Shown here: positions 1-64,000 of the stretch, piece after piece
How positions within the stretch are numbered: position 1 is the first letter of the stretch
Layout of the letters: each line of letters opens with the position of its first letter
Origin: Bacilli bacterium
Lineage (GTDB): Bacteria > Bacillota_I > Bacilli_A > RF39 > UBA660
Length of the DNA: 64,000 bases
Reading direction: 5' to 3'
NCBI GenBank assembly: GCA_028709545.1
Contig: JAQVWT010000001.1
Span: 658-64,657 of the forward strand
Notes under the pieces: generated by a model
The model's database searches: none
Told to the model about the DNA's origin: nothing
What the model saw: the letters and a program-made list of their open reading frames with translations, nothing else
Translations under genes and position numbers: made by a program

Positions 1-13
1 TGCAAATGAGTTA

Positions 14-319
14 ATGACTTTAATAAATACTATTACTAAATTAGAACTAGAAAATCAGGAAAAGGCCAGTAAAAACGCTAGTAATTTGCTTGATTTAGAA
101 AATACTGAAGAGGTAGATACATCAGGTGTATTAGAAAATTCTTTTTATACAGGAAACTTAGCAGTTTCTGAAAAAGATTATGAAGATTTTTCAGATATTC
201 AGCAAGATATTAAATCTAATTCAAATATAATTAAATTTTTGATCGTGATTTTCATTCTTATTCTAATATCAGTTATTATATTTATGTTAAATAAATACTT
301 AAATTGGGAGCTTTTTTAA
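14..319 (+). CDS. hypothetical protein with C-terminal TM helix
   Basis: ORF track; acidic N-region, hydrophobic C-terminus (FLIVIFILILISVIIFML); no recognisable family. Confidence 0.3.
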   Translation: MTLINTITKLELENQEKASKNASNLLDLENTEEVDTSGVLENSFYTGNLAVSEKDYEDFSDIQQDIKSNSNIIKFLIVIFILILISVIIFMLNKYLNWELF

Positions 320-351
320 TATAGCTCTTTTATTTTTCATATATATTTAAT

Positions 352-1068
352 ATGAGAAGATTAAAATATAAAAAAAGATGGCAATTTAAAGTTAATAGAA
401 TAATATTGATTTTAGTTATTTTGATAATTATGAATACTATATTTTTGTTTCTAATTTTTAGTAATAAATTAAGTGATTCCGTTATTGCTTCAACAAAAAA
501 AGAAATTGAAGAAATTACGATAAATATTGTTACAAAATATTTAACTAAAGAAAGATTAAAACAAATTGCTGCAGAAGATTTAATAATTATTATAAAAAAT
601 GATAAAGAAGAAATAACAGATGTTGATTTTAAGTTAGATAAAGTTTATGATGCGCTTATTGATATAAAAAGTGATATTGAAAAAGAGGTCTTAGATTTAA
701 AAAGAGGAATAATTCCTAGTAATACTATTTCTGTTGGGAATAACTTAATAATAAAAATCCCTTATTATGCTTATACTAATAATGCTCTTTTGATGAATTT
801 GGGGCCCAAAATGCATATTAAGATTAATTTACTTGAAAATATTATTGGTGATGTTTACACTAGAATCAGTAGTTATGGAATAAATACAGTTTTAATAAAT
901 TTATATATAAAATTTTATTTACTCGAAAGTTTTTTGTATCCATCAATTTCTGAAAAAATGGAATTTGAGTTTGAAGTATTAGTTGCAACAAAAGTTATCC
1001 AAGGAAAAATCCCTAGTTTTTATAATGGTGTTTTAGAAAGTAGTAGTTCATTATTTAATGTAAAGTAA
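352..1068 (+). CDS. hypothetical membrane-anchored protein
   Basis: ORF track; N-terminal TM (ILILVILIIMNTIFLFLIF); no motif recognised. Confidence 0.3.
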   Translation: MRRLKYKKRWQFKVNRIILILVILIIMNTIFLFLIFSNKLSDSVIASTKKEIEEITINIVTKYLTKERLKQIAAEDLIIIIKNDKEEITDVDFKLDKVYDALIDIKSDIEKEVLDLKRGIIPSNTISVGNNLIIKIPYYAYTNNALLMNLGPKMHIKINLLENIIGDVYTRISSYGINTVLINLYIKFYLLESFLYPSISEKMEFEFEVLVATKVIQGKIPSFYNGVLESSSSLFNVK

Positions 1069-1129
1069 TACATATTGAAAATAGCTAAAATAGATAACTT
1101 ATGCTACTATAATTAAAGAAAGGTATTTT

Positions 1130-1921
1130 ATGAGTAAATTTATTAATAACACTATAGAAAACGGTATAATTAATTATTTGAATTATATTAATAATAAACA
1201 AATAAACAAAATTTATTTATATGAATTTTATGTGGTTAAAATATTAATTAGAATTTATGGTGAAATAAATATAATTAATCCTTTTAAGCTTGGAAAAGAA
1301 AAGAGTTTTATAAATAATCTACAAATATATGGTATAAACGAAGAGCAAACCAGTTTATTTATAAAATACATGGAAGATTATGATATGTGGTTAAATAGTT
1401 CTATAGAGCTTCCTAAAAAGGAAATAACTGCTAAAATTAATAAAAGTTTAATTAATATGATAATTATGAAAAGCGTAGATCATAAAATCAGTTCTGAAGA
1501 TATGGAGATTTTTGATGACTTTTTTAATCCAAAAAATATAGAATTAATTAAGATATATGAATTAACGAATAATGATCAAGAATTAATACCAAATTTATGG
1601 GAAAGAAAAAAGGCTCAATTTAAGAAAGGCTTGATATTTGAAGAAATTCTACCTGATTTGTTATCTATTGATATATATAAAAAATATGGTTTATCTATTA
1701 ATGAGATAAAACAACTTTCTAATTTGAAAATTAAAGAAATTAATGATAAAATAATAATTGAAGAATCAGATAACTCAGGCGGAAGACATGAAAAATTTGA
1801 TCCTAAAAAACTAGTTTTAACTAGTGGTAGTGGCTTTGTTGATACAATAGTTCTGCTTAGTATTATGGTTACTGAAATTATGATTGGTTTATTAATTGCC
1901 TTCTGGTTCTTAAGGAGATAG
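1130..1921 (+). CDS. hypothetical protein, C-terminal TM
   Basis: ORF track; coding-like K/N/I-rich composition; C-terminal hydrophobic segment. Confidence 0.3.
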   Translation: MSKFINNTIENGIINYLNYINNKQINKIYLYEFYVVKILIRIYGEINIINPFKLGKEKSFINNLQIYGINEEQTSLFIKYMEDYDMWLNSSIELPKKEITAKINKSLINMIIMKSVDHKISSEDMEIFDDFFNPKNIELIKIYELTNNDQELIPNLWERKKAQFKKGLIFEEILPDLLSIDIYKKYGLSINEIKQLSNLKIKEINDKIIIEESDNSGGRHEKFDPKKLVLTSGSGFVDTIVLLSIMVTEIMIGLLIAFWFLRR

Positions 1922-1922
1922 C

Positions 1923-2201
1923 GTGGATATAGAAATAATATATGATGAAAAAAAATATGAAATTTTAAAAAATTATCGTGAAGCATATAATTTAGAGGAA
2001 ATTCAAAAAAGGTACACTGAATATTTTGAGCCTTTTGATTATATTGTGGGAGACTGGGCATATGGAAAATTAAGATTAAAGGGCTTCTATAAAGAGAATA
2101 ATAAAAATAGCCGAGACTTAAATAATTATAAATATGTTGATAATTATCTTAAGAATAATTGTTCAAATGATTGTCGTTATTTTGTTTTAGAAAAAAAGTG
2201 A
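1923..2201 (+). CDS. small conserved protein, possibly YutD/DUF1027-like
   Basis: GTG start immediately after the previous stop; motif FEPFDYIVGDWAYGKLRLKGF resembles the YutD family; uncertain. Confidence 0.3.
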   Translation: MDIEIIYDEKKYEILKNYREAYNLEEIQKRYTEYFEPFDYIVGDWAYGKLRLKGFYKENNKNSRDLNNYKYVDNYLKNNCSNDCRYFVLEKK

Positions 2202-2256
2202 TTGAATAAGCTTTTTTTTTATGATATGATTAATTAAGATAGCGAGGTCAAATAGA

Positions 2257-2550
2257 GTGGAATATATTGATATTAAATTACCAAGTGGAGAAGTTATAAA
2301 TGTTGAATTAATTAGTTATTTTAAAATTATAAGTACTGGTAAAAATTATTTGTTTTACACAAAAAACGAAGTAGTTGAAAACAATTTAATTAAGATGTAT
2401 GTTACAGAAATAATTCCGGCGGGGACAGTTTTTAATGTTTCAGATAAAATGTCCGATGAAGAATGGACAGGTTTAAAAAATATTATGAAATCAATATTAA
2501 CAGGTAGTAATAATGAAGACATAATCTATTTAGAGATAGGGGAGAGCTAA
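2257..2550 (+). CDS. DUF1292-like small protein
   Basis: N-terminus MEYIDIKLPSGEVINVELISYF matches the pattern of DUF1292 (YrzB-like) proteins of Firmicutes. Confidence 0.35.
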   Translation: MEYIDIKLPSGEVINVELISYFKIISTGKNYLFYTKNEVVENNLIKMYVTEIIPAGTVFNVSDKMSDEEWTGLKNIMKSILTGSNNEDIIYLEIGES

Positions 2551-2551
2551 A

Positions 2552-3079
2552 ATGAAGACACAGTTAATAAGTGGAGTACAAAATATAATTGCTATAGATT
2601 TAGTTAAAAAAGAAACGTTTCAAAAGAAGCGTCAAGAGAATTTAAAAAGTAAAAAAACATCTGTCTCTAATGAAATTATATTACCACAGGATACTCTTGA
2701 AATCAGTCCAGAAAGTATGCGTGCATATAAAGAATCCCAACAACCAAAACCTGATGTTGACCCTTTAACTAATGCTGAATTATTATCGCAAACCTTTGAA
2801 AAAAAAGAAATTCATACCGAAAACACATTAAATAGTGGAGAATATTTAGAAATAGTTAATGAAATTGCTAAAGCAATGGATATTTTAGATAATGTTAGTG
2901 CTAAAGTAGTAAAGTTAATGCCTACGAATGTGAAAAAAGAATCATCAATTCACCAAGATTTATTAACTCCGGTTAATAATGATTACCATGAATCGGTTCA
3001 GAACACTTCAAACCAAGAATTACAACCTTTTTCTCCAGAGAGAAATATATTTGATGTTTCCCAAGGACCAAACCTTTAA
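2552..3079 (+). CDS. hypothetical protein
   Basis: ORF track; start overlaps the previous stop (operon-like); no domain recognised. Confidence 0.3.
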   Translation: MKTQLISGVQNIIAIDLVKKETFQKKRQENLKSKKTSVSNEIILPQDTLEISPESMRAYKESQQPKPDVDPLTNAELLSQTFEKKEIHTENTLNSGEYLEIVNEIAKAMDILDNVSAKVVKLMPTNVKKESSIHQDLLTPVNNDYHESVQNTSNQELQPFSPERNIFDVSQGPNL

Positions 3080-3086
3080 CCAGTTA

Positions 3087-3116
3087 TATACCTGGTTTTT
3101 TTTCATATAATATAAT
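3087..3116 (+). terminator. rho-independent terminator
   Basis: aaccag-ttatatac-ctggtt hairpin followed by T8. Confidence 0.5.
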
Positions 3117-3992
3117 ATGGAAAATATAATTAATTATTATTATAATTTTTATCCTGAAACCATAAGTAGAATGTATGGTGGTTTTTACTTTGAGAATAAT
3201 AATTTAAAGTATCTTTTGGTTGAATTAATTACTGATTCAAAAAAAGCTCTAGAAATTTATGAACTTTTAATGGTAAATGGAATAAAAAACTATATAATTA
3301 TTTATAATAAAGATAATAATATTATCACCAATCATTATGATAAAAATTATATATTATTTATAATTAATTGTAAAATAAATGATATATTAAGATTTGATGA
3401 TCAGTTTTTGATTCCGGTTAATAAAAACATTAATTGGAGCGAAATGTGGAGTGAGAGAATAAATTATTATGAAATACAAATAAATGAACTTGCTCAAGAT
3501 AAAAAAATAGTCTTGCATAGTGTATATTATTATATAGGACTTGCTGAAAATGCTATTTATATAGCGGGAATTTATGAAGATAAAGTTAGTAGTGAGTGTG
3601 GGGTTCAACATTATCGAATGCATGTACCTATTACTAAAGGAGAATATTATAATCCAAATAATATGTTAGTAGATGTTTTGGTAAGAGATGTTGCTGAGTA
3701 CATAAAAAGTTCTTTCTTTTTAGAAAAAAGGGATAATAACTATTATATTGATTATATTAAAACCCTTTTATTGACAGATTTAACTGCTAATTTACTACTA
3801 GCACGTTTGTTATACCCCTCATACTATTTTGATATATTTGATGATATCATTTTAAACGATTATAGTGAAACTGAACTTTTATCGATTACTGATAGACAAA
3901 AAGATTATGAGATATTTTTAAATCATATATATTTGGAGTTATCGCGTAATTTTAAAATAGTCAATATAAATTGGTTAAAAAAAGGATTATAA
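3117..3992 (+). CDS. hypothetical protein
   Basis: ORF track, 291 aa, Y/N-rich; no motif recognised. Confidence 0.3.
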   Translation: MENIINYYYNFYPETISRMYGGFYFENNNLKYLLVELITDSKKALEIYELLMVNGIKNYIIIYNKDNNIITNHYDKNYILFIINCKINDILRFDDQFLIPVNKNINWSEMWSERINYYEIQINELAQDKKIVLHSVYYYIGLAENAIYIAGIYEDKVSSECGVQHYRMHVPITKGEYYNPNNMLVDVLVRDVAEYIKSSFFLEKRDNNYYIDYIKTLLLTDLTANLLLARLLYPSYYFDIFDDIILNDYSETELLSITDRQKDYEIFLNHIYLELSRNFKIVNINWLKKGL

Positions 3993-4220
3993 TTCAATGT
4001 TAATTACATCCTTAACTTCTGGTATTTCTGCTTGTAAAAACCTTAATATTCCGTCTTTGATTGTTTCGTTTCTGTATGGACATGATCCACAAGCTCCTAT
4101 GAGCTTTATAAAAACAATTCCGTCTTTAAATTTGATAAATTCTAAATCTCCGCCATCGCTATTTAAATATGGTCGAAATTGATCTAAAATTTCTTTTACT
4201 TTTTTTTCCAAAAATATCAC
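3987..4220 (-). CDS. NifU-like (Nfu) Fe-S cluster assembly domain protein
   Basis: GGDLEFI..IVFIKLIGACGSCP matches the Nfu/NifU C-terminal domain (CxxC). Confidence 0.6.
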   Translation of the reverse strand: MIFLEKKVKEILDQFRPYLNSDGGDLEFIKFKDGIVFIKLIGACGSCPYRNETIKDGILRFLQAEIPEVKDVINIEL

Positions 4221-4295
4221 CTACTTAAAATTATAGCTAATATTATAAATTTAGTAAAGGGTTATGATATAATTAGTCATGAGGTTGGTGGAATT

Positions 4296-4652
4296 ATGAA
4301 GTACCAAAAAGGAGAGATTGTTCAAGGTGTTGTGCTAGGAATTGAAGATTATGGCTTTTTCGTAAAAATTGATAAAGAATATAGTGGTCTAGTACATATT
4401 TCCGAAATTGTTCAAGGGTTTGTAACTAATATAAATGATTATGTTAATCTTGAGGAGAAAATCTATGTTCATATTTTAGATATTGATAAAGATAGTAAAC
4501 AAATGAAACTTTCTATTAAGAATATTAATTATCGTATTAATGATCCAAATAAAAAAGTTGCTGAATCGTTAAAAGGTTTTTTACCGTTAGAACAAAATTT
4601 AAATATTTGGACTAACAATACTTTAGAGGAATTAAATAAAAATGAAAAGTAA
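4296..4652 (+). CDS. S1 RNA-binding domain protein (general-stress-protein-13-like)
   Basis: GEIVQGVVLGIEDYGFFVKI...GLVHISEI is a typical S1 domain; RBS GAGG upstream. Confidence 0.6.
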   Translation: MKYQKGEIVQGVVLGIEDYGFFVKIDKEYSGLVHISEIVQGFVTNINDYVNLEEKIYVHILDIDKDSKQMKLSIKNINYRINDPNKKVAESLKGFLPLEQNLNIWTNNTLEELNKNEK

Positions 4653-4678
4653 AATTTGAGAAAAATGCTGAAAAACAC

Positions 4679-4707
4679 TTGATAAAGCTTAAAAAATGGG
4701 TTATACT
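4679..4707 (+). promoter_or_regulatory. sigma70-like promoter of the tRNA array
   Basis: TTGATA-N17-TATACT, about 35 bp upstream of tRNA-Leu. Confidence 0.5.
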
Positions 4708-4742
4708 CTAATAGTCTTAAATATTTTAAGACAAAAGTGCCT

Positions 4743-4831
4743 GCCCGAGTGGCGGAACAGGTAGACGCACAGGACTTAAAATCCTGCGAGATTTAAACCT
4801 CGTGCCGGTTCAAGTCCGGCCTCGGGCACCA
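4743..4831 (+). tRNA. tRNA-Leu(TAA)
   Basis: Cloverleaf folded by eye: acceptor gcccgag/ctcgggc, anticodon loop ctTAAaa, long variable arm, encoded CCA. Confidence 0.85.
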
Positions 4832-4846
4832 AGTTTATATTATGTC

Positions 4847-4923
4847 GGGCGATTAGCTCAGTTGGTTAGAGCACCTGCCTTACAAGCAGGGGGTCGTAGG
4901 TTCGAGTCCTACATCGCCCACCA
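4847..4923 (+). tRNA. tRNA-Val(TAC)
   Basis: gggcgattagctcagttggttagagc...; anticodon loop ctTACaa; CCA encoded. Confidence 0.85.
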
Positions 4924-4928
4924 TTTAT

Positions 4929-5004
4929 GCCGACATAGCGTAACTGGCAGCGCAACTGACTTGTAATCAGTAGGTTGGGGGTTCGACTCCCTCTGTCGGC
5001 ACCA
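4929..5004 (+). tRNA. tRNA-Thr(TGT)
   Basis: Acceptor gccgaca/tgtcggc; anticodon loop ctTGTaa; CCA. Confidence 0.85.
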
Positions 5005-5013
5005 TTATGTATG

Positions 5014-5096
5014 GAGGGATAGCGAAGTGGTCAAACGCGGCAGACTGTAAATCTGTTCTTTCGGGTTCCATGGTTCAAATCCATGTCCCTCCACCA
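5014..5096 (+). tRNA. tRNA-Tyr(GTA)
   Basis: Acceptor ggaggga/tccctcc; anticodon loop ctGTAaa; long variable arm; CCA. Confidence 0.85.
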
Positions 5097-5102
5097 CGTT
5101 AT

Positions 5103-5178
5103 TGCCCCGTAGCCAAGCGGTAAGGCATCAGACTTTGACTCTGACATCTCGGCGGTTCGAATCCTCCCGGGGCAACCA
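5103..5178 (+). tRNA. tRNA-Gln(TTG)
   Basis: tgccccgtagccaagcggtaaggc...; anticodon loop ctTTGac; CCA. Confidence 0.8.
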
Positions 5179-5188
5179 TTTATATTAC

Positions 5189-5264
5189 GTCCTGTTAGCT
5201 CAGTAGGTAGAGCATTTGACTTTTAATCAAAGGGTCGCGCGTTCGAGTCGCGCACAGGACACCA
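5189..5264 (+). tRNA. tRNA-Lys(TTT); its 3' 50 nt form the prophage attL core
   Basis: Acceptor gtcctgt/acaggac; anticodon loop ctTTTaa; CCA; 3' part repeated at 35973..36026. Confidence 0.85.
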
Positions 5265-5268
5265 TTTA
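5215..5268 (+). repeat. attL core (54 bp, inside tRNA-Lys)
   Basis: Identical to 35973..36026. Confidence 0.85.
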
Positions 5269-5277
5269 AAAACAATC

Positions 5278-5305
5278 AAAAGCCCTTATAAATAGGGCTT
5301 TTGTT
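5278..5305 (+). terminator. intrinsic terminator just inside the prophage left end
   Basis: aaagccct-tataaat-agggcttt hairpin followed by a T-rich tract; would stop tRNA-array read-through into the prophage. Confidence 0.5.
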
Positions 5306-5365
5306 ATGATTTATTTTATTATACAAATAAATTGATAAAGTTCAAAATTGGTTTAAATTTGTTTA

Positions 5366-5397
5366 AATTCTTGTGCGTAGACAACAAGTAGACAACA
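5366..5397 (+). repeat. 32-bp arm-type direct repeat (left copy), contains tandem GTAGACAACA
   Basis: aattcttgtgcgtagacaacaagtagacaaca, identical to 35906..35937. Confidence 0.7.
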
Positions 5398-5403
5398 AAA
5401 AAA

Positions 5404-6456
5404 TCAATCTAATAAATCTATTGTTGCTATTAATTGTTCTTTCGTTTTACTATTATAAATACCATCTGTAATATCTCCACTAACAGAGTGCCCTAATATT
5501 AATTTGCGCGCAAGTCTATTAGCTCCCTTAGAATCCAAATCGGTGCTACAAGTGTGGCGACCGTCATGTGGAGTATGATCTAAATCTAGTTTAATCATTA
5601 ACTCTTTATATTTATCTAAATAATATCTATAATTCATTGCTCTTTTTGAATCATTCCATATTAGATATTCAGATTTGTTATCTTCACTAATTGTAATCCT
5701 ATTTTCAATTAAAGGTATTATTCTTTTATGTATAGGAATTATTCTATTAATACCAGCTTTTGTTTTTGATCCTGCTATTAAATATCTTTTATTTAAATTT
5801 ATTTTATCCAATTTGACATTTAATAATTCGCTAGGCCTTAATCCTGTATATATTAATATTATAACAGTATCCACATAATCCTGCTTTAAATTTTTCCATA
5901 ATATTTCTTTTTCCAATTTGCTGAAAGGCTTATGTTTTGATGATAACTCTTTTTTGCCTAATATCACAAATTCGGCATAATTCATTTTTATTGGTAATTC
6001 TTTTTGTTTAGCAATCTCAAATAATTGATTAAACATAATTTTAACATAGTTCTTAGACGTATAACTCTTATTAATCATATTATCTATTATATCTTGTATA
6101 TCAGATGTTCTGATATCAATAAAACGTTTATTATGCAATTTACTTGATTCATTATAAGCAGCATTATAATTTCCTATGCTAACAATATCTTCTCTTAATT
6201 TCATTTTTTTAAAATGATCGAAAACTCCGGTCAAAGTAATATCTAAGTTATTAAAATCATAAGGATCATTGAGATACATAATTAATGCTCTTTCGGCTAA
6301 CTGTCTTGTTTCCCAATACTTTCTTCCGTCCCATTCAATTATTTCCTTTTTTTGCTTTCCCTGATCATCCCAGTTGTTAGTTATAAAAGCAAAGAACGGG
6401 TTTCTTCTTTTACCAGATAATTTTGATGTTCCTCCAGCTCCGTTTGCTCTTTTCAT
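5404..6456 (-). CDS. int: phage integrase (tyrosine recombinase)
   Basis: TGLRPSEL (R), HDGRHTCST (HxxR), LGHS (H), TDGIY (Y): tyrosine-recombinase catalytic residues; sits next to attL. Confidence 0.85.
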   Translation of the reverse strand: MKRANGAGGTSKLSGKRRNPFFAFITNNWDDQGKQKKEIIEWDGRKYWETRQLAERALIMYLNDPYDFNNLDITLTGVFDHFKKMKLREDIVSIGNYNAAYNESSKLHNKRFIDIRTSDIQDIIDNMINKSYTSKNYVKIMFNQLFEIAKQKELPIKMNYAEFVILGKKELSSKHKPFSKLEKEILWKNLKQDYVDTVIILIYTGLRPSELLNVKLDKINLNKRYLIAGSKTKAGINRIIPIHKRIIPLIENRITISEDNKSEYLIWNDSKRAMNYRYYLDKYKELMIKLDLDHTPHDGRHTCSTDLDSKGANRLARKLILGHSVSGDITDGIYNSKTKEQLIATIDLLD

Positions 6457-6547
6457 GCTTTAAATCACTTCCTTTTTTTATAATTTTATGCTATAATTTT
6501 ATTAGAAAAACTCCTATAATTCTAGCTTGACGGTTATTTTTATATTT

Positions 6548-6586
6548 GTTTTTCTATTTTGATTGCCATTGCAGTGGCGGTCTTTT
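6548..6586 (+). terminator. hairpin plus T10 (plus-strand terminator between int and the HIRAN gene)
   Basis: gccattgcagtggc hairpin then tttttttttt. Confidence 0.35.
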
Positions 6587-6589
6587 TTT

Positions 6590-7204
6590 TTATTTCTTTT
6601 TAATTGCTAAGGTTATGTTACAGCCTCTTGTGGGTTTGTCGTACGTTCCCCCAGTTACTTCGTACTGAAGCGCTCTTATTGATGATGTTTCTTCTTTCTC
6701 AATATATCCTTTTTGATAAAATTCATTAGCAAGTTGTTCTGATAAATATCCTATCTTATAATGTCTTTCTGATGACTCATCATATTTATTATATGTTGTT
6801 AATATTGCTATTACCTCTATTGCATTATCAGAATATTTATTGTTTAAATCAGGACGTATTAAAATATTTGCTTCGTATGAATGTTCCAGTTTAAGTAAAT
6901 ATTCTTGTATTTTACCTTGAGTAACACCAACTATTTTAGTTTCAATTATTTTATGTTCATCTAAAAATTTTTGCTCTTTAATTTTATTTTCTTCTTCTTT
7001 TAAAATAATCTGTTTTTGTCTTTCTTTTAATTTTTCCTCTTCCTCAATTTTTAATTGATTGCTTTTAATTTCTTCAGAATGTATTTTCTTTTTTTTACAA
7101 CGGAAATATATTATTAACCATATTCCTAAAGTAAAATATGTCAATATAATATGACACCAAACACTTCTTTTTTTTAATATTATTTTTTCAAATTCTTGCT
7201 TCAT
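6590..7204 (-). CDS. membrane-anchored HIRAN-domain protein (repressor-operon accessory)
   Basis: N-terminal TM (WCHIILTYFTLGIWLIIYF); coiled-coil linker; C-terminal KIVGVTQ...LIRPDLNNKYSDNAIEV...KIGYLSEQLA resembles the HIRAN signature (GV..Y...L.REP.N.YD.NAI.V...IGY); start overlaps the repressor stop. Confidence 0.45.
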   Translation of the reverse strand: MKQEFEKIILKKRSVWCHIILTYFTLGIWLIIYFRCKKKKIHSEEIKSNQLKIEEEEKLKERQKQIILKEEENKIKEQKFLDEHKIIETKIVGVTQGKIQEYLLKLEHSYEANILIRPDLNNKYSDNAIEVIAILTTYNKYDESSERHYKIGYLSEQLANEFYQKGYIEKEETSSIRALQYEVTGGTYDKPTRGCNITLAIKKK

Positions 7205-7638
7205 AATTTCTCCGTATCATTTTTTTCTTTTTCTTTATCCTCATAATCAAGTATATTTATTAATTTAATTAATTTTTTAATGTCATTGTCATTTAATTTT
7301 TCTAATAAATGTAATACCTTTAATAAATTTTGATTTTCATTACTACGTTCTATTAAATTGATTATTTTTTGATCTGTAGTTAATACAGGATCAATATTAC
7401 CAAAAGTAAATTCTTGATCACTATCTAATACATTCACTAAATCTTGAATTTCTTTTCCCATAGCTTTACTTAACTGTTTAAGAACTTCATACGTAGGAGC
7501 GATGGGTTTATTTGTTCTAGGATCTACTTTTTCTAGTGCGGATATATAAGAATGGCTTAAATTAGCTTTTTCAGCAAATGCTCTTAACGACAAATTATTA
7601 TCTTTTCTGTATTGTTTTATAATTTCATTGATAGTCAT
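7201..7638 (-). CDS. CI-like phage repressor (XRE-family HTH)
   Basis: N-terminal HTH LSLRAFAEKANLSHSYISALEK; divergent to the cro-like gene across an operator-rich region. Confidence 0.75.
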   Translation of the reverse strand: MTINEIIKQYRKDNNLSLRAFAEKANLSHSYISALEKVDPRTNKPIAPTYEVLKQLSKAMGKEIQDLVNVLDSDQEFTFGNIDPVLTTDQKIINLIERSNENQNLLKVLHLLEKLNDNDIKKLIKLINILDYEDKEKEKNDTEKL

Positions 7639-7811
7639 AGAAAACCTCCATAATTATTGTACAATATATTTTACGCAAAAACAAGAAAAATATGTACAAC
7701 ATAGTTGACAAAGTTAAAAACATATGCTAAATTGTATGTACGATATGTTGTACAAAAGAACCGAACGAAAGATTATTAGGTAAAACATATCGCACAGAAG
7801 GTGGTGATAAT
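7639..7811. promoter_or_regulatory. lysis/lysogeny switch region with TTGTACAA palindromic operators
   Basis: Perfect 8-bp palindrome TTGTACAA at 7657..7664 and 7748..7755, near-copies at 7692..7700 and 7733..7743; rightward TTGACA(7705)-N17-TAAATT. Confidence 0.55.
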
Positions 7812-8015
7812 ATGAACAATGTAAAACATTATAGAGAATTAGCCGCAATGACTCAAGAAGCTTTAGCTGTAAAAGCTAGAGTCTCAAGAACTACTATTTC
7901 AAATTTAGAAAACAATATAAAAACGACTATTACTAATGAAACAATGAATAAAATAGCAAACGCGTTGAATAAAACAGTGTTTGAAATTTTTTATGAGGAA
8001 AAACCGTCAAGCTAG
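7812..8015 (+). CDS. Cro-like XRE-family HTH regulator
   Basis: MTQEALAVKARVSRTTISNLEN HTH motif; RBS GAAGGTGGTG. Confidence 0.7.
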   Translation: MNNVKHYRELAAMTQEALAVKARVSRTTISNLENNIKTTITNETMNKIANALNKTVFEIFYEEKPSS

Positions 8016-8028
8016 AAAGGAATTAATA

Positions 8029-8259
8029 ATGAAAGAATTAAAAAAATATAAAAATGTATCAGTTAAAAAAACATCAGAATTAATGGGGGTTAGTGAGCAA
8101 TACGTCAGAATTGGATTGCAAAAAGAAAGATTACCTTTTGGTACGGCTGTTCAGATAAGTGAAAAACAATGGACTTATCATATCAGCCCTGGGTTATTAG
8201 CAATTTACTTAACTGGGAAGGAAGGTGAAAACAATGAAAAACAACAAATATTTAACTAA
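8029..8259 (+). CDS. HTH DNA-binding protein (excisionase/HTH_17-like)
   Basis: KKTSELMGVSEQYVRIGLQKERLPF resembles the excisionase-type winged helix; I chose the internal ATG at 8029 over the track start 7981. Confidence 0.4.
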   Translation: MKELKKYKNVSVKKTSELMGVSEQYVRIGLQKERLPFGTAVQISEKQWTYHISPGLLAIYLTGKEGENNEKQQIFN

Positions 8260-8461
8260 CTTTAAATTTGAAAATGTAATATTTGGACTATTAGCAATAA
8301 CTTATATCTATGCAGCATCAATGCGTGCTGGCGGATTAAATAATTTTATAACTGTAATAATTCAATTAGTTTTAAGTTTTGCACTAAAACTGTTATTAGA
8401 ATACATAAGAAAAAATCCTAAAGAGTTCGCAAATTCAATACTGGAACTTTTTCAGGATTAG
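8225..8461 (+). CDS. small hydrophobic protein
   Basis: ORF track; two predicted TM segments. Confidence 0.3.
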   Translation: MKTMKNNKYLTNFKFENVIFGLLAITYIYAASMRAGGLNNFITVIIQLVLSFALKLLLEYIRKNPKEFANSILELFQD

Positions 8462-8535
8462 ATCAAGCACTTAATATAATTAAGTACTTAAATTATACCA
8501 TATTTAACAAAAAAATAGAAAGGAAAAATGAATGA

Positions 8536-9243
8536 ATGAATAAAGATCCAGCTTTTCTATTCTATAGCTCTGATTTTTTATCAGGGGTTGCAAGTTTGAC
8601 ATTCGAGGAACGAGGACAGTACATTACACTTATGTGTTTACAGCATCAGCACGGAAGATTATCCAAAAAGATAATAGATCTAAATGTACCAAATATTTCA
8701 TCTGATGTTTTATCTAAATTTTCAGTCGATAAAAACGGTTGTTTTTATAATAAAAGGTTAGAAAAAGTAATAGAAAAAAGAACTGAGTTTTCTAAAAAGC
8801 AACGAGAAAAAGCTTTAAAAAGGTGGAAAAAACAAGATACCGAAACTATGCCACAGCATAAGCCGGAGTTATACCAAACAGATGCCAAAATTATGCCTTT
8901 TTTAGAAGATGAAGATGATAATGAAAATATAAATATAAATAAAGATATAGATATAGATAATATAGTTGTATCTGTTGAAAGTAATTTTGGTAGACCTTTA
9001 GCACCTTTAGAAATTGAAGAAATTAATTCTTGGGATGATAATGATTTAACTCGATTTGCAATTAAAGTAGCAGTTGTTAATAGTGCTAAAAAAATTAGTT
9101 ATATAACTAAAACTTTATACGATTGGCAAAAAGCAGGAATTAAAACTGTAACCGAAGCACAAGAATATTTAAAAAAATTTAATAAATCAACTCAAAAAGA
9201 AGAAAAAAAGAAAAACGCTTTTGATCTTATTGATTCGTTGTAA
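8536..9243 (+). CDS. phage replisome organizer (DUF1376 N-domain + DnaD-like C-domain)
   Basis: N-terminus DPAFLFYSSDFLSGVASLTFEERGQYITLM fits the DUF1376/YdaU pattern; C-terminus ISYITKTLYDWQKAGIKT fits the DnaD/DnaB-2 YxxxIxxxW motif. Confidence 0.55.
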   Translation: MNKDPAFLFYSSDFLSGVASLTFEERGQYITLMCLQHQHGRLSKKIIDLNVPNISSDVLSKFSVDKNGCFYNKRLEKVIEKRTEFSKKQREKALKRWKKQDTETMPQHKPELYQTDAKIMPFLEDEDDNENININKDIDIDNIVVSVESNFGRPLAPLEIEEINSWDDNDLTRFAIKVAVVNSAKKISYITKTLYDWQKAGIKTVTEAQEYLKKFNKSTQKEEKKKNAFDLIDSL

Positions 9244-9249
9244 AAAAAC

Positions 9250-9789
9250 ATGAATAGAGAAGAAATAAAAACTTTATTTAAAAGAATTAAGGCAAATTAT
9301 GATATCTTTTCAGTTTCTAAAGAAAAGCTAGATGAATGGGAAAAAATCTTAAAAGGTTATACAACTTGGGGAGTTAACAGAAATTTAGACGAATACCTAC
9401 GCGAAGGAAAAGATACCCCGCCTATTGCTATTAACTTAATAAATGAATTTATTAAAGTTCCCAATCCAAACGTTAATTATAAAACCTCATGTAAAATATG
9501 TGGAAGAATAATAGACTTAGAATATACCACACACGAAAATAGATGTCGATCAATTGATTATATAACAAAAAAAACAACAAAGTATTTTCTAGATAAATTA
9601 CCAGATTTAAACGCTCAACTAAAAGAGCTGTATGATATGTCTGAAAATGCTTTTGATTTATTTTACAAAAAATTTATGAAACAACTTTTGAATCAAGACA
9701 TCGATTTAGAAGAAAAAAATCTTATAAAAAAAATATTATCAGATACGGAAAATATAAACATAGATGATGTGATAAAAGGAATATTATGA
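9250..9789 (+). CDS. hypothetical; possible helicase-loader (G39P-like) with Cys/His cluster
   Basis: N-terminus EIKTLFKRIKANYDIFSV...WEKIL resembles SPP1 G39P-type loaders; CKICGR...HENRC. Confidence 0.25.
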   Translation: MNREEIKTLFKRIKANYDIFSVSKEKLDEWEKILKGYTTWGVNRNLDEYLREGKDTPPIAINLINEFIKVPNPNVNYKTSCKICGRIIDLEYTTHENRCRSIDYITKKTTKYFLDKLPDLNAQLKELYDMSENAFDLFYKKFMKQLLNQDIDLEEKNLIKKILSDTENINIDDVIKGIL

Positions 9790-10019
9790 TAAAAATTAAA
9801 TTGATTATAGAAGCTATAGAAGTAAACTTAACCACAATTAAATATTTATGTATGATATCACTTTTAATAGTCTGTTGTCTTAATTTTAAAAAAAGAATTA
9901 AACATGATCCAGATGACGAAACAGCAAAAACATTTAGACAACAAGACTGGAAAGTTAACAGATTTAATGCAAAACACATTGTAGAAAAAAATAAGAAAAA
10001 GAAAGGAAGGAAAAAATGA
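9786..10019 (+). CDS. small membrane protein
   Basis: ORF track; central TM; start overlaps the upstream stop. Confidence 0.25.
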   Translation: MIKIKLIIEAIEVNLTTIKYLCMISLLIVCCLNFKKRIKHDPDDETAKTFRQQDWKVNRFNAKHIVEKNKKKKGRKK

Positions 10020-10510
10020 TCTTATTTAAAAAAATAATAATAATGAAATTATCTGATTATGAAACAGATAATTTATCTAAAATGAATAAAGAACTTAATT
10101 TGGTTAAACAAGTCAATACATTTAGTCAAATAAACAGTGATTTGTTGCAAAAAAACAAGGAACTAGAAAAAAAACAGAATAAAACCCAATTTGATTTAAT
10201 CCAATCAAATGAGATGAAAGCATATTATCAAGATGAATTAATAATTACAGAAAAAAGGAGACGTTCTATAGCAGCAGCAAAAGGTGGATTAATTAAATAT
10301 AACAATTCTTTAAAAAAATTAAATCAAGAATTAAACAATGTAATTAAAAGTTTAAAAAAAGATATTACAGAATTAAAAAGTGATCGCTATTTAGTTATTA
10401 AAGAACGACCGGTAAATCCACCTAAACAAGTTATGACTATCAAATCACGCAAAAAAAACATTCAAACAGAAAAGATGTTAGAGGAAAGGCGGAAAAATCG
10501 TGAAAAATAA
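10016..10510 (+). CDS. coiled-coil hypothetical protein
   Basis: ORF track; K/E/Q-rich heptad-like sequence. Confidence 0.3.
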   Translation: MILFKKIIIMKLSDYETDNLSKMNKELNLVKQVNTFSQINSDLLQKNKELEKKQNKTQFDLIQSNEMKAYYQDELIITEKRRRSIAAAKGGLIKYNNSLKKLNQELNNVIKSLKKDITELKSDRYLVIKERPVNPPKQVMTIKSRKKNIQTEKMLEERRKNREK

Positions 10511-10751
10511 ACTATCAGATGTCAATGATTATTTGTTTGAACAATTAGAGAGATTGAATGACGATGAAACCTTAGATGAGGCAAATAATTTTGAAAAAGA
10601 AATTAAGAGAGCTAGAGCAATTACTGGCGTAACTAGTCAAATTGTTCAAAATGCTAAAGTAGCATTGGATGCTAAAAAATATCTAGATGAGGCAGGGAGT
10701 GAATCTTTACCTAATATGTTTTTATTAGATAATAAAGACAACACGAAATAG
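10500..10751 (+). CDS. hypothetical protein
   Basis: ORF track; overlapping start. Confidence 0.3.
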   Translation: MKNKLSDVNDYLFEQLERLNDDETLDEANNFEKEIKRARAITGVTSQIVQNAKVALDAKKYLDEAGSESLPNMFLLDNKDNTK

Positions 10752-10755
10752 GATC

Positions 10756-11574
10756 ATGAAAGCGACATACACTTTCGAAATAAAGCAATTCATAAATCTA
10801 AATTACAAAAACATTAGTACATTAGAATTAACAAATCTAATTAATACCAAATTTAATAGTGAATTTTCAGCCTCACAAATAAAATCATATAAAAGTAACC
10901 ACAAATTAAAAAGCAATTTTAAAGATGTTAAAAACTATAATAAACTTTTTTATGATTATCACATCGACTTTATAAAAAAGCACGCAAAAGGTACTTCAAA
11001 TCAAGATTTAACCAATCTTTTTAACAACTATTTTAAATCTAGATTTACTGTTCAACAAATTAAAGCAGTAAAGCTAAGAAACAAAATAAAGAGTGGTCTA
11101 ACAGGTCACTATCAAAAAGGGAATATACCACTTAATAAAGGTAAAAAATGGGATGAATTTATGTCAAAAGAAGGGCAAGCTAATTCAAGGAAAACTACTT
11201 TTAAAAAAGGTGACAAACCGTTCAATACTGCAAAAATAATGGCAGAAGTAGAACGAGAAGATGGTTATTTATATCGAAAAATTAAAGATACAAACTATCC
11301 AGGATTAAGTAGATACAATTGGAAAGCTGTTCACCATATAATTTATGAAGAAAAACATGGAAAAATCCCCGAAAGTCACAAAATTGTTTTTGCAGATGGT
11401 AATAAAAAAAATTTTGATATCAACAATTTAATTTTAGTTTCTGATAGTCAGTTATTAATTTTAAATAAAAAAGGCTTAATTACTAGTGATCCAGAAATAA
11501 CAAAAATAGGGGTTAATACAGCTAAAGTAATAGATAAAATCAACAATTTAAATAAAAGAAAAAATAAGAGGTGA
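10756..11574 (+). CDS. HNH (HNH_3-type) homing-endonuclease-like protein with duplicated N-terminal motif
   Basis: NWKAVHHIIYEEKHGKIPESHKIVFADGNKKNFDINNLILV matches HNH_3; N-terminal repeats LTNLINTKFNSEFSASQIKSYK and LTNLFNNYFKSRFTVQQIKAVK. Confidence 0.5.
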   Translation: MKATYTFEIKQFINLNYKNISTLELTNLINTKFNSEFSASQIKSYKSNHKLKSNFKDVKNYNKLFYDYHIDFIKKHAKGTSNQDLTNLFNNYFKSRFTVQQIKAVKLRNKIKSGLTGHYQKGNIPLNKGKKWDEFMSKEGQANSRKTTFKKGDKPFNTAKIMAEVEREDGYLYRKIKDTNYPGLSRYNWKAVHHIIYEEKHGKIPESHKIVFADGNKKNFDINNLILVSDSQLLILNKKGLITSDPEITKIGVNTAKVIDKINNLNKRKNKR

Positions 11575-11578
11575 TAGA

Positions 11579-11782
11579 ATGACTAGATTTAGAGTAATCC
11601 AAGAATATGAAAAATTTTATTTTTGTGAACATATTGAAAAAGGCTACAAGGAATGTTTTGAAAAAACATTATATAAACCGCAGAATGGAATTATAACCAA
11701 GAAAAGAGATTATAACTATACAGATGAATTAGAATTGCCACTAAAAAAAGTAAATAAATCAGAAAGAGGTAGAAAATCATGA
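11579..11782 (+). CDS. hypothetical protein
   Basis: ORF track. Confidence 0.3.
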   Translation: MTRFRVIQEYEKFYFCEHIEKGYKECFEKTLYKPQNGIITKKRDYNYTDELELPLKKVNKSERGRKS

Positions 11783-11952
11783 CTAAAGAAGAACAGTTAA
11801 AAGAATTAGGATTTAGTTGTACATTTCCAGATGATCTATATTGTAATTATGAAATAGTAAATGATTATACAACAACAACATTATTCTTTATAAATAACAA
11901 TGGATCAATAAATCATAATAAAATTATAACATTAAACCATATAAAAAAATAA
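11779..11952 (+). CDS. small hypothetical ORF (~57 aa, not in the track)
   Basis: ATG overlapping the upstream TGA (ATGA); MTKEEQLKELGFSCTFPDDLYCNYEIVNDY...; end coordinate approximate. Confidence 0.2.
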   Translation: MTKEEQLKELGFSCTFPDDLYCNYEIVNDYTTTTLFFINNNGSINHNKIITLNHIKK

Positions 11953-12071
11953 CAAAAGTATTTTTGATAAAAAACATAGTTTGAAACCTTATGTTTACTG
12001 ACTTAATTAATGATTAATATAAGGCAATATTATATGTAGCGAAGATTACCAAGAAATAGAGAGGATAATGA

Positions 12072-12929
12072 ATGGAAACAAAGATTTTAATTGATAATTT
12101 AGAAGAATATATTTTAGAATTACAGGACAATGAGCTTGCTAAAAAAAGTTATTCTAAGTACAAATATGATATTAGTAAATTCATTAAATTTTTAGGAGAT
12201 AAACCTAGATTTATAAAAAATGATTATCTTGAATATATTGGTTCACTAATAAAAAAAGAGTATAAAATTAGTTCGGTCAATTCTTATATTGTTTCCATTA
12301 ATAAATATCTAATTTATTTAAAATATGAAAATTTAAAAATTAAAACTAAAAAAGTTCAAAGGAAACAATCAGTTGAAAATGTTATATCAATAATCGATTA
12401 TAAAAGATTATTAAGAATATCTAAAAAGAATGAATATCTCGATACTTATTGGATATTAAGGTTAATAGCGGGAACTGGAATTAGAGTGTCCGAAGTACAA
12501 TATTTCACAATTGAATCATTATCAGCAGCCAAAGACAAAGATAATGTAGTTATGGTTAATAATAAAGGAAAATGGCGCGAAGTCAGCATATCTACCGAAT
12601 TAATTAGAAACTTGCTTAAACACGGTCAGTCAAATGGAATAAAAAGTGGATATCTATTTTTAAAAAGAAATGATCCTACGAAACCAATAACGCCAAATGC
12701 AATTTGGAAAAGGATACAAAAAATAGCAGGTATAGCCAAAATTAATAAAAAATATGCACACCCACATTCGCTAAGGCATTTATTCGCTAAGACATATTTA
12801 TCGGTTAATCCCGGAGAGTATATGGCACTAGCTGATTTACTTGGTCATGAAGATGTTAGAACAACTGCAATCTATACGCAGGAGTCAAGAAAAGAAAAAA
12901 AAGCTAAAGTGACAGAATTAAAATTATAA
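12072..12929 (+). CDS. second tyrosine recombinase (XerC/XerD-like)
   Basis: AGTGIRVSEV (R), HPHSLRHLFA (HxxR), LLGHED (H), TAIYTQ (Y); 285 aa, Xer-sized. Confidence 0.7.
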   Translation: METKILIDNLEEYILELQDNELAKKSYSKYKYDISKFIKFLGDKPRFIKNDYLEYIGSLIKKEYKISSVNSYIVSINKYLIYLKYENLKIKTKKVQRKQSVENVISIIDYKRLLRISKKNEYLDTYWILRLIAGTGIRVSEVQYFTIESLSAAKDKDNVVMVNNKGKWREVSISTELIRNLLKHGQSNGIKSGYLFLKRNDPTKPITPNAIWKRIQKIAGIAKINKKYAHPHSLRHLFAKTYLSVNPGEYMALADLLGHEDVRTTAIYTQESRKEKKAKVTELKL

Positions 12930-12942
12930 GAAAGTAGGAAAT

Positions 12943-13530
12943 ATGGAAAAAGAAACATTAATGCAATTAAAAGAAGAATATATAGAATTATTAAAATCAA
13001 CGAAAAGAGAAGGAATAGATAACTTAATTAAATATTTAGAGAATACGGATTTTTTTACAGCGCCTGCAAGCACTAGATATCACAATAGTTTTGAAGGTGG
13101 TTTAGTTGATCATAGTATCAATGTTTACAATCAATTATTAAACAAAGTAAACTATGAATTTGAAGATAGTCAAAAATATCAACAATCTTTAATAATAGTT
13201 TCCTTGCTGCATGACATATGCAAAGCTAATTTTTATACAGTAGGAACTAAAAACGTTAAAGTCGATGGTAAATGGAAGCAAGAAGCTTATTATCAAGTTA
13301 ATGATCACTTACCATTAGGACATGGCGAAAAATCTGCGATGATTGTTTCTAAGTTTATTAATTTAAACACTGAAGAAATGATGGCGATTAGGTGGCATAT
13401 GGGATTCTCTGAACCGAAAGAAAATTATTACACTATTGGCAATGTTTTTAATAAATATAAATTAGCAGTAGCACTTCATGTTGCTGATTTAGAGGCTACA
13501 TATTATGTCGAAAATAACAATAATAAATGA
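12943..13530 (+). CDS. HD-domain phosphohydrolase
   Basis: YHNSFEGGLVDHS ... VSLLHDICK ... D (H..HD..D metal-binding motif). Confidence 0.6.
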   Translation: MEKETLMQLKEEYIELLKSTKREGIDNLIKYLENTDFFTAPASTRYHNSFEGGLVDHSINVYNQLLNKVNYEFEDSQKYQQSLIIVSLLHDICKANFYTVGTKNVKVDGKWKQEAYYQVNDHLPLGHGEKSAMIVSKFINLNTEEMMAIRWHMGFSEPKENYYTIGNVFNKYKLAVALHVADLEATYYVENNNNK

Positions 13531-13948
13531 AACTAATTTAAGTTATAAAGTTATCGGCGAAGCAATTGATTTATATCTTAAATGGTACAAATCGGAAACG
13601 TATAGTCCTGGTAAAACAGTTATAACAGAATTTAGAGAGTTAAAAACTTTTTATATACTGAAAATAAAATACTTAAAAGAAAATATTACTTTTTATATAA
13701 AAGAAAAGGAGAGCCAAATGGAAACAACAATCAATTTTGTTAAATTAGAATTAAAGCACTTAACTAAAAATATCATTGGCAAATATATAAAAGATAGCAA
13801 TGAGAATGAAATTGTTAAAGTTATAGATTATTATGATCATCCAGTAGACCCATTTAATTGTGTGCAATTAGCACAGGACTATAAAAATTATGGTAGAGAA
13901 ATTGATGATTATTTATTATTAAGAGACTTTGAAATACAGGACGAATAA
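13505..13948 (+). CDS. hypothetical protein
   Basis: ORF track. Confidence 0.3.
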   Translation: MSKITIINETNLSYKVIGEAIDLYLKWYKSETYSPGKTVITEFRELKTFYILKIKYLKENITFYIKEKESQMETTINFVKLELKHLTKNIIGKYIKDSNENEIVKVIDYYDHPVDPFNCVQLAQDYKNYGREIDDYLLLRDFEIQDE

Positions 13949-14199
13949 TGAAATATACAGATTTAACTCTTGAAGAAGCATTAGATATAAGTTTATTATT
14001 TGATCTTATATGTGATGGTAATAAAAAAGAAATTCAGATAGAACCAACAGAGCAATTTGATAAAGTAATTGAAGAGATAGAGAGTGTTATCACATCGGCT
14101 ATCGATGTATTAGCCAAAGTTTTTATAGGGCTAGGAAACACGCTAAAAGCAGCTAGTGAAACACTAAAAATTAAAGGAGATAAATATGAATCTAAATGA
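13948..14199 (+). CDS. hypothetical acidic protein
   Basis: ORF track. Confidence 0.3.
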   Translation: MKYTDLTLEEALDISLLFDLICDGNKKEIQIEPTEQFDKVIEEIESVITSAIDVLAKVFIGLGNTLKAASETLKIKGDKYESK

Positions 14200-14455
14200 A
14201 TTAATAAAGAAGTATGAAGATAAAATAAAAGAGTATGGACTAAAACCTATGTACAACTATCAAACAGGTTTGCAATGTGAAATTTATCACGAAATACTAT
14301 CTGATTTAGAACAGTTGAAAGAAAAACTTGATAAAAAAGAACTAGAGTATCATCATCAATTAAAAGATGAGGAAACTAATAATATATTAGTTAAAATAGA
14401 TAACGCTTTTGTAGACGGCAAAAGATTTGCAATAAAAGAAATAATAGGAGAGTGA
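14186..14455 (+). CDS. hypothetical protein
   Basis: ORF track. Confidence 0.3.
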   Translation: MNLNELIKKYEDKIKEYGLKPMYNYQTGLQCEIYHEILSDLEQLKEKLDKKELEYHHQLKDEETNNILVKIDNAFVDGKRFAIKEIIGE

Positions 14456-14459
14456 AAAA

Positions 14460-14906
14460 ATGGTGGAGACTGACGAATTAACAATAGCAACAGCATATGA
14501 TAAATTACTCGCAACTAATAACAAAATAGAATTATTAGAAAGATTACGACAAATTAATTCCGAGCCGCTAAAAGCAGCTAAACTAAAAGAAATATTAACT
14601 AATGGTAGTAGGAATAATAATGAACAACTGTTTTATAAAATATTAAGAGAAGATAAAAACTCAATAGAGCTAAGAGAATTGTATCAAAAAAAAGCCTCTG
14701 ATGAAGCTTACATCTTAGAAGAGATTAATAGAATGAGTTTATCCGCTCCAACTATAGCTATTGTTTTCTTAAAAGACATCCAAAAGTTTAGTTGGAAAGA
14801 AATCGCAAAAAAGCTATATGATTATTATAGCGAAAGGCAAATAAGAAATTTTTATTACGAATACAAAGAAAAGTTAAAATTAACTAATAAAATATACGGT
14901 AAATAA
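14460..14906 (+). CDS. ArpU/RinA-like late transcriptional activator (sigma region-4-like HTH)
   Basis: C-terminal FSWKEIAKKLYDYYSERQIRNFY HTH; sits just upstream of the packaging module, as ArpU-family activators do. Confidence 0.45.
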   Translation: MVETDELTIATAYDKLLATNNKIELLERLRQINSEPLKAAKLKEILTNGSRNNNEQLFYKILREDKNSIELRELYQKKASDEAYILEEINRMSLSAPTIAIVFLKDIQKFSWKEIAKKLYDYYSERQIRNFYYEYKEKLKLTNKIYGK

Positions 14907-14931
14907 TAAAAAAATCAACAGTCAAGCAAAG

Positions 14932-14960
14932 TTGCCAGTTTTTGCCAGTTTAGCTATGCT
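14932..14960 (+). promoter_or_regulatory. candidate sigma70 promoter (TTGCCA-N17-TATGCT) at the start of the GC-rich non-coding segment
   Basis: Hexamers and spacing read directly from the sequence. Confidence 0.3.
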
Positions 14961-15428
14961 ACAATAACTATGATGAGATACTTATACATAGATCGATATA
15001 AGATTTCATTACCCAAAACAATTGGACATAAATTAAATCTTTCTTAGGAACAGTTTATTCCATCAAGTAGTGACTGATAGACTACTTGATATACTAGGTT
15101 CAAAAACCGTACTGTCTAATATGAGCATATAGAATAATCCTATATCAGGTAGAATTCAGGCGAATATGATTAAATGCTGAAAAACAGCCTATGTTTTATG
15201 AGTGGTGGTGTATGGGAAACACGGTTAAAGATAACTGATAAGCAAGGATATCCATTGAGCTTATCCCAAAGGTGTAAGCCCTTATCTACTCAAACAAAAA
15301 AATATGCTCACAGAGGTTCTGGCCGAGTAAATCCGCTAGCGAGCAATCAATTACGCAACCTCAATAATAGGCATGATGAGTGGAGCTAGCCGTCCACCAA
15401 CTTAAAACTCTTTAATTAGAGTTTTTTT
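14961..15428 (+). ncRNA. candidate structured non-coding RNA of unknown class (~470 nt)
   Basis: 533-bp gap between tightly packed genes; GC content visibly above the ~28% background; the only ORF (15174..15389) is R/S/G-rich and atypical for this genome; promoter upstream and strong terminator at the 3' end; many local inverted repeats. Confidence 0.35.
15404..15428 (+). terminator. rho-independent terminator
   Basis: aaaactct-ttaatt-agagtttt hairpin followed by T7; the HNH gene RBS follows immediately. Confidence 0.6.
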
Positions 15429-15439
15429 CATGAGGTAAT

Positions 15440-15769
15440 ATGGGGAATAAAAATAAAATAATTAGATTACAACTTATTCAAATTTATGGAGAAATTTGTA
15501 TGCTCGGAGAACCACTATCTATTGAAAATTATATTACTTTACACCATTTAATAAAAAAAGAACACAAAGGAGCTACCAGCATTAAGAATGGTGCTCTGTT
15601 AAGCAAAATTATGCATGAATATTTACATTACATAGAATGTTGGTATATTGGCCATTATCACTATATTAATGATTATTTAAGATATTACAAAGAAACCGAA
15701 GATCCCAGTGAAAAAGATAAAATGAATTGTTATATCAAGAAATTAAACAAAATAAATAGAAAGGTTTGA
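15440..15769 (+). CDS. HNH endonuclease (packaging-associated type)
   Basis: CMLGEP...TLHHLIKKEHKGATSIKNGALLSKIMHEYLH is an HNH motif. Confidence 0.55.
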   Translation: MGNKNKIIRLQLIQIYGEICMLGEPLSIENYITLHHLIKKEHKGATSIKNGALLSKIMHEYLHYIECWYIGHYHYINDYLRYYKETEDPSEKDKMNCYIKKLNKINRKV

Positions 15770-15773
15770 TCGA

Positions 15774-16694
15774 ATGAAACATATATGTTTTTATTATTAT
15801 CATATTAACATTATTGGCGGCGTTGAAATAGCGATACTGAATCTAATAAAATTATTAAGTAAAGAGTATAAAATAACTATAGCTTATACCAAGCAAGACA
15901 GTAGCTTAGACATGTTGTTAAGATTAAATAAATATGCTGATATAGTAAATGTCAAATATCAAAAAATCGCATGTGATACAGCTGTTTTCTGCTCTATTTA
16001 TTGTGAAACTCCAAAAAATATAAAAGCTAATAAATATGTTAGATGGTTGCATGGCAATCTTAAAGAAATAGGTTATAATTTAACTAAAGAAGATTTTATA
16101 AATGACTACGTAACGGTAGGTAAGGAATGCCAAAAACAATTAAAAGAAGTTACAGAAGTGGAATCGAATTTAATATATAATGAACTTGATCCTGAAATAC
16201 ATAAAAAAGCTAAAGAAACAATAAATATAATAAAAAAACCTTTAACATTAGTCACAGTATCAAGAATTTCCATAGAAAAAGGTTTTGAAAGAATGTTAAA
16301 ACTCGCCAGATTATTAAAAGAAAAAAAAATAGATTATATTTGGTATATAATCGGATGCAGTTATGACAAGGCTTATGAGGCAAAAATTAAAGATACTAGT
16401 CCGAAAGAATTTATCTATTTAGGAAAATTGGATAATCCGTTCCCATATATGAAAGAATCGGATTTTTTAGTGCAATTAAGCAGTTATGAAAGCCAAGGGT
16501 TATCGGTAGTCGAATCGTTAGTTTTAGGAACACCAGTAATAGTAACTAAATGGAAAGCAGTTAATGAAGTCGTTACAGATAAAGTAAATGGCTATATATT
16601 AGATATGGATTTTAATGATATTCCTGAACTTCAAAAATTAGTGTTCAGATATGAATATAAAAGTAATTATGAAAGGTGGAAAGAAATATTATGA
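15774..16694 (+). CDS. GT-B fold glycosyltransferase (family 1/4-like)
   Basis: N-terminal IIGGVEIAILNL; C-terminal E-x7-E motif ESQGLSVVESLVLGTPVI typical of retaining GT4 enzymes. Confidence 0.6.
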   Translation: MKHICFYYYHINIIGGVEIAILNLIKLLSKEYKITIAYTKQDSSLDMLLRLNKYADIVNVKYQKIACDTAVFCSIYCETPKNIKANKYVRWLHGNLKEIGYNLTKEDFINDYVTVGKECQKQLKEVTEVESNLIYNELDPEIHKKAKETINIIKKPLTLVTVSRISIEKGFERMLKLARLLKEKKIDYIWYIIGCSYDKAYEAKIKDTSPKEFIYLGKLDNPFPYMKESDFLVQLSSYESQGLSVVESLVLGTPVIVTKWKAVNEVVTDKVNGYILDMDFNDIPELQKLVFRYEYKSNYERWKEIL

Positions 16695-16942
16695 AAGAAG
16701 TATTAATTAGATCGGTAAGTAATTATCATGATATTGAATTATCAAAAGAAAAGAAGTCAAAAACAAAAGTGCTTAGAAATGGTAAAGAGATAGAAACATA
16801 TGAAATACAACCAAATGATGAGTATTTAGTATCAAGAGCTAGAGCAGAAGTAATAGTTGGAAAAAACAAAGCCATAATTATTGATATGCCTAAGCAAGAA
16901 GAAACTAAAACAAAATTAATAAAGAAAGTAGTGAAGAAATAA
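16676..16942 (+). CDS. hypothetical protein
   Basis: ORF track; overlaps the GT stop. Confidence 0.3.
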   Translation: MERNIMKEVLIRSVSNYHDIELSKEKKSKTKVLRNGKEIETYEIQPNDEYLVSRARAEVIVGKNKAIIIDMPKQEETKTKLIKKVVKK

Positions 16943-17018
16943 TGCAAGGAATAATAACCACTTTAATAATAGTTTTTGGTTTATGTTATATATCAACAAT
17001 ATCTAATAGTAAAAGAAA

Positions 17019-17336
17019 ATGACACTAGAAAGAATTAAACAACTTATTAGAGAAGATAAAATTATTTTATTTTATAAAAGTAAAGCTTGGCGTATTAAAA
17101 AAAATGAAATAAGAAAAAGAGACGGATACGAATGCCAAGAATGTAAGAAACAAGGAGGGTTAACAACTATACAACAAGCTAAACTAGATGTGCATCATGT
17201 TAAAGGACTAAAGGATTATCCGGAACTAGCGTTTGTTAATAGTAATTTAGTAACTGTATGTGTTAATCATCACAATATATTAGATGGAAGAATTAAACCA
17301 AAGAAAAATAAATTTATTAATGAGGAAAGATGGTAA
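17019..17336 (+). CDS. HNH endonuclease
   Basis: CQECKK...HHVKGLKDYPELAFVNSNLVTVCVNHHNILDG: CxxC plus HH and N...H. Confidence 0.6.
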   Translation: MTLERIKQLIREDKIILFYKSKAWRIKKNEIRKRDGYECQECKKQGGLTTIQQAKLDVHHVKGLKDYPELAFVNSNLVTVCVNHHNILDGRIKPKKNKFINEERW

Positions 17337-17545
17337 ATATGAAATTAAAAAAATATCAGTTAGTTAGTATATTAGAACAATGTAAATTGAGAGGATTAAC
17401 AACCATAGATGAGATACTAAATGAATTAAAAGTATTTAAAGATATGGATGTTATAGTCGAATCATCGAAAGATAAAGAAATTAAAAGATATAAAAAATCA
17501 GGCGTTATTGATTCTCCAAACATAAGAAGAATTCTTAATAAATGA
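17330..17545 (+). CDS. hypothetical protein
   Basis: ORF track. Confidence 0.3.
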   Translation: MVNMKLKKYQLVSILEQCKLRGLTTIDEILNELKVFKDMDVIVESSKDKEIKRYKKSGVIDSPNIRRILNK

Positions 17546-17548
17546 TAT

Positions 17549-17601
17549 AGCCCCCATTCAAAAATTTTGACGATTTTTAGAAAAGTCAGGAAACGGGGGC
17601 T
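17549..17601 (+). promoter_or_regulatory. GC-rich long-range hairpin upstream of terS (possible cos/pac or late-promoter element)
   Basis: agccccc ... gggggct inverted repeat enclosing about 40 nt, unusual in this AT-rich context. Confidence 0.25.
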
Positions 17602-17654
17602 GGGTAATAAAAACGAGTAAATAAAATAATAATCACATAAGGGTGGTGGTATAA

Positions 17655-18008
17655 ATGGCTAAAAAGAAAAGGTTATATCCTAAAAAATTATATGATCAAA
17701 TTAAAACCGATCTATTAAATCAATTAGAGTTAAATGGGGTGGCCGGCAAACATTATGAAAATATGATTGAAGATTATATGCAGTTTTGGCACACCAAAAT
17801 GTTGTTGCAAGAAGATATTAAATTACGAGGAGTAAATGTCGAATACAATAATGGCGGTGGTCAAAGCGGCTTTAAAAGAAATGATAGTGTTACCGATTTA
17901 GTTAAAGTTAATTCCCAAATGTTAAAAATATTATCAGAGTTAAATTTAAAACCATCTAAGGAAGGTGGTAAGGATGACCCCAAACCAACCGAAGACGATT
18001 ATTATTAA
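17655..18008 (+). CDS. terS: terminase small subunit (P27-family-like)
   Basis: ~117 aa, immediately upstream of terL; MAKKKRLYPKKLYD...NNGGGQSGFKRNDSV pattern. Confidence 0.5.
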   Translation: MAKKKRLYPKKLYDQIKTDLLNQLELNGVAGKHYENMIEDYMQFWHTKMLLQEDIKLRGVNVEYNNGGGQSGFKRNDSVTDLVKVNSQMLKILSELNLKPSKEGGKDDPKPTEDDYY

Positions 18009-19671
18009 AGAAGTAGAAGAATACTTAAATTGGTGTTATGAAAATCCAAATAAAATAAATAAAAAAAGATGGTTGCTGATAAAAAATATAGTTGAACCTA
18101 CATTAAGGAGAGCTGATATTTTTTTTGATGAAGAAAAATATTATAAATGTATTGATTATTGTGAAAAATGGTATTATCCATTATTTCCGTATCAAAAATT
18201 TATATATGCTTTTGTTTTTATGTTTAAAAATAAAAATTTTTCTTTTGAAAATAAGATCCCATTATTTCATAAATTTATAATTGAAATGGGTCGAGGAAAT
18301 GGTAAAGATGGATTTATCGCTCCTTTATGTAATTTTTTGCAAACTCCGATGTACGGAATTAAAAATTATAATATTGATATAGTAGCAACTAGTGAAAGTC
18401 AATCTAAAGACACTTTTTTGGTAGTTCATGATATGATGACTTCTAATATTAAAAAAATGAAAAAACTATTCTATATAAGTTTAGAGTTGATAATGAACTT
18501 GTTTACAAAATCGAGATTAAGATACAATACTTCAAACGCAAAAACTAAGGACGGCAAAAAAGTTGGTGCTATAGTATTTAACGAATATCACGCTTATGAA
18601 AATTACGAACAAATATCAGTTTTTGAAAGTGCGGGAGGTAAAGTGCCTCATTTTAGGATATTTATAATAACTACTCAAGGTAACGTTCGAGAAGGTCCGT
18701 TAGATGATGAATTAGAATATTGTGCCTCTATATTAAACGGTGAAGATAACAATCTTGGGGTTTTTCCTTTTTTGTGCGAATTAGATGATCTTAAAGAAGT
18801 TGATAACCATGAGATGTGGGTAAAGGCTAACCCTAGTATAGAATATATGCCTAATTTACTTGAAGTTATTAAACAACAATATCAAGAGCAAAAAGAAAGG
18901 CCGCAAAAAAGATTTGAGTTTTTGACAAAAAGAATGAATGTTCCGTCAAGAGATGAAACTACTTGTGTAGCAAGTTGGGAAAATATTCTTGCCACCAACC
19001 AAGAAATTCCTGATTTAAAAGGAATGAGTTGTTTAGGGGGAATTGACTATGCAAGTATGAATGATTTTTGTGCTGTTGGTTTATTATTTAAGCAAAACGG
19101 CAAACGTTACTGGATGCATCATTCTTTCATTTGCAGCAACAGTATTCATTTAAAAATGGTAAATAAAAAATTAAAAATTGATTTAGCTGTTGAAAAAGGC
19201 TTAGCAACAATGGTCAATACAAATAGTATTAACCCAGAAGTAGTTGTTAGTTGGTTTGTTCAGCAATCCAAAAAATATAATATTTTAAAAATTGCTTGCG
19301 ATGATTACCGATTTGCATTATTAAAAGAAGCTTTTGAAAAAGAAGGATTTTATGAAAAATGTAAAAAATACCCTAATGGAAGAATAATAGTTGTTAGGAG
19401 TGGACCTATTACTCATAATCGAGTAGCTACTATTATTGATGATATGTTTTATAATCAAACTTTAGTTTATGGTGATGATATGTTGATGCGCTGGTACACA
19501 AATAATACTGCTGTTAAAGTTGACGGTAAGGGAAATAAAACATATGAAAAAATAGAATATCAAACAAGAAAAAATGATGGTTTCATGGCATTAGTTCATG
19601 TTATGAGTATAGATAAAGAATTACCAACTATAAAAAGTAGTGGGAAATTAATGAGGCCTATAATAGGCTAG
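17974..19671 (+). CDS. terL: terminase large subunit
   Basis: ~565 aa; ATPase N-domain then nuclease domain; position between terS and portal; start set at the ATG with RBS GAAGGTGG (track GTG at 17965). Confidence 0.75.
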   Translation: MTPNQPKTIIIKEVEEYLNWCYENPNKINKKRWLLIKNIVEPTLRRADIFFDEEKYYKCIDYCEKWYYPLFPYQKFIYAFVFMFKNKNFSFENKIPLFHKFIIEMGRGNGKDGFIAPLCNFLQTPMYGIKNYNIDIVATSESQSKDTFLVVHDMMTSNIKKMKKLFYISLELIMNLFTKSRLRYNTSNAKTKDGKKVGAIVFNEYHAYENYEQISVFESAGGKVPHFRIFIITTQGNVREGPLDDELEYCASILNGEDNNLGVFPFLCELDDLKEVDNHEMWVKANPSIEYMPNLLEVIKQQYQEQKERPQKRFEFLTKRMNVPSRDETTCVASWENILATNQEIPDLKGMSCLGGIDYASMNDFCAVGLLFKQNGKRYWMHHSFICSNSIHLKMVNKKLKIDLAVEKGLATMVNTNSINPEVVVSWFVQQSKKYNILKIACDDYRFALLKEAFEKEGFYEKCKKYPNGRIIVVRSGPITHNRVATIIDDMFYNQTLVYGDDMLMRWYTNNTAVKVDGKGNKTYEKIEYQTRKNDGFMALVHVMSIDKELPTIKSSGKLMRPIIG

Positions 19672-19681
19672 AAAGGATAAA

Positions 19682-20839
19682 ATGAATATAATAGATTGGA
19701 TAAAATGGGCTTTTGGAAAAAAGGATTCCATAACATTAAATAGTTGTGGTTTTGGGGAGATAGCAACAGAAATAGCTTATAAAGAAGTTGCACTGAATAA
19801 AGTTGTTAATATGATTGCCAATTCTTTATGTAATTGTGAATTCAAAACATTTAAAGAAAACAATACAATAAAAGAAAATAATTATTACTCTTTTAATATC
19901 GAACCAAACCCAAATCAAAACGCTAGTGAGTTCAGACAAAAGCTAATATATCAGTTAATTACAGAAAATGAATGTTTAATAATTCAAGATAATGAAAATT
20001 TTTATGTAGCAGATAGCTTTGAAAAAGATATTAAGACACTTAAAAAAAGTGCCTTTTATAATGTGAAAATTGATGATTTAATAATGAAAAAAAGTTATTC
20101 ATCAAGCGATGTTCTTTATTTGACATTAAATAATAAGGCTATGAGTGAATACGTGACTAATTTGTATAGCTCTTATGGAGCACTCATTAGTAAAGGTGTA
20201 GATGATTATAAGAAAAAAAATGGAACAAAAGGGAAGTTAGATATTTCTTCAATTTTTAGTCAAAATTTTAATGATGAAGATGGAGAATCTGACCAAGAAA
20301 AAATGCAAAAATATATATCAAAAACATTTAAGACTTATTTCACAGCAGTTAATGCTGTTTTACCATTAGAGGAGGGTTTAGATTTCACTCAATTTGAAAA
20401 TAAAATTGATATTACAATTGATGAAATTAATAAAGGAATTGACAGTGCGTTCAATTATATAGCAAGTGCTTTCGGACTTCCAGAAGGATTTTTTAGAGGG
20501 AACTTGGCGGAAATAACTGAACAACGCAACGACTTTTTAAGTTTCGTTGTAAAACCAATTGCAAAACTTATTGAGAGAGAGATAAACAGAAAGTTATACG
20601 GTAAAGAATTATATTTAAAAGGCTCATTTTTGAAAGTAGATACTAACAGAATTAAGCAAGTTAATATATTTGATGATGCTGGAAGCTTAGACGTATTAAC
20701 TAGGATAGGTTATTCTCATAACGATTTACAAGAATTATTAGAAGAACCGATAGTTAATGCAGCATGGGCTAACAAGCATTACATTACCAAAAACTATATG
20801 GACACTCAGGAAGGTGGTGATAATAATGGTAAAAAATAA
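19682..20839 (+). CDS. portal protein (HK97-family-like)
   Basis: 385 aa directly after terL and before the ClpP-like protease. Confidence 0.7.
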   Translation: MNIIDWIKWAFGKKDSITLNSCGFGEIATEIAYKEVALNKVVNMIANSLCNCEFKTFKENNTIKENNYYSFNIEPNPNQNASEFRQKLIYQLITENECLIIQDNENFYVADSFEKDIKTLKKSAFYNVKIDDLIMKKSYSSSDVLYLTLNNKAMSEYVTNLYSSYGALISKGVDDYKKKNGTKGKLDISSIFSQNFNDEDGESDQEKMQKYISKTFKTYFTAVNAVLPLEEGLDFTQFENKIDITIDEINKGIDSAFNYIASAFGLPEGFFRGNLAEITEQRNDFLSFVVKPIAKLIEREINRKLYGKELYLKGSFLKVDTNRIKQVNIFDDAGSLDVLTRIGYSHNDLQELLEEPIVNAAWANKHYITKNYMDTQEGGDNNGKK

Positions 20840-21647
20840 GTTTATGCAACTTTTGAATCAAGATGAACAGAGCATTGATTTATATATCTATGGCGATATT
20901 GTAAGTTACGCTTGGTGGGAAGATGATGTTGATGCAAATACAATTAAAAACCAAATCAAAGATTTAGAAGTTGAATCAATTAATGTACACATTAATAGTT
21001 ATGGCGGAGATGTTTTTACTGGAATTGCTATATATAATATGTTGCGATCTCATAAAGCAAAAATAAATGTATATATTGATTCTTGTGCTTGCTCAATAGC
21101 AAGTGTTATTGCAATGGCTGGGGATAAAATCTATATGCCAAAAAACACTCTAATGATGATTCATAATTGTTGGACTTGGGCGGTAGGTAATTCAAAAGAA
21201 TTAAGAAAAACAGCCGATGATATGGACACAATAATGAACGCAAGCATTGAGAGTTATTTAGCTAAAGTAAACATTGATCGTGAAAAATTAGTTGAACTAT
21301 TAGACACTGAAACTTGGCTTACTGCTGAAGAGTGTGTTGAAATGGGTTTTGCTGATGAAGTAATATCATTAAAAGAAGAAGAAGGTATCAATCAAAGAGC
21401 GATACTTTTTAATTTAGTTCAGAAAACTAAAAAACCTGTTAATGAAAAATCAACAGAAGAAATAGTAGAAGAATTAAAACTTCTAATTAAGCAAGAAACT
21501 GCAAAAAATGAAATAAGTGAAGTTTCAGAAGATGAAGAAGTCGAAGAAGAAACAAACAATGAAGAAGTTGAAAATGATTCAACTCAAAAAACGGAAGAAA
21601 GCCTTATAGGGGCTTTTTTAAATTACATCAGAAAAGGAGAGATATAA
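20826..21647 (+). CDS. ClpP-family prohead protease
   Basis: YIYGDIV...INSYGGDVFTGIAIYNML...DSCACSIASVIAMAGDK...MMIHNCW is the ClpP/S14 pattern; acidic C-tail; start at the ATG with RBS AAGGTGGTGA. Confidence 0.75.
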   Translation: MVKNKFMQLLNQDEQSIDLYIYGDIVSYAWWEDDVDANTIKNQIKDLEVESINVHINSYGGDVFTGIAIYNMLRSHKAKINVYIDSCACSIASVIAMAGDKIYMPKNTLMMIHNCWTWAVGNSKELRKTADDMDTIMNASIESYLAKVNIDREKLVELLDTETWLTAEECVEMGFADEVISLKEEEGINQRAILFNLVQKTKKPVNEKSTEEIVEELKLLIKQETAKNEISEVSEDEEVEEETNNEEVENDSTQKTEESLIGAFLNYIRKGEI

Positions 21648-21648
21648 T

Positions 21649-22755
21649 ATGAAAAATTTAGATGTAAACTTAAAAGAAAAAGCATTAGAAGCTATTAAAA
21701 GTGGAAATGCAGAGGAACAAGCGGAAGTAATTAACCAATACTTCGAAACGATAGCTAAAGAAATCGATGCAAAATTCGAGGGGTTAGAAAATGAAACAGA
21801 TTCAAAAATATTAGAAAGTAGAGGGTTTAGAACTTTAACTAAAGTAGAAAATAGTTATTATGAAAAACTTTCAAATGCAATTAAAACTCAACAAGCACTA
21901 TCAGATGTTGAAAATGTAATGCCTAGAACAGTAATTAATTCAGTATTTGAAGATTTAGAAAATAATCATCCTTTACTAAGCGAAATTGATTTTGTAAACG
22001 TAACTGGAATGACTGAATTCCTAGTTCGTAATGGCGATGTGGCAGCAGCATGGTGGGGATCATTATGTGGAGAAATAGAAAAAGAATTAGCAACAGCATT
22101 TAAGAAAGAAACAGTTAATACTTATAAACTAAGTGCGTTTTTACCAGTATGTAAAGCACATTTAGATTTAGGTCCAGTGTGGCTAGATGCGTTTGTCAGA
22201 AGATTTTTATCAGAAGCAATCGCTCAAGGATTAGAAAAAGCAATTATAACTGGGACAGGCTCTGACCAACCAATTGGTATGGATAGAAATTTAGCTGGTT
22301 CAGTAGTGGAAGGAGTATATCCTCAAAAAACTGCTGTTGAAATAGAAGATTTTAAACCTACAACTGTAGGAAATCTAATTGCTAATTTAACAAACAATGG
22401 TAAAAGAACTATTACTAATGTAATTATGGTAGTTAATCCAGTTGATTATTTTGCTAGAATTATGCCAAATGTGCTATATCAAAATGCAAATGGAGTATAT
22501 GTAACTAGCTTACCATTCCCAATTAAATTTATCCAAAGCGCTGAAATCGCACAGGGTGAAGCTATTTTCGGATTAGGAAAAAGATATTTCTTAGGATTAG
22601 GTTCAACTCAAAAAATAGAAAAATCAGACGAATATCATTTTTTAGAAGATGAAAGAGTTTATCTAGGGAAACTTTACGGAACTGGTAAAGCAAAAGATAA
22701 CAGTTCATTCTTACGTTTAGATATAACTAAACTAGGTGAGATAGAATCAATCTAA
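21649..22755 (+). CDS. major capsid protein (HK97-fold)
   Basis: 368 aa immediately after the prohead protease. Confidence 0.65.
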   Translation: MKNLDVNLKEKALEAIKSGNAEEQAEVINQYFETIAKEIDAKFEGLENETDSKILESRGFRTLTKVENSYYEKLSNAIKTQQALSDVENVMPRTVINSVFEDLENNHPLLSEIDFVNVTGMTEFLVRNGDVAAAWWGSLCGEIEKELATAFKKETVNTYKLSAFLPVCKAHLDLGPVWLDAFVRRFLSEAIAQGLEKAIITGTGSDQPIGMDRNLAGSVVEGVYPQKTAVEIEDFKPTTVGNLIANLTNNGKRTITNVIMVVNPVDYFARIMPNVLYQNANGVYVTSLPFPIKFIQSAEIAQGEAIFGLGKRYFLGLGSTQKIEKSDEYHFLEDERVYLGKLYGTGKAKDNSSFLRLDITKLGEIESI

Positions 22756-22774
22756 TTGAAAGGAGTGATTTATA

Positions 22775-23062
22775 ATGCTAGAAGAAGTTAAACAATACCT
22801 AGCTATCACTTGGGACGAAGAAGTTACTGATTTCAATGTCCAAAATTCAATAGAAGAAGGGAAGAGCTACCTGGAAGAAATTGTAGGTAGTTCTATCAAC
22901 TTCGAAATTGATAAGTCTGCTAGAGGCTTACTAAAAGATTATTGTAGATATGTCCGAAATCATTCTTTAGAATATTTTGAAACGAATTTTAGAAGTAATT
23001 TGATAAGGTTTCAATTAAAATATGTTAATGAAAAAAGAAAAACTGAAACACCCAGTATATAA
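22775..23062 (+). CDS. head-tail connector (gp6-like)
   Basis: ~95 aa, first gene after the capsid gene. Confidence 0.45.
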   Translation: MLEEVKQYLAITWDEEVTDFNVQNSIEEGKSYLEEIVGSSINFEIDKSARGLLKDYCRYVRNHSLEYFETNFRSNLIRFQLKYVNEKRKTETPSI

Positions 23063-23357
23063 CGATGGAGTGTTAGAAGTCGGACAGATAACACCTAAGT
23101 ACGATAAAACCAATAAAAAAATAGGCGAGGACTTTATTAAAGAAGAAATTTTAATGTTTAGTGAGCTATCAAAAAGAGATGAAGATTATAACTTAGCTAA
23201 TTCTTTAGGTTATGTTTTAGATGTAAAACTAAAAGTACCTCGTAGGAAAATATCTAGCAAAAATAAAATAAAAATTAAAGATACAATATACGATATTTAT
23301 AAAATTGATAATGATAATTTTAATACTTATTTATATTTACAGGTGGTGGAAAAATGA
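23022..23357 (+). CDS. head closure / head-tail adaptor
   Basis: Synteny. Confidence 0.4.
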   Translation: MLMKKEKLKHPVYNDGVLEVGQITPKYDKTNKKIGEDFIKEEILMFSELSKRDEDYNLANSLGYVLDVKLKVPRRKISSKNKIKIKDTIYDIYKIDNDNFNTYLYLQVVEK

Positions 23358-23713
23358 TAACCAACGAAAAAATAAAACTTGCATTAGAAGAATTGGGGAA
23401 ACCCGTTTTTTACGGCATAGTATTTGAAGATGAAGTAAATGACTTTAATTATTTTTTATATGGAGAAGCATCAATAAAAAAAATAGATTGTAAATATTAT
23501 CAAGATATTGAAATTATTTATGTTTCTGAAAACATTTCTAATTTAAATTTTTATGAAATTGATATTATCGAAAAAATGGAATCAATAGGATTAAAATTTA
23601 AAGGAGATGGAGCATACGATCGCATCCAAAAATCAAAAACGAATGCGTGGGTAGATACTTTAACTTTAACTTTTTCTAGACCGATAAGGAAAAATAATGA
23701 AAGCAGTATTTAA
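23354..23713 (+). CDS. tail-completion / neck protein
   Basis: Synteny; overlapping starts. Confidence 0.35.
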   Translation: MITNEKIKLALEELGKPVFYGIVFEDEVNDFNYFLYGEASIKKIDCKYYQDIEIIYVSENISNLNFYEIDIIEKMESIGLKFKGDGAYDRIQKSKTNAWVDTLTLTFSRPIRKNNESSI

Positions 23714-24116
23714 ACTAGAGGGGTTAGATAACTATATAAAATTAGAACAACAAATAAAAAAATTGCCTAATGTCGCAGAAAATGTAATAAATGATTATAT
23801 GCATAATACTGCTATGCCTAAAGCTATATCTAGCATTAAGGAAGAATTGCCAGTTAGTAATAGGAAACATTCTAAAGGTTTACCTAAAACAAAAGCAAAA
23901 TATGGCGATAGTATAAAAGGAACTGGTAATAATTTAGGTTTCATGGTTATGTCGACAAGAAAATATCAATATTTAACGTTCCCAGCTTTAGGAGTTGGAA
24001 CATCGAGAAAAGACAAGCCTAATGATTTTATGAATCGGGGCTTAAATAAAATTGTATCAAAAACAATAATGGACTTAGAAGAAAAACTATCAAAGAAAAT
24101 GGAGGAGATATTATGA
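23697..24116 (+). CDS. tail terminator-like protein
   Basis: Synteny. Confidence 0.35.
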   Translation: MKAVFKLEGLDNYIKLEQQIKKLPNVAENVINDYMHNTAMPKAISSIKEELPVSNRKHSKGLPKTKAKYGDSIKGTGNNLGFMVMSTRKYQYLTFPALGVGTSRKDKPNDFMNRGLNKIVSKTIMDLEEKLSKKMEEIL

Positions 24117-24697
24117 TAGAACAATTTGAAGATTTTAACATTGAAGAAGCATCAGTTCAAGAACTTGATTCTAATAATGAAACAACAGGAACTGGTGAAG
24201 AATTTGGTTGTGTTGGAACATTGTCAATTGAACCAGAATTGCAACAAGTAGTTAAAAATTGTGGAATTACTCAATTAAAATCTGTAACAAAAACAGCATA
24301 TTTAAATGTTACTATAGCAGGTCATATTAATAGAAGTGTAGCTAATCAGCTATTTGGTTTAACCAGTGATGGTTTAATCACCGGAGTTAAAGCATTAGAT
24401 AAAAATGCAGTATCAAAAGCTATGTGTTTTACAGCTAAAGTATATAACATGGACCGCTCAGAATTTAAATATATAGCTTTACCAATAATACAAAATATTA
24501 GTGGTTTTGTAAAAGAAATAGACAATGCTGCCACTGAAGTTGCTTATGTCGAATTAGAATTTAATGCATTATTTGATAAAAATAATAAAGCATATTATGA
24601 AGCGATAGATACTGAATTAACAGATGAAGTTGCAAAATCGAAGTGGATGAAAGAATTTAAACCTGATTTAGTTAAAATAGGTGGAGAATCTGTATAA
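24113..24697 (+). CDS. major tail protein
   Basis: 194 aa immediately upstream of the chaperone/TMP pair; followed by a terminator. Confidence 0.5.
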   Translation: MIEQFEDFNIEEASVQELDSNNETTGTGEEFGCVGTLSIEPELQQVVKNCGITQLKSVTKTAYLNVTIAGHINRSVANQLFGLTSDGLITGVKALDKNAVSKAMCFTAKVYNMDRSEFKYIALPIIQNISGFVKEIDNAATEVAYVELEFNALFDKNNKAYYEAIDTELTDEVAKSKWMKEFKPDLVKIGGESV

Positions 24698-24703
24698 ATA
24701 AAA

Positions 24704-24732
24704 AGCCGATGAAATATTCGGCTTTTTATTTT
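24704..24732 (+). terminator. rho-independent terminator (partial, after the major tail gene)
   Basis: aagccgat-gaaatat-tcggctt hairpin followed by T-run. Confidence 0.55.
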
Positions 24733-24764
24733 ATATAAAAAAATATTTTAAGGAGAAATTTTAA

Positions 24765-25085
24765 ATGGAAAAATTAAAATTAAAAAATGGAAAAGAAGTC
24801 AAATTAGAAATCACTTATGGCAATCTTTTTAAATTTAATCGTGAAAGAAGCGATGTCGCTAGAAGTGACTTAGTTGCTTTAATAACGGAAAAAGAATTAC
24901 AAAGAAAAACTGCGACAATTGAACAAGAAAGCATTCTTCAATTAATATATGTTGCGTATTTGGGCGGGAAAAATGAAGATCCTATAATGTCGCTAGAAGA
25001 ATTTTATGATTCAATCTCTTTTGATTTTAAAAGAGACATGAAATTGTTTGCAAAACTAACAGATAATAAAAACGAAAAAAACTAG
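24765..25085 (+). CDS. tail assembly chaperone (gpG-like)
   Basis: ~106 aa directly upstream of the tape measure gene; ends in slippery A_AAA_AAC. Confidence 0.6.
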   Translation: MEKLKLKNGKEVKLEITYGNLFKFNRERSDVARSDLVALITEKELQRKTATIEQESILQLIYVAYLGGKNEDPIMSLEEFYDSISFDFKRDMKLFAKLTDNKNEKN

Positions 25086-25308
25086 CTTTCCAAAAATCGT
25101 TAAGTCTAGCTACGAAAAAAAGTACAAAAAGAAAGTATAAAAGAGCTAATTATCAAATAAAAACATTAGCTGATGTTTTTACTCTTTATGTTTTAGTTGC
25201 TGGTATCCCAGAGCAAACTTTTTGGAATACGGATGTCAGATTTTTGGAACTATTATATATAAACAAATTAAGCTGGGATGCTTATATTAAAAATCCTAGA
25301 GAGGGGTA
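25076..25308 (+). CDS. -1 frameshift extension of the chaperone (gpGT-like fusion, ~75 extra aa)
   Basis: Heptamer A AAA AAC at 25076..25082 in the chaperone zero frame; the -1 frame is open from 25082 to the TAG at 25306..25308, 5 nt before the TMP start. Confidence 0.55.
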
Positions 25309-25312
25309 GATT

Positions 25313-27466
25313 ATGGCAAAGAAAAAGGGAATAGATTTAAGTTTTTCGATTGCTGAAAGTGAAGCTTTAACTTCAATAAGAAATTTAACATCGCAAGTCA
25401 CAACTATGAATAAAGAACTTAATTTAACCAATACTGTGCTAAGGAGTGATAGTGCTTCAATTGATACTTATAAAAACAAATTAGATGTTCTATCAAGAGA
25501 AAAAGAAGTGTTAAGTAATAGAGTTAGAGTTGCAAACGACACTTTAGAAAAAGCTAAATCTACTTATGGAGAAAACTCTACAGAAGTTCAAAAATGGCAA
25601 AATCGTTTACTTGATGCCCAAATTGCACAACAAAAAGTTGAAAATCAGATTGAAGATACAACTAAAGCAATTGATGAGTATGGGAAGGAAACTGTAGAAG
25701 CTTCTGAAAAAACATCAATATTTGGAGATGTTTTAAAAGCTAATTTAGCAAGTGATTTAATAATGAGCGGTGTTAAATCAATAGTTAATGGGGTTAAAGC
25801 TATTGGAAAAGTGGTTGGCGATGTTATTGGTGATAGCATAAAAGCGTATGCAGATTATGAACAATTAATTGGTGGCGTTGAAACTTTATTTAAAGATAGT
25901 GCTGATATAGTAAGCGCTAATGCTCAGCAAGCGTATAGAACAGCCGGAGTGTCTGCTAATAAGTATATGGAACAAGCAACAAGTTTTAGTGCTACATTAC
26001 TTCAAGGATTAGATGGTGATACTGCTCAAGCAGCTAAATATGCTGATTTAGCAATAACAGATATGGCAGATAATGCTAATAAAATGGGAACAGATATCTC
26101 TTCAATCCAAAATGCTTATCAAGGCTTTGCTAAAGACAACTATACAATGCTAGATAACCTTAAGCTTGGATATGGGGGAACTGCTGGGGAAATGGCTCGA
26201 CTGATTAATGATAGTGGAGTAATGGGCGATAGTTTTAAAGCTACAGCGCAAAATGTTAAAGAGATCCCTTTTAATAAAATGATTCAAGCAATTCATGATA
26301 CACAAGTTGAAATGGATATTACTGGAACAACAGCTAAAGAGGCAAGCGAAACAATTAGTGGAAGCCTTAATTCAGTTAAAGCTTCTTGGGAAAACGTTTT
26401 ATCTGCGTTAGCTAGTGGGAACGATGAGATGTTAACTGATTCCATTGACGGAATTTTAGAAGGAATAGGGAATTTGGTAACAAATGTGGTAGCAATATTG
26501 CCTAATATTATAGAAGGTTTAGGGAAACTTGTTGAGGGAGTAATTTCACAATTACCGTCATTAATTAAAAAAATATTACCTACATTATTAAATACTGTAA
26601 AATCATTGATTAACACTTTAATAACAATTCTTCCAGAACTGATACCAGTGGTAATTGAAATGATGAATTATCTAGTGAAAATAATACTTGAAAATTTACC
26701 ATTAATTCTCGAAGCTGGTATTCAGATTTTGTTATCTTTAATTGAAGGAATAGCAGATGCATTACCCGATTTAATACCCGCAATAGTAGAGGCTATATTA
26801 CTAATCGTGGATACATTGCTTAATAATATAGATTTAATAATAACAGCCGGAGTTGACATTTTAGTCGGATTAATAACAGGGATTATCTATGCAATTCCTA
26901 AACTAATTCAGTATGTTCCTCAAATCATAATTAAACTGGTTTCTGTTTTGATCAGTCAAGTACCTAGACTTTTAACGGTAGGGGTAGAAATAATTGCTAA
27001 AGTAATAGCTGGAATTGTTGGGAATATAGGAAAAATGTGGACAATTGGGAAAGATATGGTTGCAGGAATATGGGAAGGAATATCTAACTCATTCACTTGG
27101 ATTAAAAATAAAATTAGTGGTTGGATAGGAAATGTTACTAGTTTTATTAAAAAATTATTTGGAATAAAATCCCCATCTACTTTAATGAAAAATGAAGTTG
27201 GGCTAAACCTCGGATTAGGAGTAGCAGAAGGAATAACTGATTCAGTTGGGGCAGTTAATTCAGCTATGAGTGGACTGCAAGATTCTGTTATATCACAAGT
27301 TGAACCTTCAATTAATATTGGTGATGCAACTGCAGATGGTATTGAATTAGGAGTTGGCCGTCCGCTATACATTCAAATTGCGGAATTTAACAATAACAGA
27401 GAACAAGATATTGAAACCTTAGCTGAAGAACTCGCTTATTATTTAAATCAAAAGGAGTTGTCTTAA
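25313..27466 (+). CDS. tail tape measure protein
   Basis: 717 aa; coiled-coil N-part and long hydrophobic/Gly-rich repeats. Confidence 0.8.
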   Translation: MAKKKGIDLSFSIAESEALTSIRNLTSQVTTMNKELNLTNTVLRSDSASIDTYKNKLDVLSREKEVLSNRVRVANDTLEKAKSTYGENSTEVQKWQNRLLDAQIAQQKVENQIEDTTKAIDEYGKETVEASEKTSIFGDVLKANLASDLIMSGVKSIVNGVKAIGKVVGDVIGDSIKAYADYEQLIGGVETLFKDSADIVSANAQQAYRTAGVSANKYMEQATSFSATLLQGLDGDTAQAAKYADLAITDMADNANKMGTDISSIQNAYQGFAKDNYTMLDNLKLGYGGTAGEMARLINDSGVMGDSFKATAQNVKEIPFNKMIQAIHDTQVEMDITGTTAKEASETISGSLNSVKASWENVLSALASGNDEMLTDSIDGILEGIGNLVTNVVAILPNIIEGLGKLVEGVISQLPSLIKKILPTLLNTVKSLINTLITILPELIPVVIEMMNYLVKIILENLPLILEAGIQILLSLIEGIADALPDLIPAIVEAILLIVDTLLNNIDLIITAGVDILVGLITGIIYAIPKLIQYVPQIIIKLVSVLISQVPRLLTVGVEIIAKVIAGIVGNIGKMWTIGKDMVAGIWEGISNSFTWIKNKISGWIGNVTSFIKKLFGIKSPSTLMKNEVGLNLGLGVAEGITDSVGAVNSAMSGLQDSVISQVEPSINIGDATADGIELGVGRPLYIQIAEFNNNREQDIETLAEELAYYLNQKELS

Positions 27467-28161
27467 TGGAAAATTATTTTTATATAAACGATGTAGATAG
27501 TAGAACAGTAGGGGTGAAATGTGGAACATTTCCTCCTATTATTTTCCCGAAAAAGAGAATTGAAACAATTATTATTGAAGGAAGAGATGGAACTTTACAT
27601 CAAACTGATAATTGTTATGATAGCTATGTTTGGTCTATAGAGTGTTACTCGGAAGATATAGATATTGAAAAAATAGAGTTGTTTTTAAGAAATGCTAAAA
27701 CTTTAAGATTAAGCAGTAATCCTGAAAAAGTCTACGATATTACGATTAAAAATCAAATTGATTTAAATATTATCGCAGAATATTGGAGAAATTTTATTAT
27801 TACTTTTGAAATTCAGCCGATAGTCAAAAGTTTAACAGAGCAAATAGTTGATATAGAAGAGACATCAATTGAAATAGTAGTAGGTGGAACATTTGAAACC
27901 AAACCAACAATAGAATTAACGGGCTCAGGAGATTTTACAATATCAATAAACAGTAATAACATTATAATTGGAAATTTAAACGAAGAAACAATCGTAATAG
28001 ATACTGATTTAAGGCTAGCAGTAATTGATAATGTCAATGCTATGAATAAAATTAATGCTAATTTTAATAATATAAAATTAAAGGTTGGCATAAATACAAT
28101 AGCTATAGTTGGAGAATACGAAAATTTTAAAATTAAATATAAGAGGTGTTATTTATGTTAA
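27466..28161 (+). CDS. distal tail protein (Dit)
   Basis: 231 aa immediately after TMP. Confidence 0.5.
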   Translation: MENYFYINDVDSRTVGVKCGTFPPIIFPKKRIETIIIEGRDGTLHQTDNCYDSYVWSIECYSEDIDIEKIELFLRNAKTLRLSSNPEKVYDITIKNQIDLNIIAEYWRNFIITFEIQPIVKSLTEQIVDIEETSIEIVVGGTFETKPTIELTGSGDFTISINSNNIIIGNLNEETIVIDTDLRLAVIDNVNAMNKINANFNNIKLKVGINTIAIVGEYENFKIKYKRCYLC

Positions 28162-30218
28162 TTTTTGACAAAGATACACCTCTTAATTTAAATGAGTTTC
28201 AAAATAACGGTTTAGGATTTTTAAGTGATTTTATTACTTCTCCATTAATAACAGAAGAATTGAATAGTAAAGGATTATTCACAGGAATATATAAATTAGA
28301 ATTTAGTTATTCTAAAGATGGTAAAAACGCAGAATTTTTAAAAGAATTAAATTTTATAAAAGTTCCTATTGATTCAACTTTTCAAATTTTTTTTATTGAG
28401 AGTATAAAAATAACTTTAAAAAGAATTGATGTATATGCTAAACATATATTTTTTATTACAAAAAATGGATTTTTAGAAGATTCTCGGCCAACAAACGAAA
28501 ATGCAACAACAGCATTAACTAATATATTAGAAGATACACAATTTGCTAATACTTTTAGCGCATATTCTGATAGTGGTGTTGAGTCGACAGCTTATTATAT
28601 TAGAAAAAATTTAATAGAAGCTATAATCACAGGAGATAATTCTATTCTAAAAAATTGGAATTGTGATTTAGAGTTAGATAATTTTACAATTAAATTGCTA
28701 TCTAATAGAGGTTCTAATACAAACTTTGAAATCGAATATGGAAAAAATCTTGTTGGGATAGAATATTCTGTTGATTTTAGTGATGTGGCAACAAGAATAT
28801 ATCCTCAAGGTGCAAATGAGTTGTTAATTGCAGAAAAGTATATTGAAAGTGAGTTAATAGATAATTATCCTTTTATTTTTATTAAACACATCGTTTTTGA
28901 TGATGTAGAAGTAAATGAAGAAGTGTCTCAAGAACAAGCTGAACTTATTTTAAGAAGTAAAGTTCATGAATTATATTATAACGGAATTGATAAACCCAAA
29001 ATTAATATAAAAATTAATTGGCTAGATCTATCAAAAACAAAAGAATTTGAAGAATACTCACACTTTGAAGAAGTCAAATTAGGGGATATAATTAATGTAA
29101 GATTTCAGAATATGCTCATAACTGCTAGAATAATTAAAACGGTCTATGATTATAATCAACAAAAATTTATTGCTTTTGAATTAGGGAGCATCAAAGCTGA
29201 TTTATTAAAAAATCAACAACAAATTATTCGCCAAGAAATAAGAAGCACCGTCAATATTGAAAGTGTATTAAAAAAAGCGCAAGCAAACGCTACAAGTTTA
29301 ATAACAAATGCTCTTGGAGGTTTTGTTTTAAAAACAGAAAACGAATTATTTATAATGGATACAGATGATCCTAATACAGCAACAAGAGTATGGAGATGGA
29401 ATTTAAATGGCCTTGGCTATTCTTCCGATGGCATAAACGGTAATTATGAATTAGCTATGACTATGGACGGTCAAATAGTAGCTAATTTTGTAAATGCTGG
29501 AGTATTAGAAGGAGCATTAATTAAGGCGGGTTCTGTTACTGTAGACAAATTTGCGAGCAATGTTTTAACTTATGGTGGAACAAATCTCATTAAAAATTCA
29601 GTCGGACACTCCAAAGCCAACTGGGAAAATAAGCACGACGGCTTTACTAATACAGATATTCAAAACAATACCGTATCAGGTCATTGTTTTTTTATTGGTA
29701 ACAAATCAAGTAATCAAGTTATTCAGGTGCAAAATGGTACTTATACTATCGGGTTTAAATATAAAAAACTGCTTGAACTAGCAGAAGTAAAAATCAAAGT
29801 AAACGACCATGAAATTGAACTTACTGAAACGGACTGGACTACAGGAAATTACACGTTTGAAGTGTTATCAAATACTATTACAGTTGAGTTAATCGGGGAT
29901 AACGATAACTCCTGCTATGTATCAGACTTAATGGGCAATCAAGGAATAGTAGCTCATGTATGGTCATCAGCGAGTGGCGAATCTATTAACGGTGGGGTCA
30001 AAATTGGCTCATCGATTGAGATAGAATCATCTGTAAGTAATATTAAGCAGATAATGGATAACGACGGAAATAGAATAAAAAATATCTCAACAGATGAAAC
30101 AGTAGCAGAGTTTACCGATAAGGGTATGAACTCTAAAGAAATAAAAAGTGATAAAGCCGAGATAGCTAGAGTCGTAATACAAAATGTAGGCAACTCAACA
30201 TGGCTGACGAGGATATAG
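28146..30218 (+). CDS. tail-associated lysin / baseplate hub (Tal)
   Basis: 690 aa after Dit; N-terminal region typical of Tal-type prophage tail proteins. Confidence 0.55.
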   Translation: MLFMLIFDKDTPLNLNEFQNNGLGFLSDFITSPLITEELNSKGLFTGIYKLEFSYSKDGKNAEFLKELNFIKVPIDSTFQIFFIESIKITLKRIDVYAKHIFFITKNGFLEDSRPTNENATTALTNILEDTQFANTFSAYSDSGVESTAYYIRKNLIEAIITGDNSILKNWNCDLELDNFTIKLLSNRGSNTNFEIEYGKNLVGIEYSVDFSDVATRIYPQGANELLIAEKYIESELIDNYPFIFIKHIVFDDVEVNEEVSQEQAELILRSKVHELYYNGIDKPKINIKINWLDLSKTKEFEEYSHFEEVKLGDIINVRFQNMLITARIIKTVYDYNQQKFIAFELGSIKADLLKNQQQIIRQEIRSTVNIESVLKKAQANATSLITNALGGFVLKTENELFIMDTDDPNTATRVWRWNLNGLGYSSDGINGNYELAMTMDGQIVANFVNAGVLEGALIKAGSVTVDKFASNVLTYGGTNLIKNSVGHSKANWENKHDGFTNTDIQNNTVSGHCFFIGNKSSNQVIQVQNGTYTIGFKYKKLLELAEVKIKVNDHEIELTETDWTTGNYTFEVLSNTITVELIGDNDNSCYVSDLMGNQGIVAHVWSSASGESINGGVKIGSSIEIESSVSNIKQIMDNDGNRIKNISTDETVAEFTDKGMNSKEIKSDKAEIARVVIQNVGNSTWLTRI

Positions 30219-30230
30219 GAGGTGGAATAA

Positions 30231-32183
30231 ATGCATTTAGTATCTTGGGACAGTTATTATTTAACAAGTGGGAGTGCAACGCCGCATAGCGATGGAGATA
30301 TAAAAGGCGAAATAAGAGTTTATCTTATTAGCCAAAGCACGGCTAATAATACATCTTATTTAAGATTAGATCATTATATACATTTAGGAAATTATAATCA
30401 CCCAGGGGCGTCTTACCACGATGTTGTGTCAAGATATCGTGCTTGTGGTACATCCTGCACAACATATCAAAGTAAATCAATCGCACTACCTGATAAAGTT
30501 ACTGGGTGGGTATTCTTGGGGAGTACATATCACACAGTCGGACACGACTCGTCTGGCGGTGGGAGTTTTACTGTTAATGGCACAATTGCATGTAAGAGAT
30601 CTCGATACAACACAGAAAATATATCGAGAGCAACAAATTTTTATGTTCCAATTCCTACAATACCTAGATATACATCTATCACGACGTACACCAGAACGAA
30701 TATTACTTTAAACTCGTTTAGAGTTAACTGGGCTAGTGCTAATACAGTCGATAGAGTTGAGTACAGAATTAATAGCGGTGCATGGACATTAGGACAGTCT
30801 GGAGATAGAACGAGCGGTAATTTTACAATTACAGGAAGAAATCCCGGAACGACTTATAATATCCAAATTAGAGTACGTAGAAAAGATAGTCAGTTATGGA
30901 CAGAAAGTGCTAACCCATCTGTAACAACGCTAAATATTGCAACATTAAATTCAGTACCTAATAACATTGACTTTGAAAAACCTTTTACAGTTACTTTCAC
31001 AAGAAATGGTGCTAGTAATACTAGTTTTGGTATATTTAACACAGCTGGCAGTATAGATTTTGCTCCATATAGAATAGTAACAGGAACATCTTACACTGTT
31101 GAATTAACTGAAGAGGAAATAAACGCATTATTTAATGATATGAGTACTGTCAACAGTAAAACTTATAGGATTTACCTAAATACTAACGATAATAATTATA
31201 GAGTATTTGCAAACAGAACATTTAATGTTGTTAATGCAAACCCAATATTCAGCAACTTTGAATATGAAGATATAAACCCATTAACTTTAGATTTAACTGG
31301 AAATAATCAAACTATTATAAAAGGTTACTCTAACCTAAAAGCGACTATAACATCGGCAAATAAAATGGAAGCTATAAAAGGTGCGAATCCTAAAGAGTAT
31401 CAATTAGTAGTTGGATCTAAACAAATAAAAAAGAATTATCACGCAAGCAACAATGTAGATTTAACATTAAATGCTATTGATAATAACGTGTTTATTGTTT
31501 ACGCAATCGACAGCCGTGGGAACTCAACCCAAAAACAGATAAGTCCAGCTAATTATATTAATTATATTAAACCGACAATTAATGAACTAATCGTAAATCG
31601 GCAAAATAACATAAGTACTCTAACTAATTTAAGTTTTAGTGGTACTTTTTTTAATGCGAGTTTTGGAGCGGCGGCAAACACTTTGACGGCGACCTACGAA
31701 TACCGCAACACCAAAGATAGTAATTGGACAGTTGGAGCAACAGCCTTACCATTAACTATAAATGGCAATAACTTTAACTTTAGTGGGCTTGTAGCCGGTA
31801 ATTTAAACGCAGAAGGATTTATTATCAAAGATAGCTTTGAGGTCAGAGTTAAAATTAACGATAAATTAGTGCAAGAAACAAGAGCAGAAATATTGCTTAG
31901 TGCTAAGCCAAATCTAGACTTACATAAAGACGGAACATCGATTAATAATCCGTTTGATGAGACTCTAGGAAATGGCGTGCAGTTTAACGGCGATGGAATT
32001 TGGTATAACGGAATAAAGCTTTTTGGTTGGTCCGGAGCTATGCCGATGAGTATGCAAAGTGAGACTGAAGAACTAAAAGAAATTGAAACGACTGAAACTG
32101 AAGAACTAGAAGAAGTTGTGGAATTAAAAGAAAGTGAGGAAAAAGAAGATGAAAGTATTGACATCAATACAGAAAATTTTTAA
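30231..32183 (+). CDS. tail fibre / receptor-binding protein with FN3-like domain and acidic C-terminal tail
   Basis: RVNWASANTVDRVEYRINSGAWT...TTYNIQIRVRRKD is FN3-like; N/T-rich β-repeat body; C-terminal ETEELKEIETTETEELEE. Confidence 0.5.
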   Translation: MHLVSWDSYYLTSGSATPHSDGDIKGEIRVYLISQSTANNTSYLRLDHYIHLGNYNHPGASYHDVVSRYRACGTSCTTYQSKSIALPDKVTGWVFLGSTYHTVGHDSSGGGSFTVNGTIACKRSRYNTENISRATNFYVPIPTIPRYTSITTYTRTNITLNSFRVNWASANTVDRVEYRINSGAWTLGQSGDRTSGNFTITGRNPGTTYNIQIRVRRKDSQLWTESANPSVTTLNIATLNSVPNNIDFEKPFTVTFTRNGASNTSFGIFNTAGSIDFAPYRIVTGTSYTVELTEEEINALFNDMSTVNSKTYRIYLNTNDNNYRVFANRTFNVVNANPIFSNFEYEDINPLTLDLTGNNQTIIKGYSNLKATITSANKMEAIKGANPKEYQLVVGSKQIKKNYHASNNVDLTLNAIDNNVFIVYAIDSRGNSTQKQISPANYINYIKPTINELIVNRQNNISTLTNLSFSGTFFNASFGAAANTLTATYEYRNTKDSNWTVGATALPLTINGNNFNFSGLVAGNLNAEGFIIKDSFEVRVKINDKLVQETRAEILLSAKPNLDLHKDGTSINNPFDETLGNGVQFNGDGIWYNGIKLFGWSGAMPMSMQSETEELKEIETTETEELEEVVELKESEEKEDESIDINTENF

Positions 32184-32186
32184 TCT

Positions 32187-32258
<72 letters not shown>

Positions 32259-32329
32259 GGAAGGGGGCAGTTATTTACTAATTGCTCCCTTAGAGGAGAG
32301 GGGGATAGGTATTTAATATCTATTCCCAG

Positions 32330-32707
32330 ATGTTTATGCTAGAACTTGGTGAAGAATTTAAAGATTTTTTAAAAAGCGAAATATTAGGCAGTTCAATAAA
32401 ATCAATAACTGAAAAAGGATTGTCTATTGGTTCGAACGGTTCGTATCAAATCCCTAGTTTCCCTAATATGAATAAAATTTTATATATGGAATTATTTCTA
32501 TACACTGAAGGTCATCCGACAACAGGTTCAGGTAATTTTATATATCCTGGGTCTGGATATAATTATTTAGTGGCGTCTAGTAATCTTACTGGAACTTTTA
32601 AAGGAATATATGCACAAGTAAGTTCAGAAGGTTTGATATTTGTGTCAAATTACAGACACGGTGGTGTTAATGTAATTGGATATAGAATTGTATATTTAGA
32701 TTTATAA
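32330..32707 (+). CDS. small tail-fibre-associated protein (paralog of 33166..33612)
   Basis: N-termini MLELGEEFKDFLKSEI and MLKIGEEFKEIIEKII are alike. Confidence 0.35.
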   Translation: MFMLELGEEFKDFLKSEILGSSIKSITEKGLSIGSNGSYQIPSFPNMNKILYMELFLYTEGHPTTGSGNFIYPGSGYNYLVASSNLTGTFKGIYAQVSSEGLIFVSNYRHGGVNVIGYRIVYLDL

Positions 32708-32746
32708 AAAAAGCATAAACAAAAATAGATATTAATACCGAATTAT

Positions 32747-33151
32747 ATGTTAAAACCAAGTGCAAGATTATTTCCGATAGGATATATAATTTCAGTAGAC
32801 GCACCTAATTTTGACCCTCACGATTTTTATTTAGATGGGAATTGGGAACGAGTGAAAGGTAGAGTTATTGTTGGAGTTGATGAAGGACAAACTGAGTTTA
32901 ATACGACAGGTAAAACTGGTGGTAGTAAGTATTTTCAAAAACATAGTCATAATCTAAATTTCAGATATGGTACTGACCCAGCTAGTTCAAATTGGGAAAC
33001 TGCATATTATGGTAATGTTTTAACTGGTTCGGCACAATCTCCTCGTGGAGACACGCCAAATTCAATATTAGAAACTGGAATCGGCGATAGCGGGAACTTA
33101 CCACCTTATCACACAGCCTATGTTTGGAAATTAATATCATATAGCAATTAG
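32747..33151 (+). CDS. putative tail-collar-type fibre protein (HxH motif)
   Basis: TGKTGGSKYFQKHSHNL resembles the phage tail-collar metal-binding HxH segment; preceded by aattatATGttaaaa, as is the 33166 gene. Confidence 0.3.
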   Translation: MLKPSARLFPIGYIISVDAPNFDPHDFYLDGNWERVKGRVIVGVDEGQTEFNTTGKTGGSKYFQKHSHNLNFRYGTDPASSNWETAYYGNVLTGSAQSPRGDTPNSILETGIGDSGNLPPYHTAYVWKLISYSN

Positions 33152-33165
33152 TAAATAGCAATTAT

Positions 33166-33612
33166 ATGTTAAAAATAGGAGAAGAATTTAAAGAAATAAT
33201 AGAAAAAATAATTGATACTTCCGCTATTATGGTTAAGTTAGGTGCTAATACTACAATAAACATTACAACTGCGTGGGACCAATATTCCATTCCGTTTGAT
33301 ACTATTATGTCTAATCTAGGAGATAAATTTACACTAAACAGCGATGGTAGTATTAGTTATAGTGGGAATAAAAACTTAAAGGTTGAGGTTAATATTTTGG
33401 TAGGTGATTTTGGAAATCATTCACAAGTATATCCAACTAGTAGTTTTAATACATATTATCAAGACTATGCTAATTCAAGTCGCCAAGTAGCAAAACATTC
33501 ATGTATAGGTAAATCCAATTTAATTAGAGGAATCATTCGAACTAATGGAACTGGCAATTTAATGTTATACGGCGGCAATACTTATTGCTACATGATTGTG
33601 GAAGAGATTTAA
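33166..33612 (+). CDS. small tail-fibre-associated protein (paralog of 32330..32707)
   Basis: See the 32330 entry. Confidence 0.35.
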   Translation: MLKIGEEFKEIIEKIIDTSAIMVKLGANTTINITTAWDQYSIPFDTIMSNLGDKFTLNSDGSISYSGNKNLKVEVNILVGDFGNHSQVYPTSSFNTYYQDYANSSRQVAKHSCIGKSNLIRGIIRTNGTGNLMLYGGNTYCYMIVEEI

Positions 33613-33640
33613 GGAAAAAGAAATAGAAAGGATAAACTAG

Positions 33641-33940
33641 ATGATAGAAATATATAAATGGGCGATACCAGTTATCATGACAGCGATGACTGGTTTTATT
33701 ATTAAACAATTTAGTGATAGTAGGGCAATTAAAAATGCAATGATAGCATTGTTGCGAAGTCAAATAGTATCAATGTGCGAAATGTATCAAAGCATTGGAA
33801 CACTACCGGACCATGCTAGATATACATTAACAGAGTTAAGTAATAACTATACAACTCTAGGGGCTAATCATGGGATCGAATTATTGGTAAAAGCTACTTT
33901 GAGCTTGCCTATTGAATGTAAAAATAGAAAGGAAAATTGA
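33641..33940 (+). CDS. holin-associated membrane protein (BhlA/XhlA-like?)
   Basis: Single N-terminal TM (WAIPVIMTAMTGFII); immediately upstream of the holin and endolysin. Confidence 0.3.
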   Translation: MIEIYKWAIPVIMTAMTGFIIKQFSDSRAIKNAMIALLRSQIVSMCEMYQSIGTLPDHARYTLTELSNNYTTLGANHGIELLVKATLSLPIECKNRKEN

Positions 33941-34149
33941 AAATGAAAGATAAAACAAAAGACATTATTGTAAGAGCATTAAAAACCTTTATACAAGGCT
34001 TTTTAGGAGCTTTAGCAATAACACTACCTAATACTGATTACAGCGACTTAAACATAGTTAAATCGTTATTAATCGGTGCGGTTGCAGGTGGTATTAGTGC
34101 AGTTATGAATTTAGCAATTAATTATTTAAATAAAAAGAAAGAGGTGTAA
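33937..34149 (+). CDS. holin
   Basis: 70 aa, two TM helices, charged C-terminus KKKEV; start overlaps the previous stop; followed directly by the endolysin. Confidence 0.5.
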   Translation: MKMKDKTKDIIVRALKTFIQGFLGALAITLPNTDYSDLNIVKSLLIGAVAGGISAVMNLAINYLNKKKEV

Positions 34150-34151
34150 GA

Positions 34152-34859
34152 ATGATTAAAACATATTCACTAAAAAAAGACGGAAATATTAGTTTGTCGG
34201 CACACTTTAAAATAAGGGAATTTGCTTGTAAAGATGGATCAGATAAAATACTTATAGACACTGATTTAATTCCTATGATCGAGAAATTAAGACAAAAATT
34301 AGGAGCTAGTGCCTTTATAATTTATAGCGGTTATCGTACTCCGGCTCATGATAAAAAAGTTGGTGGAGGAGGATCTGGACCACATACGCAAGGTTATGCT
34401 GTAGACTGTTATCTTTTAGATAAAAAGAAAAAGAAAATAGATGCCCAAAAAATATGCGCAGTAGCAGGAGACTTGGGTTTTAAAGGGATTGGTTATATTA
34501 ATAAGGTAAATCTACATTTGGACACCAAACCTCGTCATTGGTGGGGTGATGAGACTGTAACCACTTCATACGGCATAGAAAAGATAAATGGTAGTAAAGA
34601 TTTTTATGAATATTTTAATATTAAAAAAGAATCAGATCCTATAGACGCTAAAAAATATATCCAAATTAAAGCAAAAGGTGGCGTATGGGCTTGGAGCGGT
34701 ATCGGTTTTAAGACTAAAAAACAAATGGTAATACCTAATGGATCTAAATGTGAATTAATTACTAAAAATGTTGGTAAAGCAAATGGATATAATTGGGATA
34801 AGATTATATATAAAAATAAAACCTTATATCTTGCAAATAATTGGAATAAATACTTATAA
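34152..34859 (+). CDS. endolysin, peptidase M15 (VanY / L-Ala-D-Glu peptidase-like)
   Basis: HFKIREFACKDG...SGYRTPAHDKKVGGGGSGPHTQGYAVD...LHLD: Zn-binding H..D...H pattern of M15 peptidases. Confidence 0.6.
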   Translation: MIKTYSLKKDGNISLSAHFKIREFACKDGSDKILIDTDLIPMIEKLRQKLGASAFIIYSGYRTPAHDKKVGGGGSGPHTQGYAVDCYLLDKKKKKIDAQKICAVAGDLGFKGIGYINKVNLHLDTKPRHWWGDETVTTSYGIEKINGSKDFYEYFNIKKESDPIDAKKYIQIKAKGGVWAWSGIGFKTKKQMVIPNGSKCELITKNVGKANGYNWDKIIYKNKTLYLANNWNKYL

Positions 34860-34949
34860 GTAATAGCGACTAACCTTAACTGGTTAGTTCTTTTTTTGTG
34901 TAAGAAATGTTATTACATACATAATATATTAAAGGAGGATAATACAAAA

Positions 34950-35465
34950 TTGATAAATAAGTTTGCAAAAAGTATTAAACATGTTTATAATATAATCAAT
35001 AGAGGTTGTGATAAAAAAATGAAAGCTATAGATATTGCAAATTGGTTTTTAAGTATGAATAATTATATGCAAAATATAACTGATACTGAATATATAACTA
35101 ATATGAAACTACAAAAATTATTATATTATGCTCAAGGATTACATTTATCTAAGTATAGTAAACCATTATTTAAAGAAAAAATATTGGCATGGGAACATGG
35201 ACCAGTAGTTAGAGAAGTATATGATATATTTAAGTCATATGGCGGTGATGGTATTACATACACTGGAACGCAAGTTGAGTTGTCGCAAGACACAGAATTT
35301 CTTTTAGAAAAAGTCTATGAACTATATGGACAATATTCTGCATGGAAATTAAGAAATATGACTCATTCAGAAAAACCTTGGCAAACCACACCAAGAAATG
35401 TTGAAATAAAAAAAGAATTAATAAAAGATTATTTTAATGAAACAAAACTGTGCGAATTGCAATAA
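34950..35465 (+). CDS. Panacea-domain (DUF4065, SocA/PanA-like) protein, putative antitoxin
   Basis: MKLQKLLYYAQGLHLSKYSKPLFKEKILAWEHGPVVREVYDIFKSYG fits the DUF4065 core; start moved to the TTG 11 nt after RBS AAAGGAGG (track start 34896). Confidence 0.5.
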   Translation: MINKFAKSIKHVYNIINRGCDKKMKAIDIANWFLSMNNYMQNITDTEYITNMKLQKLLYYAQGLHLSKYSKPLFKEKILAWEHGPVVREVYDIFKSYGGDGITYTGTQVELSQDTEFLLEKVYELYGQYSAWKLRNMTHSEKPWQTTPRNVEIKKELIKDYFNETKLCELQ

Positions 35466-35868
35466 AAACAATTTATCAAGTATTAATTCTCAACTAGGAA
35501 TTAGATATGATTCTCCGATTTTTTCTTTTCAACATTTAGTATCAAATAATAAATATAATTTTAGTGGGCTACCTTCGAATGAGTTCCAAAATTTCTGTCG
35601 ACTACTTATTGAAAAAATATATAGTTTAGAAAAAAATTATACAATTAAAAGTTTATTTAATTTGAGAAAGCCAAATTTTTTTGAAAGTTTTCCTATTGAT
35701 AGATTATATTTTAAACCTAAAACGTTAATTTATTCTAAAGATACTAAAGTTTATGTTTTTAGAGTTACATCCAGTTATAGGATGATATGTATGTACTCTG
35801 ATGTTGCACCAATATTCCATGTGATAGGATTTGATTTTGGATTTAATGCTTATGACCATGGAGATTAG
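35437..35868 (+). CDS. putative RelE/YoeB-fold toxin partner
   Basis: C-terminal KVYVFRVTSSYRMICMYSDVAPIFHVIGFD resembles the YoeB/RelE segment (R.T..YR.VY ... H); overlaps the Panacea gene by 29 nt. Confidence 0.35.
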   Translation: MKQNCANCNKNNLSSINSQLGIRYDSPIFSFQHLVSNNKYNFSGLPSNEFQNFCRLLIEKIYSLEKNYTIKSLFNLRKPNFFESFPIDRLYFKPKTLIYSKDTKVYVFRVTSSYRMICMYSDVAPIFHVIGFDFGFNAYDHGD

Positions 35869-35905
35869 ATAAAATCATAAAATATAATTGTTGTTAAATG
35901 CTTTG

Positions 35906-35937
35906 AATTCTTGTGCGTAGACAACAAGTAGACAACA
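35906..35937 (+). repeat. 32-bp arm-type direct repeat (right copy)
   Basis: Identical to 5366..5397. Confidence 0.7.
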
Positions 35938-35972
35938 CAGCCCAGTTATATTCATAATCGAGGCTTATTATT

Positions 35973-36026
35973 TTTGACTTTTAATCAAAGGGTCGCGCGT
36001 TCGAGTCGCGCACAGGACACCATTTA
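35973..36026 (+). repeat. attR core (partial tRNA-Lys 3' copy)
   Basis: Identical to 5215..5268; no tRNA 5' half upstream. Confidence 0.85.
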
Positions 36027-36072
36027 TTAATTAAGGAGCTTTGCTCTTTTTTTCTAAAAACAGTCTAAAGTG

Positions 36073-36102
36073 TTGACTATAAAAGAAAATTCATGTTATA
36101 AT
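36073..36102 (+). promoter_or_regulatory. promoter of the downstream tRNA cluster (TTGACT-N18-TGtTATAAT)
   Basis: Consensus hexamers with extended -10 TG, read directly. Confidence 0.5.
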
Positions 36103-36127
36103 CTATTTGTTCCCAAAGGGAACATAT

Positions 36128-36220
36128 GGAGGAATACCCAAGTCTGGTTGAAGGGATCGGTCTTGAAAACCGACAGGTCGGGCAACCGGCGCAGGGGTTC
36201 GAATCCCTTTTCCTCCGCCA
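36128..36220 (+). tRNA. tRNA-Ser(TGA)
   Basis: Acceptor ggaggaa/ttcctcc; anticodon loop ctTGAaa; long variable arm; CCA. Confidence 0.85.
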
Positions 36221-36230
36221 AAATTTTTAT

Positions 36231-36307
<77 letters not shown>

Positions 36308-36312
36308 TTTTT

Positions 36313-36389
36313 GGTCCGTTAGTCTAGAGGCCTATGATGCCTGCCTGTCACGCAGGAGATCACGAGTTCGAATCTCGTACGGACCGCCA
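36313..36389 (+). tRNA. tRNA-Asp(GTC)
   Basis: Acceptor ggtccgt/acggacc; anticodon loop ctGTCac; CCA. Confidence 0.85.
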
Positions 36390-36392
36390 AAT

Positions 36393-36468
<76 letters not shown>

Positions 36469-36507
36469 TTTGATAATTATACAATAAATTTGTAAAGGTG
36501 TAGTATA

Positions 36508-36774
36508 ATGAAAAAAATAACTCACTCTTTTATGGAAAGAGTTCAAAGTCCTCATTTGGAATTAATTAATTTTAGTCTTTTAGACTCAAATAAATTTTTA
36601 TACACAACAATGATTACTGAAAAGTTTTGGTTAGATAGTTCTTTCCGACTAGATGTAAAGAGAAAAATTAAAAATGATGTTATTTTTAGGAAAAAATTCA
36701 TTGAATATTTTCCGGAATTATATCAAGAGATATCAAATAATCTAGAAACAAAACAAAATCACTTAAGCAAATAA
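36508..36774 (+). CDS. hypothetical protein
   Basis: ORF track. Confidence 0.3.
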   Translation: MKKITHSFMERVQSPHLELINFSLLDSNKFLYTTMITEKFWLDSSFRLDVKRKIKNDVIFRKKFIEYFPELYQEISNNLETKQNHLSK

Positions 36775-37188
36775 GTGATTTTTATATTTTAATTTATACG
36801 GAGTTATTAATAAGCATAATTCATCTTCTAATATAAAAGATTGATTATATGTATTGTTTTTATCTTTTTTAAAAGGATCAATATCAGATGCTATATTAAA
36901 AACTATTTCTTTTTGGTTAGAAGTATTTAATATTACTTTTGAAATGTCTTTTTTATTAAAAATTTTATTAATTATATTCTGATTATATACCTCATTTATG
37001 GTTTTTTTAACTTTTAAAGTAAAAAAATTAGCATATAATATATTAGTATCAAATAATTTTTCATAGGGAATTTCATTAGCAAAATTATTGATATTTGATA
37101 TATAGAAGTTAGTAAAAAATGATTCTTCTAAGACTATATTTTCCCCGTCATCAAATATTAGATTAATTTCCTTAATTTCGCAATTCAT
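36763..37188 (-). CDS. hypothetical protein
   Basis: ORF track. Confidence 0.3.
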   Translation of the reverse strand: MNCEIKEINLIFDDGENIVLEESFFTNFYISNINNFANEIPYEKLFDTNILYANFFTLKVKKTINEVYNQNIINKIFNKKDISKVILNTSNQKEIVFNIASDIDPFKKDKNNTYNQSFILEDELCLLITPYKLKYKNHLFA

Positions 37189-37311
37189 ATTTTCACCTTA
37201 AAGTTAGTATAACATGAAAAAGAAATTTTGTAAAAAAGAGGGTTAGGGCTTTATTTCTATAAAAAATGTGTTATACTATATTAGTAATTTCGTTATAAAT
37301 GCGATTTTTGA

Positions 37312-37388
37312 GCGCCCATAGCTCAATTGGATAGAGCGTTAGACTACGGATCTAAAGGTTGGGGGTTCGACTCCCTCTGGGCGTACCA
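37312..37388 (+). tRNA. tRNA-Arg(ACG)
   Basis: Anticodon loop ctACGga; T-arm ggttcgactcc; CCA. Confidence 0.8.
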
Positions 37389-37394
37389 TTTTAT

Positions 37395-37471
37395 CGAGAA
37401 GTAGCACAATTTGGCAGTGCACTTGGTTTGGGACCAAGGGGTTGCAGGTTCAAATCCTGTCTTCTCGACCA
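37395..37471 (+). tRNA. tRNA-Pro(TGG)
   Basis: Acceptor cgagaag/cttctcg; anticodon loop ttTGGga; CCA. Confidence 0.8.
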
Positions 37472-37480
37472 TTGACTATT

Positions 37481-37506
37481 AACCCTTTTAAGTAAAGGGT
37501 TTTTAT
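37481..37506 (+). terminator. rho-independent terminator after the tRNA-Arg/Pro pair
   Basis: aacccttt-taagt-aaagggtt hairpin followed by TTTT. Confidence 0.55.
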
Positions 37507-37511
37507 ATATC

Positions 37512-38069
37512 TTACACTTCAGACTTAAGAAAATCTATACAAACAGCTGTAATAATAATCTGCTTAGATTTATCTTCTTGATCACAAGTAGTTAAAATTA
37601 AAATATTATTAAAAACATTTTTATTAATACTTATTTCCCCTGTCTTATTTTGTCTTTCTATATTAATAATTTTATAATTAAAAATATAGTTATTATAATT
37701 TATATATATTAAATCATCTTTTTCTAATAAATATAAATCTTTAAAAAAAGATACTTTACTATTACCCGAATGTGCTGCTAATATTAATAAACCTTTTTCT
37801 TGATTTGGCATTATAGATGGGTATAATATCTCAATTGATTTATTAACGTTATTATCTAGGCTATCATAAGTAGATAAACTTTTATCTAATGAAATTTTTG
37901 GGATTTTAATTTTAGCATAAAAAGTTTTGGTTTTAATTATTTGAGTATTTATTATTTCTTGGTGCTTATAAGTAAAAGCTTGTTTATTTTTAGCGATGTT
38001 GCTAGAAGTATTTAATAATAGTAAAAAAAAGATAATAAATATTTTATACTTTTCTTTTTTTCTTGTCAT
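37512..38069 (-). CDS. sortase-family transpeptidase
   Basis: N-terminal TM; LILAAHSG (His) and ILILTTCDQ (TLxTC catalytic Cys motif). Confidence 0.55.
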   Translation of the reverse strand: MTRKKEKYKIFIIFFLLLLNTSSNIAKNKQAFTYKHQEIINTQIIKTKTFYAKIKIPKISLDKSLSTYDSLDNNVNKSIEILYPSIMPNQEKGLLILAAHSGNSKVSFFKDLYLLEKDDLIYINYNNYIFNYKIINIERQNKTGEISINKNVFNNILILTTCDQEDKSKQIIITAVCIDFLKSEV

Positions 38070-39273
38070 AATAAATTATCTTCGGGATATCATATTCTTT
38101 AACCATATATTTAAAATCAAATACTTTACTATATGTTACTGGGACTTTAACTTGAATTAAATTATTATTTAAATCTTGATCAATAGTTATATCATTATCA
38201 TATTCCGTTATATCATTATCAATAGGTTGAATTACTTCTTTTTCATCTTTTATTATAAAATGATGGTTTAAATTATCTTGATTGATTTCAAAAAAAAGTT
38301 TATTTTGCGTGTTATCAAGAATATAATATTGTCCATAGTTAAGTGGCACACTATTTTCGCCAAAATTATCGTTCATAATAATTTCGTCAACTAAATTATT
38401 ATTATTATCAAAAATTAGATAACTAAGACTTTCATCATTATTAAAACCTTCAACTGTTATTTTTCCACCAGGTACGATGATATCTATTGTTTTTTCGTTA
38501 TTAGATAATTTACCTGGCGACATTGTATCTAAATATTCACTGACATATATAAGCGGATCCTGAGAATAAAGTTCATATTTTTTATATAATTTAACTTTAT
38601 AATTTCCTGGCCTGTTTGCAGTTATTATTAATTTGTTATCTTTAATCAGTAAGTCTAAACCCTCTGTTTTGGCAACTTCAAACTGATTAATAACATTATT
38701 TTTATCATCACTTTCTAAAGTTTCACCTATCTTTATTTCGTTTAAATCTTTTTCAAAGCTGGGAATCAAAAAATGATTATCAATAAGTGTTTCTAATTCC
38801 CTTAGTTCATTTTCATACTTAATAACTCTGTTTCCATTGTAAATATCAGTAAAATAGATATCCCAATCTAGGCGCAAGTGTCTCCAAATAAGAAGCTGAG
38901 TTATTATATACCACTTAATATCTGAGTGATCCTGTTCTTCGGCTTGATAATTGTATCCATAATAAGCATATAGTTTTACTTTTTCCCATTGTTCATTTGT
39001 AATTACTGTGGTTTGAGAAACATCATTTGTTCCAGCAGCTGGTTTATTATCAAGCTTCATACCCGGTTCTATGCTATAAACCCAGTGGTTATCGCTATTT
39101 CTTCTTAAAACATCACCATAAAAATGCCATTTTAAAACCCAAGGTGTTTGTTTTCGAAAATAGATACCGTCAATCCTTTCTTTAACTACTATAAGATCTT
39201 GGGTATTATTTGCATGGCCCACCTTAGGAATAAACAATATTCCAATAATTAATATAATTAATATTTTTTTCAT
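38044..39273 (-). CDS. secreted protein (signal peptide) upstream of and overlapping the sortase; TED-like Q motif
   Basis: Signal peptide MKKILIILIIGILFIPKVGHA; no Cys in the mature protein; ITQLLIW resembles the ΦQxΦΦW thioester-domain motif; no LPXTG. Confidence 0.35.
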   Translation of the reverse strand: MKKILIILIIGILFIPKVGHANNTQDLIVVKERIDGIYFRKQTPWVLKWHFYGDVLRRNSDNHWVYSIEPGMKLDNKPAAGTNDVSQTTVITNEQWEKVKLYAYYGYNYQAEEQDHSDIKWYIITQLLIWRHLRLDWDIYFTDIYNGNRVIKYENELRELETLIDNHFLIPSFEKDLNEIKIGETLESDDKNNVINQFEVAKTEGLDLLIKDNKLIITANRPGNYKVKLYKKYELYSQDPLIYVSEYLDTMSPGKLSNNEKTIDIIVPGGKITVEGFNNDESLSYLIFDNNNNLVDEIIMNDNFGENSVPLNYGQYYILDNTQNKLFFEINQDNLNHHFIIKDEKEVIQPIDNDITEYDNDITIDQDLNNNLIQVKVPVTYSKVFDFKYMVKEYDIPKIIYYDKKKRKV

Positions 39274-39477
39274 ATAACCTCCTATTACTATACATTGTAA
39301 TAAGATGTCTCTTTTCCTTTTTTTAAAGATAAAGTATCTATATCATCCTAACGGGATATCCAAATGAAAATTTATACCAAAAATGATGTTAACATGCTAC
39401 TTGACATCATATTTAAAATAATATTTTAAAACAATTTTTATTTGCTATAATGTGGTTAAATATAAGGAGTAAAAGAA

Positions 39478-40464
39478 ATGGAAGAAAGAGAATATGAAAT
39501 AACTAATGAAATTTATGAAGAGGTTAAAGCAAAACCAATAGAATTAAGAACAGATTCCTATTTTGATGGAAAATTTATAGAATATTTAGGATATAAATTA
39601 CTTGCTTTTTTAATAACTGTTGCAACTTTGACAATTGCGAAGCCTTGGGCAGATAAACTAATTTTAGACTATAAAATTAACCATACTGTTTATAACGGTA
39701 AGAGATTAAAGTTTGAAGGAAAAGGAACTAGTTTATTTATCCAGAGATTTAAATGGATATTATTAACTATTGTTACTTTAGGGATTTACTCATTCTGGAT
39801 ACCAATTAAACAAAAACAATGGATTGTTTCAAATATTCATTTTGAAGATGAAGAATTTAATGAAAATGTAAGTATATTTGACGGTAAATTGATTCAATTA
39901 ATTGGTATAAATCTATTTACCTATTTACTTACCATAGTGTCATTTGGATTGTTATTTCCTTTTACAATTTGCTACAAACTAAAATGGGAAGCAAAACACA
40001 CAATAATTAATAGGAAGAAAATAGTATTTAATGGAAAAACAATGAGTCTAATTGGTCATTATTTATTATGGTGGTTTTTATCAATTATTACTTTTGGTAT
40101 ATACGGACTGTGGCTACCTATGAAAGTATATGGATGGCAAGTAAAAAACACTCATATTAAATTAAAAGATGAAGAAGAAGAAAAATCCTCTATGGTTCCA
40201 GCAGTAATTGGGGTTGTTCTATTTATCGTAATTATCTTTATCTTGGGGTCAATAATTCAAAAAACAGATTGGGATTTAAAAATACCAAACATTTTTAATA
40301 GCAATCGAGAAGAAGCAAATAGATGTCGCTGGGGTGGTGTATATCAAGGCGATGGAAGTTGTTATAATTACAAAGAAATGAGTGAAAGCCTTTGTGATAT
40401 GTTTAGCGGAGAATATCATTATGTTGATGGTATAGGTATGTGCGAATATTATCATGATCCTTAA
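39478..40464 (+). CDS. DUF898 (YjgN-like) repeat membrane protein with Cys-rich C-terminus
   Basis: Two copies of LLT..TLGIYSFW.P...WIV....F-type repeats; C-terminal CRWGG..C...C..C. Confidence 0.45.
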   Translation: MEEREYEITNEIYEEVKAKPIELRTDSYFDGKFIEYLGYKLLAFLITVATLTIAKPWADKLILDYKINHTVYNGKRLKFEGKGTSLFIQRFKWILLTIVTLGIYSFWIPIKQKQWIVSNIHFEDEEFNENVSIFDGKLIQLIGINLFTYLLTIVSFGLLFPFTICYKLKWEAKHTIINRKKIVFNGKTMSLIGHYLLWWFLSIITFGIYGLWLPMKVYGWQVKNTHIKLKDEEEEKSSMVPAVIGVVLFIVIIFILGSIIQKTDWDLKIPNIFNSNREEANRCRWGGVYQGDGSCYNYKEMSESLCDMFSGEYHYVDGIGMCEYYHDP

Positions 40465-40577
40465 GAAATTAATATTTTCAAAAGAGAGAAAAGTTAAAAA
40501 TATAATTTTAATCTTTTATATTTTTATACTGTTTTTTTAAAAAAATGATATACTTGACATATAAGGATGGTGTTTTT

Positions 40578-42806
40578 ATGCTGAGACTCAAAGATGTTTC
40601 AAAATTTTATTATAATAAAGGAATTATTTCAAGTGGTTTTACTAAAGTTAATGCTGAGTTTAACCTAGGAGAATTTGTTGTGATTACCGGAGAATCTGGT
40701 TCTGGTAAATCAACTTTACTTAATGTCCTATCAGGAATTGATTCATATGAAGAAGGGGAGATGTACATAAATGGTGAGGAGACAAGTCACTATTTAGAAG
40801 CTCAATTTGAAAATTATCGTAAGAAATATATTGGTAATATATTTCAAAATTTTAATTTAGTTAATAGTTATACTGTTTACCAGAATATTGAGTTGGTACT
40901 ACTAATTAATGGTTATAAAAAAACTGATATTAAAGATAAAGTATTAAGGATTTTAAAAGAAGTTGATTTGTACCGTTTTAGAAAAACTAAAGTATCAAAG
41001 TTATCTGGTGGTCAGAAACAAAGAGTTGCAATTGCTAGAGCGCTTGCAAAAGAGTCACCAATTATAATTGCTGATGAACCAACTGGTAATTTAGACAGCC
41101 GATCAGCAGCAAGTATTTTAGAAATTCTTCATAGAATATCTAAAGATAAATTAGTAATAATTGTTACTCATAATTATGATAGTATCGAAAAATATGTAAC
41201 CAGAAAAATAAAAATGCATGATGGAAAGATAGTTGAAGATAAAGTTATTAATAAAAATAAAGAAGATATTTCACTAGTTGCAAGTCAATATAAAAATATG
41301 TCTTTGTTATATAAATTAAAACTTGGGCTAAGAAATACTTTTAATATTATTCCTAAATTTTTATTAATCTCTTTAGTATTTTTATTTATGGCATCAGTAC
41401 TTCTTGTTGAGTATTCTGGTTTTAAAAAATTAGATTATGAAGAAAGCAAAATGGGCTATAACAATTATTTTAGAAACACTGATGATAAACGAATTATTAT
41501 TCAAAAAAAGGATCTGGGAGTAATAACTGAAGAAGATTACGAAAAGATAAATAATCTTTCTAATATAGATTATCTAATTGAAGATGATTTAGTTTTAGAT
41601 AATGAAGTGATGTTTGTACATGATGCATCAAACTTATATTTATATGGAACAATTAAAGAATTATCTAAATTTGACGGTGATGTAGACTTAGGGAGACTGC
41701 CAGAGGCGGATAATGAACTGATTTTTATTGGTTCTAAAGATGGGTATTATATTTCTGAGCAAAGCAAAGAAATCTTAGATGCTAAGTTTGAAATAGAAAA
41801 TCCATACAGTTATGGCGCAAGAGTAGGTTCTTATAAAATAGTTGGGATAAAATATAGTGAAGAATATAGTGGGGATGGACAATATGTGTTTTATTCACCG
41901 GATTCAATATTTGCAACAGTTAAGAAATTCTCTGATGAGCGTTATAGTTCATTTGAGCTGTTATTATCAGATAAAATTTATAAACCAGAATATTGGAATT
42001 CTTATATGAAAATAGAAGCAAATGATAAAGTTCCTGTAGGATCAGCCTATACTAGTGCAGATATGAATTATGAGTGCTCGGGAGGAACATGCCTGCGGAA
42101 AACTTTAAATATAACTAATAATAATATTTACTATGAAAAAAATATTGATATTAAGATTACTAAAAATTATACTAAAAATACATTTACCTCTTTAACTGGA
42201 TTAAAAGAATATAAAGAAAATAATGGTAAAATTTATATAAATCCCGATGATTATGAATCACTTTTTAATCGTAGTAATTTTCAAAGTTCAGTTTTTGTTA
42301 AAAATATTAAAGAAATTGACAAAACCAATGCGGAAATCGAAAATTTAGGTTTTAAAACTCTGATGGTTAAAGATACTTTGGTTAACTGGAGTGAGGGGAC
42401 TAGCCAAGCATTAAGAATAATCCAGTTAGTTGTTACAATTGTTTTAATAATTGTCATGTTCTTTATTTCTTACTTTATAATTAAGATAATATTAAAATCA
42501 AGAAATATTTATTTTACAACTATTAGAATTTTAGGTGCATCTAAAAAAGAGAGTAAACAGCTTTTAGATATTGAACTTTTAACAATTACTAATTTAACTT
42601 ATTTTCTCTTAATTGGATTTTTGTTACTAGTATATTATAATATTATAAAATTTAGCTATATTAAAGATTTAATGACTTATATTAGGATTATTGATTATGT
42701 CATTGTTTATCTAATTTTAATTATAATGACTCAGCTTATTTCAAGTAAGTTTGCCAAGAGCTTATTTAAAAAATCAGCAATGAAGACATTTAATGAGGTG
42801 GTTTAA
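40578..42806 (+). CDS. MacB-type fused ABC transporter (ATPase + FtsX-like permease)
   Basis: Walker A GESGSGKST, signature LSGGQKQR, Walker B IIADEPT; C-terminal multi-TM FtsX-like region; start at ATG after RBS AAGGATGG (track 40545). Confidence 0.7.
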   Translation: MLRLKDVSKFYYNKGIISSGFTKVNAEFNLGEFVVITGESGSGKSTLLNVLSGIDSYEEGEMYINGEETSHYLEAQFENYRKKYIGNIFQNFNLVNSYTVYQNIELVLLINGYKKTDIKDKVLRILKEVDLYRFRKTKVSKLSGGQKQRVAIARALAKESPIIIADEPTGNLDSRSAASILEILHRISKDKLVIIVTHNYDSIEKYVTRKIKMHDGKIVEDKVINKNKEDISLVASQYKNMSLLYKLKLGLRNTFNIIPKFLLISLVFLFMASVLLVEYSGFKKLDYEESKMGYNNYFRNTDDKRIIIQKKDLGVITEEDYEKINNLSNIDYLIEDDLVLDNEVMFVHDASNLYLYGTIKELSKFDGDVDLGRLPEADNELIFIGSKDGYYISEQSKEILDAKFEIENPYSYGARVGSYKIVGIKYSEEYSGDGQYVFYSPDSIFATVKKFSDERYSSFELLLSDKIYKPEYWNSYMKIEANDKVPVGSAYTSADMNYECSGGTCLRKTLNITNNNIYYEKNIDIKITKNYTKNTFTSLTGLKEYKENNGKIYINPDDYESLFNRSNFQSSVFVKNIKEIDKTNAEIENLGFKTLMVKDTLVNWSEGTSQALRIIQLVVTIVLIIVMFFISYFIIKIILKSRNIYFTTIRILGASKKESKQLLDIELLTITNLTYFLLIGFLLLVYYNIIKFSYIKDLMTYIRIIDYVIVYLILIIMTQLISSKFAKSLFKKSAMKTFNEVV

Positions 42807-45278
42807 ATGATAAAAATAGAAAATGTTAATAAATACTTTAATAGACGCAAAAAAAATGAAATTCATGTTATTAATAATACAACCTTAAGTTTTGATAAAA
42901 CAGGATTAGTTGCCCTTCTTGGACCATCAGGATGTGGTAAAACAACACTTTTAAATGTAATTGGCGGACTTGATAAAGTTAATAAAGGTAAAATCTATAT
43001 TAATGGCGAAAGAATAACTAAAAGAAGAGTTAATAAAATTGATAAAATTAGAAATTTAAATATTGGTTATATATTTCAAGATTATAAATTAGTTGAAGAT
43101 ATGTCGGTTTTTGATAATATTGCACTTGTTTTAAAAATGGTCGGTATTAAAGATAAAAAAGAAATAAAAACAAGGGTAGATTATGTTCTTGAGACACTTA
43201 ATATCTACCGCTATCGTAATCGCCCAGCTAGCATGTTATCTGGTGGTGAAAGGCAAAGGGTTGGTATTGCCAGAGCAATCGTCAAAGATCCTGATATTAT
43301 AATAGCTGATGAACCAACTGGTAATTTAGATTCTAAAAACACTTTAGAGATAATGAATATTATCAAATCAATATCTAAAAACAGATTAGTAATTTTAGTT
43401 ACTCATGAAAGAAATTTAGCCGAATTTTATGCATCAAGAATTATTGAAATTAAAGATGGTAAAATTGATTTAGATTATATTAATAATAATGAAAGAGATC
43501 TTGACTATACAATTGAAAACAATATTTATTTAAAAGATTTCAAAAATAAAGAGGCAATGACTAAAGAGAATATTAATATTGATTTTTATTCAGATGCAAA
43601 AGAAAAAATTGATTTAGATATTGTTATTAAAAATGGAAATTTTTATATTAGAAGTAATACATCTGATAAGATTCAAATTATTGATGATGCATCAGGTATT
43701 GAACTTCTTGATGAACATTATAAAAAAATTGATAAAAGTGTTTATCAAAAATATGAATTTAACTTCTCAGAAATTATTAATAAAAATATTAAAAAGCGTT
43801 ATAGTTCAATTTTAAATTTATTTACACTTGTAATAAATGGTTTTAAAAAGATTGTTGATTATAGTTTAGTTAGAAAACTTCTACTACTCGGTTTCCTTGC
43901 ATCAAGTATGTTTATTATGTTTTCATTATCGAGAATATTTGGAGTTTTAAATATTCAAGATGAAGACTTTGTTTCTTATAATAAGAATTATTTACAAATT
44001 GTAATGCCTAAAATAGATGTTGATGATTATTTAAAGTATGAAGAAGAGGATATAGTAGAATACTTGCTACCAGGAAATTCAATGGTTGGGTTTAATATGA
44101 ATTTTAATGATTATTATCAAACAGTTGATGCAACAGGAAGTTTAAGTGGTTCACTGTCAAGCACCCAGATGATTACCAAAGAAGATTTAGTTTATGGTAA
44201 TCTTCCAGAAAGTGAATATGAAGTTGTTGTTGACAAGATAGTAATAACCAACATGTTTAATAGTAAAAATCCTCAACAGGCCGGAATTTTAAAAGACGAA
44301 GATTTACTTAATCGGGAAATTACTATTCCAAATATGAAACCTTTTAAAATAGTTGGTATAACAGATCTTCAAAGCCCATCTATTTATGCAAACCCGAACC
44401 AACTTCTTAATATTATTGCAAATTCTGTAGGGGCGAAAGAGAACTCTTATAGTTATTTTGGGGCGATGACAACTGAAGTTTATTATGTAGATGTTCAAGA
44501 TGAAAACGCTCTAAATTTACTAGATTATAATTTATTAAAAGATGAAATAAAATTAAAAAGAGGTAAGTGGCCAGAAAATGATTATGAGATAGTAGTAAAT
44601 TATGATTATCGCTACCAAATGCCACTTAATAAAACCATTGATGCAAAAATAAATAGTCAAAAGTTAAAAGTAGTAGGGTATTATGAATCAAAAGAAAACT
44701 ATAATTATTATTTAATTAGTCCATCTACTTTAAAATATAGTTTAATTAATACTTTAGACAATATTACGGTATACGCTAAAGATAAAGAGGTAGGTCTTCA
44801 AACATTTAGAGATAAAACTTTAAATATTAGTGATACTTATGATATTGCTAAAAATTTATATAAAGAAGAGACTAAAGATTCAGTATTAAGTACGCTTGTA
44901 GTTTCAGGGATAATATTATTAATTTCTTTAATTGAAATATTCTTAATGATTCGTTCTTCATTCTTATCAAGGATTAAAGAAATAGGTATTTTTAGAGCAA
45001 TAGGTGTTAAAAAAAGCGATATTTATAAGATGTTTACTGGAGAGATTATTGCAATTACTAGTCTAGCTTGTATTAGTGGATCTGTTTTAATGGCTTATAT
45101 AATAAAAGTTTTAACAGAAGTGAATTTTATGAAAAAACTCTTTGTAATTAATCCATATATTGTCGGTTTATCACTGCTAATTTGTTTTGTCTTTAACTTA
45201 GTCGTTGGTATTATTCCGGTTTATAATACAATTAGAAAAACACCAGCACAGATACTTGCACGCCATGATTTAGATTAA
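42807..45278 (+). CDS. MacB-type fused ABC transporter (ATPase + FtsX-like permease), second copy
   Basis: GPSGCGKTT, LSGGERQR, IIADEPT; large extracytoplasmic segment; C-terminal FtsX-like TMs; start abuts the previous stop. Confidence 0.7.
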   Translation: MIKIENVNKYFNRRKKNEIHVINNTTLSFDKTGLVALLGPSGCGKTTLLNVIGGLDKVNKGKIYINGERITKRRVNKIDKIRNLNIGYIFQDYKLVEDMSVFDNIALVLKMVGIKDKKEIKTRVDYVLETLNIYRYRNRPASMLSGGERQRVGIARAIVKDPDIIIADEPTGNLDSKNTLEIMNIIKSISKNRLVILVTHERNLAEFYASRIIEIKDGKIDLDYINNNERDLDYTIENNIYLKDFKNKEAMTKENINIDFYSDAKEKIDLDIVIKNGNFYIRSNTSDKIQIIDDASGIELLDEHYKKIDKSVYQKYEFNFSEIINKNIKKRYSSILNLFTLVINGFKKIVDYSLVRKLLLLGFLASSMFIMFSLSRIFGVLNIQDEDFVSYNKNYLQIVMPKIDVDDYLKYEEEDIVEYLLPGNSMVGFNMNFNDYYQTVDATGSLSGSLSSTQMITKEDLVYGNLPESEYEVVVDKIVITNMFNSKNPQQAGILKDEDLLNREITIPNMKPFKIVGITDLQSPSIYANPNQLLNIIANSVGAKENSYSYFGAMTTEVYYVDVQDENALNLLDYNLLKDEIKLKRGKWPENDYEIVVNYDYRYQMPLNKTIDAKINSQKLKVVGYYESKENYNYYLISPSTLKYSLINTLDNITVYAKDKEVGLQTFRDKTLNISDTYDIAKNLYKEETKDSVLSTLVVSGIILLISLIEIFLMIRSSFLSRIKEIGIFRAIGVKKSDIYKMFTGEIIAITSLACISGSVLMAYIIKVLTEVNFMKKLFVINPYIVGLSLLICFVFNLVVGIIPVYNTIRKTPAQILARHDLD

Positions 45279-45348
45279 TATATATCAAATACTAAATCAA
45301 TTAGAACAAACTTTAAATAAGTGTTATACTACTTAATGGTGATACAAT

Positions 45349-46224
45349 ATGAAATTAAAAAAACTAGGTGATAAAACATATATTATCGATTCGCATAATA
45401 AAGTTGGTATTTATTTAATAAATAAAACAGATGTTGCGATTATTGATACAGGTTTAAGTGATTCAGTAGGCAAAGAAATAATGGAAATCTGTAATAGTCA
45501 AAACTGGCAAATAAAGATGATCCTAAATACTCATTCTCATCCAGATCATATCGGGGGCAATCATATAATTCAAGAACAATTAAAGGTTAAGATTTATGCA
45601 CCTAAAACAGAGAAAATATTTATTGAGAATCCAGAGCTAACTAGTATTATTAGCTACGGAGGAAATCCTCACAAATATTTAAATAATCCTTATTTAGTAC
45701 CAAAAGCAAGTGTAGTTAATGAACTATCTAAAGCAATATTACCAGAGGGTTTAGAATATTTTAATCTTCCAGGTCATAACAGTGAGATGGTTGGTTTTAA
45801 AACTAGTGATGATATTTATTTTTTAGCGGATGCTGTTGCCGGAGAAGATATTATAAAAAAACATGAATTACAGTTTATTTATGATATTCAAAAATATTTT
45901 GAAACTCTCGATTTTATTAAAAGTTTGGATGGTAAACTATTTGTTCCAAGCCATGGTGAAAATTTTATAGATAATAAATTTATAGTTAAATTAAATTATG
46001 ATAATACTATTAATATTATTAATTATATAAAAAAAATTTGTTTTAAAAAAGCAACCTTTGAAACGATCTTAAAAAACATTTTTGAAACATATAATTTAAA
46101 AATGGATTTTATTCAGTATTCTTTTATAAGTCTAACTATTAAAGGGTATTTAACTTATATGCTAAATAATGATATGTTAAAAGTCCAGTTTACGGAAAAT
46201 GAACAATTTTGGATAACTTTGTAG
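45349..46224 (+). CDS. MBL-fold metallo-hydrolase
   Basis: HSHPDHIGG (HxHxDH motif). Confidence 0.65.
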   Translation: MKLKKLGDKTYIIDSHNKVGIYLINKTDVAIIDTGLSDSVGKEIMEICNSQNWQIKMILNTHSHPDHIGGNHIIQEQLKVKIYAPKTEKIFIENPELTSIISYGGNPHKYLNNPYLVPKASVVNELSKAILPEGLEYFNLPGHNSEMVGFKTSDDIYFLADAVAGEDIIKKHELQFIYDIQKYFETLDFIKSLDGKLFVPSHGENFIDNKFIVKLNYDNTINIINYIKKICFKKATFETILKNIFETYNLKMDFIQYSFISLTIKGYLTYMLNNDMLKVQFTENEQFWITL

Positions 46225-46284
46225 TTATCCTTTTTTAATTACTAAATTTCGTGTATAATTAAGATAATAAAGAGGTGGATAAAA

Positions 46285-48609
46285 GTGAAAACAGAATTAG
46301 AAAAGATTGATGAATATTTTCGGGTTTTAAATTATTTATCATGTGCTCAAATATATTTAAAAGATAACCCTTTGTTAAAAAGACCGTTAATAAAAGAAGA
46401 TATTAAAACCAAATTAATAGGTCACTGGGGAAGTGCTCCCGGACAAAATTTTATATATTTGCATTTAAATAGGGTTATAAATAAATATGATTTAAACATG
46501 TTTTATATATCAGGGCCTGGGCATAGTGGACAAGTTGTATTTGGGGCATCTTACATAGAAGGAACATATTCTGAAGTATATCCAGAGATTACTCAAAATG
46601 AAGAGGGATTAAAAAAATTATGTAAATATTTTAGCTTTCCAGGTGGGACATCAAGTCATGCATCACCCGAAGTTCCTGGCTCAATAAATGAGGGCGGAGA
46701 ACTTGGCTATAGTCTTTCGCATGCCTTTGGCGCAGTCCTAGATAACCCAGATTTAATAGCAGCTTGTGTTGTCGGTGATGGTGAGGCAGAAACTGGGCCA
46801 CTTGCTGCTTCTTGGCATGCTAATAAACTCCTTGATCCGGTTGAAGATGGAGTAGTACTTCCTATTTTACATTTAAATGGATATAAAATAGCAAATCCAA
46901 CAATTTTAGCAAGGATACCAGAAGAAGAATTAATTAAGTATTTTGAAGGAATGGGTTATCATCCCTATCTAGTAGAAGGCGATGAGCCACTAGTGATGCA
47001 TCAAAAAATGATGAGAGTAATGGATGAAGTCGTTTTAGAAATAAAAAACATTAAGAATAGAGCTAAAATTACGGGAGATAAAGCAAGACCGACGTGGCCG
47101 ATGATTATATTAAAAACTCCAAAAGGATGGCTTGGACTTGATAGTTATGAAGGAAAACAAATTTCAGGTACATTTAGAGCACATCAAGTACCGATTCCGG
47201 GTGGGGGAACAGAAGAAAATATAAAACTTCTAGAAGAGTGGTTAAAAAGTTATCAAGTAGACAATCTTTTTGATGAAAATGGGAAATTAGTTAGTTATTT
47301 AAGAGACCTTGCTCCAAAAGGAAATAAAAGAATGAGTGCAAGTCCTCATACTAATGGTGGTTTATTATTAAAAGAATTAGATATTCCTGATTATACTCCA
47401 TTTGCTTTAAACTTAAATAGCCATGGGAGTGTGGATGCAAGTGATATGAGCGTTCTTGGGTCTTACATAAGAGAAGTAGTAAGAAAAAATTCTAATTTTA
47501 AAATATTTGGACCAGATGAGGCTCTTTCTAATAAACTTGGTCCTGTATTTGAAGTTACAAACCGAAAATTTAATGCAGAAACTTATGAATATGATGAATT
47601 TTTAGCAAGTGATGGAGCAGTAATAGATAGTATTTTATCAGAACATCTTTGTCAAGGGATGTTAGAGGGATATATTTTAACGGGAAGACATGGATTTTTT
47701 CATAGTTATGAGGCATTTATTAGAATAGTAGACTCTATGGCATCTCAACATGCAAAATGGCTTAAAATGTGTAGCGAGATTCCTTGGCGAGCACCTATTT
47801 CGTCTCTTAATTATATATTAACTAGTCATTGCTGGCAGCAAGATCATAACGGTTTTACTCACCAAGATCCAGGTTTTCTTAACCATTTAGTGACTAAGAA
47901 ACCAAGTATAACAAGGATATATTTACCATGCGATGCAAATACACTTCTTTCATGTTTTCACCATATAATTGGAACTAAAAATTATATAAATGTTATAGTT
48001 GCTTCCAAACACGATCGACCTCAGTGGCTTAATATTGAAGAGGCAAAAATACACTGTGCTAAGGGTGCTGATATATTCCCATGGGCAAGTGATGATGAAC
48101 CAGATGTAGTTTTAGGATGCGCTGGAGATACGCCGACACTGGAAGTAATAGCTGCAAAACAAATACTAAAAGAAAATATTCCTGAACTAAAAGTTAGAGT
48201 AGTTAATGTGGTTGATTTAATGAAACTTGTTTCAAATTATCATCATCCTCATGGTTTAACAGATGATGAATACAATAATTTATTTACTGTCGATAAACCA
48301 ATTATTTTTGCTTTTCATGGGTACCCAGATTTAATTCATCAACTAACATACAAAAGAGATAATCAAAATTTACATGTTCACGGATATATAGAAGAAGGAA
48401 CAATTACAACTCCATTTGATATGCGCGTAAAAAACAAAATTGACCGCTACCACTTAGTACTTGATGTTTTAAAATATGTTAAATTAGATGAAGAAAAAAT
48501 CAAAAAATTAACTCAAAAATGTGAAGAAACATTAAAATATCATGAAGAGTATATTAAAGAACATGGAACTGATATTCCAGAAGTAATTAACTTTAAATGG
48601 AGGGACTAA
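46285..48609 (+). CDS. xfp: phosphoketolase (xylulose-5-P/fructose-6-P)
   Basis: GHWGSAPGQNFIYLHLNR and downstream conserved phosphoketolase blocks; ~774 aa; GTG start with RBS AAGAGGTGG. Confidence 0.8.
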   Translation: MKTELEKIDEYFRVLNYLSCAQIYLKDNPLLKRPLIKEDIKTKLIGHWGSAPGQNFIYLHLNRVINKYDLNMFYISGPGHSGQVVFGASYIEGTYSEVYPEITQNEEGLKKLCKYFSFPGGTSSHASPEVPGSINEGGELGYSLSHAFGAVLDNPDLIAACVVGDGEAETGPLAASWHANKLLDPVEDGVVLPILHLNGYKIANPTILARIPEEELIKYFEGMGYHPYLVEGDEPLVMHQKMMRVMDEVVLEIKNIKNRAKITGDKARPTWPMIILKTPKGWLGLDSYEGKQISGTFRAHQVPIPGGGTEENIKLLEEWLKSYQVDNLFDENGKLVSYLRDLAPKGNKRMSASPHTNGGLLLKELDIPDYTPFALNLNSHGSVDASDMSVLGSYIREVVRKNSNFKIFGPDEALSNKLGPVFEVTNRKFNAETYEYDEFLASDGAVIDSILSEHLCQGMLEGYILTGRHGFFHSYEAFIRIVDSMASQHAKWLKMCSEIPWRAPISSLNYILTSHCWQQDHNGFTHQDPGFLNHLVTKKPSITRIYLPCDANTLLSCFHHIIGTKNYINVIVASKHDRPQWLNIEEAKIHCAKGADIFPWASDDEPDVVLGCAGDTPTLEVIAAKQILKENIPELKVRVVNVVDLMKLVSNYHHPHGLTDDEYNNLFTVDKPIIFAFHGYPDLIHQLTYKRDNQNLHVHGYIEEGTITTPFDMRVKNKIDRYHLVLDVLKYVKLDEEKIKKLTQKCEETLKYHEEYIKEHGTDIPEVINFKWRD

Positions 48610-48644
48610 GTCCTTCTTTTTTTCAAAAAAAAACAACATAGTTG

Positions 48645-49178
48645 TTAATTTAACTTAAATAAGTCGTTGATTGTTCCTTCATAAACTAATTTTAAATTCT
48701 CAAGTTCAACAAGGTCTTTTGGTTTAATTAAAGAATAATCTTTATCAAAATCAGTTATTCCTGAATCTATTAAAACTTTTGCACAAAACTGACTACAAAC
48801 ATAATGATATTTTCTTTGATATCTTAGATTAAAATTAATCATTGGAAGTCCTTTAATATTATATTTATATTTACTTGCATTGTTAATGAATTTTTCTTTT
48901 AAAATTAGTTTTAATGTTTCATGTTGCTTAGCAGTCACTTCTAGTTCATATATTTTAGTGACTGAATTAGTGTAAACAGTTGAAATTAATTTTAGATTTT
49001 CTTCAATAAATCCCGCCGGTAAAATTCTCCGAGGATTTTTTCTTCCAAAAGAATACACTTTTTTAAATTCTTTATCAAGAGATAAACTAATATGCACATA
49101 TTTTTCTTCTGAGAATAAAGTTAAGAATCTTGAAAAAATTGTCCCAGTATATGATGCCATAATATATATTTTTTTCAT
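48645..49178 (-). CDS. hypothetical; possible permuted papain-like (YiiX / NlpC-P60 superfamily)
   Basis: KYHYVCSQFCAKVL motif after an N-terminal His-containing block; weak. Confidence 0.25.
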   Translation of the reverse strand: MKKIYIMASYTGTIFSRFLTLFSEEKYVHISLSLDKEFKKVYSFGRKNPRRILPAGFIEENLKLISTVYTNSVTKIYELEVTAKQHETLKLILKEKFINNASKYKYNIKGLPMINFNLRYQRKYHYVCSQFCAKVLIDSGITDFDKDYSLIKPKDLVELENLKLVYEGTINDLFKLN

Positions 49179-49194
49179 AATACTCCTTTAAAAT

Positions 49195-50064
49195 TTAAAT
49201 ATTTATTTTTGTGCTTGCGCTTTCTTCTAGTAATTCTGGATTTAATAAAATATGTTCAAATAATTTTAATGATTTTGCAAAGTAAAAACCATCAGCAATT
49301 CTCTCATCAATATTAGCACCAAACTCACACATTTTTCTTATTTCTACTTTTCCATTTATAACAACTGCTTCTTCTTTTATTTCACCTATTGTAATTAAGA
49401 TTGAGTTAGTACCAAAATCAGTTAAATTGTGATAAATTGCTCCACAGCCAATACTTCCTAAGTTAGAAACTATTACTGAAGAATGATAAATTGAATCTCC
49501 AGTTAAAGAAGCCGGTATAAGATCATGATTATCAGCAAACCTTACAAGAGAAATAATAATGTTTTTTATAAATTTGGGTAATCTGCCAATTTTATTCATA
49601 AACTCATCAGCATTATTTAATTTGCTAGAACGAATGCTTTTTACTTGACCGGATATTTTTTCTCTTAGTGAAAAAATATTATCTTTAGAATCAACAGTAA
49701 TTACTGAAAAATTTTCTTCAGCATCGTCAGTGAGTTCTCGCTTTGCAACAAAAGAAATGGTTACATCATGTCTATCATAATATTTTTTATTAATAACAAA
49801 TCTATTTAATAGGGGTCTATTAAAGACTGTTTTTCCTAGTGCCGTAAAAAACAAATGAAAATATGTTGTCTTCATGCTTTTATCACTTTTATTTATTTCT
49901 TCATAATACTGAACTAATTCTGTAACATCTATTTTAAGGTTAATATAAACATCTGAATCAGCTCTTAATGGTTTGACATGAACCATTAGTCCATGCATTC
50001 CGTCAATATCTTTAACTCTTTTAGCGTCTTTTCTACCTGCCATAAAACATTCTTTCCTTTTCAT
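49195..50064 (-). CDS. 2-oxoacid dehydrogenase E2-type acyltransferase catalytic-domain protein (stand-alone)
   Basis: C-terminal NIDERIADGFYFA resembles the DHRxxDG catalytic motif; true start may be the internal MAGRKD. Confidence 0.4.
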   Translation of the reverse strand: MKRKECFMAGRKDAKRVKDIDGMHGLMVHVKPLRADSDVYINLKIDVTELVQYYEEINKSDKSMKTTYFHLFFTALGKTVFNRPLLNRFVINKKYYDRHDVTISFVAKRELTDDAEENFSVITVDSKDNIFSLREKISGQVKSIRSSKLNNADEFMNKIGRLPKFIKNIIISLVRFADNHDLIPASLTGDSIYHSSVIVSNLGSIGCGAIYHNLTDFGTNSILITIGEIKEEAVVINGKVEIRKMCEFGANIDERIADGFYFAKSLKLFEHILLNPELLEESASTKINI

Positions 50065-50248
50065 CGCTTTGTTTTTGTTTAATATAATTTTTTAATGTTT
50101 GTACAGTTTCTTGTGTTGGATTTTCATATTCATCCATGCTAATACCAATTTTGTGTATTTCATATTCATCTAAACCGTTCAATTCTATTATCAAATCTTC
50201 TATCTCACTTAATAATTTAATTTTTGTTCTATTATCCATACTTACCAC
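50033..50248 (-). CDS. small hypothetical protein
   Basis: ORF track; overlaps the start of the downstream gene. Confidence 0.25.
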   Translation of the reverse strand: MVSMDNRTKIKLLSEIEDLIIELNGLDEYEIHKIGISMDEYENPTQETVQTLKNYIKQKQSDEKERMFYGR

Positions 50249-50389
50249 CTAGAATTAATTATATCATATGTTTTATGTTATTGACACAAATAAATTAGCG
50301 TGATATATTAGTTTCGGATTTATTCTATAATTTATATACCTTTGTGGCTTTTTAAATTTATAATTAAATCAAATAAAGGAGGTATATAA

Positions 50390-50554
50390 ATGGAAGACAA
50401 AGAACTTACTTGTGAACAATGTGGATCTAAATTTGATTTTACTGCTGGTGAACAAGAATTTTACAATGAAAAAGGTTTTCAAGAACCAAAAAAATGCAAA
50501 ACTTGTCGTGATGCAGCAAAAGCAGAAAAAAGAAATAAACGCTTTCAAAATTAA
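50390..50554 (+). CDS. small zinc-ribbon protein (54 aa, not in the track)
   Basis: Strong RBS AAAGGAGG 8 nt upstream; CEQCGSKFDFTAGEQEFYNEKGFQEPKKCKTCR: two CxxC pairs. Confidence 0.5.
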   Translation: MEDKELTCEQCGSKFDFTAGEQEFYNEKGFQEPKKCKTCRDAAKAEKRNKRFQN

Positions 50555-51756
50555 CTAAATGTTAATTTTTTTTGTTTAAAATAGATTATTAATATAATAA
50601 CTAACCCAATAAAAATATATTTATAATAAATAACAAATCTTATTACAGAAAAATTTATTTTATTTTCTAAATAAAGATCACCTGTAAAAATCTTATCATC
50701 TTGGTATTTAACAACTAAGCTTGCAACTGATTTTTCAGCACGAGTGTTAAAAGTTAAATTATCATGAATATCAATTTCAAATTCAATTTCATTTTTATCA
50801 TAATCTTTTGGCAAAAAATATTTAAAATCAAAACCTTTATATATCAAATTTACTTCTTTTTCTTTACTATATTTAGTTTGAACACTTGTTAATACTTGGT
50901 TATTATTAAGTAAGGTAAAATAACTGTAATTATTAAAATAGTAGTTATAAATATTAAGTGCGTCTGTTACATTATAAGGAAAGTGCTGTTCATTAACGGG
51001 GGCATTTGTAGTTATTAATACTAATTCCATATTATCAAAGTCAGCATAACTAAGAAGGCATAAGCCAGCCAAATTCGTAAAGCCTGTTTTACTACCTTTA
51101 ATAATTTTTGTATCTAAACTATAAACTCTTTCATAATAAGATAAAGTGCTTTTTAAATCAAGCCTGCCATTATAAGTAGTATAGCTAGATGAATTAAATA
51201 TTTCCATAAATTTGTCATTTTTAAAAGCATATAAAAAGATAGTTAATAAATCATTTAAAGTAGCTTTTTGACCGTCTTCATCAAGTCCACTTGTATTAGT
51301 AAAATAAGTGTTTTTAATATTTAATTTAATCATTAAATTATTCATTTCTTGAACAAACTTTCTTTCATTTCCAAAAAGATTGATTGCTAGAGCGATTGAT
51401 GCATCGGCACCACTTGGTAGTAAAGTTCCATAAAGTAAATCTTCATAAGTGACAATTTCTCCAACTTTAAAGCCAGCAACCGACGCATCAGCTTCTATAA
51501 GTCCTTCAAAAACCTCTTCAGTTAAAACAATTTTTTCATTAATATCTTCAATATTTTCAAGAGCAACTAAAACAGTAACTATTTTGGTAAGCGATGCTAT
51601 CTTAGTATTTTCATCACTATTTTTTTGATAAATAACCTTTTCATCTTTTAAATTATACAACAAAATATTTTCTGACTCTGTTTCAATTTCTAAGGCAAAT
51701 ACAGAGGTTTTAAATAATAATAAAATAGTTATAACTATAAAAAAATATTTCTTCAT
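50551..51756 (-). CDS. D-alanyl-D-alanine carboxypeptidase (peptidase S11, PBP5-like)
   Basis: SxxK ASLTK, SGN-like LPSGADA, KTGFT (KTG); signal peptide MKKYFFIVITILLLF (start set there; track start 51813). Confidence 0.65.
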   Translation of the reverse strand: MKKYFFIVITILLLFKTSVFALEIETESENILLYNLKDEKVIYQKNSDENTKIASLTKIVTVLVALENIEDINEKIVLTEEVFEGLIEADASVAGFKVGEIVTYEDLLYGTLLPSGADASIALAINLFGNERKFVQEMNNLMIKLNIKNTYFTNTSGLDEDGQKATLNDLLTIFLYAFKNDKFMEIFNSSSYTTYNGRLDLKSTLSYYERVYSLDTKIIKGSKTGFTNLAGLCLLSYADFDNMELVLITTNAPVNEQHFPYNVTDALNIYNYYFNNYSYFTLLNNNQVLTSVQTKYSKEKEVNLIYKGFDFKYFLPKDYDKNEIEFEIDIHDNLTFNTRAEKSVASLVVKYQDDKIFTGDLYLENKINFSVIRFVIYYKYIFIGLVIILIIYFKQKKLTFS

Positions 51757-51889
51757 CAAATCATATCCATATCTTGATATAATTATAGCATGAAAACAAT
51801 AAACTTTAATCAAATAGGATTACTTTTTTTTGATAATATGTGATAAAAAAGTAACTAGTAAACTTAACATAAAAAATTAACTAAAAAGT

Positions 51890-53035
51890 TTGAAGAAACA
51901 GTATTTAATTGGTATAATCATTTTAGTGATAAATATGAAAAAAATGATACAAGTTGCTTTTATTTTATTAATGTTATTTTATATTGCTTACATATCTTTA
52001 GGAAGTAAATTTGATTTTGACGAAATAAAAGTACCTTTTATAGAAACAAAGACAATAAGTATTGAAGTTCCTCAAGAAAAAATATATTTAGCGATTAACG
52101 AAAAGTATGAGTTATCTGCAACCGTTACAACATCAACAAATAAAGACATGTCTTTAACTTGGATTAGCGAAGATCCAGAAATAGTCTTGCTAGAGGATGA
52201 TATTATAACTGGAGTAAATTCCGGAAGGACAACAGTAGCGGTTCAAACAGAAGATAATAAAACAAAAGACATAGAAGTTATAGTTAGTGATTTAATAACT
52301 TTACCAGTTGTTAATTCGAATAAGTCTTTTTTACCATGTAATAAATATTCAAAAGAAGAAGCTGACCTTCTTGATGAAATATTATTTAATAGAATAGATG
52401 AAGCAGGATATAAAACTAGAGCAGGTGTAGTAGCTGCAGCTAGATTTTTGCTTTTAGAGTTTCCATATACCGTAAAATATTTTAATGAAAACGGAAGATT
52501 AAATAATCATTCTGGATCACCTCAGGTAGATGGGGAAGGTAGATATTATCATCGGGGACTGTATTTACATAGTAGTAAATTTGAATCAATAACTATAAGT
52601 ATGCATGGCCCAGCCACTTGGGGATGTAATATATGGGATAATTTTATTAGTAGATATGCGCCTAATGGGCTTACCTGTAGTGGCTTTGTAACCTGGACAT
52701 TAATAAATGGTGGATTTGATGTCGGTGATTCTGGAGCTGGGGATACTTATCGTGATGATGACGTGGGTGATTTAGGCGAAAATTTAAAGATTACTAAAGA
52801 ATTAATGCAAAGTGGTAAAGTTAAAGTCGGAGATATAATTGGTAGAGATGGTCATGTAGCGGTTATAATCGGCTTAGATGAAACCAATATTTATATAGCT
52901 GAATCACTTCCTACAACAGTGAGAGTCGTTACTTTAACAAAATATGATGGTTTATTAAAATCAACTAATTTCACTTATATTATATTAATGGATCATGTAT
53001 ATAAATCAGATGGTAATTACACAGAAATGTGGTAA
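51890..53035 (+). CDS. cell-wall hydrolase with Big_2 domain and C-terminal NlpC/P60-CHAP-like domain
   Basis: Big_2-like SATVTTS...LTWISEDPEIV...GVNSGRTTVAV; C-terminal GLTCSGFVTWTLINGG (Cys) and GHVAVIIG (His). Confidence 0.45.
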   Translation: MKKQYLIGIIILVINMKKMIQVAFILLMLFYIAYISLGSKFDFDEIKVPFIETKTISIEVPQEKIYLAINEKYELSATVTTSTNKDMSLTWISEDPEIVLLEDDIITGVNSGRTTVAVQTEDNKTKDIEVIVSDLITLPVVNSNKSFLPCNKYSKEEADLLDEILFNRIDEAGYKTRAGVVAAARFLLLEFPYTVKYFNENGRLNNHSGSPQVDGEGRYYHRGLYLHSSKFESITISMHGPATWGCNIWDNFISRYAPNGLTCSGFVTWTLINGGFDVGDSGAGDTYRDDDVGDLGENLKITKELMQSGKVKVGDIIGRDGHVAVIIGLDETNIYIAESLPTTVRVVTLTKYDGLLKSTNFTYIILMDHVYKSDGNYTEMW

Positions 53036-53093
53036 GCATAAATCTAAATATAAAGATAACAAAAAAGAAGATTTAAAACCTTAAATCTTCTTT

Positions 53094-53909
53094 TTAACTT
53101 AACCAATTACAAGTTTCTTTAATTATCCAGCCACTATTTTTATAACGAGCTTTATAACATTTTCCTATGGCACCTAAACTTTCTTTATAACGTCCAATTT
53201 CGAGAGTAATATTATTATTTGCTTTTTTAAAATAATTAATACTAATCAAATACCCTTTTAAGTTTAATCCCCCCTCATCAGCGTAGCCATTATCTTTTAA
53301 TTCCTGATAATTAGCTTTAACAATAGTTTTATTATATTTTTCAGTATATTTCAGTAATAAATCTTGGTAATATTGGTCTAGTAATTCAAAGGTGTCTAAA
53401 TCAAGAGCTATATATTCAGGTTTTGAATAACTTTTAGCACTTAGTATATTGTCAATTAATTTTAGATATAAAGGATAAATATCGGAACTATTGATACAAG
53501 TTGTATTTATCTCTAAATTATAAAATCCCATGTTACTAGAATTATCTCCAATTAGGTTATGACATTTTATAACTTTATATCCTAAACCAAAGTATTCTTT
53601 ACTACCACCATCTTTATATCTAGTTACAAGTATTGCAAAAATTGGACTTTTACCACTTCTGCTTCGATAATAATCGATTGTTCCAAATAATATACTTAAT
53701 AAAAATAATGTGGCAAAACTTATAAGTAATATTTTATTAATTCTTTTATTTTTTTTACTTAACAAGAAGAATATTATTGTTAAAAAATAGCCAATTAAAC
53801 CAAATTCTATTAAAAATATGCCAGAGGTTTTTAATAAGTAGCTTATTAATAAACTAATAGAAGTTAAAACAAATATGATAATAGATATTATTTTATAATT
53901 ATTTTTCAT
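53094..53909 (-). CDS. hypothetical membrane protein
   Basis: Three N-terminal TM segments. Confidence 0.3.
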   Translation of the reverse strand: MKNNYKIISIIIFVLTSISLLISYLLKTSGIFLIEFGLIGYFLTIIFFLLSKKNKRINKILLISFATLFLLSILFGTIDYYRSRSGKSPIFAILVTRYKDGGSKEYFGLGYKVIKCHNLIGDNSSNMGFYNLEINTTCINSSDIYPLYLKLIDNILSAKSYSKPEYIALDLDTFELLDQYYQDLLLKYTEKYNKTIVKANYQELKDNGYADEGGLNLKGYLISINYFKKANNNITLEIGRYKESLGAIGKCYKARYKNSGWIIKETCNWLS

Positions 53910-54047
53910 AATATTCCTTTACTTTCTACTAAATTATATCACTTAAATAAAGTTTTTTAAAGACAAACCAAATTTTATTAATTTATTTATTATACTAATA
54001 AGAATTAATGATATAATTAATATAGTTAGATACAAGGAGATTTAATA

Positions 54048-54944
54048 ATGAGTAAGTCAATTATAAAAATAAAAAATTTAACAAAAGATTATGGAAATAA
54101 TAAGGGGGTCTTTGATATAAGTTTTGAAATTCCAAAAGGAGAAGTTTTTGGGTTTTTAGGACCCAATGGGGCAGGAAAGACAACTACTATCAGACATTTG
54201 ATGGGATTTATAAAACCTGATTATGGGGAATGTTATATCAATAATTGCGATTGCTTTACTTCATCAGATAAAATTCAAGAAACACTTGGGTATATTCCAG
54301 GAGAAGGGGCATTTATAAATGATATGACCGGAACAGAATTTATTGATTTTATGGCTAAATATAGAGGTTTGAAAAATTTAAATAAGGCTGATGAATTAAT
54401 TAAACGATTTGAATTAGATTCAAATACTAAAATTAAAAAAATGTCAAAAGGAATGAAACAAAAATTAGGAATAATTGTTGCTTTTATGCATGACCCAGAT
54501 ATATTGATTTTAGATGAACCTACTAGCGGGCTTGATCCATTGATGCAAAATATCTTTATTAAGATGATTAATGAAGAAAAGAAAAAAGGTAAAACTATTT
54601 TAATATCTTCCCATATTTTTGAAGAAATAGAAAGAACTGCTGACAAAGTTGCAATAATAAAGAACGGTAGAATTGTTGCAATAAACTCAATAAAAAATTT
54701 AAAAAAGAATCAATCTAGAAAGTTTACAATCACTTTTAATAATCAAAAAGATATAGAGAATATTCAAAAAGCAAAGATTGAAATAACAGATATCATTGAT
54801 AACAAAGTAACTTTTCTGATAAGAAATAATATAAAAGAATTTATAAAGATTTTAAATAAATATGACATTATTGATATTGATGAAGAAAAGCAAAGTTTAG
54901 AGGATATTTTCATGAACTTTTATGGAGGTGAAAATAATGATTAA
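54048..54944 (+). CDS. ABC transporter ATP-binding protein
   Basis: GPNGAGKTT, MSKGMKQKLGI, LILDEPTSGLD. Confidence 0.7.
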   Translation: MSKSIIKIKNLTKDYGNNKGVFDISFEIPKGEVFGFLGPNGAGKTTTIRHLMGFIKPDYGECYINNCDCFTSSDKIQETLGYIPGEGAFINDMTGTEFIDFMAKYRGLKNLNKADELIKRFELDSNTKIKKMSKGMKQKLGIIVAFMHDPDILILDEPTSGLDPLMQNIFIKMINEEKKKGKTILISSHIFEEIERTADKVAIIKNGRIVAINSIKNLKKNQSRKFTITFNNQKDIENIQKAKIEITDIIDNKVTFLIRNNIKEFIKILNKYDIIDIDEEKQSLEDIFMNFYGGENND

Positions 54945-55737
54945 CTTACCACTATTTAAACAAAGTATAAAATCAAATTATAAGCTTGTCTTGATATTTT
55001 TAGCCGTATTAACACTGTATATAGCAATTATAGTTAGTATGTATGAGCCAGAAGCACTAAAAATGATGGAAAGTTTTGCAGAAACAATGCCAGAATTAAT
55101 GGCTATGTTTGGAATGAATATGGAAGTGGCAACATTAACGGGATTCTTAATTACTTATTTATATGGTTTTTTATTTTTAATAATGCCATTAATAGTTACT
55201 ATAATTGTTGCAAATAGATTAATAGCAGCACATGTTGATAAAGGATCAATGGCATGTTTATTATCATCACCTAATAAAAGAAAAACAATTATTTTGACCC
55301 AAATGCAAGTTTTAAACTTAATAATTTTTGCTATTATTGCTTACAGCACAATAATTACAATAATTTCATCGGAAATAGTATTTCCTGGTGAAATAGAAAT
55401 CGTTAAACTAATGTTAATAAATTTAAGTTTATTAACATTCCATATTTTTCTAGGAAGCATTTGCTTTATTGCATCCACTATAGCTAATGAAACAAAATAT
55501 TCTTTAATGTTTGGTGCTGGAATTCCTTTGTTATCTTTTCTAATCCAAATGCTAGCTAATATGGAAGGAAAATTAGATATTTTAAAATATTTTACTTTAT
55601 TTTCATTTTTTAGGCCTCTTGCAATTTTAAGTGGAGAAAAATATCCTTATATATTATTAATAATAATGATAGTTATTACGATAATTATATATACTGTATC
55701 AATTAAAATTTTTAAAAATAAAGATTTATCTATTTAA
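54922..55737 (+). CDS. ABC-2 type permease
   Basis: Six TM segments; overlaps the ATPase stop. Confidence 0.55.
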   Translation: MEVKIMINLPLFKQSIKSNYKLVLIFLAVLTLYIAIIVSMYEPEALKMMESFAETMPELMAMFGMNMEVATLTGFLITYLYGFLFLIMPLIVTIIVANRLIAAHVDKGSMACLLSSPNKRKTIILTQMQVLNLIIFAIIAYSTIITIISSEIVFPGEIEIVKLMLINLSLLTFHIFLGSICFIASTIANETKYSLMFGAGIPLLSFLIQMLANMEGKLDILKYFTLFSFFRPLAILSGEKYPYILLIIMIVITIIIYTVSIKIFKNKDLSI

Positions 55738-55789
55738 AATTTAGAATATTATAAATATTATTGTTATAATTAAGAATGTCGGAGGATAT

Positions 55790-56728
55790 ATGAAAAATGT
55801 AATAGAAGTAAAAAAATTAAATAAGAAATATAAAAATTTACAAGCAGTTCAAGATTTAAGTTTTGAAGTAAAAGAAAAAGAAATTTTAGGTTTATTAGGA
55901 CCAAATGGAAGTGGAAAAACGACAACTATTAACTGTCTGTTATCTTTACTTAATTTTGATAGTGGTAGTATAAACATTTTAGGTAAAGAAATGACCCCTG
56001 ATGCTTATGATATCAAATCCAAAATAGGAGTAGTGTTTCAAGATGTCGCAGTTTTTGAAGAATTAACAGTAATAGAAAATATCACTTATTTTTGTGGTTT
56101 ATATATTAAAGATAAAAAAATTAGAAATAGATATGTTGAAGAAGCTATCGATTTAGTAGGGTTAAATGATTTTAAAGATTTTTATCCCAAAAAATTAAGT
56201 GGTGGGCTTTTAAGAAGATTAAACATTGCCTGTGGTATAGCTCATAAACCATCCATCATTTTTTTAGATGAACCTACAGTAGCAGTAGATCCTCAAAGTC
56301 GTAATAATATTCTTGAAGGGATAAAAAAATTAAATAAAGAAGGCGCAACAATTATTTATACAACACATTATATGGAAGAGGTAGAAATATTATGCGACCG
56401 AATTATTATATTAGATAAAGGCATAATCATTGCTAGCGGAACTTCAAAAGAGTTAAAAGAATTAACCAGTATTGAAGAAAAAGTAACTATTGAAATCGAT
56501 GATTTAAAGCAAGAAATCATTGAAGAATTTAAAAAACTTAAGAATGTAGAAAATGTTTCATATGACAGTAAATTATTATATATTACTTATAAAAAAGGAA
56601 AAGACAATTTAATTAATTTAATTGAGTTTATGAAAACAAAAAAAATAAAATATAATAAATTCTTTTCTGAGTTGCCAACATTAAATGACGTGTTTCTAGA
56701 ACTAACTGGTAAAGAATTGAGGGATTAG
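55790..56728 (+). CDS. ABC transporter ATP-binding protein
   Basis: GPNGSGKTT, LSGGLLRRLNIA, IFLDEPTVAVD. Confidence 0.7.
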   Translation: MKNVIEVKKLNKKYKNLQAVQDLSFEVKEKEILGLLGPNGSGKTTTINCLLSLLNFDSGSINILGKEMTPDAYDIKSKIGVVFQDVAVFEELTVIENITYFCGLYIKDKKIRNRYVEEAIDLVGLNDFKDFYPKKLSGGLLRRLNIACGIAHKPSIIFLDEPTVAVDPQSRNNILEGIKKLNKEGATIIYTTHYMEEVEILCDRIIILDKGIIIASGTSKELKELTSIEEKVTIEIDDLKQEIIEEFKKLKNVENVSYDSKLLYITYKKGKDNLINLIEFMKTKKIKYNKFFSELPTLNDVFLELTGKELRD

Positions 56729-56730
56729 AA

Positions 56731-57852
56731 ATGTTTTTTCATATATTTATTAATAAACTAAAAATACTTTTAAAAAATAAATCGATGATTTTTTGGACAT
56801 TATTTTTTCCTTTAGCACTTGCAACTTTTTTTTATTTAGCTTTTTCTAATATTGATTCTAACGAAAAATTTACAGAAATTGATATTGCGATAGTCGATAA
56901 TGAACAGTTCCAAAATAATGTTGATTTCAAGCATCTAATGGCAAGTTTATCAAATGAAGAAAATATATTTAATACCGATTATGTTAATATAGATGTAGCA
57001 AAAAAATTACTGGAAGATAATAGAATTAAGGGTTATATATTAGTAGAAGATGAAATAAATGTATATATCAAAGAAAATGGAATATCTCAAACAATAATTA
57101 AAAGTGTAATTGACAACTTTTATCAAATTAACAGTGCTGTTAACCATATATTTATAGAAAAACAAGAAATTACAAATATAATTTTAGCGGATTTAAATCA
57201 GAATTATTTTAATGATATAAGTAACGACAAAATAAGTTCTACGGTTACCTATTTTTATACTTTAATAGGAATGGTTTGTTTATATGGGGGATTCTTTGGA
57301 GTTAATGCCTTAAACGAAAGTGAATCTAATTTAAGCAAAAGGGCGGCTCGATTAAATGTTTCACCAATTCATAAATTGAAATTTTTACTTATTTCTTTAT
57401 TAGTTGCATTTATAATTCAGTATATGGAAACATTAATTTTACTAAGCTATGTGGTATATATTTTAAAAGTTGATTTTGGTAATCAAATTTTGCCAATTAT
57501 CATTTTAACGGCAAACGGAACAATAGCTGGTATAAGTTTCGGAGCTATAGTTGGATTATCTAATAAAGGAAGTGAAAATACTAAAACAGGAATTTTAGTA
57601 TCAGTAACTATGTTATTATCATTTTTAGCAGGAATGATGATTGGCGATATTAAATATTTAATTGAAAAAAATATTCCTTTATTGGCTAAAATTAATCCGG
57701 TAAACATGATTACTGATGCTCTTTATTCTTTATATTATTATAATAATTTAGACAAATATTTTTCCAACTTATTTAGTTTGATAATTTTTTCCTTCATAAT
57801 GATAACTGTTTCTTATATTATTTTAAGGAGGAAAAAGTATGATAGTATTTAG
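56731..57852 (+). CDS. ABC-2 family permease
   Basis: N-terminal TM, large loop, five C-terminal TMs. Confidence 0.5.
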   Translation: MFFHIFINKLKILLKNKSMIFWTLFFPLALATFFYLAFSNIDSNEKFTEIDIAIVDNEQFQNNVDFKHLMASLSNEENIFNTDYVNIDVAKKLLEDNRIKGYILVEDEINVYIKENGISQTIIKSVIDNFYQINSAVNHIFIEKQEITNIILADLNQNYFNDISNDKISSTVTYFYTLIGMVCLYGGFFGVNALNESESNLSKRAARLNVSPIHKLKFLLISLLVAFIIQYMETLILLSYVVYILKVDFGNQILPIIILTANGTIAGISFGAIVGLSNKGSENTKTGILVSVTMLLSFLAGMMIGDIKYLIEKNIPLLAKINPVNMITDALYSLYYYNNLDKYFSNLFSLIIFSFIMITVSYIILRRKKYDSI

Positions 57853-58978
57853 TAATTATCTTAAAATTTTAAAACAATACACTGCTTTTGTTGTTTTGTA
57901 TGTAGTGATTTTTACGATATTTTCAATTATTTTTACGATATACAGTAATGATAATCCCACATTTGCAGTCCAAAAACCAAATATTGCGATTATAAATAAT
58001 GAAGATACTAAGTTAGTCAAATCGTTTCTAGATTATATAAAAACCACTTCAAATATAGTGGAAATGGATAGTGAAGATTTAAAAGATGCTTTATTTTATC
58101 GTAAAGTTGATTTAATTTTAACTTTTCCACCTAATTTTACTAATGACTTTCTAAATAATGATAATCCAGAAATTAATATTCAAAGAGTTCCAGATTCTTC
58201 AAGATCTATTTATGCAATTATGTATTTAAATCGCTATTTAAACATTGCAAGTTTATATAACTCAAATAATGTTACTATGGATAAGTTAATAGAATATATA
58301 GAATTAGATTTAAAGCTTGAGACAAATATTGTATTTAATAATAAAAATACAACTTTGTTATCAAGTGCTAATTATTTTTATAATTTTTCTAGTTATTCTA
58401 TTTTAGCAATATCAGTATCGGTTATAGGTATGATGATGAGTTCATTTAAACTTAAAACTATTCAAAGAAGAAATATGATTAGTCCAATGTCTTATAGTAA
58501 ACAAAATAATAGTCTGTTTTTAGGGAATTTATTAGTAACAATGGGTGTGTGGTTATTATTTACGATTTTAGGTATATGCTTTTTTAGGCAAGCTATATTC
58601 AGTGCAAATGGAGTTTTATTCATGATTAATTCATTAGTCTTTAGTATAACTGCTTCATCTATGGGATTTTTTATTGGAAATGTTATTAACAATAAAGAAG
58701 CAATAAGTTCAATAGTAAATGTAGTAGCTTTGGGATCCAGTTTTATCTGTGGGGCTTTTGTACCACAAGAAATATTAGGAGAATCAGTATTAAAGATTGC
58801 TAAATTTTTTCCAACTTACTGGTTTGTTAAAGGAAATAATGAAATTGTAATTTTAAGTAAACTAAGTTTAGATAAAATGGAACCAATATGTATCAATATT
58901 ATAATGACGTTATTATTTGCCTTATTATTTTTTATGCTAAATAAAATAATTTTAAAATTTAGATTAAAAGAAAATTAA
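57839..58978 (+). CDS. ABC-2 family permease (second)
   Basis: Same architecture; start overlaps the previous stop. Confidence 0.5.
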   Translation: MIVFSNYLKILKQYTAFVVLYVVIFTIFSIIFTIYSNDNPTFAVQKPNIAIINNEDTKLVKSFLDYIKTTSNIVEMDSEDLKDALFYRKVDLILTFPPNFTNDFLNNDNPEINIQRVPDSSRSIYAIMYLNRYLNIASLYNSNNVTMDKLIEYIELDLKLETNIVFNNKNTTLLSSANYFYNFSSYSILAISVSVIGMMMSSFKLKTIQRRNMISPMSYSKQNNSLFLGNLLVTMGVWLLFTILGICFFRQAIFSANGVLFMINSLVFSITASSMGFFIGNVINNKEAISSIVNVVALGSSFICGAFVPQEILGESVLKIAKFFPTYWFVKGNNEIVILSKLSLDKMEPICINIIMTLLFALLFFMLNKIILKFRLKEN

Positions 58979-59037
58979 AAAAGATAAAAAATTGTGTTTT
59001 TTATCTTTTTGTTTTGCTTTTTTTGTAGAATTTTTAT

Positions 59038-59877
59038 TTATGTAAGACGGATTACAGTTAAAGTTGCACCTGCGCCACCTTGAAGAACGGCTGTACCAAT
59101 TACACCAAAAAGTTGTAGACTAAGCTCATCGCCAGCATCAAGAGTAGTTATCGTAGTTGCTGTAAAGCCTGTTACACTAGCTATAGGTGAGAACACAGAA
59201 CCAGCAAGTGTTGAACCATTAAGTGTGACCCGAGAAGATAATAATAAAGCAAGCGTTATATTGATTTGATAAGTTACTAAATATGTTCCATCTTCGGGAA
59301 CAGTGAACACTGTATTTCCTCCACTTGCGGTAAAACCATCAAGACTTTGATTGTCGGATAGTGCTATATCGGTACCACCTACTACTACAAGAATGGTGTC
59401 TTCATCAGTATTTTGCGCATTCATTGAGTTTTCAGTAACAACTAACCCATCAGCTCCAGTAGCTCCAGTTGGTCCAGTTGGCCCAATTTCACCATCAGCT
59501 CCAGTAGCTCCGGTAGGTCCAGTTGGCCCAATTTCACCGTCAGCTCCAGTAGGTCCAGTCGGTCCGGTAGGTCCAGTCGGTCCAATTTCACCATCAGCTC
59601 CAGTAGCCCCGGTAGGTCCAGTTGGCCCAATTTCACCGTCAGCTCCAGTAGGTCCAGTCGGTCCGGTAGGTCCAGTCGGTCCAATTTCACCATCAGCTCC
59701 AGTAGCCCCGGTAGGTCCAGTTGGTCCAGTCGGTCCGGTAGGTCCAGTCGGTCCAGTTGGTCCGGTAGGTCCAGTCGCGCCCGTCGGTCCAGTTACACAA
59801 CAGACATATGTAATTGGAAAAGGTTTTTTAAGTGGATTATCTTTGATATAATCAAAATTATTTTGACATGTTTTCAT
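59038..59877 (-). CDS. collagen-like (GPT)n repeat protein with BclA-type C-terminal β-domain
   Basis: Long G-P-T / G-A-T / G-E-I triplet run; C-terminus ...[11 protein letters not shown] resembles the BclA C-terminal domain; start set at MKTCQNN with RBS AAGGAG (track start 59940). Confidence 0.5.
59440..59790. repeat. GC-rich tandem nonamer/27-mer DNA repeats encoding (GPT)n
   Basis: Repeated ggtccagttggcccaatttcaccatcagctccagtagc units; explains spurious antisense ORFs 59351..59851 and 59442..59693. Confidence 0.8.
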
Positions 59878-59958
59878 GTTTTCACACTCCTTTCTTAATA
59901 TTTTATGATTTATATTTATAAAACAGTAGTTGAAAACCACTAATTTTCATACTTTAGC

Positions 59959-60574
59959 TTGTTAAATTTACTAAAATGTCATAAAATAACTTTTGTGAGC
60001 GGTGATATATTGAATAATTTAGATAAAGCTAAAATAGAATCATCAAAATTTATTGATAACCGACATTTATATGTTGGAAATATTATTAAACGAGTTTTTA
60101 AACCAGAAGAATATAATTATTTATGTGAAGTCGGAGCAGGAGAAATGCAGCTAGCTAAATTTTTAGCAGAATCATATGAAAAAATAGATGCTTACGAGGT
60201 TTATCCTCAAAAAAATGAGCAAGTAAATAATTTAAATATATATGGCAGGTTTTCAAAATTAGTTAAAGTTGATAAATATAACTTATTACTTTCGATATGT
60301 CCTTATTATTATGATTATTATGATTATGATGAGTTAGATCCTGAAGATGAGACCGTAAATTTGCTTTATGATATTATTAATATATGTAATAGAAGGAAAT
60401 ATTGATTTATTCTTAGTATTATCTAATACCGATGGAGTGTTGCGCTTCTTTAAGGATATTTATAATAATCCGAAGTATAAGGATTTTCTTTATGATGAGA
60501 TTGTTTTATATTATTTAAATATTTGTGGAAAAAAAGTATCAAGTAGTCATAATTTAATATTAAAAAAGAAATAA
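59959..60574 (+). pseudogene. SAM-dependent methyltransferase-like gene split over two overlapping frames
   Basis: LCEVGAGEMQLAKFLAESYEKIDAYE is a class I SAM MTase motif I; two overlapping ORFs (59959..60405 and 60368..60574) suggest a frameshift or error. Confidence 0.3.
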
Positions 60575-60581
60575 TATATAT

Positions 60582-61537
60582 TTAAAATAATTTTCCTAAA
60601 GAAATAATCTTATTAGAGTTGTTGTCAAATATATTTTTTTTCTTTATCTCAGGATTTAAATAAGTACTATAATAATATTCCCCTGTAGTTAAGTTTGTAA
60701 AGACGGTATATTTTGTATAGTCAAATGTATTGTTTTTAGTAATTACAACACCTTTTGGAATAGAAACTGAGTTCATCGCATTAAAACAAGTAACTATTGT
60801 TTCAGTATTTGATTTTGGAAGCTCAATAAAACTTTTTATATAAGATAGCCTAATAAATCTAGACGGAGGAGTATAATCCCCTGGTAGACCAAAAGTTCCC
60901 GATCCTTGGCCAAAAGGAGTCAAAACAAGATTGCCCCAAATATTTTTTTCTAGTTGCTTAGGAGATAATTGATAATAGTTTCTAAGATTCGTAAGATGCC
61001 ACGGAAAATTAGGGCTATTTGCTAAAACACCAATTGGATTATTATATATTTTTACGCCAGCTTTAGTACTCTCAACAACAATGCAGTTTAGGTGTTTATC
61101 ATTAATTATCCAGTGAAGAGGTGCAACTGAGTTAGTTATAGGATCAGTTATTCCAAATAAATGGATAGAGTTAAAAGCTTTAATTACTTCATTAACAGAT
61201 TTGCAATTACCTAAAAGGTAAGAGACTAATTCAATATGAGCAATAGATATCTTATCTATTTTTATTTGCTCATCAAAATAAGCGTATTCAGAAAAATATA
61301 ATGCTGCAACACCTAAACCCTTTTTATTTACGCCATCGGCAAATAAAATGTTTTTAGTATTTTGACCAGTTCCAATAAATTGATATTTATTTTTGATTTT
61401 TAAATCAGATTTAAACTAATCCACTCATAACCTGCCGGAACAATATATACCTCAGGTGATATTTCATAAGAAAAATCCATTGTTCTACCAAAAAACACTT
61501 CATTATTTTTAGATTGTAAAGTCATTGCTGTACACAT
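60582..61537 (-). pseudogene. choloylglycine (bile-salt) hydrolase / Ntn-hydrolase gene, frameshifted
   Basis: N-terminus MCTAMTLQSKNNEVFFGRTMDF...PAGYEW (Cys2 nucleophile) stops at TAA 61400..61402; the rest (KNKYQFIGTG...ADGVNKKGLGVAALYF...GLPGDYTPPSRFIR) runs in another frame from 61415 to 60582; break in agtttaaatctgattt. Confidence 0.6.
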
Positions 61538-61607
61538 AAAATCACTCCTATATAATTATATTTTATTTAGAAGTAATAATGACTTAAATAAAAAAATGAT
61601 AATTTTA

Positions 61608-61790
61608 TCATTTTATAAGTGTCTTATTTTCTTTCTTTATTACTTTATAGCCTTTTTCTAATATTTCAGTAAATTCTCTTGGTATCTTTTTTTGCACTTC
61701 TAAGATGTATTCTTCATTTATAACATATAATGCTTCTGCCATCGCTCCAACTATACATGCGTTAGTATCAGTGTCTCCACCATAACTCAA
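61608..61790 (-). pseudogene. C-terminal remnant of an ADP-ribosylglycohydrolase-family gene
   Basis: GGDTDTNACIVGAMAEA is the C-terminal signature of that family; only ~60 aa present, no upstream continuation. Confidence 0.4.
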
Positions 61791-61906
61791 AATTTTATAT
61801 AAACATTTATCAAAAGATTCTGAAGAAAATGTAATACAAACAATTATTTATAGTTTCATAACAAGTATAATTAAATTTAATAAAAGGTTTATATTCTATT
61901 TTATAT

Positions 61907-62383
61907 TTAACTTTTTTGATATTCATTATAGACATCAAAACTGTTATTAATTTGTTTTTTAATAGCATTTTTAAAACTATCTTCTGCTGATTTTCCAAAT
62001 CCACTAAAAGTTTCTTCACCAATTATAGTAAATGGAACTCCGGTAACTTGTTTTCCCATAATTTCCGCAAAATCAATTAATATATCAGCGTTATCTTGAT
62101 TATACCAAACCTCTAATGAATAAATGTTAATATCTTTACTATATTCCTCACTAAGATTTTCTAAAAAAACAAATTCATCTTCACAATGGGGACAACCATT
62201 TCCATAAAAGAAGTAAATATTTACTTTGTCGTCCATTAATTTAATATCAGATAATTTAGAGTCTCTATTAATTATATTTTGGTCTGTTTTAGAATTATTA
62301 TTATTTTTAACTACTGATACTACAACAACAAATATAATTAATAAGATTGTTAGTACAACAAAGTACTTTTTTTTATTTTTCAT
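61907..62383 (-). CDS. membrane-anchored thioredoxin-like protein (CPHC)
   Basis: N-terminal TM; FYGNGCPHCEDEF CxxC motif; TGVPFTIIG thioredoxin-fold cis-Pro region. Confidence 0.55.
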   Translation of the reverse strand: MKNKKKYFVVLTILLIIFVVVVSVVKNNNNSKTDQNIINRDSKLSDIKLMDDKVNIYFFYGNGCPHCEDEFVFLENLSEEYSKDINIYSLEVWYNQDNADILIDFAEIMGKQVTGVPFTIIGEETFSGFGKSAEDSFKNAIKKQINNSFDVYNEYQKS

Positions 62384-62402
62384 TATTACTCCTTTAGTTA
62401 AA

Positions 62403-62843
62403 TTATTTTAGCAAAACATATTGAGTCAGCCAATCGTCAAAACCCTCTACTGATTCATAATAGGGGATATCTTCATTTTTATTAGGATCTAAATGGGTAA
62501 TAATTTTACCTTTTTGATAAATAGCTACAGTGGGAAAATATTTAATGTGTTTTGCTAGATTAGTATCATCTATATTCCCAAATGTAATTTTATATAAACC
62601 TATTTCATTTGTGTTTACGTAGTCAGTTAAAACTTCATTAAAATCATATGATGTAGTACATAGGGGTTGATAAATAAAAATTATAAATGAAGATTCATTT
62701 TTTTCTAAATCCTTTAATTTGTCATTATCTATTTCTGTTAATGAATCATTTTCATAATATTCATCATCTAAATAAAAAGTTTTGACTTTATCGCATCCTA
62801 AAATAAGTAAGCAAGTAATTATAATTAATATAACTTTTTTCAT
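62403..62843 (-). CDS. thioredoxin-fold lipoprotein (CxxS)
   Basis: Lipobox LILGC; QPLCTTS (single Cys); YFPTVAIYQKGK thioredoxin-like. Confidence 0.4.
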   Translation of the reverse strand: MKKVILIIITCLLILGCDKVKTFYLDDEYYENDSLTEIDNDKLKDLEKNESSFIIFIYQPLCTTSYDFNEVLTDYVNTNEIGLYKITFGNIDDTNLAKHIKYFPTVAIYQKGKIITHLDPNKNEDIPYYESVEGFDDWLTQYVLLK

Positions 62844-63547
62844 TAATTTACCTTATTTAAAAGATTAAAATCAATATCGTGATAAGTTACTTTCCAAAAA
62901 TCATAATTAACATTATTATTTTTACTATTCTTAATTATGATGTTATTATTACCTTTATAAAACCAATATCCACCAGTGTTGTATATTTTATCTTTATCCC
63001 AACCTAGAGCAATTAGCATTGATTTCATCATCCCAGAATAGCCGCCACCACCACACATTAGAAAAATATTTTTATTTTTAGGAAAATGGTATTCCAAATA
63101 TTCCATAGATTCTTCATAATTAGGAGTGTACATACCATCTTCGGTTAAAGTAAACAGTGTTGTACCTTGATAAGTATCACCAACTTCTTCTGGCAAGCCA
63201 GAAACATTTACTACTAGTGGGAAAGGAACAGCTTCAAATCCTTTAATTATCCCAGACAAATAAGAATCTCCACCGATACTTTCATAATCACCTTCATCAA
63301 TTAGCATTCTCATATCACGATAAACACTATCAGCTCGTCCTAAATAATTATCGATAGTTTCCTCATTAATGTTTTTATCGATACCAAAATTAGTTCCTCT
63401 AATGCCTTCTGTAATTTCTGGTTTTGGTAATTTTTCTAGTTTGATATCATTATTTTTAAAAGCTAGGTATGAGAAAGTACCACCAATTAAAAACGCTAGT
63501 ATAACCATAAAGATTATTGTTTTATTTTTCATAATTTTTTCCTCCAT
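62843..63547 (-). CDS. membrane-anchored protein with rhodanese-like Cys loop
   Basis: N-terminal TM; FLMCGGGGYSG resembles a rhodanese active-site loop; weak. Confidence 0.3.
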   Translation of the reverse strand: MEEKIMKNKTIIFMVILAFLIGGTFSYLAFKNNDIKLEKLPKPEITEGIRGTNFGIDKNINEETIDNYLGRADSVYRDMRMLIDEGDYESIGGDSYLSGIIKGFEAVPFPLVVNVSGLPEEVGDTYQGTTLFTLTEDGMYTPNYEESMEYLEYHFPKNKNIFLMCGGGGYSGMMKSMLIALGWDKDKIYNTGGYWFYKGNNNIIIKNSKNNNVNYDFWKVTYHDIDFNLLNKVN

Positions 63548-63622
63548 TCTTTTTAAGTATAACTAATTAAATAATAAGTTTAAATAACTCTAAAGTTGAA
63601 TTTTCTCAACTTTAGGTTGAAT

Positions 63623-63988
63623 TTAAAAATTAAACATTAACCATTCTGGTTTTAGGGCCATTAATAAACCGAGAATTAACATAATAATTCCCCCAATTAA
63701 ATGGGAATATTTAGTATATTTATTAGATATTCCTTTTATATTTAATGTCTTCATTGCAATAAAGAAAATTAAAATATCATCAATTAGAAAAAATAAAATA
63801 TAAATAAAAATATAAATAGCATATTGAAAGGTAGTTAAATTGTTAATTGCTAGAACTTGAGTAAAAATAACAGGCAAGCCTAAAGAACATAATAGTTCTA
63901 AAATATTCACCGAGACCGCTAAAATTATTATACCCAAAAGTGATAAAATAAACTTTTTTTCAGTTATAATCTTTTTAATTCTTTCCAT
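63623..63988 (-). CDS. small multi-TM membrane protein
   Basis: Four hydrophobic segments; adjacent to the thioredoxin-like genes. Confidence 0.3.
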   Translation of the reverse strand: MERIKKIITEKKFILSLLGIIILAVSVNILELLCSLGLPVIFTQVLAINNLTTFQYAIYIFIYILFFLIDDILIFFIAMKTLNIKGISNKYTKYSHLIGGIIMLILGLLMALKPEWLMFNF

Positions 63989-64000
63989 AATTTTATTTCT

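Follow-up and report, generated by a model that had tools for sequence, protein, structure and literature searches.

Which kind of protein is encoded by the GC-rich, collagen-coding repeat in this 64,000-nt stretch of Bacilli DNA (hereafter the window), where in the cell does it belong, and how is it held there? An earlier note, made from the letters alone, proposed a BclA-like collagen-repeat protein associated with the spore surface or the S-layer.

The collagen-like gene is genuine. ORF calling and translation give a minus-strand frame, stop codon included, that encodes 279 aa, and its ATG start is also used in 10 sister contigs. The protein comprises three modules (Table 1): 29 aa at the N-terminus, a collagen-like run of 39 Gly-X-Y triplets, and a C-terminal domain of 133 aa. 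Profile matches to Pfam Collagen (PF01391, E 5e-18) and BclA_C (PF18573, E 4.9e-42) put the combined signal far above chance. Two further ORFs lie inside the gene and are read-throughs of the same stop-free repeat; the antisense one merely translates this repeat, and is thus spurious as supposed previously. Neither the 279-aa nor the 300-aa product had an exact match in a protein collection, and a scan of genome contigs found two distant loci only. The family itself is large and known, with 170 clusters at 50% identity (E<=1e-30), and the gene is an ordinary member whose annotation is routine by itself, apart from the marked difference in stalk and knob between strains that are otherwise identical. 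An independent data set holds a C-terminal-domain fragment that is 96% identical to that of the window.

Table 1. Features at the collagen-like locus, in window coordinates
Feature	Position	Strand	Basis
Complete collagen-like gene	59038..59877	minus	ORF/translation, Pfam Collagen + BclA_C
N-terminal segment, residues 1-29, putative anchor, with C4, C26, C27	59791..59877	minus	hydrophilic; conserved in sister contigs
Collagen-like region, residues 30-146, 39 Gly-X-Y triplets	59440..59790	minus	triplet count, Pfam PF01391
Higher-order repeat core, 99-bp unit (45 + 54 bp; 15 + 18 aa), two overlapping exact 116-bp copies	59510..59724	minus	TRF, exact-repeat and lag analysis
Mosaic junction, first nt where the window allele departs from the sister allele (gene nt 111, codon 37), within the first collagen triplets	59767	minus	allele alignment
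C-terminal globular domain, residues 147-279, BclA_C / C1q-TNF-like jelly roll, presumed trimeric distal knob	59041..59439	minus	PF18573, AF2, Foldseek
Stop codon of the collagen-like gene	59038-59040	minus	
Ribosome-binding site AAGGAG, 9 nt upstream of ATG	59887..59892	minus	sequence reading
CATAAAATA, possible -10 of a late mother-cell (sigma-K/E-type) promoter, 30 nt upstream of ATG	59899..59907	minus	inferred
A/T-rich 13-14-bp hairpin then T-run, probable bidirectional terminator	58979..59009	.	RNA fold -9.5 kcal/mol, z = -4.6 vs shuffles
Spurious ORF, 166 aa, PVGPVG... reading of the repeat	59351..59851	plus (antisense)	
Second spurious ORF, other frame	59442..59693	minus	wholly within the collagen-like gene

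The triplet run is unbroken from residue 30 to residue 146 and consists of 22 GPT, 6 GAD, 5 GAT, 5 GEI, and 1 GLV. Threonine occupies the Y position 27 times, and the charge of the region is acidic only (11 D/E, zero K/R). The repeat segment has 59% GC in a window of 28% GC, in line with the GC-rich array of GPT/GAT/GEI triplets described before. Its GC3 is only 0.21, and the GC-richness therefore sits in codon positions 1 and 2 of Gly, Pro, Thr, and Ala. The proposed near-identical 27-bp units are not found, as a lag of 27 gives a self-match of 0.63, within the 0.60-0.67 seen at other multiples of 9. Self-match is 0.75 at lags 45 and 54 and 0.88 at lag 99, and the repeat consists of 9-bp codon triplets arranged in 99-bp higher-order units (45 + 54). 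TRF reports a period of 99 with 3.3 copies at 91% match, and the longest exact repeat is a 116-bp stretch that recurs 99 bp further on (59510-59625 and 59609-59724).

The C-terminal domain matches BclA_C over profile positions 1-127 of 128, with 143.3 bits against a cutoff of 38. An AF2 single-chain model of this domain is all-beta (pLDDT 88.3), as the β-rich domain expected after the triplets should be. Foldseek ranks BclA (3tyj/1wck, TM 0.78, E 6e-9) first among solved structures, followed by F-BclA, ExsFA/BxpB, and C1q/TNF. A profile of the C-terminal domain also reaches 1wck (E 2e-7), while phmmer reaches this entry through the collagen part only. Since BclA_C is matched at full length and the best solved structure is that of Bacillus anthracis BclA, the BclA-like assignment stands at the level of family and predicted fold, and an unrelated C-terminal fold is not what the model returns. 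The closeness claimed for this resemblance does not stand, as identity to BclA in the structural alignment is ~18%, compared with 46-69% to L-BclA-type and Clostridia relatives, and the exosporium leader is missing.

The N-terminal segment is hydrophilic and has no signal peptide, no exosporium leader, and no LPXTG. The exosporium leader model TIGR03720 does not match the window protein at E<=1, although the control protein P0017, which bears LVGPTFLPVPTG, matched this model only weakly at 9.9 bits; a pattern search for an LVGPTLPPIPP-like motif was also empty. All three cysteines of the protein sit in this segment, and Cys26-Cys27 lie two residues ahead of the collagen run. Such a CC before collagen is common to the window protein, L-BclA, Clostridium symbiosum, and 34/57 metagenomic relatives of the C-terminal domain, in which it lies <=15 residues from the collagen start. 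On the other hand, the 11 metagenomic relatives with a Bacillus exosporium leader (LIGPTFPPVPTG) contain zero cysteine, and for this reason the CC segment and the leader are suggested to be two alternative anchoring devices. The same pattern is seen again in a sample of 50%-identity representatives. A CC-bearing, leaderless N-terminus like that of L-BclA is a common alternative to the Bacillus leader, present in an uncultured Bacilli clade as well as in Firmicutes from guts and fermentations, and CC versus leader would give a simple sequence rule to predict fibre attachment. Most CC-class relatives, however, have 5-11 cysteines in this segment, against 3 in the window protein. Searching with the first 41 aa yielded no homologue, and an exact 48-nt N-terminal DNA probe had no match in the JGI metagenomes.

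Upstream of the ribosome-binding site, CATAAAATA is a possible element of a late mother-cell promoter, with an AC dinucleotide 18 nt further upstream. The divergent neighbour gene has the identical 9-mer at the same -30 position. The motif is short, would leave a leader of only ~14 nt, and is common in AT-rich DNA, with 63 occurrences found window-wide against 84 expected and hence no enrichment. No sigma-70-type promoter positioned to drive the gene was found. Downstream, the hairpin is probably a terminator shared with the convergent ABC-2 permease gene. The sporulation gene yunB also lies in the window, at 352..1068. Its product scores 58.8 bits in Pfam, where the cutoff is 25, and E 2e-27 to TIGR02832, and related Bacilli MAGs keep it intact at 238 aa even where identity falls to 41%. 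A kinase with weak resemblance to YutH/CotS is encoded in the window as well. A prophage of 30.7 kb, bounded by duplicated tRNA-Lys genes, spans ~5265-35945.

The spore-surface half of the location proposed in the earlier note is plausible, given a YunB kept in the lineage and a protein with no signal peptide, and the endospore surface appears to be the most likely location of the fibre. The S-layer half has nothing in its favour, as the Pfam search finds no SLH or wall-binding domain and the protein has neither signal peptide nor LPXTG. No Ena (PF13157), Cys-rich basal-layer, or glycosyltransferase gene adjoins the collagen-like gene, and neither an ExsFA/BxpB adaptor nor an ExsY/CotY basal layer is found within the 64-kb window. 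For the O-glycosylated collagen region typical of canonical nap proteins, the window protein offers 27 Thr in the Y position but no glycosyltransferase gene among its neighbours. A Pfam scan of window ORFs >=100 aa outside the prophage shows no Enas, DUF4183, or CotZ. The tblastn search of the whole window gave no Ena3A or ExsL match better than E 0.7, and phmmer found no such protein in 88 related loci, these linkage searches being single-sequence searches with Ena3A and ExsL and of limited sensitivity.

The ten sister contigs have a promoter and N-terminal segment identical to those of the window, whereas their collagen region differs and their knob is only 61% identical. Over the N-terminal segment 87/87 nt agree, and upstream of the start codon 1263/1263 aligned nt agree. 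The flanks are 99.7% identical between strains with different alleles, with the gene-proximal 1.26 kb identical, and the downstream flank of the sister contigs is unrelated to that of the window. The two knob alleles differ at dN 0.30 and dS 1.26. Between strains, the promoter and the putative N-terminal anchor stay the same, whereas the stalk and knob are swapped together as one unit, and the switch falls within the first collagen triplets. The sharp drop from 100% to ~61% identity fits the idea of collagen repeats that permit tip swaps while the anchor is kept. Allele identity is 55% in loops versus 65% in strands, a weak trend that is not counted as evidence. Recent import of the knob from high-GC Clostridia, whose homologues have 51-54% GC, was considered and rejected, as neither allele, with GC3 values of 0.19 and 0.12, rises above the host range (mean 0.16, max 0.20).

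Triplet number varies at the population level too. Two MAGs of the same strain have 39 (window) and 36 triplets with identical ends, and in the second MAG residues 7-29 lead into a C-terminal domain and downstream DNA that match those of the window over 1502/1502 nt. The repeat ends 9/10 sister contigs, and C. symbiosum scaffolds have N gaps in it, so the instability and assembly fragility foreseen for this array are borne out. The assemblies are presumed short-read, and the exact repeat count and, in principle, joins through the repeat are uncertain. This also serves as a warning for metagenomes, in which contigs break or scaffolds gap at such genes and repeat counts differ between assemblies of one strain.

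The best explanation is a BclA_C-family collagen-like fibre that decorates the endospore surface, is anchored by disulfides, and has a strain-variable tip, with a rough probability of 0.58. The protein would be made in the mother cell, late in sporulation. The C-terminal knobs of three chains would bring about trimerisation, and the collagen runs would wind into a triple helix ~33-36 nm long. Cys26-Cys27 beside the helix would form the disulfides by which the N-terminus fastens the fibre to a cysteine-rich structure on the outside of the spore (a basal layer or else an appendage), and the knob would face outward as a contact or adhesion surface. Spore outer layers of disulfide-cross-linked, Cys-rich proteins complexed with BclA-like proteins have been described, with no ExsF homologue in Clostridia (PMC7333573). 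A more tentative extension, which is rather doubtful as a whole, is that the collagen repeat doubles as a recombination joint for modular tip-swapping of a spore-surface adhesin under balancing or diversifying selection, as in Pasteuria collagen-like proteins. The cassettes, at 61% aa identity with saturated synonymous sites, differ from each other as much as from homologues in another class, and the fibre might be disulfide-attached to an undescribed outer spore layer or appendage.

The pair of cysteines adjoining the helix could also be a plain inter-chain cystine knot and not an anchor. Cystine knots next to a collagen helix are a familiar feature, type III collagen being one case. This is part of an alternative in which the protein is a canonical hair-like nap protein of the B. 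anthracis BclA or Clostridioides difficile BclA1-3 kind, held non-covalently on the exosporium basal layer via an adaptor, with cysteines that only knot the three chains. Its Pfam family and fold are those of BclA, its triplets are likewise GPT-rich, and its stalk of ~117 residues is close to the 125 in BclA of NVH 0075-95; the missing leader, the low identity of the C-terminal domain, and the lack of adjacent rhamnose or glycosyltransferase genes nevertheless make this identity unlikely. Another alternative is an Ena-type appendage tip fibrillum ('ruffle') like L-BclA, whose CC peptide would dock and disulfide-bond to the last ring of an Ena-type pilus, with the pilus genes at some other place in the genome. 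The window protein shares the three-part layout of L-BclA, in which CC adjoins the helix and the exosporium leader is absent. The C-terminal domains of the window protein and L-BclA are 46% identical, F-BclA and BclA lead the structural matches, and the F-ENA paper mentions another CC-bearing, leaderless collagen-like protein as a candidate S-ENA ruffle. However, l-bclA is co-transcribed with ena3A and adjoins exsL, and the searches described above find no such genes in the window or in the 88 related loci. The ATCC 10987 orthologue of L-BclA, in comparison, is located between ExsL and Ena3A, and this positive control on pBc10987 shows the order CotZ+Enas / collagen+BclA_C / Enas. Moreover, the N-terminal segment resembles L-BclA and Ena connectors in 'CC' alone and fits the F-ENA hook pattern only loosely, so that a tip fibrillum, too, looks improbable.

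The readings that place the protein away from the spore surface, or deny that it is a working gene, are far weaker. A phage tail-fibre remnant or a vegetative or secreted Scl/Lcl-type adhesin is brought to mind by many PHROG tail-fibre families that match the full-length protein (best E 9e-38), by NCBIfam SclA/SclB/Lcl, and by the prophage in the same window. Yet all of these matches fall in the collagen repeat. Searched by itself, the C-terminal domain reaches just 25 bits, against a PHROG of unknown function, and a family profile scan of 2.9 million viral contigs finds no relative of this domain. The prophage ends at the duplicated tRNA-Lys (35945-36022), and the gene lies 23 kb outside it; a tail-fibre identity is accordingly rejected. 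Scl1/Scl2/Lcl is rejected as well, with scores of 65-81 bits far under the cutoffs of 325-500, only collagen aligned, and no hydrophobic N-terminus, signal peptide, or LPXTG. A non-spore origin of either type is very improbable. An assembly chimera or inactive relic, due to a misjoin through the repeat or to a collapsed count that makes the frame accidental, is hardly more credible in itself. The exact 116-bp repeat is at least as long as the k-mers commonly used by short-read assemblers, the sister contigs break in the repeat, and both neighbouring genes are frameshifted by 1 nt in this MAG. Against this, the second, separate MAG assembly has the same N-terminal residues, C-terminal domain, and downstream DNA, and only ~25 nt separate the N-terminal segment from allele-specific collagen, a distance that fits within a single read. 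The frame is open across all triplets with RBS, start, stop, and terminator intact, and the near-identical C-terminal-domain fragment comes from another data set. The disulfide-anchored spore-surface fibre hence remains the preferred reading, and known systems resemble it to different degrees.

B. anthracis BclA: BclA (1wck, 3tyj) belongs to the same C-terminal Pfam family as the window protein and is its best structural match. Both have a GPT-rich collagen region of polymorphic length. In contrast, BclA has an N-terminal exosporium leader that the window protein lacks, the two share little identity in structural alignment, and no glycosylation genes adjoin the window gene.

C. difficile BclA1-3: These proteins are likened to the window protein by description, both being without the Bacillus leader. 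The N-terminal domains of BclA1-3 are larger, and bclA3 has a linked glycosyltransferase. They are leaderless exosporium collagen-like proteins of an anaerobe, with highly variable collagen regions and frequent pseudogenes (PMC13188886).

CC-type proteins of Clostridia: The closest C-terminal-domain relatives, at 50-69% identity, are collagen-like proteins of gut and fermentation Clostridia, such as those of the C. symbiosum locus L004 and contigs L029 and L042. They are known from sequence alone and give no function. Similar to the window protein, they have a cysteine-bearing N-terminus with CC beside collagen (...RVCCQGPTG in one case), and their assemblies also break in the repeat. Their N-terminal segments are richer in cysteine (5-11 Cys), and in the relatives L029, L042, and L002 a GT2+TPR glycosyltransferase gene lies directly downstream, whereas the window gene has no glycosyltransferase among its neighbours.

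F-BclA: In the F-BclA hook, a hydrophobic pair and one further residue precede P and F/H (IILPH / IIQPF), and the fibre subunit is a DUF4183 protein. The hook is absent from the window protein, in which the nearest string is LKKPF at residues 16-20 with a second position that is not hydrophobic, and no DUF4183 occurs among the scanned ORFs.

Pasteuria ramosa Pcl7: Spore-surface collagen-like proteins of this type have a BclA-like distal knob and exceptional within-species allelic diversity (PMC7743900). In Pasteuria the alleles vary by polymorphisms inside the gene, and this variation is linked with attachment to the host, while at the window locus a whole stalk-plus-knob block differs, with 61% identity and saturated dS.

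L-BclA: This protein is the experimentally characterised tip fibrillum of L-type endospore appendages in B. paranthracis NVH 0075-95. It and its orthologue BCE_A0005 (B. cereus ATCC 10987, pBc10987) share with the window protein a short leaderless N-terminus, CC right before collagen, a run of GPT/GAT triplets, and a knob of the BclA_C family. The gene for L-BclA is flanked by exsL (CotZ+Enas) and ena3A, genes that the window does not have. The N-terminal segment is 29 aa in the window protein versus ~14 aa in L-BclA, with no similarity past CC, and the stalk has 117 residues versus ~173-195. The hosts differ as well, an uncultured 28%-GC Bacilli lineage versus the B. cereus group. L-BclA has C13C14 before collagen (...GPLGCCGISGKTGPTG) where the window protein has C26-C27, and at the opposite end the two knobs finish alike, with G-A-x-L-T-[VI]-I-R in both and GAALTIIRVS in BCE_A0005.

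The 279-aa collagen-like protein of the window is divided into a putative N-terminal anchor, a collagen-like stalk, and a C-terminal knob, whose limits are listed in the table with the other features. Its start ATG at 59877, with an AAGGAG ribosome-binding site upstream at 59887-59892 (-), is also the start chosen by gene callers on ten sister contigs from other samples. A 300-aa ORF from GTG 59940 is a mere upstream extension of this ORF that runs through the ribosome-binding site. The remaining ORFs here, 59351..59851 (+) and 59442..59693 (-, shifted frame), are stop-free readings of the same repeat and thus spurious, as the earlier note had supposed for antisense ORFs.

Coordinates of the collagen-like gene, its protein regions, and the features compared with it
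Feature	Position	Strand	Description
Collagen-like protein gene	59038..59877	-	ORF, exact interval, product 279 aa
N-terminal segment	residues 1-29		putative anchor of window protein
Collagen-like region	residues 30-146		39 Gly-X-Y triplets without interruption: 22 GPT, 6 GAD, 5 GAT, 5 GEI, 1 GLV
C-terminal domain	residues 147-279		Thr/Val/Gly-rich knob
Allele divergence point	gene nucleotide 111 = window 59767		codon 37; window vs ten sister contigs
A/T hairpin and T-run	58979-59009		13-14 bp; 3' of stop codon, common to convergent ABC-2 permease gene
tRNA-Lys(ttt) copies	5189-5264 and 35945-36022		flank prophage; insertion into tRNA cluster
Prophage integrase	5404-6456
Prophage large terminase	17965-19671
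Prophage tape measure	25313-27466
Prophage endolysin	34152-34859
BCE_A0004	pBc10987 L-ENA cluster		CotZ and Enas domains
BCE_A0005	pBc10987 L-ENA cluster		collagen and BclA_C
BCE_A0006	pBc10987 L-ENA cluster		Enas domain

The Pfam BclA_C profile (PF18573) matches residues 152-278 over positions 1-127 of 128 (143 bits, E 4.9e-42), so the HMM check proposed in the earlier note is positive, and Pfam Collagen (PF01391) matches the protein at E 5e-18. The AlphaFold2 model of residues 140-279, built from a 34-sequence alignment, is all-beta and confident (pLDDT 88.3, pTM 0.83). [quoted passage not shown] The BclA/C1q-type fold suggested earlier is thus upheld over an unrelated one. The likeness to BclA holds for family and fold but not for closeness of sequence, which is ~18% identity in the structural alignment. 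In phmmer, 1wck is reached through the collagen part only, and a family profile of the knob matches the 1wck globular domain at E 2e-7. The BclA_C family is a large one: of its 50%-identity clusters, 170 reach E ≤ 1e-30 and 617 reach E ≤ 1e-10. The window protein shows every testable defining feature of BclA_C collagen-like proteins and is a member of this family. It is not a canonical BclA, because no exosporium leader was found by HMM or by pattern.

Numerous PHROG "tail fibre" matches and NCBIfam SclA/SclB/Lcl matches would favour a phage protein or an adhesin, but all of them are confined to the collagen repeat, with NCBIfam scores well under the family cutoffs. Searched by itself, the knob scores 25 bits against a single PHROG of unknown function, and its family profile found no relative in a viral contig collection. 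The N-terminus is hydrophilic with no signal-peptide core, and the protein contains no LPXTG, SLH, or wall-binding domain. A secreted, wall-anchored, S-layer, or phage protein is therefore unlikely, including the S-layer association that the earlier note had offered beside a spore-surface role. The missing export signal fits assembly within the mother cell, as for BclA.

The repeat DNA has 59% GC against 28% for the window. Its GC at the third codon position (GC3), 0.21, is near that of host genes (mean 0.16), and the high GC stems from Gly/Pro/Thr/Ala codons, so that it is not a foreign signature. The near-identical 27-bp units described earlier are not recovered: self-match at lag 27 is 0.63, equal to other multiples of 9, whereas lags 45 and 54 reach 0.75 and lag 99 reaches 0.88. 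Tandem Repeats Finder places the period at 99 bp (3.3 copies, 91% match), and the sub-periods at 45 and 54 bp. The longest exact repeat in the gene spans 116 bp, its two copies being offset by 99 bp, and the protein alternates 15-aa and 18-aa units. The expectation of repeat expansion, contraction, and assembly fragility is well founded. A second MAG of the same strain has 36 triplets in another arrangement against 39 in the window, 9 of the 10 sister contigs end within the repeat, and C. symbiosum scaffolds have N gaps there. Until long reads settle it, the precise count of triplets in the window is not to be relied on.

In the second MAG, the knob and downstream DNA are identical to the window (1502/1502 nt), as are N-terminal residues 7-29, as far as its contig extends. 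The ten sister contigs carry another allele. Beyond the start codon they share 99.7% identity with the window across 3.4 kb, without a single difference in the first 1,263 aligned nt, and their 87-nt N-terminal coding segment is likewise identical. Only L012 among them has the gene in full (305 aa). Its collagen region is not that of the window and includes one irregular GPSGGETG stretch, and its knob has only 61% identity to that of the window (81/133 aa; dN 0.30, dS 1.26). Clostridia homologues, at up to 69%, resemble the window knob more than this allele does. Both knob alleles have host-like GC3, so there is no sign of recent import from a GC-rich donor. The difference reaches beyond the gene, because the downstream flank of L012 (1-284) lacks the ABC-2 operon block of the window (54048-58978) and is otherwise unrelated, the sole resemblance being a 46-nt patch with 83% identity to window 53574-53619. 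Tandem collagen-like gene pairs with a shared N-terminal domain and different C-terminal domains are seen at two loci of relatives, L002 (6036-10243) and L042 (2910-5393). In Caproiciproducens, one C-terminal domain of the pair is of BclA_C type, and the other is unrelated and by eye ExsJ-like. Such pairs are a further sign of shuffling of N- and C-terminal modules via the collagen repeat.

The N-termini of BclA-family fibres direct attachment by no fewer than three routes. BclA and F-Anchor have an exosporium leader docking on ExsFA/BxpB, F-BclA has a hook peptide, and L-BclA, the leaderless fibre found at the tip of L-type endospore appendages, has a short double-cysteine connector (PMC12357932; PMC11362473). 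All three cysteines of the window protein are in its N-terminal segment, for which no homologue was detected, and C26-C27 lies two residues before the first Gly-X-Y. Plasmid pBc10987 of B. cereus ATCC 10987 carries the L-ENA cluster. Its L-BclA orthologue, BCE_A0005, has the N-terminus MANRLNFTGPLGCCGISGKTGPTG and a knob with 46% identity to the window protein, and the C. symbiosum homologue contains ...RRCCPGPGRVCCQGPTG. A metagenomic survey found 80 loci encoding relatives of the knob, with the N-terminus present in 57. A CC at most 15 residues from the collagen start, with 5-11 cysteines, occurs in 34 of these (15 distinct sequences), 11 (5 distinct sequences) have a leader LIGPTFPPVPTG with no cysteine whatever, and other N-terminal domains make up the remainder. 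Of the best 150 50%-identity representatives, 89 had a scorable N-terminus, with 16 of the CC class and 14 more that are otherwise Cys-rich. N-termini with cysteines and those with a leader thus look like two alternative devices for attachment. The window protein falls in the cysteine class, with three cysteines only.

Bacillus l-bclA is co-transcribed with ena3A (PMC11362473). Ena-, DUF4183-, or CotZ-type proteins were found neither among window ORFs of at least 100 aa scanned outside the prophage, nor by tblastn of the whole window, nor by phmmer in 88 related loci. Clostridium spores have disulfide-cross-linked lattices of Cys-rich proteins (CsxA) that bear BclA-like proteins with no ExsF homologue (PMC7333573), which makes a direct disulfide link to a Cys-rich layer as plausible as an appendage tip. 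Alternatively, the two cysteines may do no more than knot the chains together next to the helix. As for expression, no sigma-70-type promoter is positioned for the gene. The 9-mer CATAAAATA at 59899-59907 (-), 30 nt 5' of the ATG and with AC 18 nt further upstream, fits the mother-cell sigma-K/E-type -10 pattern CATAnnnTA. The divergent neighbour has the same 9-mer at 59980-59988 (+), also exactly 30 nt 5' of its start codon, which suggests that both genes share this promoter type; in the sporulation-specific promoter region of l-bclA, CATACACTA occurs at -54. However, the motif is frequent in AT-rich DNA (63 copies in the window) and the leader would be just ~14 nt, so the sigma-K/E-type assignment is a weak one.

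The host lineage has at least kept sporulation genes, because YunB is present at 352..1068 (Pfam 58.8 bits, cutoff 25; TIGR02832 E 2e-27), together with a weakly matching YutH/CotS-like kinase. YunB is full-length across the clade, with identity down to 41%. Proteins encoded near the collagen-like gene have identical counterparts in two MAGs labelled "Bacilli bacterium", and the close relatives of other window proteins likewise all come from MAGs. Two ABC-2 transporter operons lie convergent on one side of the collagen-like gene. On the other side, divergent, is a gene of unknown function, 187 aa in its intact length, with only a faint methyltransferase-like match (17 bits). A choloylglycine hydrolase gene comes next, and then those of two thioredoxin-like proteins. 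Relative to the sister contigs, an extra A at 60388 splits the 187-aa gene into 148-aa and 68-aa ORFs, and a T missing at 61409 breaks the 318-aa hydrolase. In the second MAG the same two ORFs recur and the hydrolase protein is likewise truncated, to 255 aa, so the indels reflect either real strain pseudogenes or an assembly error common to both MAGs. A 60-aa ORF at 61608-61790 (-), MSYGGDTDTNACIVGAMAEALY..., resembles by eye the C-terminal end of an ADP-ribosylglycohydrolase and may be a further gene remnant. The adjoining thioredoxin-like proteins (61907-62843, -; 2-3 kb from the collagen-like gene) have hydrophobic N-termini, and one has a weak precomputed PedC-like Pfam match; a tie to spore-surface disulfide formation is pure speculation. 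A sortase gene overlapping that of a 409-aa thioester domain (TED) protein (37512-39273, -) is likely a covalent-adhesin pair of the vegetative cell surface. A ~30.7 kb prophage (~5265-35945), between duplicated tRNA-Lys genes and 23 kb from the collagen-like gene, also encodes portal, major head, and tail proteins.

The modular anatomy, the fold, the lack of export signals, the sporulation genes of the lineage, and an invariant anchor with variable stalk and knob form the observed basis for the proposed spore-surface fibre. By family analogy, trimerisation would be nucleated by the knob, and the triple helix would span ~33-36 nm, from 117 residues at 0.29 nm/residue and a published calibration (125 residues to 39 nm, 173 residues to 52 nm; PMC11362473). 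Synthesis would take place late in sporulation in the mother cell, C26/C27 and perhaps C4 would tether the fibre covalently to an outer structure of the spore that is rich in cysteine, and contact would be made by the exposed knob. Glycosylation of the 27 Y-position threonines is possible; no local gene backs it. A GT2+TPR glycosyltransferase lies directly downstream in three relatives (L029, L042, and L002), and two SAM-dependent methyltransferases lie upstream of the collagen-like gene on P. megaterium pBM500 (L009, 1679-4432).

The window protein is similar to L-BclA in architecture but does not show its Ena linkage within the visible 64 kb. Every aspect of it has precedent: the collagen-like regions of C. 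difficile BclA are polymorphic in length (PMC13188886), Pasteuria Pcl7 belongs to hyper-diverse spore collagen-like proteins (PMC7743900), and CC-bearing leaderless ruffle candidates have already been described (PMC12357932). The single feature that deserves a closer look is the mosaic junction, which falls sharply within the collagen repeat.
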